Assembly (NCBI GenBank): GCA_964649265.1 | Contig: CAZYPB010000001.1 | Span: forward strand, 1-37,847 | DNA from: Candidatus Micrarchaeota archaeon | Lineage (GTDB): Archaea > Micrarchaeota > Micrarchaeia > Burarchaeales > JAKAKT01 | Reading direction: 5' to 3' | DNA length: 37,847 nt | Shown: positions 1 to 37,847 of the stretch, in pieces | How positions within the stretch are numbered: the stretch's first letter is position 1 | How the letters are laid out: each line of letters opens with the position of its first letter | Notes under the pieces: generated by a model | Told to the model about the DNA's origin: nothing | The model's input: only the letters and a program-made list of their open reading frames with translations | Database searches by the model: none | Program-made: the position numbers and the translations under genes

Positions 1-1
1 C

Positions 2-3000
2 ACAGCACCATACATAACTTCCCCAACAATAAATGACACTACTCCCGGAACACTTGATACTCTACTATGTAATAATGGAAGTTATTCTGATGAAGATGGA
101 GATTCAGAGGGAACAAGGCAGTGGAGGTGGTTCCTGAATGGCGCTCCAATACCTGGTGCAACATCCCAGACACTCGTCCTAAGCCAGCCAAGCCAGGGAG
201 ACAGGGGAGATACAATAAACTGTTCGCAGGTAAGTTATGACAGCGGTTACAGCCCAAGGCAGTCGCCTGAGAACTTCTCAACACAGGTTACAATAGTTAA
301 CACAGCACCATCTGTTTCAGTTTCAATAACACCGCAACCATACCCTGCAAACAACCTTCTATGCACAGCCTCGGGCTCAGACCCAGATGGAGATAGCATT
401 AATTACACTTATGTCTGGTGGAATGGAACAACAAACATAACCTCGACTTACACCAATGCAACTACATTCTTACTTACTTCTGGGAACACAACACTTGGAG
501 ATGTGTGGACATGCCAGGTTACTCCGTTCGATGGAGCTGTTAATGGTACAACTGTTAACAGTAGTGTCACAATAGTGTCTGATCCAAACGGAGGTCCAGG
601 CCCGACAACCCCGTCTCTAGTACTTTCAATAACCGGGAACTGCTTCAACGAAACAGTTACAATATCCGTTTCAAGCACAATCGGTTCAGCTGGTGGAGCG
701 AATATTCGTGTTATCTACTATGATGGAAGCTGGCAATTGGAGACAGCTGGTTCAGCAGACTTCTCAGGACAGTTTACATTCGTCCCACAGCGCATAGCAC
801 AGTATGAGATCCAGGCAACACTAGTTGGTTATAACCCAGCAACAACGCAATTCAACGTGATCTCATGCACTCCAACGTGTGGAGAATGCGATGGTGTATG
901 TGAGGATGTATTGTGTTTTGGAACAGATCCTGACTGTGATTCATCAGGTGCTGTTGTAGATGGGAATCCGTGTACAGCGGGAATATGCTGCGGAGGGTCA
1001 TGCTTACAGAACTGTTCCTCAAACTCAGATTGCGACGATGGGGACCCATGTACATCTGACCTCTGCCCAGGAGGAACAGGCTGCTCTGCAATATGCCAGA
1101 ACAACCCAATATCAGTGTGCCAAGATGGTGACGGGTGCTGTCCAACTGGGTGCTCAGATGAAACCGATTCAGACTGCACTCCGTGCTCTTCCTCATGCCA
1201 GGGAGATGTGCCAGGAAAGCAATGCCAGGAATATGGCTGTGTGCTTGGGGAATGCACCGAGATACTGAAGATGGGCTGTTGCGGGAACAACATATGCGAG
1301 GTTTCTAGCGGAGAATCAACTGAAACATGTCCAAGTGACTGTCTTCTTTCATGTGGGGATGGGGTATGCGATCTTGATGAGGACAAATGCAATTGTCCAA
1401 ATGACTGCGGAGCATGTACAGGAGAATGCGATGGAAAGTGCTCATACTACCAGTGCATGCCAGATGGGTGCAGCTGCCTTATAATACCTAATTGCTGTGG
1501 AAATAAGGTCTGTGAAGAAGGAGAGACATTCATAGAATGCCCTGAAGACTGTCCTCCATCAATACTTGAGATAAGGGTACTCTCACCTGGTTTCGGAGAT
1601 ACATATGAGAGAGGAGGAGACCTGGTAATATTGGCAAAGATTATATCTGAACTTAACCCAGTTTACGGAGCGCAGGTTCAGGCTTCAGGATTCTTTGGGA
1701 CAGTCATGCTTTATGACGATGGTCTGCACGGGGACGGATTGGCAGGGGATGGAGTTTACGGTAATTCAGTTAATATAGGTGGATGGGTCATATATGGCCC
1801 ACAGATAATAAACATAGATGCATCGCTCAAGGAAGCAAAAGGAAAGAGATCTGCGATAATAACTGTGGCAGACAGGATTGACATAGATATGAACCTGGAC
1901 AAGACGACAATAGAACTTGGGGACACAATCGAAATAACCGGAAGTGTTGGAGAAGGAGAAGAGTATGAAATACAACTGGACATAAAGACAGGGCCTGGAA
2001 GGATAATAGCTGAGAGATCAATAAAGTCCACCGACACATTCTCATTCCTATATCACACATCATTCCTGGACCCAGCTGACATCTGGCAGATTATAGCAAC
2101 AGCAGTTGATGATGAGAACAACACCAAGCTTGTAACAAGGACACTGACTGTTCTCGAACCCGAGCCAGAAGAGCTTATAACTGTAGAATACCTAAGCCCG
2201 GAAACAGCAGCGTACATGAAAGGACAGGACGTTCAGATAACCGTGAAATTAACCCGATTCGGTCAGGCAATAACAGATGCGACTGTAAAGACCTATGGAC
2301 CTGGAAGAGAGATAATAGTACTAGAGGAACTAGGCGAGGGAATATATGTGGGTTCATATATCATAGGTCTTGATGCTCCTTCGGGTGTTTGGGAGATGCA
2401 AACCAGGGCTTACAAAGTGGTTAATGATGCACTCTATGGCGGGGCAGCCACCATAACAATAGGAATAACTGAGATACCAATACGTCTCGATATCCTTGAG
2501 CCTACAAGCACTCAATTATCAATAGGAGATACTTTCCCAATAAAAGTAAGTGCAGCATATGGGAATGATGAGGTGGCAGATAACATTGTTATGATAACCC
2601 GCCTATCCAACCAATCACTCACCCTGAAACAGATAGAACCTGGGGTTTACTCCGGTTCAATAAAAATAGAACCAATGCAACAGGGGAACGTGCCTCTCCT
2701 TGTGTTCGGAAGGGATCCATTTGGAAATGTCGGCCTTAAGCAGACTGTTCTCAAAGTTGAGGGATACTCACTCCAATATTATCTGGATAGGTACTGGGTT
2801 CATCTTATTGTTGTGATACTGCTGTTGTTCAGCGTACTCTCATACTCCGCCAATAAGATAGCAAAAGGAAGAAAGAGATCTGAAATTTTGAAGAAAAAGG
2901 AGCAGGTAATGGAAGATCAGAAAAGAATTCAACAGGAGTATTTTGTGGATAAGTCCATGGACAAACTCACATTTGAAAAGCTCTCAAGAAAATATGACAC

Positions 3001-3040
3001 GAAACTTAGGAAACTTGAGATAGAGATAAAGAAGCTTTAG
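2..3040 (+). CDS. Large membrane-anchored surface protein, 5'-truncated by the window: Ig-like repeats, Cys-rich repeats, choice-of-anchor-X-like motif, C-terminal TM helix and coiled coil
   Basis: The frame is open from base 2 (TAPYITSP...DEDGDSEG..WRWFLNG...NTAPSVSV...DPDGDSINYTYVW) into the listed 503..3040 ORF, so the true start lies upstream. It has CG(D/N)xxC...CPxDC repeats, the motif LYDDGLHGDGLAGDGVYG, and a TM segment YWVHLIVVILLLFSVLSY followed by a Lys/Glu-rich tail. Confidence 0.85.
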   Translation, partial: TAPYITSPTINDTTPGTLDTLLCNNGSYSDEDGDSEGTRQWRWFLNGAPIPGATSQTLVLSQPSQGDRGDTINCSQVSYDSGYSPRQSPENFSTQVTIVNTAPSVSVSITPQPYPANNLLCTASGSDPDGDSINYTYVWWNGTTNITSTYTNATTFLLTSGNTTLGDVWTCQVTPFDGAVNGTTVNSSVTIVSDPNGGPGPTTPSLVLSITGNCFNETVTISVSSTIGSAGGANIRVIYYDGSWQLETAGSADFSGQFTFVPQRIAQYEIQATLVGYNPATTQFNVISCTPTCGECDGVCEDVLCFGTDPDCDSSGAVVDGNPCTAGICCGGSCLQNCSSNSDCDDGDPCTSDLCPGGTGCSAICQNNPISVCQDGDGCCPTGCSDETDSDCTPCSSSCQGDVPGKQCQEYGCVLGECTEILKMGCCGNNICEVSSGESTETCPSDCLLSCGDGVCDLDEDKCNCPNDCGACTGECDGKCSYYQCMPDGCSCLIIPNCCGNKVCEEGETFIECPEDCPPSILEIRVLSPGFGDTYERGGDLVILAKIISELNPVYGAQVQASGFFGTVMLYDDGLHGDGLAGDGVYGNSVNIGGWVIYGPQIINIDASLKEAKGKRSAIITVADRIDIDMNLDKTTIELGDTIEITGSVGEGEEYEIQLDIKTGPGRIIAERSIKSTDTFSFLYHTSFLDPADIWQIIATAVDDENNTKLVTRTLTVLEPEPEELITVEYLSPETAAYMKGQDVQITVKLTRFGQAITDATVKTYGPGREIIVLEELGEGIYVGSYIIGLDAPSGVWEMQTRAYKVVNDALYGGAATITIGITEIPIRLDILEPTSTQLSIGDTFPIKVSAAYGNDEVADNIVMITRLSNQSLTLKQIEPGVYSGSIKIEPMQQGNVPLLVFGRDPFGNVGLKQTVLKVEGYSLQYYLDRYWVHLIVVILLLFSVLSYSANKIAKGRKRSEILKKKEQVMEDQKRIQQEYFVDKSMDKLTFEKLSRKYDTKLRKLEIEIKKL

Positions 3041-3249
3041 AGCTGGTTCTTTAATTTCATGAAAAGAAGGTAGATGAGAACAAGTGAGAAGAAGCCAACA
3101 AAGAATGCACCAACCTCGGCAGCGTAGGCAAAACCAACAATCTCATTTAGATTGAAAACCTGGAATGAGTTGTACACCCCCCAGGAGATTATTGTTGCAG
3201 CAACCATGCTCAACAGCAGCTTTCCTATTGCACTCATCGCTTCTCCCAT
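3037..3249 (-). CDS. Small two-TM membrane protein, hypothetical
   Basis: 70 aa with two hydrophobic helices. It fills the gap between neighbours and has a GTGA RBS-like sequence upstream. Confidence 0.6.
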   Translation of the reverse strand: MGEAMSAIGKLLLSMVAATIISWGVYNSFQVFNLNEIVGFAYAAEVGAFFVGFFSLVLIYLLFMKLKNQL

Positions 3250-3311
3250 CGAATCACTTACTACAGTTCTTTCTTAATAAATATTTTATACTTTCTCTCC
3301 AAAAAACTTCC

Positions 3312-4844
3312 ATGCAATCCGCTTTATTGTTATTTGTAGTTCTCATAGCTGGTGCCTCTTCCCTTGTTTACGAATTGGCGTCAACTGAGATACTGTTCTT
3401 CTTTTTCCCTGAAAGCGGGCAGACAGTTGCAGTTGTGCTTGCAATATTCCTCTTCGGACTGTTTACAGGAGCATTATTCACCTCCAAAATAACTCCCAGG
3501 TTCAAAGACAGCCAACATCTGTTTTCATTGCTACAGATGGGTGCAGGAATATCTGTTCTCTTACTCTCAGCAATATTCTTCCATATCCCCGCGTTGACAG
3601 CTTACTTGTATAATATGGGAAATGAGAACTCATTCGTACCAAGGGTTGCTTTGGGAACGCTTCTCCTGCTCCTGCCATCATTCTTTTTCGGTTCTTCTTT
3701 TGCAGCAATTGTGGATGAGTACATGGGAAGTAAGAAAAGAAGGCTGTTTGGAACAATATATGCAGTTGATGTTCTCGGGGCAGTTGCAGGGGTTTTGATA
3801 ACGGGGTTTCTTCTGTTTCCATCGATTGGGGTAATGGCAACTTCAGCAGTGTGCTCCGGGCTAAATTTTCTGGCATCCGCACTTGCCGCTAAGAAAAAGC
3901 ACATTCTATTTGTTTCGTCTGTTCTCCTCATAATTGCAGTTATGACTGCCGTGATTTTCCTTTCCCCCCGCGAGCAGAAGTTTTCAATAGAGGGCAAAGC
4001 TAACCTTAAACCATTTAACAAATCAAAAATCCAAATCCATCCTTGCGATGGAACCCATGTGTCGAAAATAAAACCATCAGTTGATCCAAATGCGGATATT
4101 CTCTTAAGCGAGAACTCCCCCTATGGACTTGTGTTTATTACTACTGCTGAAGAAAATACATTTCTCTGGATAGGCCGTGCGATACAATGCGGGACCGGAA
4201 TGCCAGTGGAATACAATCTAGGTGCAAATACCGCAAATCTTCTAGCGGATAATAGCACTGTCATGAACATAGGTTTGGGCTGCGGATTTACATTACAGGG
4301 CATACTTCTCTTGGACAAAGTGAAGGAGGTCGATGTTGTCGAGATAAACCCAGTGGTGCCAAGTGTTTCATCCTCCTGCTTCTGGCGCAAAGGGTACTCC
4401 CCAATAAAAGACAACAGAACAACAATATACCTTGATGATGCTGCCCATTATTTGTTGGTTAGCACAAAGAAATATGATGCAATAGTAATGGACATACAGA
4501 ATCCTGCAGTCATACATTCGTCTCCACTCTATACAAAGGAGTATTTCCAACTTATGAAAGCATCCTTGAATGAAGGAGGAATCCTTTCTATTTATGGTTA
4601 TAATTTCGAGGGGGGCAGGCCCATAATATATGAAACACTTGAGACAACTTTCAAGTATGTCTACTATCTAAAAGACGAGCCTTCTGATATATATTATGCA
4701 TCAGATAAGCCTCTTAGCACAAGAGCACTAAAGATGACTGAGGAAGATATTAATGAAACAGAGAGACTTAATTCAACTCCTGCTGAGATAAACACACTAC
4801 AAAAACCAGTTCTGAAATACATAATTATGAATCCACCTAAGTAA
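3312..4844 (+). CDS. Fused membrane domain / spermidine-synthase-like (SAM-dependent transferase fold) protein
   Basis: About 7 N-terminal TM helices (SLVYE..., GTIYAVDVLGAVAG). The C-terminal domain has IGLGCG, VEIN, DDA and YDAIVMD motifs. Start moved to ATG 3312 (MQSALL), which avoids overlap with the opposite-strand gene. Confidence 0.85.
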   Translation: MQSALLLFVVLIAGASSLVYELASTEILFFFFPESGQTVAVVLAIFLFGLFTGALFTSKITPRFKDSQHLFSLLQMGAGISVLLLSAIFFHIPALTAYLYNMGNENSFVPRVALGTLLLLLPSFFFGSSFAAIVDEYMGSKKRRLFGTIYAVDVLGAVAGVLITGFLLFPSIGVMATSAVCSGLNFLASALAAKKKHILFVSSVLLIIAVMTAVIFLSPREQKFSIEGKANLKPFNKSKIQIHPCDGTHVSKIKPSVDPNADILLSENSPYGLVFITTAEENTFLWIGRAIQCGTGMPVEYNLGANTANLLADNSTVMNIGLGCGFTLQGILLLDKVKEVDVVEINPVVPSVSSSCFWRKGYSPIKDNRTTIYLDDAAHYLLVSTKKYDAIVMDIQNPAVIHSSPLYTKEYFQLMKASLNEGGILSIYGYNFEGGRPIIYETLETTFKYVYYLKDEPSDIYYASDKPLSTRALKMTEEDINETERLNSTPAEINTLQKPVLKYIIMNPPK

Positions 4845-5933
4845 CTAGTCAGCGGCTATGATCTTTTGCCATGAGGTTAGATCAGAACTGTTTTCCCTCA
4901 TCTTATGCTCGATTTTCTCCATTGCTATGTTTGTTGCACCTGTTCTTACGCTTGTCCCAGATCTTTCAATTGTGTCAAATGCAGTTCTCTGCATAGAATG
5001 AGATATAACTTCAGTCATATCCGTGAGATTTCCGCCAATGTACTCAATATGGGAACTTATGCTCATTCCTCCACATGCAAGTATATCCGGTATAACTGTT
5101 ACGCCATCTAACTCGAGCTGTTGCTCTATGCCATAAACCGCACCCATTTTTCCCTCAATAACAATTCTAGGTCTTACATTTCCAATGAGCTTTTTTGTTA
5201 AGTGTTCAGTAGCTATCATTACATCGAACTTTTCAGATAATGCCTGCTCAAATGAAACAGGCGTTCCCCCATTGAACGCGTCAGCCCTTCCTCCATCCCT
5301 CAACATCTTTGACAATGAATTGAAATCCAATCCATCAGAATTGACAGTCCCTCCATCAGAATCAACTGCGCCTACAATACTAACTCCGTTTCTCTCAAGC
5401 ACTCTCCCAGCAAAACCAGCATCTATTCCCAAACCAAAAAGCATCACTTTTGGTTTTTCTATTTTCCTTGCATTAAGTGCCTGTATTGTACAGTGAGCAA
5501 TTCCCAATCCAACCTGTCCTGCCTGGAAAGGTATGCCTTTCAGAGAAGATGGTTTTCCAACTGCCCCCCTAACATCTCCACAGGAGTATGCATATACCTC
5601 CATTAGTTCCTCAGTTAATCCCTCTCCTGGCTGAGCTATGAATATCTTGTTTGCATATGGGATTATCCCAGCAGCGAATTCCTGGAGATCCAGGCGCGTG
5701 TCTCCTCTTTTTGTTATGTATGCGCATGCGCCTCCGAACGGGACATCGTGCAGGGCATTCATTATTGTGTGTGTTCTTGCTTTCTCGAAAGCAGTTTCAA
5801 CTGTTACATTTTCTGAGAGATATATGCCGCCAAGCCCGGGCCCGAATGCAGTATTATCAACAATAAGTATGCCCAAACTTCCAGTTGCGGGCTGGTATAT
5901 CTGAAGTATCTTTTCTGGCCCGTATCTGTCCAT
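4845..5933 (-). CDS. Glu/Leu/Phe/Val dehydrogenase family homolog with degenerate active site (probable pseudoenzyme)
   Basis: The GDH scaffold is recognisable (GPEKILQIY, DNTAFGPG, PFGGA, GKP, DSDG..GLD, VIPDILA), but the catalytic Lys/Asp positions are substituted. Confidence 0.85.
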   Translation of the reverse strand: MDRYGPEKILQIYQPATGSLGILIVDNTAFGPGLGGIYLSENVTVETAFEKARTHTIMNALHDVPFGGACAYITKRGDTRLDLQEFAAGIIPYANKIFIAQPGEGLTEELMEVYAYSCGDVRGAVGKPSSLKGIPFQAGQVGLGIAHCTIQALNARKIEKPKVMLFGLGIDAGFAGRVLERNGVSIVGAVDSDGGTVNSDGLDFNSLSKMLRDGGRADAFNGGTPVSFEQALSEKFDVMIATEHLTKKLIGNVRPRIVIEGKMGAVYGIEQQLELDGVTVIPDILACGGMSISSHIEYIGGNLTDMTEVISHSMQRTAFDTIERSGTSVRTGATNIAMEKIEHKMRENSSDLTSWQKIIAAD

Positions 5934-5957
5934 ACTATTAGATTCGACATCCTGAAT

Positions 5958-5969
5958 AAAAAGCTTTTT
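5958..5969. promoter_or_regulatory. Perfect 12-bp palindrome AAAAAGCTTTTT in a 50-bp divergent intergenic region (possible bidirectional promoter or operator)
   Basis: Seen directly between the divergent GDH-like and GT2 starts. Confidence 0.35.
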
Positions 5970-5983
5970 GAAAATATAGAATT

Positions 5984-7156
5984 ATGATTGAGTATATTCT
6001 AGCGTTCCTTGCACTTTACACTACAGTGTTCTATTTTCTCCTCTACCTTTCGAAATCAGAGGAAATGGAAGACCCAAAACCAAAGGATTTCCCTTCGATA
6101 ACAATAATCATCCAAGCATACAACGAGGAGAAAACAATAGGCAAGACAATAAGTTCAGCACTCTCTTTGGAATACCCAAAAAACAAACTGAAAATACTGG
6201 TTGTGAATGATGGTTCAACCGATAAGACGGCTCATGTTGCAAGAAAATACAAGGTTCAGCTGTTGGATAAAAAGAATACGGGTAAAGCAAACTCCTTGAA
6301 TCGGGCAATAAAAAAGACAAAAACAGATCTAATTGCAGTGCTTGATGCAGATTCATATGTTGATAAAAAGGCTCTCCTAAGGACGGTGGGATATTTCAAA
6401 CACAAAGAGGTTGGTTCTGTTACCTCTGCAATGAAGGTATGGAAACCTAAATCTATTCTTGAGAGAATGCAGAGATCCGAATATCTGATAAATGCATTCA
6501 TAAAAAAACTCCAGAGCTTCATAGATGGGATTTCCGTAACTCCCGGTCCCCTCTCAATATATCGGAGATCGGTGTTCTCCAGAATAGGTTTTTTCGATGA
6601 ACATACACTTACTGAGGACCAGGAGTTTGCACTGCGGATGCAATCTTCGGACATAAGAATTGAGAACTCAATAAATGCATATGTTTATACGTCTGTCCCA
6701 AAAACCCCTGCGGATCTTTTCAAGCAAAGGAGAAGGTGGTATTTAGGATATCTCCAGAACATATGGAAGCACAAGGAACTTTTCAGTCCAAGGTATGGTG
6801 ATTTTGGTCTGTTTGTACTTCCAACGGCATTTGTCCTGCTTATTTTTACGGTTATATCTCTCATTTGGGCATATTTTCCAAAAACATTTGACCTTTCATT
6901 TTCCTTTCAGATGATGCCCTCTTCTTTACTTTACCTTGAATTCACACCAACAAGAATTGCTTTCCTAGCAGTGTTTCTAATAAATGCAATCGCCGTTATC
7001 TACACATTAAGAAATACTAAAGAATCCGGGTTCCTGGGAAGCTTTTTATCTTTGTTTGTAATCTCTTACATCATGCTTATGCTCTGGATCGTGGTTCTTG
7101 CAGAGCATATATCAAACACTGTTAGAGGTGTTAAACCATTATGGAGAGGAAACTGA
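5984..7156 (+). CDS. Processive family 2 glycosyltransferase (cellulose-synthase/PgaC-IcaA-like)
   Basis: AYNEE, NDGSTD, GKANSLN, DAD, TED and QRRRW motifs, with an N-terminal and several C-terminal TM helices. Confidence 0.92.
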   Translation: MIEYILAFLALYTTVFYFLLYLSKSEEMEDPKPKDFPSITIIIQAYNEEKTIGKTISSALSLEYPKNKLKILVVNDGSTDKTAHVARKYKVQLLDKKNTGKANSLNRAIKKTKTDLIAVLDADSYVDKKALLRTVGYFKHKEVGSVTSAMKVWKPKSILERMQRSEYLINAFIKKLQSFIDGISVTPGPLSIYRRSVFSRIGFFDEHTLTEDQEFALRMQSSDIRIENSINAYVYTSVPKTPADLFKQRRRWYLGYLQNIWKHKELFSPRYGDFGLFVLPTAFVLLIFTVISLIWAYFPKTFDLSFSFQMMPSSLLYLEFTPTRIAFLAVFLINAIAVIYTLRNTKESGFLGSFLSLFVISYIMLMLWIVVLAEHISNTVRGVKPLWRGN

Positions 7157-7800
7157 GTCCAATACATATTGTTGCATTGGCCGTAACATCCTTGATATTC
7201 TTGGTTGGAATCCTGTTTGGTTGGCAGCTGGGATATACTGCAGAGAATCAGATGAGGGATGACTTTGAACAACTGAGAACAGAAAGCTATACGCTTGAGG
7301 TGCTTTCACTAATGATGAACAGAGGTGAGATGAGCTGTTCTGTTCTTGAAAAGGAGTTTTCGAAACTCTCAAGAAATACAATCCAATATGGGGAAAACCT
7401 TGATTATCTTGAGAAGAAACTTGGAAAATTCGATCCAGAGGTTATGCGCCTTAAATCAGATTATTCACTTATGCAGGCAAGGAATTACCTTCTTCTAAAG
7501 GAAATGGATGAGGGATGTGGTTCAGAGCACGTTACCGTATTGTATTTTTATTCTAATGAGAATTACTCTCCTTCGTCTGACCAGGGGATAGCTTTGGATG
7601 AGGCTCTTAATTCATTGCCAGAGGTAATGAAAAGAACTGTTATTTACCATTTCGATGTCAATGTGAGAAACTCCGTTGTAGATGCATTCAAAGAGCAATA
7701 TTCAGTTAGTGTTTCACCAACCATGGTAATTGATGGAGGTAAACATGAAGGATACAGGAGTTCAGAAGAATGTAGGAAAATACTCGAAGAGATAAGCTAA
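7141..7800 (+). CDS. Membrane-anchored coiled-coil plus thioredoxin-like-fold protein (no CxxC)
   Basis: N-terminal TM, then a helical region, then VLYFYS...YSVSVSPTMVIDGGKHEG (thioredoxin cis-Pro loop-like). It overlaps the GT2 3' end. Confidence 0.7.
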   Translation: MERKLSPIHIVALAVTSLIFLVGILFGWQLGYTAENQMRDDFEQLRTESYTLEVLSLMMNRGEMSCSVLEKEFSKLSRNTIQYGENLDYLEKKLGKFDPEVMRLKSDYSLMQARNYLLLKEMDEGCGSEHVTVLYFYSNENYSPSSDQGIALDEALNSLPEVMKRTVIYHFDVNVRNSVVDAFKEQYSVSVSPTMVIDGGKHEGYRSSEECRKILEEIS

Positions 7801-7931
7801 CGTTTCCCACAGTTCTTGCAAACCTTTCCTTCAGGATTATAACAAGCAGGGCAAACCCTTGCGCCGCATATCGAACAACTGAATTTAGGAGTTAGTTTGC
7901 CGCAGATATCACAAAGACCAGCAACTTCCAA
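7797..7931 (-). CDS. 44-aa small zinc-finger protein with four CxxC motifs (absent from the ORF track)
   Basis: Manual translation: TTG-EVAGLCDICGKLTPKFSCSICGARVCPACYNPEGKVCKNCGKR-TAG, with a GGTGA RBS directly upstream. It follows hypA. Confidence 0.85.
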   Translation of the reverse strand: MEVAGLCDICGKLTPKFSCSICGARVCPACYNPEGKVCKNCGKR

Positions 7932-7942
7932 AACATCACCAA

Positions 7943-8272
7943 TTAACCTTCAACCTCTATGTCTATAACTTTTACTTCATTGGCATTTGTCTCTATATCT
8001 GGAGAACCGCACTTCGGACACCTTATCGGCGAGTACTCTGCTGTCATCTGTTTCTTACATGCATGACATTTCAAGTACGTTTTCATCATCTTTATATCCA
8101 GCTTCGCACTACCGGCAGATGTGCTTTCTGAAAGCATAAAGAAAAGTTCTCTGAATTCCTGCAGGTCTGATACATTGGATCCAAGCTCTAGCCGTATTAC
8201 CTTAACCTTTCTCCCCCCTGCTGCCTCAAGAACTTTGGAAAGTGCAGCTTTTACATATGGCATCTCGTGCAT
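7943..8272 (-). CDS. hypA: Hydrogenase nickel metallochaperone HypA
   Basis: N-terminal MHE Ni-binding motif and a CHAC...CPKCGS zinc site. Confidence 0.93.
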   Translation of the reverse strand: MHEMPYVKAALSKVLEAAGGRKVKVIRLELGSNVSDLQEFRELFFMLSESTSAGSAKLDIKMMKTYLKCHACKKQMTAEYSPIRCPKCGSPDIETNANEVKVIDIEVEG

Positions 8273-8277
8273 AGTAT

Positions 8278-9258
8278 CTATTCCTCTCTTCTAACCCACG
8301 GAGGAGCATCCTCAAACCCATGTTCATCATTTATGTGTTCAACCCCGCCGAAAACGTCCTCATGTGTTGGATCGTCACTTTCTTCACGTATATCCGTATC
8401 CTCTTGCTCCTGTGAACCCTCTGTTTTTCCATCACCGATCTCATCTATGTCTTCTTTCTTCTCATTATCAGTTACTTCCGGTTCCTCTTTTTCTTCTGAA
8501 ACCTCCTCCTTTTCTCGAGCATCGTTTTCCTCTTTCTTTTCTGGAGTTTCCTTTTCAGATTCCTCTACGCTATACTCCTTTTCCACTGGGGGTTCTTCTT
8601 TCTCTTCTGTTTTCTCCGCTTCTTTTGTGTCTTCCTGTGTTTTCTCTTGTTCCCCTACAGGTTCTTCTTTCTCCTCTTTAGTCTCAGTTTTGGGTTCTCC
8701 AATTTCTTCCTTTATTTCCGGTTCAACCGGTTTCTCAGTTTCAAGCGTTTTCTCCTCTACTTTCAGCTCCTTTTCATATGGGGCCTCTTGTTTTTTGGGA
8801 GCAGTCGCCATCTTACAAGCAGGGCATTTCTCGAATAATTCAGGTTTCAGGTTCTTTACTTCAATCATATGTTTTTTCTGAACAAGCGGCATGAATTCCT
8901 TTCCACAAACAGAGCACTTGGCCATCTCATATATCTTCTTTGCATACAGCTCCTTATCCTCTCTTGCAACTTCATACTCATGTGTAAATTTAACTGCATC
9001 CACCGGACATACGTCTGCGCATCTGCCGCAGGAAATGCAGTGTGGAAGCCAATAGACAAGGGACTTCCTATCGAATTTTATGCATTTTGCAGGACAGGCA
9101 ACAGCACATGCTCCGCAAGCAATACATGCATCAGTTATCTCAATCATTCCTCTAAACCGTTCAGGAGGAGTCACTTTCTTTTTTGGGTATGGAACAGTGT
9201 AGGGATAACGGAATATGTTTCTTATGACGTCTCCAAGCATTTTTGGTATTAATTTCAT
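8278..9258 (-). CDS. mbhN: Membrane-bound hydrogenase 2x[4Fe-4S] subunit (MbhN/NuoI/HycF-like) with long acidic C-terminal extension
   Basis: YTVPYP..PERFRG, two CxxCxxCxxxCP motifs, an extra CSVC...CPAC, then about 175 aa rich in Glu/Lys/Asp. Confidence 0.9.
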   Translation of the reverse strand: MKLIPKMLGDVIRNIFRYPYTVPYPKKKVTPPERFRGMIEITDACIACGACAVACPAKCIKFDRKSLVYWLPHCISCGRCADVCPVDAVKFTHEYEVAREDKELYAKKIYEMAKCSVCGKEFMPLVQKKHMIEVKNLKPELFEKCPACKMATAPKKQEAPYEKELKVEEKTLETEKPVEPEIKEEIGEPKTETKEEKEEPVGEQEKTQEDTKEAEKTEEKEEPPVEKEYSVEESEKETPEKKEENDAREKEEVSEEKEEPEVTDNEKKEDIDEIGDGKTEGSQEQEDTDIREESDDPTHEDVFGGVEHINDEHGFEDAPPWVRREE

Positions 9259-10154
9259 ACTACCACGGCTATGAGAAGCTGGATAACCCCAAAGAAGAGA
9301 ACTCCCTTAAGGTAGAAACCAGCTGCCTGATGTATCTTTAACCTGCCTGAAACAGCTTCAACAACTGCTGAAAGTACCACTGCTGAGAATCCGATTAGCA
9401 ACTGAAGTGCCAATTCTCCGAAAACACCAATCTTCGGTATTGGGACAAACAGTGCTGCAAAAAGCATCGGCAATATATAGAACTTGAGTGTCTCAGTTAT
9501 CTTGTAAGCCGCAAGAAGCCTTCCAGAATATTCAGTGTATATCCCCTCAACAATCTCTGTTTCAGCTTCTGCAATGTGGAATGGCGCCCTTGCCAATTCC
9601 CCCATCATACACGCAAAGAACACGAATCCACCTAAAACGAGTAGATATGAGCTGTTGTTCGAAATGGCATTAAGTGAAAAGCTCCTAGAGATGAATGCAG
9701 CTGAAAGTATGGCAAGTGCCATTGGAAACTCAAGTGATATTATCAAGGTTATCTCTCTGGATGCACCCACGGCGGCAAATGGGGAACCAGACGATGATGA
9801 TCCTAGTATCACCCCAATACTGGCAAGCACTATTACGTAGAGCAGTACGATTATATCTCCTGCAAAACCCCAGTAGGAAATACCTGCTATTGGAATAAGT
9901 AGAGCAGCTGTGAGTATTGCTGAAAGGGAGACAAGTGGTGCTGCAACAAAGACACTCTCAATTGCTTTGTTTGGGACAAGAGACTCTTTCTCAATAAGTT
10001 TGAGTATGTCGAAAAGTGGCTGGAGTATGGGTGGGCCTATTCTGTTCTGAAATCTCGCAACAAGCTTTCTCTGGATTCCCTGGAACAGTATGCCAATTAT
10101 AAAAGAGAATAGCAGAATTGCAACAGAAACAAGCAATTGATCAATTAAATTCAT
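9255..10154 (-). CDS. mbhM: Hydrogenase membrane anchor subunit (MbhM/NuoH/HycD-like)
   Basis: RKLVARFQNRIGPPILQPLFDILKL and RAPFHIAEAETEIVEG..TEYSG motifs. Confidence 0.93.
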   Translation of the reverse strand: MNLIDQLLVSVAILLFSFIIGILFQGIQRKLVARFQNRIGPPILQPLFDILKLIEKESLVPNKAIESVFVAAPLVSLSAILTAALLIPIAGISYWGFAGDIIVLLYVIVLASIGVILGSSSSGSPFAAVGASREITLIISLEFPMALAILSAAFISRSFSLNAISNNSSYLLVLGGFVFFACMMGELARAPFHIAEAETEIVEGIYTEYSGRLLAAYKITETLKFYILPMLFAALFVPIPKIGVFGELALQLLIGFSAVVLSAVVEAVSGRLKIHQAAGFYLKGVLFFGVIQLLIAVVV

Positions 10155-11323
10155 TTTTTGATTCCTCTTAGTTCTTTGAATGATACATACCTACTTTTTC
10201 CCCGGTCATCGACAAATGTTACTCTGTCCATGCACCCAATGCAAGGATCTATACTTGCAACAATTATTGGTATGTCTGCAATGTGCTCCTCTTTGAACAT
10301 TGCTGGGACGGAAAGCACATTTGCAAGTGTGGGTGCCCTTACCTTGTACCTCTCAGGTTTGTTGGATCCATTTGTTCTAAGGTAATGGATGTCCTCTCCC
10401 CTAGGTGCTTCTGTTCTGCTTATTGCCTCCCCTTTAGGTATCTTCCAATTCTTTACTTTCACATCCCCAGAAGGAAGGTTTCTCAGTGCCTGTTCAATTA
10501 TGCGTATGGACTCACCAAGCTCAAGTATCCTCACAGCAGCTCTTCCCAGAACATCGCATGTATCCCACTTTATTACTTCAAAATCTAAATCAGAATATGC
10601 GAAATATGGGTCGTCTCTCCTTACGTCCATGGTAATCCCTGATGCCCTGGCAGTGGGTCCTACTGCTCCCAGGTCATAAGCCTCTTTCTTTGTAAGAACT
10701 CCTACCCCACTTACTCTCTTTTCAACAATTGGATCATTAAGAAAAACCTTCTCAAGGTATTTCACTCTTTCAAAAAGCTTGGATAGGTTCTTTGCAAGGT
10801 TCACTGCGTGCACTTTGGGTATTCCGTACCTGACCCCACCTATGCAGTTTATACCATGGTTCACCCTGTTCCCAGTTATCTCCTCAAGCGAGTCCATTAT
10901 AAGTTCTCTTGCTTTCCAGGAGTACATGAACAGGGATTTGTGCCCTATCTCCTCGCCAGCTATGCCTGCCCAAAGTAGGTGGCTGTGTATCCTCTCCATC
11001 TCTCCAACAATTGTTCGTATGTATTGTGCACTCTTCGGAACATCTATTTCCCCTATTTTCTCAACATTCTGCACATAGCATGAGCTGTGAGTATATGAAC
11101 AGATTCCACAAATGTGCTCTATTAGATAAGACCCTTGATTGAAGTCCTTTGTTTCCATGAGCTTTTCGATTCCCCTGTGGTTATAACCAAGCCTAAAATC
11201 TGCCTCAACAATATTCTCTCCATCAACCGTGAACATGAAGTGCACCGGTTCCTCCAGAGCTGGGTGTATTGGCCCAACGGGAACTTTCATCCCGCACTTT
11301 GTTTTTGCTTCGATGGTTGTCAT
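10151..11323 (-). CDS. mbhL: Group 4 [NiFe]-hydrogenase catalytic large subunit
   Basis: GPIHPALEEP, HRGIEK, L1 motif ICGICS, EAPRGE, L2 motif DPCIGCMDR. All four Ni-Fe cysteines are present. Confidence 0.95.
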   Translation of the reverse strand: MTTIEAKTKCGMKVPVGPIHPALEEPVHFMFTVDGENIVEADFRLGYNHRGIEKLMETKDFNQGSYLIEHICGICSYTHSSCYVQNVEKIGEIDVPKSAQYIRTIVGEMERIHSHLLWAGIAGEEIGHKSLFMYSWKARELIMDSLEEITGNRVNHGINCIGGVRYGIPKVHAVNLAKNLSKLFERVKYLEKVFLNDPIVEKRVSGVGVLTKKEAYDLGAVGPTARASGITMDVRRDDPYFAYSDLDFEVIKWDTCDVLGRAAVRILELGESIRIIEQALRNLPSGDVKVKNWKIPKGEAISRTEAPRGEDIHYLRTNGSNKPERYKVRAPTLANVLSVPAMFKEEHIADIPIIVASIDPCIGCMDRVTFVDDRGKSRYVSFKELRGIKK

Positions 11324-11694
11324 GGTTTATCACTCTTCCTAAGCGGCGGAGGCCCTTGGTAATCATCAGCTATTATCGTGTTCACAGGTCTTGGGTGGTC
11401 TCTTACCTCCACTCCAAGCATCTCATGGACCTCCCGTTCATAAAGAACTGCAGAAGGCACGGTCTTTGTTATGGTCTCAATGGACGGGTCATCCCTATCT
11501 AAGGGAACCCGGAGCGTCAATATCTTATCCGGAAGCTCAAAGTGGTAAAGAAGCTCGATCCTCTCGCCAGTATCAATTCCAGTTATTGTAGAGAGATGGT
11601 ACTCTCCAGATATTATCTCCGATAGCTTTGAAGGCAGTTCATCTGCTCCAATCAATTCGAAAACTCTCGGTTTACTTTTCTGATTTTCGTTCAT
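11320..11694 (-). CDS. mbhK: Hydrogenase subunit MbhK (NuoC-like)
   Basis: LSTITGID, LLYHF, YEREVHEMLGV...HP and PPLRK motifs. Confidence 0.92.
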   Translation of the reverse strand: MNENQKSKPRVFELIGADELPSKLSEIISGEYHLSTITGIDTGERIELLYHFELPDKILTLRVPLDRDDPSIETITKTVPSAVLYEREVHEMLGVEVRDHPRPVNTIIADDYQGPPPLRKSDKP

Positions 11695-12112
11695 TTGTTT
11701 TTCCCTCTGATAGTTTCTTTGCTGCTTTCAGGATTCCCAGTACAATGGCCTCGGGTCTTGGGGGGCAGCCAATAACATATATATCTACTGGGATTACTTT
11801 GTCGACCCCGCCCTCAATACTATATGCTCCATCGAATATCCCGGAAGTTGAACCGCATACCCCTACACATACAACTGCTTTCGGGGAGGGAACTTGGTTA
11901 TAGATGTTGATCACTCTCTTCTTCATCTGTTTGGTTACTGGCCCAGTTACCAGAAGTACATCTGCGAGTTTTGGGGACCCAACAAGTTTCACACCTACCC
12001 TTTCAGCATCGTATCTAGGGCTGAGTGCTGCTATAATCTCTATATCGCATCCATTACAAGAACCTGTGTTAAGGTGATAAACCCAGGGCGATCTATCAAA
12101 GAAAAGTTTCAT
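11672..12112 (-). CDS. mbhJ: [NiFe]-hydrogenase small subunit (MbhJ/NuoB-like)
   Basis: GSCNGCDIE, ADVLLVTGPVT, VGVCG and GCPPRPEAI motifs. Start set at ATG 12112, which overlaps the upstream stop (ATGA). Confidence 0.94.
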   Translation of the reverse strand: MKLFFDRSPWVYHLNTGSCNGCDIEIIAALSPRYDAERVGVKLVGSPKLADVLLVTGPVTKQMKKRVINIYNQVPSPKAVVCVGVCGSTSGIFDGAYSIEGGVDKVIPVDIYVIGCPPRPEAIVLGILKAAKKLSEGKTNERKSEK

Positions 12113-12432
12113 ACGACATTGACCTCCAGAATCAACATTAAGGAAAACATAATCAATGAAAACAGCCCGAACACAAGAATCCAAGCGACGTACTCGTTTA
12201 TTACCTCCGAGTGGAATCTCCTCCAAACATTGAATATGGGTCCAAGGCTACTCTCGAATCCATAGAAGAAATTATGTGCGGGAGTACTGTAATCGAATTC
12301 CTCTCCACAGAGGAACTCATCTGTTTTCTCCGTTTTTCTTCTCTTACCCAGGAAGAAATATGAGATAATGAAGAACACTAGGAAAAGGGAAACCCATGCA
12401 ACTGCATCCCAATACCCGATTTCTCTCATCAT
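12109..12432 (-). CDS. mbhI: Hydrogenase membrane subunit MbhI-like
   Basis: GYWDAVAW, FLCGEE, H(S)EVINEYVAW; two TMs joined by a lateral helix; position in the operon. Confidence 0.8.
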   Translation of the reverse strand: MMREIGYWDAVAWVSLFLVFFIISYFFLGKRRKTEKTDEFLCGEEFDYSTPAHNFFYGFESSLGPIFNVWRRFHSEVINEYVAWILVFGLFSLIMFSLMLILEVNVV

Positions 12433-13913
12433 TTTACAATTCCCTCCAGTACGTCTGAAACATATTGCTCTGGGTTCATAAGGGCCCTGACAGCAGGTGT
12501 AACAAAAAGATCAAGTGCAACATCTGGGAAAAGACCGAAGAATATACACAGAAGTGAAAGAAGTATCATGGGGGCAGTCATTGTCAGGGGCGCTTCCTTT
12601 ACAACGCTCTTTCCAGTTCCAAGGAAAACAGCATGGAAGACCTTAAGGAATGAGGCAAGGGTCAATGCACTTACAAGAAGGGCCAATGCAGTTATGATCG
12701 GATGTATTGCAAAACTTGCGTTGTATATTATCCATTTGCTTGCGAATCCATTGAAAGGAGGGACTCCGCTTATGGAAAGTGCGCCAACTGCATATGCAAA
12801 TGCAGTCAAAGGCATGTACCTGGCAAGCCCACCCATTCTATTTACATCAGTTTCCTTTGTTCTCCATATAACTGCGCCGGCAACAAGGAAAAGCATCCCT
12901 TTGTAGAAAACATGGTTTATTACATGGAATATCGAACCAGTTATCCCCAGTACAGTTCCAAGACCAAGTGCAAGAATCATGTAACCTAGCTGACTTACGG
13001 CATGGTAGGAAAGCATCCTTTTGAAATCAGTCTGAACCATTGCCATCATAACTCCAACAAACATTGTAAGAATTCCTATTACTATGAGGAACCAGCTTGT
13101 TCCAACAAAACCGAATACAACTGAAAGAACCCGCATGAGAACATAAAGGCCAGTGCCATACTTCATCCCAATAAGCATCATACTTGCGCCATGGGGCGCT
13201 GCGCTGTATGCCTCAGGCATCCACGCATGCAAAGGGAAGAAAGAGGTCTTAATCCCAATACCTACGAAGAGAAGTACAAGTGCAGCAATTGTTGGTGCAC
13301 TCAATTCCCCAAGTTTATAGGATATGTGGGCCATGTTAAGCGTTCCCGTTACGCCATAGAGCATGGTTATGCCTATTAACATGAATGCAGTTGCAACTGA
13401 GGCCATCACAAGGAAGTTAAATGATGCTTTGAATGATCTGAGGTTTCTGTTGTATGCCACAAGCCCAATTGAGGCAAGGTTAAACAGCTCAAGGAATACA
13501 AACAGATTGAAAAGGTCTCCGGTAAGTATCACCCCCAACCCACCTGCGCAGGAAAGGAACACCAGCGAGTAGTAAAATGTTGAATGTTTTCCAGCCATAT
13601 GTTCTCTTGAGTACAGGACACATAGGAAACAGAACAAGCATAGAAGCGCCCCGAAAACCCACGAAAGTGGATCAAGAACAAGCCCTATCCCTGCAAGTGT
13701 GTTGAAAACGGGTATCCAATCCCCCAACCAATACACAACGCGATTCTGTGCACTTTCATAGGAAAGCGCCATAAACAAGAGCGATAGGAAACTCATTATG
13801 AGTGCAAACGGCCACCTTGCCTTTCCGTAATACCTTGAGATAATTGGTATGGAGAAAGCTGCCATAAGGTAAATACCGATTGGTATAACTGGAGTCGAAA
13901 GAAGCTCACTCAA
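12429..13913 (-). CDS. mbhH: Antiporter-like proton-translocating subunit (MbhH/MrpD/NuoN-like)
   Basis: GDLFNLFVFLE, FPLHAWMPEAY, KRMLSYHAVSQLGY and GVPPFNGFASKW motifs. A TTG start near 13913-13916 follows a GGAGGT RBS. Confidence 0.93.
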   Translation of the reverse strand: MSELLSTPVIPIGIYLMAAFSIPIISRYYGKARWPFALIMSFLSLLFMALSYESAQNRVVYWLGDWIPVFNTLAGIGLVLDPLSWVFGALLCLFCFLCVLYSREHMAGKHSTFYYSLVFLSCAGGLGVILTGDLFNLFVFLELFNLASIGLVAYNRNLRSFKASFNFLVMASVATAFMLIGITMLYGVTGTLNMAHISYKLGELSAPTIAALVLLFVGIGIKTSFFPLHAWMPEAYSAAPHGASMMLIGMKYGTGLYVLMRVLSVVFGFVGTSWFLIVIGILTMFVGVMMAMVQTDFKRMLSYHAVSQLGYMILALGLGTVLGITGSIFHVINHVFYKGMLFLVAGAVIWRTKETDVNRMGGLARYMPLTAFAYAVGALSISGVPPFNGFASKWIIYNASFAIHPIITALALLVSALTLASFLKVFHAVFLGTGKSVVKEAPLTMTAPMILLSLLCIFFGLFPDVALDLFVTPAVRALMNPEQYVSDVLEGIVK

Positions 13914-14241
13914 CAAACTCCACCTCCAATGTCTTTTTTTCCTTGTATATGCCCGTTGCAATTGAAAGTGCAAGCGCCATTACAGAAGCGCCTATTACAA
14001 TTGATGTAAGTGTAAGTGCCTGCGGTATTGGATCAACCATGCAACCTACGTCTCTCCCTACTTCTTCTATGGGCGCAGTACAACCATCAACATAACCTCT
14101 GCTTATTATGAACATGTAAACTCCAGTGTCAATAACCCCTAGAGAGATGATCATTTTCAGAATGTTTCTTCTTAGCAATACTCCGAATAGGCCTATCCCG
14201 ATTATCAGGGCACACAATACAAAGTTTATTTCACCTGTCAT
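13906..14241 (-). CDS. mbhG: MbhG / MrpC-like subunit
   Basis: RRNILKMIISL and VDPIPQALTLTSIVIG motifs. Confidence 0.92.
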   Translation of the reverse strand: MTGEINFVLCALIIGIGLFGVLLRRNILKMIISLGVIDTGVYMFIISRGYVDGCTAPIEEVGRDVGCMVDPIPQALTLTSIVIGASVMALALSIATGIYKEKKTLEVEFVE

Positions 14242-14668
14242 TATCCTCAGTCCACATCAATGATATGAAAAGCACAGCTACTGTTCCCATTCCAGCAGCA
14301 ACCTTTGTTCCAATTGCAACATTAAGAAGGGGCATGAATCCTGCACTTATCAATCCTCCTGTTTCACCAAGTGGGAAAACCCCTGAGTTCTGAAGAAACT
14401 CTCCACCAACAAGTAACCCAATAAATGCAACTGAAATGTATACTATTGAGCTTATGTTCTCAGCAAGTTCAAGTCTTACTTGGGTGAAGAGCTCCGAAAT
14501 TGTTTTTCCATAACCCAGCAGAAGGAGGATGATCCCGGATGCCAGTATAACTCCCCCCTGGAAACCACCTCCAGGTGTGAGGTGTCCATTGGCTATTATG
14601 TAGAGTCCATAGGTCATTATGAAAACAACAAGTAACCTTGCAGTTGTCCTAACTATTATGCTCATCAT
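14231..14668 (-). CDS. mbhF: MbhF / MrpB-like subunit
   Basis: GHLTPGGGFQGG motif. Confidence 0.92.
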   Translation of the reverse strand: MMSIIVRTTARLLVVFIMTYGLYIIANGHLTPGGGFQGGVILASGIILLLLGYGKTISELFTQVRLELAENISSIVYISVAFIGLLVGGEFLQNSGVFPLGETGGLISAGFMPLLNVAIGTKVAAGMGTVAVLFISLMWTEDNDR

Positions 14669-14942
14669 TTCCTTCCCTCTTTTCCAATATCACTATAACT
14701 CCAGTAACTGCGGCAAGCAGAAGAGTTGCCTCCCCAAGAGTATCATAACCGCGTATATCGAGAACAACTGAGCAGACAATGTTCGCTGCTTTTGTTGTGT
14801 CTACACCTGTATCAAGCACTATCTTCCCTGAATCAAGAACAGGGGAACCAAAGGATGGAAGCAGAACCATTCCAACAATTATCATACACACTATGAAAAA
14901 GCATGATATTGCTCCGATCACAATTATTTTCGAACTCCTCAT
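14649..14942 (-). CDS. mbhE: MbhE-like subunit
   Basis: NIVCSVVLDIRGYDTLGEATLL motif. Confidence 0.9.
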   Translation of the reverse strand: MRSSKIIVIGAISCFFIVCMIIVGMVLLPSFGSPVLDSGKIVLDTGVDTTKAANIVCSVVLDIRGYDTLGEATLLLAAVTGVIVILEKREGNDEHNS

Positions 14943-15172
14943 TTCTCATTCCTCTGTGTTTTGGTTATTGTTACTATAAGTATCAGTGGGACCACCCCTG
15001 CTCCGACGGCAGCTTGTGCAATAGCAACATCCGGTGCCTGCAATGCAAGGAAATACATTGCTGCTGCAAAACCGGCAACTCCCAGTGCTATTGCAGAAGA
15101 AAGCATGTCCTTTGTCCATACTGCATAAGCAGAAGATATCAGAACAGTTGTTCCAGCTATTATGTCTATCAT
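14939..15172 (-). CDS. mbhD: MbhD-like subunit (DUF4040 type)
   Basis: LQAPDVAIAQAAVGAG motif. Confidence 0.9.
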   Translation of the reverse strand: MIDIIAGTTVLISSAYAVWTKDMLSSAIALGVAGFAAAMYFLALQAPDVAIAQAAVGAGVVPLILIVTITKTQRNEK

Positions 15173-15498
15173 TGTGCTTCCTCCATCTGATTCTTTACTA
15201 GATTGCTTGGAGCCATGCCCTTACTGAACATTGCTCTTGAGATTGAATGCGATCCAACCGCCCCCCCAATCCAAATGGAGAATAGAAGTATTATCGCAGA
15301 TTTCAGGTAATTGGAGTCTCCAGTTTCTATACTGTAGAGTGCAACTGGCAGGAGAATGAAAAATGAACCAAGTGTTGTTATCACTGTCCCCGCATGAAGC
15401 CTGTTCATGAAATCAGGTAACCTAAGTATCCCCATTGTCCCAATACCGCACAATGCAGTTCCAACAAACAATGAAACTAAGGATATCTCGTTTATCAA
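15169..15498 (-). CDS. mbhC: MbhC / MrpG-like subunit
   Basis: GILRLPDFMNRLHAGT...TLG and SHSISRA motifs. Confidence 0.92.
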   Translation of the reverse strand: MINEISLVSLFVGTALCGIGTMGILRLPDFMNRLHAGTVITTLGSFFILLPVALYSIETGDSNYLKSAIILLFSIWIGGAVGSHSISRAMFSKGMAPSNLVKNQMEEAQ

Positions 15499-15749
15499 AG
15501 CTTTCCACTCTCCATCATTCTTGATATGACAACTGTTCCTATGAAACCCAAAACAGCAACAACTATTGCGACATCCAGGTAGAATGACCTGGAGTATGCA
15601 ACAGACATCAATGCTAATGAATTTGCAATAAGCACGCCTATTGCGTCTCCAGCAGCTATTCTGTCTGCAACAGTTGGCCCCCTAACAACCCTATAAAGCA
15701 ACACTAGTCCCAGGGCACCAAGTACAGTTGCAACAGCACCAAAAATCAT
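15495..15749 (-). CDS. mbhB: MbhB / MrpF-like subunit
   Basis: RVVRGPTVADRIAAGD...YLDVAIV..LGFIGT motif. Confidence 0.92.
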   Translation of the reverse strand: MIFGAVATVLGALGLVLLYRVVRGPTVADRIAAGDAIGVLIANSLALMSVAYSRSFYLDVAIVVAVLGFIGTVVISRMMESGKL

Positions 15750-16240
15750 TCAAAAACACCCTTCAGATATCTCTCAAACCCGCCGACAATGTCTTCCTTT
15801 CTCTTATCCTGCCCGATCTCTTTGGAATCCATCTGGTGCACATAAACAAAACCCTCCTCTGCATCTACTGTAATAGTCCCCGGGGTAAGTGTTATTGAAT
15901 TGGAAACTCCAGTTAAAACGAAATCTGACTTCGTAACAACAGGTATCCTGAAAACTCCAGGTCTTATTTTCAGAGAAGGATCAAGTATTATGTTTATTAT
16001 GTTTAGATTAGCTTTTACAAGCTTTGCAATAAACTCAGCCACATACCTTACAAAATAAACAAGTCTTATTGGGGAAAGATATGATGCTTTGAAATCCATT
16101 ATTAGGAATCTTGAACAAAGCGCAGCAACAACAAGCCCAACAGGCACCCCAATTAAAAGCACATCTGGACTTAAGCTAAGGTTAAGAAACACCCAGAGCA
16201 TATATGAAAAAACAAATGTTATGACAAAGCCTAGCTTCAT
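15746..16240 (-). CDS. mbhA: MbhA / MrpE-like subunit
   Basis: IRPG and NSITLTPGTITVD motifs; first gene of the operon. Confidence 0.92.
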   Translation of the reverse strand: MKLGFVITFVFSYMLWVFLNLSLSPDVLLIGVPVGLVVAALCSRFLIMDFKASYLSPIRLVYFVRYVAEFIAKLVKANLNIINIILDPSLKIRPGVFRIPVVTKSDFVLTGVSNSITLTPGTITVDAEEGFVYVHQMDSKEIGQDKRKEDIVGGFERYLKGVFE

Positions 16241-16299
16241 CGTATCACTCTCTTTCTAGAGATGGGTTCAAATAACATATATATTTTCACCTGTGTCCT

Positions 16300-17598
16300 T
16301 CAGAGCTTATATGTTTCCCCGTTTTTTGGGAGTATGACTTCATATTTTTTGAGAGCTTTCGCAAGATCCTTACGCTTCTTTTCTTCTCCATGTATAAGAA
16401 ATATTCTCTTAAGGCCATTAACACTACTGGCAAGTTGAAGAAGACCTTGATGGTCACTGTGTGCTGAGAAGGAGATGTTCTCCACACCAAGACGAACATC
16501 AACGTCATCTCCGTCTATCTCAATGCTTCTGTCTCCATTTAGGAGCTTTCTTCCAGTTGTCCCCTCCGCTTGATAGCCTACAAGGAGTATCTTACTGTTA
16601 TGATCGCCTGCAACCTCCTTCAGATACCTCAATATAGGGCCGCCTGAAAGCATACCTGAAGTCGATACTATGATTGCAGGTTCCTCGAAAACCTCTGTTT
16701 TCATCTTCGTTCTCGGTCTTTTGAAAAGAGGACTACTGAAAGGATCCTCATCACTGTTCAATATTCTCATCTGGATCTCTTTTCTGCAATATATTGCATT
16801 CTGCCTGTATATCTTATTGGCTTTCAGTATCATCCCATCCACATATATGGGTGCTTTGGGTATTGCTCCGGATCTCATGTATGCCTCCAACGTGGTCAGT
16901 ATCTCCTGCCCCCTCCCAACGGCAAAGGAAGGTATAAGCACAAACCCCCCCTTATTAAGGGTCTGCGTTACTGTTTTTGCGAGATCTGCAGATGCTTTTT
17001 TAATTGAAGGTACAACATCAGTCTTAAGCCCATATGTGCTCTCCATAACCAGTGTGTGCGCCCTGAGGCCTTGTCTTGCGGGATCAAGAAGTCTGGTGCC
17101 CCTGTTGTTTACATCTCCCGTAAACAGCACTCTCCTGCTTCCGCGCACAAGAACCATGCCGCTCCCCAGTATATGGCCAGCATTATGGAATGAGAATCTC
17201 AGTTTACCTATCTTTCTTTTTTGTTCATATTCTACTATCTGCGTGTTCTTTAGAACATTGTCTATATCTTTGTTTGAAAAACTCTTTCGCTTTTTCATCA
17301 AGTTTATTCTGTGGTAATCGGACAGGAGGAGCTGCGTCATGTCTCTTGTTGGTCTTGTTGAGTACACCTTTGCGTTGCCTCCTCTCATGAAAAAGAAGGG
17401 AAGATACCCAACGTGGTCAAGATGTGAGTGTGTCACAGCAATGTGTTTTATTTTCTTGATGTGCTCTTTTTTTATCAAAGGAGGAGCATCCTCCCCCACT
17501 TTAACTCCGCACTCGACCATCAGATGGTCTTTTTTATCTCGAAGTAGAAAAGCGGCTCTACCAACCTCTCCACAACATCCAAAAAAAGTTAAATCCAT
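16300..17598 (-). CDS. Metallo-beta-lactamase / beta-CASP ribonuclease (aCPSF-like, lacking KH domains)
   Basis: GEVGR, THSHLDH, AGHILGS, FTGD, ESTYG, FAVGRGQE, SGMLSGG, SAHSD and IHGE motifs. Confidence 0.92.
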   Translation of the reverse strand: MDLTFFGCCGEVGRAAFLLRDKKDHLMVECGVKVGEDAPPLIKKEHIKKIKHIAVTHSHLDHVGYLPFFFMRGGNAKVYSTRPTRDMTQLLLSDYHRINLMKKRKSFSNKDIDNVLKNTQIVEYEQKRKIGKLRFSFHNAGHILGSGMVLVRGSRRVLFTGDVNNRGTRLLDPARQGLRAHTLVMESTYGLKTDVVPSIKKASADLAKTVTQTLNKGGFVLIPSFAVGRGQEILTTLEAYMRSGAIPKAPIYVDGMILKANKIYRQNAIYCRKEIQMRILNSDEDPFSSPLFKRPRTKMKTEVFEEPAIIVSTSGMLSGGPILRYLKEVAGDHNSKILLVGYQAEGTTGRKLLNGDRSIEIDGDDVDVRLGVENISFSAHSDHQGLLQLASSVNGLKRIFLIHGEEKKRKDLAKALKKYEVILPKNGETYKL

Positions 17599-17612
17599 TT
17601 ATCTCTCTCCTG

Positions 17613-19811
17613 TTAGTTTATCGCTGCATAATAGACTTGCCCTAGAGACAGTCCCCCGTCTCCGCAAGGAACCCTCTCGTTTTGGTACACATTTATTCCT
17701 TTTTTTGAAAGGTATTTCTCTATTGTGGGCGGAATGTACCTGTTATACATCACTCCTCCGCTAAGGCAGACGTCATTGATCCCTTCCTTTTTACATGCCT
17801 GCTCCGCCATTTTGGCGAACCCAATTGCAATATAATCATGAACCATACGGGCCCCTTTCTTCTTGTTTTTTTCTTTAAGAAGCTTTACGAACAGTTTGGA
17901 TATCTCAAGAACATTAACTCCGCCAACATCAATCATGGTTGGCTTTGGATTTGTTGGTGCTGATGATGCAAATGACTCGAGTCTCAGTGCAGGCTCTCCT
18001 TCATATGTCCTTTCAGAGCATCCCTCAAACAAGTAGGAAGCAGCATCCAGGACCCTGCCACACGAGCTTGTTGAAACACAATTTATCCTTCTTTCATACT
18101 GTCTTCCAAGTATGGACACTGGCATCTTGAATTTCTTGAAGGCTTTTTCTGCCTCCTCTGCTGATAGTTGGTTCCTAAGTATTGAATAAAGGGATCTGTA
18201 AGGGAACCTAGCACCCATGTCTCCCCCTATGAGTTCGAAGTTCTCGATTCTGCCAAGTCTTACTCCATCAGAATGCATAAGCTCTCCACCCCAGGCAGTT
18301 CCATCTGATCCATACCCATATCCATCCAGTATGATCCCAAGTGCCTTTTTCAGCTTGTGCTCCGCCATAACTGAGTAAAGATGGGCAAGGTGGTGCTGAA
18401 CCATAACATGTGCAGCATCATAGCCCTCTGCAAACCGGGTTGTAAAGAAATCAGGGTGAAGATCTGAGACTATGACTTCCGGTTTACACCTGAGCCAATT
18501 GAGGGTTCGCATGAAATTACCCTTGAAATTATTAAATGAGTCATAGGTATCGACATCTCCCATGAATTGTGATAGATGAGCAACTCCTCCCCTGCTAACG
18601 CAGAAATTCGCATTGAGTTCAGCACCTACCCCAGCTATGCTTTTTTTGGTGTTTATCGGTATTGGTCCAGGTGCCAGGCCTCTTGAATACCTTAGAATAG
18701 TCATCCTGTCTCCTATGAATTTAACAACTGAGTCATCGCAATTGGAGACAATATCCCGGTCATGAAGAAGCACATAATCTGCAATATCCTTTAATTTTGA
18801 GAACGCTTCATCGTTTTTGGTTATTATTGGCTCACTCTGTTGGTTTCCACTTGTCATCACCATCAACTTAAGTCCTGAGAATTTGAAAAGAAGGTAATGT
18901 ATTGGAGCATATGGAAGCATTATCCCCACGCTATCCAATCCAGGAGCGATCCCATCTATCCTCTTCTTTTCTTTCAGTATGGCTATAGGTCTTCGTGCGG
19001 AGAGCATCTCTTCTTTTTCATAGATAGATATTCTCGCTACTTCCTGGGCTGCATTCATATCTCTCGCCATTATGGCGAATGCTTTGTTCTCCCGGTATTT
19101 TCCACTTCTTAGTCTCATAACTGAGTTATGTTTCCGTGCATTGCATGCAAGGTGGTAGCCGCCTATTCCCTTTATTGCTATTATTGCCCCGTTTTTCAAC
19201 TCCTTTGCAGCTCTCTCTATTGGGTTTGAAAGTGTTTTTCCTCCAAATGTCTGAAGCTTGTACTTAGGGCCACATACCCTGCATGAAATCGGTTGTGCAT
19301 GAAACCTTCTGTCATTTGGATCAAGGTATTCCTTTTTACAGTCAGAACACATATTGAAGGTGGCCATGCTTGTTTTATCTCGGTCATAGGGCGAGTCCTT
19401 TATTATTGTAAATCTCGGACCGCAGTCTGTGCAGTTTATGAAAGGATGTAGGTATCTCCTGTCCTTCTTGTTGTTGATCTCATTTACGCAAGCAGTGCAT
19501 ACGCAGACATCGGGAGATATCTCAGGAACATCAGTGGAAGATCTAGACATTATGATCCTGAACCCCTTTGGAGCCTTTGCATTGATTTTCTTAACATCTA
19601 CACTATCTATCTTGGACAATGGGGGAGAAGAGTTCTCTATGTACGATACAAGCTTCTGGAGCTGTTTATCGTTACAGTGCACAACAATACGGACTCCAAA
19701 TCCGACATTCTGGACAGTTCCTCGTATCCCTAGCATGTTTGCAGTTCTATACACGAAAGGCCTGAATCCTACTCCTTGAACTAGGCCTCTTATTTCTATT
19801 TCATGGGCCAT
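17613..19811 (-). CDS. hypF: Carbamoyltransferase HypF
   Basis: GLVQGVGFRPF acylphosphatase domain, two Zn fingers (FINCTDCGPRF, RRFHAQPISC), KGIGGYHL, QHHLAH and DGGLSLGQ. Confidence 0.97.
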   Translation of the reverse strand: MAHEIEIRGLVQGVGFRPFVYRTANMLGIRGTVQNVGFGVRIVVHCNDKQLQKLVSYIENSSPPLSKIDSVDVKKINAKAPKGFRIIMSRSSTDVPEISPDVCVCTACVNEINNKKDRRYLHPFINCTDCGPRFTIIKDSPYDRDKTSMATFNMCSDCKKEYLDPNDRRFHAQPISCRVCGPKYKLQTFGGKTLSNPIERAAKELKNGAIIAIKGIGGYHLACNARKHNSVMRLRSGKYRENKAFAIMARDMNAAQEVARISIYEKEEMLSARRPIAILKEKKRIDGIAPGLDSVGIMLPYAPIHYLLFKFSGLKLMVMTSGNQQSEPIITKNDEAFSKLKDIADYVLLHDRDIVSNCDDSVVKFIGDRMTILRYSRGLAPGPIPINTKKSIAGVGAELNANFCVSRGGVAHLSQFMGDVDTYDSFNNFKGNFMRTLNWLRCKPEVIVSDLHPDFFTTRFAEGYDAAHVMVQHHLAHLYSVMAEHKLKKALGIILDGYGYGSDGTAWGGELMHSDGVRLGRIENFELIGGDMGARFPYRSLYSILRNQLSAEEAEKAFKKFKMPVSILGRQYERRINCVSTSSCGRVLDAASYLFEGCSERTYEGEPALRLESFASSAPTNPKPTMIDVGGVNVLEISKLFVKLLKEKNKKKGARMVHDYIAIGFAKMAEQACKKEGINDVCLSGGVMYNRYIPPTIEKYLSKKGINVYQNERVPCGDGGLSLGQVYYAAIN

Positions 19812-19860
19812 ATGGTAGTAATTAATATTTTTGTAATAAAAACCTTTACCAGGCGATTAA

Positions 19861-20067
19861 ATGTGTCTAGCGTATCCTGGGAAAGTCATATCCGTGTCCG
19901 GTAAGCAGGGTATTGTTGATTTCGGTGGAATAAAGAAAAAGGTCCGTTTCGACCTGGTTAATGTGTCAAAAGGAGACTATGTAATAGTGCACACCGGATT
20001 CGCAATAGAGAGAGTAGACAAGAAGAGTGCTGAGATTACTCTCCGCATGCTCGAGGGGATTTATTGA
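19861..20067 (+). CDS. hypC: Hydrogenase maturation chaperone HypC
   Basis: MCLAYPG start and GDYVIVHTGFAI motif. Confidence 0.97.
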   Translation: MCLAYPGKVISVSGKQGIVDFGGIKKKVRFDLVNVSKGDYVIVHTGFAIERVDKKSAEITLRMLEGIY

Positions 20068-21125
20068 ATTTCAAAGATCCTGCGATAATAAGGAAACTTA
20101 AATCAAGCATAGATTCCCACGCAAAAGGACTCCCAGAAACAAATCTGATGGAGGTTTGCGGTTCACACACTCAAGCTGTTGAGAGATTCGGTTTAAGGAA
20201 ACTTCTCCCAAAAAACATAAATCTTGTGTCCGGTCCGGGCTGTCCCGTATGTATAACTCCCCCCTCAGTAATAGAATCAGCAATAAAGATATCTGAGCAA
20301 GGTTCAGTTATCACGACCTACGGGGATCTCGCCAGAGTTCCATGTTCATCAGGATCACTTATTGACGCAAAAGCAAAGGGCTCGGACGTAAGGGTGGTCT
20401 ATTCCATATCTGATGCGGGGAAGATTGCAACAGATAACCCAGATAAAACGGTAGTTCATGTGGCAATTGGTTTTGAGACAACAGCACAGACAACAGCAGC
20501 ATTCCTCCATAGTTCCCCACCTGAAAATCTGCTTATACTCAATGGCCATAGGTGGTTTCTGCCAGCAATGGAGTTCCTCCTAAAACAAGGAGATGTTAAA
20601 ATAGACGGATACATCTGTCCTGGCCACGTGAGCACTCTTGTTGGCTCGGACGCATACAAACCACTTAGTGAAAAGTACAGAATACCTCAGGTAATAGCTG
20701 GTTTCGAACCAGTTGATATAATGCTCTCAATACTCATGCTCATAAGAATGTTAAAGAGAAAGGAACCGGGCGTTCAAAACGAATACTTGCGAGTTGTAAA
20801 ACCAGGCGGAAATCCGATTGCAATGAAATTAATGAACAACGCATTCGGTCAAGAGAACGCTCTTTGGAGGGGCCTTGGAGTTATAGGTAAAACCGGAATG
20901 AAACTCAAGAAATTCCGTGAGCATGATGCATCCAAACAATTCAAAATAATAAGAGAATCGAAATCAGAAATGCCAAAAGGATGTAAATGTGCAGATGTTC
21001 TAAAAGGAAAATCAAAGCCATCAGAATGTCCTCTTTTTGGAAAGGGGTGCGATCCAGAAAAACCAATAGGACCATGTATGGTTTCAGTTGAAGGTTCATG
21101 CCATAACGCGCTCAAATACAGATAG
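20064..21125 (+). CDS. hypD: Hydrogenase maturation protein HypD
   Basis: MEVCGSHT, GPGCPVC, GFETT, PGHVS and GPCMVSVEGSC motifs. Confidence 0.97.
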   Translation: MNFKDPAIIRKLKSSIDSHAKGLPETNLMEVCGSHTQAVERFGLRKLLPKNINLVSGPGCPVCITPPSVIESAIKISEQGSVITTYGDLARVPCSSGSLIDAKAKGSDVRVVYSISDAGKIATDNPDKTVVHVAIGFETTAQTTAAFLHSSPPENLLILNGHRWFLPAMEFLLKQGDVKIDGYICPGHVSTLVGSDAYKPLSEKYRIPQVIAGFEPVDIMLSILMLIRMLKRKEPGVQNEYLRVVKPGGNPIAMKLMNNAFGQENALWRGLGVIGKTGMKLKKFREHDASKQFKIIRESKSEMPKGCKCADVLKGKSKPSECPLFGKGCDPEKPIGPCMVSVEGSCHNALKYR

Positions 21126-21161
21126 AAAATATTTTTAAACAAGAAGAGAGTATCTCACTGC

Positions 21162-21950
21162 ATGGAAAACATTATGAGAAATCCTTATGTCGTTCTTTTA
21201 TTCTGCCTTCTTTTCGCATTCTTCTCATCATATGCAATTGAAATAGATAGTTCGATGTACATTGCAATATTTATTCTGGCAGTCATAATGACTTTCCTTA
21301 TCAGACCAGTAAGAGAACTTTACATGAAATCAACAGCCTACCTATCACTGGGAATGCTTGCTTATTGGATGATATCAAAGGATCTTGTTCTGTCCTCCGG
21401 AGGCCCAAAACCAGCGCTTTTCATATTGTTTGGTCTCACAATACTTAACTCACTTGTTTCTCTTGTCTCATATTACGATGGAAAGATGGCAGGACATGCA
21501 TTCTCCGCGGGTTCATTGGCACTCCTTTTCCTTAACTTAAGGAACCCCTATACGTTCTTTACTGTTTCACTTATCTTCTTGTCTTCCCATGTGATTGTCT
21601 ATTTCATATCAAGAATAAAGGAAAGGAGACAGATATCCGAAAAAGTTCTTAAGGCAGCACTCTTCTCTTCAGTATTTCTTTACATCTCCTCCATATTCCA
21701 AATATGGACTGGAATCTCCTGCGGTGTTTACAGCATACCGAATAGTTTTGTTTTCTGCACATCGATTATTTACCTAATAGCACTCTCTGCATTTATGGTG
21801 TGGTCTTCGTTACAGGTATTCGAATTCTTCCTTGCACATTTTAGGTATGTGAGAAAACTCGAGGGAGAATTCGTTGTTTTCTACCCAATTGACCATTTAA
21901 GAAAACCAAAAAATAAAACAGAACAGAAAACAAAAAAGAAGAAAGCCTAA
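21162..21950 (+). CDS. Polytopic membrane protein of unknown function within the hyp cluster
   Basis: About 7-8 hydrophobic helices and a Lys-rich tail, with a TATA-like TTTTTAAA upstream. Confidence 0.7.
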   Translation: MENIMRNPYVVLLFCLLFAFFSSYAIEIDSSMYIAIFILAVIMTFLIRPVRELYMKSTAYLSLGMLAYWMISKDLVLSSGGPKPALFILFGLTILNSLVSLVSYYDGKMAGHAFSAGSLALLFLNLRNPYTFFTVSLIFLSSHVIVYFISRIKERRQISEKVLKAALFSSVFLYISSIFQIWTGISCGVYSIPNSFVFCTSIIYLIALSAFMVWSSLQVFEFFLAHFRYVRKLEGEFVVFYPIDHLRKPKNKTEQKTKKKKA

Positions 21951-22942
21951 CATATTCTTGGCAGTGTTGATCCGGCCGGTACTTGAACGAGTCTTCTCCC
22001 ACCAAACTCCGTATTCATTATTACCTCTCCAGTTCCCTTACTAACCCTTCCGATAACACTTGCATTCCTTCCACTCTTTGTTTTTCTCAGTATTCTAAGC
22101 AGCTTCCCAGCATCCTTCTTTTTTACCCCGATTACAATTCTTCCTTCGCATGCAAGGGCAAGTGGATCAAAACCGAAAACCTCGCAAGCATTCCTAACAG
22201 AATCCCTTACAGGCACCATGTTCTCCTCTATGTTTATATTCGCCTTTGATTTTACAGCTAGTTCATTCAATGCCCCGGCGAGTCCTCCCCTAGTTATATC
22301 TTTCATTGAGTGTATCTCAGTTACAAGCGCACGTTTTATCATATCGTAAAGCGGAGCACAGTCAGATATGAAATTCCCTGAGAAATCTAGTTTCTCCCTT
22401 TCAGAGAATATGGCCATCTCATGTTCTCCTATTGTTCCAGATACAACGATAGAATCCCCTGCCTTCAAACCAGAATCAACAACAAGTCTACTCGCAATCC
22501 CCACGCCAAAAGCGCTGATAACAATTCCTCCAAGTTTCCCCCTCTCAAGCACCTTCGTATCTCCCCCTAGAAGATGGACTCTGTTTTTCCTAAGAACCAG
22601 AGACAACGAGCGCATTATTCTCTCCAAGTTTTTTTCACTGAAACCCTCTTCAAGAAGGAGATTGCTGTGCATTGCAATCGGCTTTGCCCCCATAACCGAA
22701 AGATCGTTTATAACGCCACATGCTGTAAGTTTCCCAATGTCCCCCCCTTTAAAGAAAAATGGGTTAACAGTGTATGAATCGGATGTAAAAACCAGATGTT
22801 CTTTTCCAAATTTTATTGCACTGCCATCATCATACCCGTCCAAACCAAGCGAGTTGTAATTCCTGTACTTGAACATCCTAGCTATCCCTTCTATGAGCAT
22901 CTGCGTTTTCCTTCCTCCTGCTCCATGAGACAGTGTTATCAT
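21947..22942 (-). CDS. hypE: Hydrogenase maturation protein HypE
   Basis: MITLSHGAGG start (ATG 22942), DSYTVNPFFFKGGDIGKL, GGDTKV, DITRGG and terminal PRIC. Confidence 0.97.
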   Translation of the reverse strand: MITLSHGAGGRKTQMLIEGIARMFKYRNYNSLGLDGYDDGSAIKFGKEHLVFTSDSYTVNPFFFKGGDIGKLTACGVINDLSVMGAKPIAMHSNLLLEEGFSEKNLERIMRSLSLVLRKNRVHLLGGDTKVLERGKLGGIVISAFGVGIASRLVVDSGLKAGDSIVVSGTIGEHEMAIFSEREKLDFSGNFISDCAPLYDMIKRALVTEIHSMKDITRGGLAGALNELAVKSKANINIEENMVPVRDSVRNACEVFGFDPLALACEGRIVIGVKKKDAGKLLRILRKTKSGRNASVIGRVSKGTGEVIMNTEFGGRRLVQVPAGSTLPRIC

Positions 22943-23024
22943 GGGTAAAGAATAAAGAAAAAAAGAGAAAAGGTTATTGGAAAACCATATTAATGAGCAT
23001 AAACGAAAAACTGACTGTGATATT

Positions 23025-24245
23025 ATGGCATTCTTGAAACTTGGAGAGAAACCAGGCCCGGAGAAGTATGTGCTGTGCACTTTCTATGTAGAAGCAGCTG
23101 ACATGAAAAAAGCAGGAGAGGAGCTTGGAGCAGAGAGCTCAATAGGCACATGGACAACCATTGCCACAATGAAGGATAGAGTGCTAAAGAACCTCGGAGC
23201 CAGGGTTTACCACATAAAAGGGAACATAATAAAGATCGCATACCCTGTTGATCTTTTCGAAGATAACAACATGCCCCAATTTCTTTCTGATGTCGCAGGA
23301 AACATATTTGGAATGAAAGGAGTAAAGAACATACGCTTCCTTGATTTTGAGCTACCGAAGAAATACATAAACTCATATCCCGGTCCGCTGTTCGGAAGGG
23401 ATAAAGTAAGAAAGGAGCTTGGGACGTATAACAACAGGAGACCACATATTGGGACAATTGTCAAACCAAAGGTCGGTCTGAACCCGAAGGAAACGGCAAA
23501 GGTAGCCCATGATGCATGGGTTGGCGGAATTGATTTTGTGAAAGATGATGAGAATCTAACAAGTCAAAAATTCTGTCCTTTTGAAAAGAGATTCGACCTT
23601 GTTTTCAAAGCAAAGGAGAAAGCAGAGGCAGAGACAGGGGAGAAGAAGATGTATGCTCCTAACATTACTGCTCCTGCAGATGTTATGCTTAAGAGAGCCG
23701 AGTATGTTAAGGAAAGAGGGAGCAATTGCATAATGATCGACATAATAACAGCAGGTTTCTCCGCACTTCAGTTCATACGATCACAGAACCTTGGAATGCT
23801 TATACATGCACACAGGGCTATGTACGCTGCGTTTGCGCGCTACCCCAGACATGGCATCGCCATGCTTCCAATAGCAAAGATGGCCAGACTATGCGGTGCA
23901 GATCAGTTGCACATAGGAACAGTTGTTGGAAAGATGGAGGGAAAAAAGGAAGAGGTTCTTGCAATACACAACAGCATAAATTCGAAATGGGGAAAACACA
24001 AACCGCTGTTCTCTGTTTGCTCTGGCGGGCTTGCACCTGAGAATGTCCCTGCGCTCATGAATATTTTCGGCAACGAGATAGTCATACAAGCAGGAGGAGG
24101 AGTCCATGGCCACCCTGACGGAACAAAAGCAGGTGCAACTGCCCTAAGGCAGGCTGTTGAGGCAACGATGCAGGGGATACCCCTAGGAACCTATGCCAAA
24201 ACACACCGGGAACTTGCTCGCTCTCCTAAAAAATGGAGATTATAG
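23025..24245 (+). CDS. rbcL: Ribulose-1,5-bisphosphate carboxylase, archaeal form III
   Basis: AESSIGTW, GNIFGMK, KPK, GIDFVKDDE, HAHRAM, QLHIGTVVGKMEG, SGG and QAGGGVHGHP motifs. Start at ATG 23025. Confidence 0.95.
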   Translation: MAFLKLGEKPGPEKYVLCTFYVEAADMKKAGEELGAESSIGTWTTIATMKDRVLKNLGARVYHIKGNIIKIAYPVDLFEDNNMPQFLSDVAGNIFGMKGVKNIRFLDFELPKKYINSYPGPLFGRDKVRKELGTYNNRRPHIGTIVKPKVGLNPKETAKVAHDAWVGGIDFVKDDENLTSQKFCPFEKRFDLVFKAKEKAEAETGEKKMYAPNITAPADVMLKRAEYVKERGSNCIMIDIITAGFSALQFIRSQNLGMLIHAHRAMYAAFARYPRHGIAMLPIAKMARLCGADQLHIGTVVGKMEGKKEEVLAIHNSINSKWGKHKPLFSVCSGGLAPENVPALMNIFGNEIVIQAGGGVHGHPDGTKAGATALRQAVEATMQGIPLGTYAKTHRELARSPKKWRL

Positions 24246-25169
24246 GGCTTTTACTTCAATGCCTATCTTGTTGAAGCTCTCGCCCTTCTTTTTTTCAGGG
24301 TAGTACACCTTGCTGTTGGTTGAGTATACGCCACCAACAACAGCATTCAACTTCCCATCCTTAACGTATTTCTCAACATCAAATTCTCCTTTTGCTAGTT
24401 CCTTATATTCCTCACTCTGCCTCTGCATGTGCATGCTCCATGTACCTGCATTTTGATCAAGGACAACAAGAACATTGAAGGTCTCACCAATATCAACAGA
24501 GTGTTCTCTTTCGTATTTCTGACCATCGGTGTCAAGGTATACTTTTCCCTCCTCAATCTCTGCTCTCAAATGCGGCAATCCTGTTGGAAACGGGTAGTTG
24601 TATGAACCTTTCTTTGTTTCCACCTGGTGTTTATGGTCATATAATGAGAACGCATAGGCGCGCTGCCTTGTTTCTGCCTTTCCTTCATCTGTGATTGTGC
24701 AGCTGAAGTTAACTGCAGTTACTCCCTCAGTTAATGCAATCTCCTGTTTCGGGGGAGGGAACGGCCCGGAATTTCCCACACCACTGCTTATCTCCTTTGG
24801 AACTTCACCAACAGCAACAAAAATTTCCTTTGCCATTCCAAGTGGAGCAGGTATTGAATCCACTGCTGAACTAGCACTGTCCGCATGGGTTGAGTCAACA
24901 TCTACATTAGTACTGTCATCCTTATTCAGAACAGGTATTGTATCAAGAACTGATTCCTCAGCAGTGCTGTCAGGTGCAACAGCATTAGAATCTGGAAGTG
25001 AGTCATAACCAAGTATATCCTTTAGTTTGTCCATGGTTTCTTGCGGCAAGCCTGCTGAAGAGAAAAGCCTGTCCCAATCAACCTTTGTTGTACCATCAGT
25101 TATATTTTCGAATCCTTTCTTCTTTTCGGATTTTGGTTCAATCCCCCTAACAAGCTGAAATACAAACAT
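24240..25169 (-). CDS. Orphan protein: MFVFQ leader, Asp/Ser-rich linker, beta-rich C-terminal domain shared with the adjacent 25213..28014 gene
   Basis: Long ORF with a GGTGG RBS before ATG 25169; paralogy of the C-terminal domain is visible by eye. Confidence 0.8.
   Translation of the reverse strand: MFVFQLVRGIEPKSEKKKGFENITDGTTKVDWDRLFSSAGLPQETMDKLKDILGYDSLPDSNAVAPDSTAEESVLDTIPVLNKDDSTNVDVDSTHADSASSAVDSIPAPLGMAKEIFVAVGEVPKEISSGVGNSGPFPPPKQEIALTEGVTAVNFSCTITDEGKAETRQRAYAFSLYDHKHQVETKKGSYNYPFPTGLPHLRAEIEEGKVYLDTDGQKYEREHSVDIGETFNVLVVLDQNAGTWSMHMQRQSEEYKELAKGEFDVEKYVKDGKLNAVVGGVYSTNSKVYYPEKKKGESFNKIGIEVKAL
24331..24490. repeat. 160-bp exact direct repeat, copy 1
   Basis: Identical to 25271..25430 (ccaccaacaacagc...gtctcaccaa); flanking bases differ. 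Confidence 0.95.
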
Positions 25170-25202
25170 ACGTACCACCCATTTTTATTTTGTGTTTTTA
25201 AG

Positions 25203-25211
25203 TTTAAGTAC
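25203..25211 (-). promoter_or_regulatory. GTACTTAAA box 33 nt upstream of the MFVFQ gene (putative promoter)
   Basis: Same 9-mer and same spacing as at 30764..30772. Confidence 0.6.
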
Positions 25212-25212
25212 T

Positions 25213-28014
25213 TCACTGCATCTCGATTCCCAACTTATGATATTTGCCGTTCCTGTTGGATGCATAGGCTCCACCAACAACAGCATTCAACTTCCCATCC
25301 TTAACGTATTTCTCAACATCAAATTCTCCTTTTGCTAGTTCCTTATATTCCTCACTCTGCCTCTGCATGTGCATGCTCCATGTACCTGCATTTTGATCAA
25401 GGACAACAAGAACATTGAAGGTCTCACCAACGTTCACGGTGTGTTTTCTTTCGTCTCCTTCATTTACTGTTTCAAGATATACCTTTCCACCTTCAATGTC
25501 CATCGCCCTTAGTAATGGGGTTCCTGGAGGAAACGGATACTCTCTACCTGTAGCCGAATGAAGGTTTTCGGGATCATGAAATGAGAACGGTAAAACGACC
25601 TGTCTGCTCGTTGCCCCTCCCTCATCTGTTATCCTGCATCCGAAGATTAGGGCGGTCTTCCCTTTGTTAAGAGTCAATTCACGGGGTTCGGGAAACGAAT
25701 CAGTATATGGGGATTTGTTTCTACTCTCCCCCTTTCCAAATCCCCTGGTAACCTGCTTTTCAACAGGTCCCCCAACAGCATCCTGGACAGTTTTGAGGTC
25801 CTCAACAGTAAGCCCTAGATTTGTCAGGTAAGGCAACATTGTTGGATTGTTTTCATTAAGTGTTTGTTCCATACTTGCTATTGCCTCCGCATGGCTATTC
25901 TGTAGGTACTTGTAATATTCAGAAGAAACAAATCTTTCCCTGGCTTCTGGAATAAGGTACTCAACAAAGTGCTCTTCAACATCCCTTAATCTGGAATTTC
26001 CGAACATCTCCAAAGCATTATGGTTCTGCCCAAGCGGTTTGGATAATGCATCTGCTAATTCAACGTACACTGCAGCTGCCATTGGATTGTATCTTCTTTT
26101 GATTTCACCTGTTATCTCTTCAAGTTCCTCAGTTGTTATCTCTCCAGCTGCGTGCTTTCTATTCGCTTCTGCATTCAATTCTTTACTTATATCCTCCACT
26201 TTAGAGACAAATGAGGAATCATTTACTCTGTCAACTGCCCTGCTTGCTATAGAGCTTATTGCATCCCTCTCCTGAGAATATCTTGATGGATCCAGGGTCT
26301 CAAGATCTATCTCAGAGTTGTACAGAGGCATGTCCTTTATGAACTCCCTTGCCTGCAGTTCTGTCTCCCGTTTAATCAGTCTGGTGAAGAATTCAGAACC
26401 CTTAAACATCTCCTGATAGTTCTTTCCTCTGTAATCCAAGAGAAGGTTTGAAGTGAATTTTCCCTCTATATCAAAAGAACTCATGTCTGAAAACATTCCG
26501 TACTCTCTGTGTTCAACCTGAATCTCTGCAATTGAGTGCAGTAGTGCAGAAGCAACCGGATCGTAATATTTCCCATAAACTGCTTCTGCCTGGGGGTCCG
26601 GATTCTGTTTTTTCATCTCAGCATACTGTGCCTTAACTGCCCTTATAAAGGATGGGTCATCTAGTTTTTTACTAACTCTTTCAACCAATTCATTGAACCT
26701 CGTTGTTCCGCCAAAGAAAGTGTCCTCATTTCCTTTAATAATTGCCTGAAGAGAATTCTGTCCCCAAATATCCGCTATAACTCCACGTACACTGTGAACT
26801 GTTTGATTACTGGCCATATCCTTATTTTTCTTATCTGCTTCTTCCCAATAGTCCTTGATTATTTTGTCGAATTTACTTTCATAGTTTTGGAAAAGTGGAA
26901 GTACTGCCTGTTGTCTTCCACTGGACTCAACCTGCCCTACAGATGATCGTTTGTCTAAAAGAATTACTGCAACAAGCGCAGCGCCCATTATCAGTAGTTT
27001 CTTGTAATTCCCCTTGAACCATGTGCTTATTCTGTTTCCCACAGTTCTTTGTGCCATTATTCTCTCTCCCAATCCCTTTGTTTTCGGAAGAGCGTCGTCT
27101 ATAGTTTCTACAGGTATCATTCCCTCCTTAGCAAGTCCGTTTGCAACCTCTGCATCAAGTTTTGCAATAACCTCAGCAACAGTTGCTCCCTCCCTAGTTA
27201 AAGCAGTGCGTATTATTCTCCCAACCCTTTCTTGGAAAAGTTTTTCAGGAACCTTATCAACAAGTGCTGTTCTAAGGTGTTCATGAACTATGTTTTTTAT
27301 GTCATCAATGAATGCTCCACTTAAGCTTATTCCTGAAAGCCTTCCCTTCATCCCAGTCAGTGCACCTCTAAGGCGCGTTTCATTGTAGATCTGCGCTAAT
27401 TCAGGGTCCTTCTTTATTGTCCTCTCCAGATCATCCACAAATGCTTCAGCATCAAACTTGTTGCCTTTTCCTTTCTTTTTGTATACTTCTCCGATGAATT
27501 CTGAATCCGTTTTTGCATCGTCTGTACTTCTAAGCATATCGTCAAGTTTGCTGCCGACCATTGGGGACCAGTTTCCAGAAGGTTTTTTCCAACTCTCAGA
27601 TACTATTTCTTGCAACCCTTCAAAGGCTTTGGCCTGTTTCTTTGCATTCGCTAAAAGCCTATTGAATGCTTTCATAATGCTGTCAACCTGATGTTCTGTA
27701 ACCTTCCCAGTTTTCACAGCGTTTTTATCTATGATCAACTCTACAAAATGGGCAACCTTTCCTTCCTGTTTGGAGGTCCACATAAGAAGGAATGCTCCAC
27801 CAACATCAACTCCGACTTCTAACTTACCTGCATCTATCCCGAGGTCCCTTGCCATGTCTGTAACTGTGTTACTCACTGCATGTGCCATACCGAACTTACC
27901 AAACTTACCTGGGACTAAAGTTCTGAATGCCATGTACTCTGCATAATCTATTTTGTACTGATGTCTATCCAGTTCTTTTCCCATGATTGGAACATTTCCT
28001 GAAAGATTTCCCAT
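25213..28014 (-). CDS. Large orphan protein with one TM segment, two tandem helical repeats and a beta-rich C-terminal domain
   Basis: ORF of about 930 aa with a GGGGG RBS before ATG 28014 and a TM segment LLIMGAALVAVILL. Confidence 0.8.
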   Translation of the reverse strand: MGNLSGNVPIMGKELDRHQYKIDYAEYMAFRTLVPGKFGKFGMAHAVSNTVTDMARDLGIDAGKLEVGVDVGGAFLLMWTSKQEGKVAHFVELIIDKNAVKTGKVTEHQVDSIMKAFNRLLANAKKQAKAFEGLQEIVSESWKKPSGNWSPMVGSKLDDMLRSTDDAKTDSEFIGEVYKKKGKGNKFDAEAFVDDLERTIKKDPELAQIYNETRLRGALTGMKGRLSGISLSGAFIDDIKNIVHEHLRTALVDKVPEKLFQERVGRIIRTALTREGATVAEVIAKLDAEVANGLAKEGMIPVETIDDALPKTKGLGERIMAQRTVGNRISTWFKGNYKKLLIMGAALVAVILLDKRSSVGQVESSGRQQAVLPLFQNYESKFDKIIKDYWEEADKKNKDMASNQTVHSVRGVIADIWGQNSLQAIIKGNEDTFFGGTTRFNELVERVSKKLDDPSFIRAVKAQYAEMKKQNPDPQAEAVYGKYYDPVASALLHSIAEIQVEHREYGMFSDMSSFDIEGKFTSNLLLDYRGKNYQEMFKGSEFFTRLIKRETELQAREFIKDMPLYNSEIDLETLDPSRYSQERDAISSIASRAVDRVNDSSFVSKVEDISKELNAEANRKHAAGEITTEELEEITGEIKRRYNPMAAAVYVELADALSKPLGQNHNALEMFGNSRLRDVEEHFVEYLIPEARERFVSSEYYKYLQNSHAEAIASMEQTLNENNPTMLPYLTNLGLTVEDLKTVQDAVGGPVEKQVTRGFGKGESRNKSPYTDSFPEPRELTLNKGKTALIFGCRITDEGGATSRQVVLPFSFHDPENLHSATGREYPFPPGTPLLRAMDIEGGKVYLETVNEGDERKHTVNVGETFNVLVVLDQNAGTWSMHMQRQSEEYKELAKGEFDVEKYVKDGKLNAVVGGAYASNRNGKYHKLGIEMQ
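25271..25430. repeat. 160-bp exact direct repeat, copy 2
   Basis: Identical to 24331..24490, offset 940 bp. Confidence 0.95.
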
Positions 28015-28039
28015 CAAATCAACCCCCAATAATCGCCAT

Positions 28040-30730
28040 CTATATCTCAGGTCTCAGAATTCCCACGGCAGGAGGAATTCCCCTGCTCTTCGCTGTTTTC
28101 AAACCAGTGTTATCTCCTAACCACTTCAATGAAAAACATCCGTCCTTATACGATTCAACTATTATATTTGTGTCAAATTTAATTTGCTGGCCTGTTTTTG
28201 TAAACATCTCCTCTTCCTTTCTTTTCGCAAGTGCCCCTGCAACTGATGGAAGATCGGATTTAACTCCCCGGTATCTCTTGGAAAAGAATTCTATTATCCG
28301 GTCTGGGGAATCAGCAGGACCTCCTTTCCTTAGGTATAACTCCACTGTATCATCAACACTCATTCCCAAAGCACTTGCAATTCTGTTGAACTTTCCTTCT
28401 TCCATAAGCTCTGAAACGGTCTCTGCCCTGTATGCAATCAGTCTTTTTGTCACTCCCTGGACAACCCGATCATCCGGAATATCCTCAAGCCCATAAGCGT
28501 ATGCAATGCTCTTGGCAGTCTCTTGGGTTAACTCTTCCCCAAAGCAATAAGTGGATGATGAAATATCCTCGTATGCTTTTTTCACAGCGCCCTCATTGCC
28601 GTATATCTTTTTCATATGTGCCATGTAATCTGCCGTCATCTCCTGTGCTCCTGCAAATTCCTGCGCATAGGAATAATCCAAGTATGGCTGGGCTTTTCTT
28701 TTGTCATGTCTCTCCCCTTGGTTGTGAGTACTTAGATAAAGTCCTGCAACAAGGCCCCCGTTTTCCATCCAGAATAATTTGTTAAATCCAGCCGAAGGAG
28801 CAAGCAGCTTCACATTTACCGAATGTCCTGCTTCAATCCATTTAGACAGTCTAACAGACCTTGTCCGTGTTCCCTTTCCTATAACTCCTTTATAGCAGAA
28901 ATCAGCGAATTTAGCTAGTTCTGGATTCTTGTTAAGCAGTCTTGATATGGCTATTTTCCCTGGTTTGGATCTTGCAGATGCAAGCCCGAACGCAACTGTG
29001 AATACTGCAGCCCAAGCAGCTGCCTCTGTTTTCTCATTATCTGAACCAAATGCTTCGTTTGCTTTATGGGCATCATAAATGGATTTTATTGCCTGCCATC
29101 CCCAATATGCGACAATGGGCCATTTTCCAAGCATAAACAGATACCAATGTTCTTCTATAAGGGAATTGGCGGCCTTCATGAAATTCTCATCAACTGAAAG
29201 AAGGGACTCTATTTTTCCATTATGTTCGTAGTAAAACGTACCTATCTCTTTCATTGTGCCGAAATAAACTCCGTTCTCAACCATCTCCTGCATTGCGTTT
29301 TGAACACTCTTTCCCCTGCCTCTTATCCCAAGGTAAGGGTCTATTGCACTGTATTCTCCGTCTTCCTTTGAGTATGCAATAACCACGACATCGTATTCAC
29401 TCTTTCTCTCCTGTCCTCCAGAGTTCACAAAAACATAGTTTTTTGTTTGTATGATTGAGCAGTTCTCAGGCAAAAGCCCTATCAATTTTGATTTTGCCTC
29501 CTCAGTAAGAAAAGAAGGAATTCCATCGGTTGTTGTGAAATATTCTCTACCACTTTCATCCTGGAAATCAGCTATATTCTGAGAATTAAAGCCCATGAAT
29601 TGTTCATGCCTTTGGTAAGCATCCCTATACATCAGATCCTGCGAATAGAATCTAAACAAGAATGAGTTTTTATTTCTGATTAGGTCAAGTACCTCGCTAT
29701 CAGCCCCAATGCTTCTTAATAGGAAATCACTATGTGCGAGGTCCCTGGACTCCTCTATTGATTCTCTTGCCTCATCAGCGAGTATACTGTTTCTCTCGAA
29801 TATCCGGTTTTTTATTTCACCATGGAACAAAGGAATCATGCCCTCAGGAATATAGTTTCTTATTTTTTCCATATTTCCCGGGATATAGCGATATAAATCA
29901 AAGATATTAACAGAACTTCCAATACTCCCCGGCTCACCAGATGTTTGTGCTGTTGTCTTAGATTGTTCTTGTGCAAAAAGTGTTTCAACAATACTTTCTT
30001 CTGTTATTAGGACTATTCCCTTTTCCATAAGGTGCTCTCTAAGTGCTTCAATCTTCCTCTCTTCATCAAAATTATATTCTAGGGCCCTAAGCCCAGTGGC
30101 ATGGCTGGTGAATGGGTTCACCTCCTGGTCAGTGTTTTGTCTTACCAGTACTCTAGGCTTACCAATAAGAACAACATCACCTGTTTCACTGTTCAATCCT
30201 GTGTTAGCCCATTCAAACCAGTATCTAACCTCATACCCCTGTGAATCATAGAATGTTCTGCCAGTCATCTCATTCCAAGCTGCTTTTATTTTTGATTCCA
30301 TGCCCTTGAAATTTAGATCTGCCATCTCAACAAGATGTCTGCTTGTCTTATCATCATAATATTCTCTGCCAATGGCTATCTCATCTGGAACTATTGCACT
30401 TATAACTGTTCTAAGTTCCTTATTCTTAGACTGGGATCGTGGTTTCCATTGCTTTGTTTTTGGTCCCTCAACAACAACTTCTCTTCTTGCTCCACCATGG
30501 CATTTCATTCCTGAACTCACTCTAAGTGGCCAATGGTTCTCTCCATTCAAATAGGACCTAACTGCTTTATCGATATCTTCCTGTTGGTAACCGTCCAAAT
30601 TCCGTGTTTTAACAACAACTTTTCCAGCCATCCCTTTGTCCGCTAACCTGTTTCCCGAAGCCTTGTGAGATGGAAGACAAGTTGGTTTTTTCTTTCCTTT
30701 TTTTTCAGCCTGTACCTGGAAGATAAACAC
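28040..30730 (-). CDS. Large orphan protein with MFIFQ leader and internal hydrophobic segments
   Basis: 896-aa ORF with a GGTGAGG RBS before GTG 30730. Hydrophobic stretches: WYLFMLGKWPIVAYWGW and AAAWAAVFTVAFGLA. Confidence 0.8.
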   Translation of the reverse strand: MFIFQVQAEKKGKKKPTCLPSHKASGNRLADKGMAGKVVVKTRNLDGYQQEDIDKAVRSYLNGENHWPLRVSSGMKCHGGARREVVVEGPKTKQWKPRSQSKNKELRTVISAIVPDEIAIGREYYDDKTSRHLVEMADLNFKGMESKIKAAWNEMTGRTFYDSQGYEVRYWFEWANTGLNSETGDVVLIGKPRVLVRQNTDQEVNPFTSHATGLRALEYNFDEERKIEALREHLMEKGIVLITEESIVETLFAQEQSKTTAQTSGEPGSIGSSVNIFDLYRYIPGNMEKIRNYIPEGMIPLFHGEIKNRIFERNSILADEARESIEESRDLAHSDFLLRSIGADSEVLDLIRNKNSFLFRFYSQDLMYRDAYQRHEQFMGFNSQNIADFQDESGREYFTTTDGIPSFLTEEAKSKLIGLLPENCSIIQTKNYVFVNSGGQERKSEYDVVVIAYSKEDGEYSAIDPYLGIRGRGKSVQNAMQEMVENGVYFGTMKEIGTFYYEHNGKIESLLSVDENFMKAANSLIEEHWYLFMLGKWPIVAYWGWQAIKSIYDAHKANEAFGSDNEKTEAAAWAAVFTVAFGLASARSKPGKIAISRLLNKNPELAKFADFCYKGVIGKGTRTRSVRLSKWIEAGHSVNVKLLAPSAGFNKLFWMENGGLVAGLYLSTHNQGERHDKRKAQPYLDYSYAQEFAGAQEMTADYMAHMKKIYGNEGAVKKAYEDISSSTYCFGEELTQETAKSIAYAYGLEDIPDDRVVQGVTKRLIAYRAETVSELMEEGKFNRIASALGMSVDDTVELYLRKGGPADSPDRIIEFFSKRYRGVKSDLPSVAGALAKRKEEEMFTKTGQQIKFDTNIIVESYKDGCFSLKWLGDNTGLKTAKSRGIPPAVGILRPEI

Positions 30731-30763
30731 TACCTCACCACGTATATACTATGGATTTGGGCC

Positions 30764-30772
30764 TTTAAGTAC
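30764..30772 (-). promoter_or_regulatory. GTACTTAAA box 33 nt upstream of the MFIFQ gene (putative promoter)
   Basis: Same 9-mer and same spacing as at 25203..25211. Confidence 0.6.
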
Positions 30773-30773
30773 A

Positions 30774-31985
30774 TTAGCTTTCCCTCAGTAATCGCATTAT
30801 CTGCCCAACACTTGGCCTCTTTCCATACATAAGAAGCCCGATTCTAAAGACCTTTGCTGAAAGCCACATGAATAGCAAGACAAATGAAATAAGCACAGCG
30901 ATGCTTGCACCTATCTCAAGTGCGGGCAGGTCAGTTAATGACAGTCTTATTAACATTACAATTGGTGCAGTTAATGGAAAGAATGAAAGTCCCTGGGCAA
31001 GAATTGAATTAGGTTCTTTCACTATTACTGCTGAGAACATTAGTGGAAGTGCTGCAATGAACCCAAACATTCCAGCAACCTGCTGCCCTTCCCTCTGCGT
31101 TGTTGAGATTGCCCCAACACCTGCATAAACACTTGCGAATATCAGATATCCCAGTACAAAGTAAACGACGGAGAGTGCTATTGTAATATATGGTACCTCA
31201 AATGCCCCAAGAAGAGGCATGCTATCCTGCATAACTGAATATGCAGAGGTGAGAACAGTGATCCCGGCAATTCCCCATATGAGCACCTGGGTTAATCCAA
31301 CTGCCCCAAGGCCGATTATCTTTCCAGCCATAAGCTCCAGTGGGGAAACCGAAGAAAGCAGTATCTCTATCACCCGGTTCTCCTTTTCAGAAACAATGCT
31401 CTGCAAAAGGAAGCCAGAGGTCATGAATGCGGCCATTACAAAAACAAAAGCAAATGCATATGGGATTATCAGTTTCAAGAGATTCGGCTGTGTTTCAGCC
31501 CCAGTCTCATCCAGAAAAACAGGAACAACTATTGCAGGGGCAATTGCCCTAAGATAAATATTGCCTTCAACATGATCTGAAAGAATGGTCTTTCTAAGAG
31601 AGTCCTTCAGCCATTCATCCGAAAATCCGCTTGCAATGTTCTTTGAATCAGTATAAACCTGAACTTGTCCGAACATCATATAATTATCCGGTATAACAAA
31701 ATAATGGGAAATCTTTCCTTTCAGAAGTGCCTGTTTTGCCTGTTCTTCATCTTTGTATTCAGTTAGGTTTATTGATTCCGGAGAACCCAGGTTAGTGAAA
31801 AAACCGGTCTTATCAACGTACCCAATATCGCCCCGCATTGCCCCCTCCGTCAGATCCCCCATAACAACAGTCTGTAAGAATACAACGCCAAGCATAAGTG
31901 CGGGTAATCCCAGAGTTATCAACAGGAATTCCTTTCTCTTTACATTCACAAGGTATTCATGCAATGCTATTTTCAGGGCGTTCAT
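30774..31985 (-). CDS. ABC-2 type exporter permease (NatB/YhaP-like)
   Basis: One N-terminal TM, an extracellular loop, SIVSEKENRVIEILLSSV..ELMAGKIIG, then further TMs. Confidence 0.92.
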   Translation of the reverse strand: MNALKIALHEYLVNVKRKEFLLITLGLPALMLGVVFLQTVVMGDLTEGAMRGDIGYVDKTGFFTNLGSPESINLTEYKDEEQAKQALLKGKISHYFVIPDNYMMFGQVQVYTDSKNIASGFSDEWLKDSLRKTILSDHVEGNIYLRAIAPAIVVPVFLDETGAETQPNLLKLIIPYAFAFVFVMAAFMTSGFLLQSIVSEKENRVIEILLSSVSPLELMAGKIIGLGAVGLTQVLIWGIAGITVLTSAYSVMQDSMPLLGAFEVPYITIALSVVYFVLGYLIFASVYAGVGAISTTQREGQQVAGMFGFIAALPLMFSAVIVKEPNSILAQGLSFFPLTAPIVMLIRLSLTDLPALEIGASIAVLISFVLLFMWLSAKVFRIGLLMYGKRPSVGQIMRLLRES

Positions 31986-32881
31986 CTGCTCTCCTCCTGT
32001 ACCAGGCTTATGAATATCTCATTGAGTGAAGGCCCACCAACTTCAAACCTGCTTATACCCAATCCCTTTCTTACGAGTGTTTTAAGGACATTCCCCGGAA
32101 CAGTTGCCTTAGCCAATTTTAGTTCTGCGTATTTCCCATAATCCTCTATTTTCTCCACCCCAGATATTTTTGCAGGCAGTTTTCCCTGATACTCAACTGT
32201 TATCGAATTAGCACCATGTTCAGCTTTCACTTCCCCTATCCTGCCATAAAGAACAACAGAACCTTTGTTTACCATCAATACTCTGTCGCACATCTTCTCA
32301 ACCTGGTCCATTTGGTGGGTTGAAAGAACAATTGTTTTTCCACTCTCCTTTAATTCAAGAATAAGATCCTTTATTAGTTTGGAATTAACCGGGTCTAAGC
32401 CTGAGAAAGGCTCATCAAGAACAATAAGTGACGGGTTATGTAACAATGAGACAATGAACTGTATTTTCTGCGCCATTCCTTTTGATAGCTCGTTTATCTT
32501 CTTTTCAGAATGTGCTTCCATACCTATCTTCTTTAACCACTTAAGAGCGCTTTTCCTAGCATCCTCTTTACTCATCCCCTTAAGAGTTCCAAAATAGACA
32601 AGTGAATCTATTACCTTAAGTCCCCTGTAAAGCCCCCTTTCTTCAGGAAGATATCCTATTTGTCTTTTCAGCTCTTCATCTAACCTCTTGTTGAAAAGAT
32701 TGACTTCCCCCTTATCTGCTTTTATTATGTCCATTATTATCCTAAGAAGCGTTGTCTTGCCTGCACCATTCGGTCCAAGTATGCCAAATACCTCACCATC
32801 ATCTATTGAAAACGAGACTCCTGAAAGCACTATCTGGGAGTCAAATGCTTTGTAAATACCGGATACAGAGAGAAGTTGCAC
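31982..32881 (-). CDS. ABC transporter ATP-binding protein (NatA/YhaQ-like)
   Basis: GPNGAGKTT, GYLPEERGLY, LSKGMAQK, LDEPFSGLDP and STH motifs. GTG start at 32881 after GGTGA (32890 is an alternative). Confidence 0.95.
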   Translation of the reverse strand: MQLLSVSGIYKAFDSQIVLSGVSFSIDDGEVFGILGPNGAGKTTLLRIIMDIIKADKGEVNLFNKRLDEELKRQIGYLPEERGLYRGLKVIDSLVYFGTLKGMSKEDARKSALKWLKKIGMEAHSEKKINELSKGMAQKIQFIVSLLHNPSLIVLDEPFSGLDPVNSKLIKDLILELKESGKTIVLSTHQMDQVEKMCDRVLMVNKGSVVLYGRIGEVKAEHGANSITVEYQGKLPAKISGVEKIEDYGKYAELKLAKATVPGNVLKTLVRKGLGISRFEVGGPSLNEIFISLVQEESR

Positions 32882-32886
32882 AACGT

Positions 32887-33606
32887 TCACCCTGTTTCAC
32901 TGATACACGCTTCAAGAAGATCCTGGTCTGTTATATGCTGGCAGAGAGATTCATCCAAACTAAGCACTGCAAGCTGATAATAACAGTCCTCCCTAAGATA
33001 TCCAGTTATTGAATCACAAACTACTATTTCCATTGTGGACATTGCATATTGGAGAAGGCACGAGTTTTTAGAATCAGTTGAGTCTGATTCACAGATATTT
33101 GGGTTTCCGTTCTCTATTGCAAAATAGGAAAGACAGTTCCCTGCGAATTCTGAGTTCATTATGTTCTCACAGACATTCTCTTTCTTTTTTAGAGAATAAA
33201 GCAAAAAGCATCTGTCACTGCTTCCATCGACAGTATCATTTGCAGATAAAACTGCTTGGAAGCATACCTGGTAATTTGATTGTTCTATAGCTTGTCCTGA
33301 GAAACACTCCCCCCTCAAATCAGGAGTGGTTATCTTTTCGCAACCCCCTTTCTCTGCAAATCTAGAATAGCACTTATCCATATAGTACGGGTTCTCTATC
33401 CTTTTGCAGATATCCCTGTTGTTCTCCCTTACAGCGAATTCTGTAAAGCACGTATGTTGTTCTATACCATTAAGCGTAATGCAATTATCTGCACCAGTTG
33501 TAATCTGTATTCCTATTACTGATGCATCAGGTATAAGATAAAGAGCAGCAAGAAGAAGGATCATCATAAACACAGCAAATGGCAGTGTTTTCTTTACAGT
33601 TGTCAT
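32887..33606 (-). CDS. Membrane-anchored/secreted protein with tandem Cys-pair helical repeats
   Basis: N-terminal hydrophobic helix, then about 7-8 repeats of the form C-xx-I-x(6-8)-C-(Y/F/L)-xxx-A. Confidence 0.8.
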   Translation of the reverse strand: MTTVKKTLPFAVFMMILLLAALYLIPDASVIGIQITTGADNCITLNGIEQHTCFTEFAVRENNRDICKRIENPYYMDKCYSRFAEKGGCEKITTPDLRGECFSGQAIEQSNYQVCFQAVLSANDTVDGSSDRCFLLYSLKKKENVCENIMNSEFAGNCLSYFAIENGNPNICESDSTDSKNSCLLQYAMSTMEIVVCDSITGYLREDCYYQLAVLSLDESLCQHITDQDLLEACISETG

Positions 33607-33673
33607 GTTCCTCAAACATATTGAATTTCCAATGTTTATATAGGTTGGGTTGTCATTTTCTATGGGTGGTGTA

Positions 33674-34204
33674 ATGGCCGGACTAAAGGGCAAAACCGTT
33701 GTTGTTCTTGTTGATGATGGTTATCAGGACCTTGAGGTTTGGTACCCATTCCTTAGGCTCAAGGAAGAGGGAGCAGATGTCTACTCTGTTGCCCCTGAGA
33801 AGAGAAAATACATTGGAAAGAATGGATATCCCATCGATGTTGATTTTTCAATTGATGAAGCACCTGATGCGGATTGTGTGGTCATTCCCGGAGGATGGGC
33901 ACCTGACCATTTAAGGAGAAACAAGATAGTTGTTTCTTATGTAAGGGAGGCAAATGAAAAAGACAAACTTATCGCATCAATATGTCACGGGGGGTCTCTT
34001 CTTGTTTCAGCAGGAACATTGAAAGGAAAAAAGGCAACAAGTTACGATGCCATAAAGGATGACATGATAAATTCTGGAGCGGAGTGGATTGATGAGGAAG
34101 TGGTTGTAGATGGGAATCTTATAACCTCGAGAAAACCCGCGGACCTCCCTGTTTTCTGCAGAAAAATAATCAGATTTCTCTCGGAAAATGAAAAAAGTCG
34201 ATGA
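33674..34204 (+). CDS. pfpI: PfpI/DJ-1 family (type 1 glutamine-amidotransferase-like) protease/deglycase
   Basis: GYQDLE, IPGGWAPDHLR, ICHG nucleophile elbow and VVVDGNLITSRKPADL. Confidence 0.93.
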   Translation: MAGLKGKTVVVLVDDGYQDLEVWYPFLRLKEEGADVYSVAPEKRKYIGKNGYPIDVDFSIDEAPDADCVVIPGGWAPDHLRRNKIVVSYVREANEKDKLIASICHGGSLLVSAGTLKGKKATSYDAIKDDMINSGAEWIDEEVVVDGNLITSRKPADLPVFCRKIIRFLSENEKSR

Positions 34205-34221
34205 GCAAAAATAGGGTAAGG

Positions 34222-34229
34222 TTTATAAA
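34222..34229 (+). promoter_or_regulatory. Consensus TATA box (TTTATAAA) of the pilin-like gene
   Basis: Purine-rich BRE-like sequence upstream; GGAGGT RBS at 34267-34272. Confidence 0.65.
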
Positions 34230-34279
34230 CCGGTTAAGCGCTAATGTCAGATATAAAAACTCAACTGGAGGTAGATCTG

Positions 34280-34642
34280 ATGATGAGACGGTTTTGGTTG
34301 ACCAGGACGTCCGTTATTTTGGCGTTAGTGTTAATGAGCAACCTGGTAATTGCCGGTCCAAGCCCAATGGTTGTGCAGCTCACTGCTATCTGCGCAAACA
34401 TAAAGGCAGTGGTACCGATAGTAGCGTTGCTTATGTTTATCCTTGCCGGAGGTATCTATGCTATTGGTCAGGTTCTAGGAGCTGAGACCAGGGCAAGAGC
34501 ATCCGTCTGGGCGACAGCGATGTTGGTAGGAGGAGTTATTGGACTCATCATAGCAGCATCTGCACAGTATCTCGTAGAGATATTCGCTCAGTTTGCCATA
34601 GGAGGAACGTCCATTATAAGCGGATCAGGAATAACCTGCTAA
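34280..34642 (+). CDS. VirB2/TrbC-like pilin precursor
   Basis: Signal-like N-terminus, then two hydrophobic helices separated by a short charged loop (GQVLGAETRARASVW); lies upstream of a VirB4-like ATPase. Confidence 0.7.
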   Translation: MMRRFWLTRTSVILALVLMSNLVIAGPSPMVVQLTAICANIKAVVPIVALLMFILAGGIYAIGQVLGAETRARASVWATAMLVGGVIGLIIAASAQYLVEIFAQFAIGGTSIISGSGITC

Positions 34643-34680
34643 ACGGGTTTCCTCCCGTTCATTTTATTTTTTTGTCTTTT
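34642..34680 (+). terminator. Hairpin (AACGGG-tttcct-CCCGTT) plus long T-tract after the pilin-like gene
   Basis: Inverted repeat at 34642-34647 / 34654-34659, followed by a T-rich run. Confidence 0.65.
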
Positions 34681-34728
34681 CCACTACTTTTTTAAATAGA
34701 GACTTCAATAACCATTACAGGTGATCTG

Positions 34729-35529
34729 TTGCCCGAGATAAGCACAAAATATTACGCGTATGGAACCATGGGCCTTGGTGTTTTCTGTATTCTACTCTCA
34801 ATGAACACGAGCATCAACATAGTAACAGCACCACTTGCAGCAATATTGGTTTTCGCTTCATTTGTAATATTCAAATATGGTTACATAGTAATTCCACTCG
34901 TAACCAAAGGGCTTAGGATAATTGAGATAAGAGACAGCTTTGAGATCCCCCCTGGCCAAGAGGCAATAGTAAAGAAGATTGGTGGTTCCTACTATGCATC
35001 CTGTTATCTTTATGTCAGGATATATGAGAGCGTTACCGATAAAACAATGGATGAGAACCAACTCTATTCTGAATATTTCGAAAGAGCGATCTCTTCTGTG
35101 AGCTTCGTAGTTAAATTCTCAATGATGGTCTATGTCAAGGATCTGGCAAAACACAGGGAAACGATAGAGACAAAGAGGGCAGAGGCACAGTTGAGGCTTG
35201 CTAGAGAGAAAGAGAAACCGGAGCCAGATGTGCTTAGAATAGATAAATTTGAAAGAGAGGTTTCCATGTGGGACTCCCAACTTGCAAGGATAGCAAGTGG
35301 AGTAAAGCCAATGGGTACAGTCTGTTATATGATGACTACTGCAAAAGGAGTCTCAAAGGAAGCAGCAATAGCAGCTGCACTTAATCAGGCAAATGAACTG
35401 AGAGCTACTGTTTCAAATGCACTGAACACTGAGGTAAACCTGGTGAGCGGAGAGGAGATGAGGAAATGTTTTGAATGGGAATACTTCTTACCGCCTGGCC
35501 AGAAGGAGATGGAGGAAGCGGTGACTTAG
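34729..35529 (+). CDS. Two-TM membrane protein with cytoplasmic alpha/beta and coiled-coil domain; putative VirB3/PrgI-like partner of the ATPase
   Basis: Two N-terminal TMs, a GGTGA RBS, and a stop codon that abuts the ATPase start. Confidence 0.65.
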   Translation: MPEISTKYYAYGTMGLGVFCILLSMNTSINIVTAPLAAILVFASFVIFKYGYIVIPLVTKGLRIIEIRDSFEIPPGQEAIVKKIGGSYYASCYLYVRIYESVTDKTMDENQLYSEYFERAISSVSFVVKFSMMVYVKDLAKHRETIETKRAEAQLRLAREKEKPEPDVLRIDKFEREVSMWDSQLARIASGVKPMGTVCYMMTTAKGVSKEAAIAAALNQANELRATVSNALNTEVNLVSGEEMRKCFEWEYFLPPGQKEMEEAVT

Positions 35530-37068
35530 ATGGCCCTTGGAGCCAAGATAAAGATCTCTAACCTCTATAACAGGGATCTTTCAAGAAGAAACATATTCGT
35601 AAGACCTCCCGAGCCACCGGAAGAATACCTGATGAATGATCCCTCGGATTCACTTTACATAGGTAAGACAAAGATATTCCATGTGCCTTTCAGCTGGACT
35701 TTTAAAAGAGTTACAAATCCGCATATATGTATTGTGGGCATAACTGGTTCTGGTAAGAGTTACTTTGTAAAGACATTGTTAACAAGAGCTGCATTCGTGT
35801 GGAACACAAATGCGCTTATAATCGACTGGGCGGGGGAATACAAAGACTGGGTTAAGCAAGCAGGGGGAAAGGTGATCTCCCTAGGTAAAGGGGCATACAT
35901 AAACCTTCTTGACCTTGGAGGAATGAGGCCAATAGACAGGGTAAAGCAGGTAGTAAGAAGTCTCCAGATACTTACAGATATAGGACAATACCCTGAGCAG
36001 AGAAGACTGACAGAACAGTCAATAGAGGAATCCTATATCCAGGCAGGGTTTCATATGTCTGAAAAGATGCAGAGAGACCCTCTGGGAAACCCGCTTATAC
36101 CACCGACTCTTAAGGATGTTCAGAGAATATTGGAGGATAAGCTAAAGCAGGGCACATATGAGTTCCCGGCAGAACTAGAGAACGCAATATACAGAATAAA
36201 GCAGTTCACGCGCGAAGGAGAGAACTATTTTGCAGAACAGAGCACAATAGATCTGGACAGTGTAACTGGTTCAGGATTGGTTGATCTGGATATGTCTGGG
36301 CTTCCAGATGAGGTTTTCAGAGGCCTTGCAGGTCTCTCAATGCTTCAGTTCATTAAAGAGAAGATGAGGGAGGAAGGGTGGTCATCTGAAAAAGGCCTTA
36401 AGCTCATAGTTGTTCTCGATGAGGCCTGGAAGATCGCTAAGGATGAACACAGTGATGCAATAATGATTGTCAGGGAAGGCAGGAAATACCAATTCGGTCT
36501 CATAGTGGCATCACAGAACCCGACTGATATAAGTGAAACTATTTTCTCTAATGTGGGTACAACATTCATACTTAGGGTGAAGTTCGAATCATACCTTTCA
36601 TATCTGCAAGCATCACTAAATTTCAGCGACTATATGCGCGGGGAGATAAGCAAGTTCGGAGTAGGACAGTGCGCAGTCAATATGGCTTTCCAGACGACAG
36701 TTAAATTCTCAGAAACATTCCTTATTGAGAAAATCGACGGAGAGGAGCCATTACTCGAATATTTCATTGACCTTGCATCATTATATGAGGGAAGCAAAAA
36801 GGATATTGCGAAAACATACTCGTTCGAAAAGAACGACCTTATACAGAAGCTACGCTCATTTGGGGTTGGGGACTCCAGCATAGATTCACTAACAGACATG
36901 TTTGACAAAAACAAGAAACATATGGATGTGGTTCTTTTTGTTAGAATGCTTCTCCACAATGGGTTGGCAAAGATGAACATAATCTCGTTCCTAAAGGACA
37001 TCGGGATAGACGACGCAACAGTGATAAAGATATTCTCAAAATCATCCGAGGATGGAACGCAGATATGA
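35530..37068 (+). CDS. VirB4/HerA-FtsK superfamily ATPase
   Basis: NPHICIVGITGSGKS (Walker A), IIDWAGEY, VVLDEAW (Walker B), REGRKY and ASQ motifs. Confidence 0.9.
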   Translation: MALGAKIKISNLYNRDLSRRNIFVRPPEPPEEYLMNDPSDSLYIGKTKIFHVPFSWTFKRVTNPHICIVGITGSGKSYFVKTLLTRAAFVWNTNALIIDWAGEYKDWVKQAGGKVISLGKGAYINLLDLGGMRPIDRVKQVVRSLQILTDIGQYPEQRRLTEQSIEESYIQAGFHMSEKMQRDPLGNPLIPPTLKDVQRILEDKLKQGTYEFPAELENAIYRIKQFTREGENYFAEQSTIDLDSVTGSGLVDLDMSGLPDEVFRGLAGLSMLQFIKEKMREEGWSSEKGLKLIVVLDEAWKIAKDEHSDAIMIVREGRKYQFGLIVASQNPTDISETIFSNVGTTFILRVKFESYLSYLQASLNFSDYMRGEISKFGVGQCAVNMAFQTTVKFSETFLIEKIDGEEPLLEYFIDLASLYEGSKKDIAKTYSFEKNDLIQKLRSFGVGDSSIDSLTDMFDKNKKHMDVVLFVRMLLHNGLAKMNIISFLKDIGIDDATVIKIFSKSSEDGTQI

Positions 37069-37077
37069 GGTTAGTTT

Positions 37078-37374
37078 ATGGCGAAAAGCTTTAAGATAGA
37101 CAAAAACGAAATGAAGCAAAAGCTCCGAGATTTCGGACTAGATGATTCCCATATAGAGGAGATATGCGACCTATTCGACAAGAACAACAAGCACCTGGAT
37201 GTAATAAAATTTGCCATTCTGCTGGAGCGGTACGGTATAACAAGAATAAATATAGTCTCCTTTTTCAAGGACGCAGGAATCGATGATTCATCAGTTATTA
37301 ATATATTCTCAAAAGCTGATTTTGTTAAACTCGGTATGGAGAACAGGGAAGTAACTCAAGTTGTACTTTCCTAG
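37078..37374 (+). CDS. Small helical protein paralogous to the ATPase C-terminal domain
   Basis: Aligns without gaps to the last ~90 aa of the ATPase; GAGGT RBS. Confidence 0.85.
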   Translation: MAKSFKIDKNEMKQKLRDFGLDDSHIEEICDLFDKNNKHLDVIKFAILLERYGITRINIVSFFKDAGIDDSSVINIFSKADFVKLGMENREVTQVVLS

Positions 37375-37424
37375 TCTCGAGTAATTATTTAAATAAGTGG
37401 CTCATGATATGTATGGGTATTTCT

Positions 37425-37811
37425 ATGGCTACAAAGTGCATTGTGTGTGGAAAAACCAAGGCGGGGACTCCGGTTTCAGAGGATATCATAATACAGATTA
37501 TAAGGAAAATAAAACAGGCTTTTAATGTAGCAAAGAACAACAACCTAGTGGTCTGTTCCAGTTGCATCTCTGAACACAAGAAGAAGAGGGCGGAGTTTGA
37601 AAAGAAGCTAGTAAGGTACGGCGGGTTCGGTGCCATAATTGCATTGCTGTTCCTCATACTTTCATTTTCTCTGAAAGCTATCTTGGGGGGTCTATTCATA
37701 TTCCTTTTAATGCTGTCGTTTACTTTGACAAGTTACTACCCTGCAATTAAAACGCAGAAAACAAAACCAAAGAAAGTAAAACAGTTAAAGAGAAAGAGAA
37801 GGAAGAAGTGA
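37425..37811 (+). CDS. Zinc-ribbon-like (CxxC...CxxC) two-TM membrane protein with basic tail
   Basis: CIVC and CSSC motifs, a hydrophobic hairpin and a Lys/Arg tail, with TTTAAATA upstream. The start could also be 37404 or 37413. Confidence 0.75.
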   Translation: MATKCIVCGKTKAGTPVSEDIIIQIIRKIKQAFNVAKNNNLVVCSSCISEHKKKRAEFEKKLVRYGGFGAIIALLFLILSFSLKAILGGLFIFLLMLSFTLTSYYPAIKTQKTKPKKVKQLKRKRRKK

Positions 37812-37847
37812 TAGTATGGATGTACTTGGCAAGACGAAATATAAGGG

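Follow-up and report, generated by a model that had tools for sequence, protein, structure and literature searches.

Type III secretion and flagellar N-terminal signals are uncleaved, lie at the extreme N-terminus of unrelated proteins free of Sec signals, and have no fixed sequence. Type III substrates are often large, and they include translocators with one or two central hydrophobic segments. To our knowledge, archaea have no type III system; the archaeal Sec, Tat and class III signals, also N-terminal, define the destination of a protein. The phage T4 capsid-targeting sequence and the leaders of ribosomal protein L27 and phage 80-alpha, the latter removed by Prp protease, are cleaved at a defined site and belong to virions or ribosomes, where these short conserved N-terminal peptides, carried by unrelated proteins, act as an address or assembly checkpoint. 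The ways in which DPANN archaea attach to their hosts and exploit them are still poorly understood, and the majority of candidate interaction proteins are without recognisable features. Here we describe a pentapeptide, MFxFQ, found at the start of proteins that make up no fewer than 43 groups without mutual relationship, nearly all of them unannotatable, in several Micrarchaeota families. Most likely it is an N-terminal sorting tag peculiar to this lineage, with export as its probable purpose.

The window, by which we mean the whole analysed stretch of 37,847 nt, contains three fast-evolving genes, A (896 aa), B (938 aa) and C (309 aa), all on the minus strand and downstream of an ABC-2 transporter. 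The features of this region are as follows:

32887-33693, minus strand: 268-aa membrane-anchored Cys-rich protein, upstream of A and co-oriented
31982-32890, minus strand: ABC ATPase (Pfam ABC_tran, 2.7e-28)
30774-31985, minus strand: ABC-2 permease (Pfam ABC2_membrane_3, 4.2e-47)
30764-30772, minus strand: GTACTTAAA box of A, 1 base past the permease stop and 33 nt before the GTG
30716-30739, minus strand: start region of A, with the Shine-Dalgarno sequence GGTGAGG (30733-30739), the GTG (30728-30730) and the M-F-I-F-Q codons (30716-30730)
28040-30730, minus strand: gene A, 896 aa, GTG start, MFIFQVQAEKKGKKK, tagged
25213-28029, minus strand: gene B, 938 aa from TTG, untagged, one membrane helix
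25203-25211, minus strand: GTACTTAAA box of C, 1 base past the B stop
25155-25179, minus strand: start region of C, with the Shine-Dalgarno sequence GGTGG (25175-25179), the ATG (25167-25169) and the M-F-V-F-Q codons
24240-25169, minus strand: gene C, 309 aa, ATG start, MFVFQLVRGIEPKSEKKKG, tagged

In the protein database B has 933 aa and starts at the ATG at 28014. Gene C overlaps the end of a convergent RuBisCO gene by 6 nt, and the 268-aa Cys-rich protein has one N-terminal hydrophobic helix and no family match. The locus is surrounded by housekeeping genes (RuBisCO, hydrogenase maturation, CysRS, RFC), the order of which is kept across species. In the sister species the same ABC-2 permease lies directly 5' of a tagged C-like gene, the ortholog of C in genome G001 (417+ aa, MFVFQIAAKVEDPG). 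We considered this transporter as the reader of the tag and rejected it, the adjacency being found only in this genus and absent from the other tagged loci inspected.

A and C have a complete 5' module in common, in which the box GTACTTAAA is followed by a ribosome-binding site and this by the start M-F-[IV]-F-Q. A reading of the DNA made from the sequence alone (the sequence-only reading) had pointed to a shared MFxFQ start and a shared promoter box, and both were recovered. The boxes lie directly past the stop of the preceding gene, 33-34 nt ahead of each tagged start, and GTACTTAAA occurs twice in the window against 0.24 expected and four times in the 1.24-Mb genome. From its position, we infer that the box is a TATA-like promoter element; a bacterial-type promoter and terminator scan, not applicable to archaea, performed no better than on shuffles. 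The spacing from the Shine-Dalgarno sequence is the usual one (GGTG, 5 nt and GTG in A; GGTG, 6 nt and ATG in C), and that of A recurs in tagged genes of other genomes. At the orthologous junction of the sister species, the permease stop is followed by GTACTTAAA, 31 nt with a GGTGA ribosome-binding site, and ATG TTT GTT TTC CAG. This spacing, together with conservation of the peptide by synonymous codons, argues that the starts are correctly placed and not elsewhere.

At their other ends, B and C have a tail of about 190 aa in common (residues 754-938 of B aligned with 121-307 of C; 55% identity in 197 columns, E 3e-61), so that C, which begins with the module of A and ends with the tail of B, does resemble the miniature of the two larger genes that the sequence-only reading had seen in it:

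25216-25770, minus strand: tail domain of B, residues 754-938
24243-24809, minus strand: tail domain of C, residues 121-309, a concanavalin-A-like beta-sandwich in the model
25271-25430, minus strand: 160-nt block, B copy, 100% identical to 24331-24490
24331-24490, minus strand: 160-nt block, C copy, identical to the B copy and read as a gene-conversion tract

In the sister species, the tails of B and C are nearly identical to each other and 46-48% identical to those described here; this likeness within each species and divergence between them reveals concerted evolution, with gene conversion homogenising the copies in each genome. An independent assembly of the single DNA run containing the stretch spans the junction between B and C and, as one would expect of a repeat, breaks at both copies of the 160-nt block. 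The tail matched no sequence family in Pfam or NCBIfam. AlphaFold2 modelled the C tail, from four sequences, as an all-beta domain (pLDDT 60.6, pTM 0.63). Foldseek gave the legume lectin 2gmp_A as the best match of this model (E 3.8e-5, TM 0.45), and VIA-align the PL7 alginate lyase 1uai_A (Z 10.7, 141 residues), with GH43 C-terminal domains, lectins, galectins and SPRY domains next in rank. Both programs thus ranked the concanavalin-A-like superfamily first, for a model with a pLDDT of 60.6, and lectins are mixed with polysaccharide lyases among the top matches. We assign the tail to the concanavalin-A-like beta-sandwich fold with moderate confidence.

Matches of A and B were confined to close relatives. 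A has no Pfam, NCBIfam or PHROGs family, and NCBIfam returned nothing for C either. Only its own family yielded homologues of A (G001, 44% identity; G005 and G002, weak), its first 360 residues matched nothing in the five relatives searched, and a word-indexed homology search with A and C retrieved the queries themselves only. Neither BLAST of A-D (D being a further tagged protein) against all ORFs of the fetched loci nor comparison of B and C with the syntenic G002 genes by hhalign and BLAST extended the matches beyond the genus or family. An exhaustive search with a HMMER profile of B returned four proteins, all of this genus, and matches of B and of the tail are confined to this genus among 1.84 billion representative proteins; a sub-threshold NCBIfam match of B to the CRISPR protein Csx13 was disregarded. 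AlphaFold2 of A from a four-sequence alignment reached a pLDDT of 36.5, so no fold was read from it. B has a clear membrane helix at about residues 340-362 (about 26944-27012; KD 1.59), and A a weaker hydrophobic segment near residue 568 (KD 1.33); the internal helices proposed earlier for both large proteins therefore hold firmly for B only. The N-terminal flank of the B helix is the more positive one in both species which, by the positive-inside rule, suggests an N-in, tail-out topology.

The motif extends well beyond these two genes. Within this genome, F[LIV]FQ occurs 10 times in 1407 ORFs (392,050 residues), and three of the ten occurrences start within the first five residues of the ORFs as called, against about 0.1 expected from the seven internal cases. 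The third tagged gene (435+ aa, contig C96) is unrelated to A and C, starts MLFLFQTASKAMGGKK behind the ribosome-binding site GGAGAGGTGAT, and has no GTACTTAAA box. Across 401 Micrarchaeota genomes, we searched for the pattern GGTG-N2-9-RTG-N0-3-TTYNTNTTYCAR, with the reversed pattern as control. It matched in 62 genomes, with about 107 matches against about 25 for the control, as counted by hand from the tables. The pattern was present in 18 of the 30 genomes of family f11 and in 12 of the 15 of its genus g35, with up to seven per genome, and the tag opened an ORF of at least 100 aa in 19 of 30 returned loci and in 18 of 20 further fetched sites. Families in which the tag is present include f1, f2, f11, f22 and f25. 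In the two largest families sampled, f13 and f17, it was rare or not enriched (6/94 and 3/83 genomes), so the tag is not a necessity throughout the phylum; a scan of two genomes that dropped the ribosome-site requirement gave 0 matches against 4 in the control (G050) and 1 against 2 (G069).

From these matches, we compiled a catalogue of 52 distinct tagged proteins of 52-1429 aa, drawn from Micrarchaeota only and with a pattern that demands the motif, so that its size measures recurrence and not the true number of tagged proteins per genome. With the tag removed, the 52 fall into 43 groups unlinked by BLAST, and 51 of them have no Pfam family at E <= 0.001, whereas 23 of the 33 other ORFs of the window do. 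The codons of the tag vary (TTT/TTC, CAA/CAG and many codons for L, I and V), and selection therefore acts on the peptide rather than on a nucleotide signal. The tag is also portable, since members of the A family carry it in this genome and lack it in G005 (MLRW.../MGNG...) and G002 ((GTG)GANFGGN), where the gene after the A homologue starts MVFLFQ. Elsewhere, tagged genes form tandem arrays of large genes, and behind one such array lies a gene with a CARDB domain (Pfam, 1.9e-22), which is typical of cell-surface proteins. A second common start, MG-N (seen in B, its ortholog in G001, the G005 homologue of A and one g35 gene), was dropped because many ordinary genes of this genome begin MG... 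Taken together, the scan of relatives, the synonymous codons and the unlinked groups bear out this much of the earlier proposal: MFxFQ with its charged patch behaves like a dedicated tag, and a portable one. Literature searches on the motif and on Micrarchaeota or DPANN signals and surface proteins found no description of it; in a preprint on the Micrarchaeota S-layer (bioRxiv 10.1101/2021.04.28.441871), the question discussed is one of an ordinary signal peptide or a membrane anchor.

No classical signal peptide was recognized in the tag, in agreement with the sequence-only reading. Up to two residues are tolerated between the Met and the first Phe, and the Q is followed by a small or hydrophobic residue and then by Lys/Glu-rich positions from +4 to +12. 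Against a Sec-type (class I) signal, only F-[LIV]-F is hydrophobic and mean hydropathy is negative from +2 after Q; an N-terminal hydrophobic segment was found only in two nested entries of one 86-aa ORF (L015) among 59 catalogue entries. For Tat, neither A nor C has an RR among its first 24 residues, and in 47 aligned carriers Arg dominates no position after the tag; for class III (prepilin/archaellin) signals, no hydrophobic stretch follows the tag. A phage or mobile element likewise finds no match here: PHROGs returned nothing for 14 proteins (seven tagged, namely A, C, D and four of g35, plus B and neighbours), and the context is housekeeping, syntenic and chromosomal. The ESM Atlas gave no usable match for A or for a 358-aa tagged g35 protein.

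We propose that A-B-C is a hypervariable, lineage-restricted chromosomal locus of a micrarchaeon, one of the DPANN archaea, built from exchangeable modules. The first module, documented above, consists of the TATA-like box, the Shine-Dalgarno sequence and M-F-[LIV]-F-Q, a portable protein-level tag with the mixed Lys/Glu stretch behind it. A sorting step particular to the lineage would read this tag, most likely for Sec-independent export or for delivery to a structure at the surface or in contact with the host. The second module, likewise documented, is the tail, which may bind a ligand, probably a glycan, outside the cell, displayed by B through its membrane helix and by C through the tag, and rapid divergence with recombination between constant ends would then yield a diversified display. 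We advance this account tentatively, its chances as a whole, with the sorting role of the tag and the roles of the tail included, falling a little short of even. A bolder version, in which M-F-[LIV]-F-Q is the address label of a novel Sec-independent Micrarchaeota delivery route that carries a large, fast-evolving and by other means unrecognisable repertoire (some proteins above 1000 aa, some with lectin-like modules) to the surface or the host, seems to us possible but doubtful.

The composition of the tag bears on a different role, as a peripheral membrane-binding or assembly motif of proteins that stay in the cytoplasm, on the inner face of the membrane, and are not exported. A hydrophobic group beside a basic patch is an established way of attaching proteins to membranes; here, the two Phe would dip into the lipid interface and the Lys would add charge attraction, or else a short strand would dock on a cytoplasmic scaffold. 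Such a role would suit a motif with four hydrophobic residues only, followed by frequent Lys at +4, +5 and +9, on proteins most of which are hydrophilic and have no membrane helix, and it would agree with the lack of an export machine linked to the tagged genes. However, Glu is about as frequent as Lys in the patch, leaving its net charge near zero, in B, the prediction places the tail that it has in common with C outside the cell, and both the concanavalin-A-like fold and the CARDB neighbour point outward. We therefore judge this alternative unlikely.

The invariance of the pentapeptide at the extreme N-terminus, with the 0-2 residues tolerated after Met, would also be expected of a short leader that is cleaved, for example after Gln, or of a stability or translation-start signal, which would control maturation, turnover or early elongation rather than location. 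Parallels are known: ribosomal protein L27 and certain phage capsid proteins lose short N-terminal leaders with aromatic ends, a number of viral cysteine proteases cleave after ...L-F-Q, and one macrolide-resistance leader peptide begins MLVFQ. Yet the residue that follows Q is highly variable (T, L, V, A, G, I, N, M and others), the tagged genes have no linked protease, and a general translation enhancer should also be found on annotated and housekeeping genes, in contrast to the almost complete lack of Pfam families among the carriers. A leader or stability signal is thus a rather improbable reading of the tag.

The sequence-only reading had further suggested that these proteins are substrates of a VirB4-like machine. 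A VirB4/CedB-like membrane ATPase operon does lie at 34244-37811, 3.5 kb from the cluster; its ATPase (35530-37068; Pfam AAA_10, DUF87 and TraG P-loop) is flanked by small membrane proteins, and all families with tagged genes also have this ATPase. However, it is present in 342 of the 401 Micrarchaeota genomes, typically about 60-90% identical, including 87 of 94 in f13 and 78 of 83 in f17, where the tag is not enriched, and belongs to the near-universal gene core of the phylum, not to a mobile element. The tag pattern (62 of 401 genomes) is concentrated in a few families, and no linkage was seen outside the window: in four tag-rich genomes (G275, G227, G202 and G324), the 40 kb on either side of the ATPase contain none of the 23 tagged genes, and in G001, G002, G003 and G014 the two are on different contigs. 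Moreover, the known relatives, namely Ced, Ted and type IV secretion, move DNA or use C-terminal signals. The proposal is not sustained by these data, and we consider it very unlikely. It is scarcely credible that the shared start came about merely by chance or through local duplication of the 5' end of a gene and has no independent function: the A/C pair did arise by duplication or recombination, as the whole 5' module, non-coding box included, is common to both, but the third carrier has no such box, dozens of unrelated carriers in other families vary in synonymous codons, and the N-terminal cases in this genome exceed chance expectation.

With a sorting tag as our preferred reading, a five-residue label that marks about 1-7 unannotatable proteins per genome would turn part of the dark matter of these genomes into a defined, testable set. 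If the delivery route exists, the hidden host-interaction proteins of host-dependent archaea could be predicted from sequence alone. The locus is itself a clear, small example of module exchange and gene conversion generating variation in an archaeal symbiont.

Compared with type III and flagellar signals, the tag is similar in its extreme N-terminal position and in its occurrence on unrelated, often large proteins with no Sec signal; it differs in being an almost invariant pentapeptide and in having no linked machine. With the T4 capsid-targeting sequence and the L27/80-alpha leaders it has in common a short conserved N-terminal peptide on unrelated proteins, but the tagged genes are chromosomal and syntenic, with no viral context (0 PHROGs matches for the 14 proteins). 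Archaeal Sec, Tat and class III signals are equally N-terminal; unlike them, the tag has no hydrophobic core of 7-15 residues, no twin arginine and no [KR]-[GA] site with a hydrophobic stretch. The neighbouring operon resembles the Ced/Ted DNA import and VirB4 systems in that its ATPase matches the CedB, CedD and VirB4 models, with all scores far below the family cutoffs. The modelled tail shares its fold with the concanavalin-A-like superfamily (VIA-align Z scores from 10.7 to 8.5 across 120-167 residues; Foldseek E values as low as 3.8e-5), which includes legume lectins, galectins, PL7 alginate lyases, GH43 C-terminal domains and the Methanocaldococcus jannaschii legume-lectin domain 7exo; it differs in matching no family at the sequence level, and the confidence of the model is moderate. 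Finally, polymorphic toxin and cassette systems combine a constant N-terminal trafficking domain with a variable C-terminal toxin and a downstream immunity gene. In contrast, no toxin or immunity family was detected in A-C or the tagged set, and here it is the C-terminal domain that is constant and the body that varies, the constant parts of the locus being its promoter-plus-tag end and its tail, lectin-like in the model.

The MFxFQ tag (N-terminal M-F-[LIV]-F-Q) is a portable, peptide-level element found at the start of unrelated, unannotatable proteins, and its spread is lineage-restricted. Within the window it opens two of three consecutive minus-strand genes, A and C, which together with B have no family in Pfam, NCBIfam or PHROGs. 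The gene order on this strand is a 268-aa membrane-anchored Cys-rich protein, an ABC ATPase, an ABC-2 permease, and then A, B and C:

28040-30730, minus strand: gene A, 896 aa, GTG start, reading MFIFQVQAEKKGKKK
25213-28029, minus strand: gene B, 938 aa (933 aa if begun at the ATG chosen in the protein database)
24240-25169, minus strand: gene C, 309 aa, starting MFVFQLVRGIEPKSEKKKG
22977-24245, plus strand: form-III-like RuBisCO large subunit, convergent with gene C (6-nt overlap)
32887-33693, minus strand: 268-aa protein of no known family, with a Cys-rich body behind a single N-terminal membrane helix; first gene of the ABC-2 transporter operon running into A
2-3040, plus strand: ORF of more than 1000 aa, 5′ end open, with a choice-of-anchor X domain match (7.3e-8); probably a large surface protein

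The three shared features proposed by the sequence-only reading were all recovered. The starts of A and C each lie 5–6 nt downstream of a GGTG ribosome-binding site, and a TATA-like nonamer, GTACTTAAA, present in only four copies in the whole genome, stands directly 3′ of the preceding gene's stop codon, 33–34 nt ahead of both starts. The C-terminal tails of B and C (~190 aa) are 55% identical over 197 columns (E 3e-61), with 160 nt that match completely between the two copies (24331-24490 and 25271-25430). The one DNA run containing the stretch was also assembled independently; that assembly breaks at both repeat copies and bridges the B–C junction, which argues that the arrangement is not an obvious assembly artefact. 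Internal hydrophobic helices were ascribed to both large proteins; a single membrane helix is clear in B, and the hydrophobic segment of A is weaker.

The source genome (1.24 Mb, 101 contigs, 87% complete) contributes the window as an entire 37.8-kb contig, where ordinary chromosomal genes surround A–B–C: an Mbh/Mrp-type membrane hydrogenase cluster, HypA, HypD, HypF, an AIRS-domain (AIR-synthase-related) protein, the form-III-like RuBisCO and DJ-1/PfpI. The [NiFe] hydrogenase cluster (7943-21125; Mnh E, G and B, NuoK/L/B/C/D/H-like subunits and a ferredoxin subunit, with HypA, HypF and HypD) looks complete, in a ~1.2-Mb genome of a supposedly host-dependent archaeon. The same RuBisCO adjoins the variable locus in the sister species G001 and in the relative G002, and thus marks one conserved border of a hypervariable region.

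With a profile of B, an exhaustive HMMER search through 1.84 billion representative proteins returned four, all from this genus. Among the 401 genomes of the phylum, the tail was found only in two, the source genome and G001. Relatives of A were found only within its own family (44% identity in G001, weak in G005 and G002). B and its ortholog in G001 share just 32% identity. These genes are fast-evolving.

Comparison with G001 revealed how the locus diversifies. G001 has a C-like gene whose tail is ~97% identical to that of G001 B, an estimate taken over roughly 430 aligned nt; the match is complete at the contig ends, at which the assembly is broken. Both tails share only 46–48% protein identity with the source-genome C tail used as alignment reference. 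Being alike inside G001 and diverged between species, the two tails are kept alike within a genome by gene conversion. The G001 permease junction runs from the ABC-2 permease through GTACTTAAA and 31 nt including a GGTGA ribosome-binding site to ATG TTT GTT TTC CAG, and opens the C-like gene, with the A–B pair on another contig. In the source genome the same junction opens A, not C, and the 5′ region of A is closer to the G001 junction than to C of its own genome. Gene bodies are thus exchanged between constant ends, namely the putative promoter plus tag and the tail. In addition, at the syntenic G002 locus beside RuBisCO the A homologue begins differently and the next gene, unrelated and 707 aa long, starts MVFLFQ, and the G005 A homologue has yet another start, indicating that the tag moves between protein families.

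F[LIV]FQ occurs 10 times in the 1407 ORFs of the source genome, and three occurrences begin within the first five residues as called (~0.1 expected). The third carrier, on contig C96, is unrelated to A–C and has no GTACTTAAA box. At order level, an initial scan of 29 genomes added carriers from four families. Across 401 genomes of the phylum, a stricter pattern (ribosome site, start codon, 0 or 1 extra codon, then F-x-F-Q) matched 62 genomes, with ~107 matches against ~25 for the reversed control (hand-counted); the 401-genome tallies of tag and ATPase cover two genomes (G216, G061) that are flagged as unpublished, and no claim depends on either individually. The tag is therefore not confined to A and C. 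Matches are concentrated in family f11 (18/30 genomes) and its genus g35 (12/15), with up to seven per genome, and the pattern also occurs in f1 (3/4) and f2 (2/2); the two largest families, f13 (6/94) and f17 (3/83), are tag-poor. Dropping the ribosome-site requirement gave no excess over control in one f13 and one f17 genome, but an excess in the g35 genomes G047 (7 versus 2) and G324 (5 versus 2), with none in a third g35 genome, G046 (1 versus 3). An ORF of at least 100 aa begins at the tag in 19 of 30 loci returned and at 18 of 20 further fetched sites.

We collected 52 distinct carriers (52–1429 aa), which, with the tag removed, fall into 43 groups without a BLAST link at E ≤ 1e-3. Of these carriers, 51 lack a Pfam family, the remaining one having TPR repeats, compared with 23 of 33 other window ORFs that have one. 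Among the 47 carriers of at least 100 aa, the prefix before the tag F is M (27), MV (7), MM (5), ML (3) or another short sequence (5), and the middle position holds L (23), V (15) or I (9); Q is followed by a small or hydrophobic residue and then a hydrophilic stretch rich in Lys and Glu. Synonymous codon sites vary freely, placing the constraint on the peptide. Carriers are often found among very large genes arrayed in tandem, and one such array is followed by a CARDB-domain protein.

In g35, such arrays (L102, G275:C20; L104, G227:C14; L105, G202:C8) consist of tandem 800–1400-aa orphan genes, including tagged ones, and adjoin a cysteinyl-tRNA synthetase gene; tagged genes per genome seem to increase with genome size (0–1 at 0.8 Mb, 6–7 at 1.2–1.7 Mb). 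Several large untagged genes after tagged ones start MG-N (MGNLSGN in B, MGGCMGNG in G001 B), which also occurs inside the G005 A homologue (MGNGVTK) and a g35 gene of at least 1268 aa (MGNLISVK); sites are window 28014 (the B start), L010:1677, L113:2594 and L105:16197. As many ordinary genes also start MG.., this start may be no more than chance.

With all four available sequences as input, AlphaFold2 modelled the tail as all-beta at moderate confidence (pLDDT 60.6, pTM 0.63). Foldseek ranked legume lectins first (2gmp_A, E 3.8e-5, TM 0.45). A second, independent all-against-representatives alignment (Z 10.7–8.5 over 120–167 residues) matched PL7 and PL18 alginate lyases, GH43 C-terminal domains, legume lectins, galectins, SPRY domains and a phage baseplate protein, all of which we take to be concanavalin-A-like sandwiches, the likely fold of the tail.

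We tentatively favour a role of the tag in export or delivery to the surface, in which a sorting step would read it. The more positive flank of the B helix is N-terminal in both species, which would place the tail outside, and C has the same tail without an anchor or Sec signal. Moreover, the fold of the tail is typical of extracellular binding proteins, as is the CARDB neighbour, and extreme divergence with recombination tends to mark symbiont contact proteins. The tag lacks the defining features of Sec, Tat and prepilin signals. A cytoplasmic membrane-binding or assembly motif seems unlikely, and a cleaved leader or a stability or translation signal somewhat more so.

The proposal that tagged proteins are specifically cargo of the VirB4-like machine nearby is improbable. 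This ATPase (35530-37068), flanked by small membrane proteins (operon 34244-37811), matches HerA, VirB4 and CedB-type models, all below cutoffs. It is a core gene, present in 342 of 401 genomes at mostly 60–90% identity, including 87/94 in f13 and 78/83 in f17, and its distribution does not track the tag. Few genes of the phylum are conserved as strongly, which is unusual for a conjugation-type ATPase. None of 23 tagged genes in G275, G227, G202 and G324 lies within 40 kb of it, and tagged genes and ATPase are on different contigs in G001, G002, G003 and G014. Its closeness to A–B–C thus looks coincidental, and nothing in the comparison supports a functional link. Mere duplication of the shared start is contradicted by the unrelated carriers across the phylum and by the boxless third carrier, and can hardly be the explanation.

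As an N-terminal address tag, the motif would make a hidden protein set testable. We found no description of MFxFQ in the available portions of the literature searched, one preprint included. In its way of working, the tag would most resemble the N-terminal signals of type III substrates and, likewise, the capsid-targeting sequence of T4, a short shared leader.
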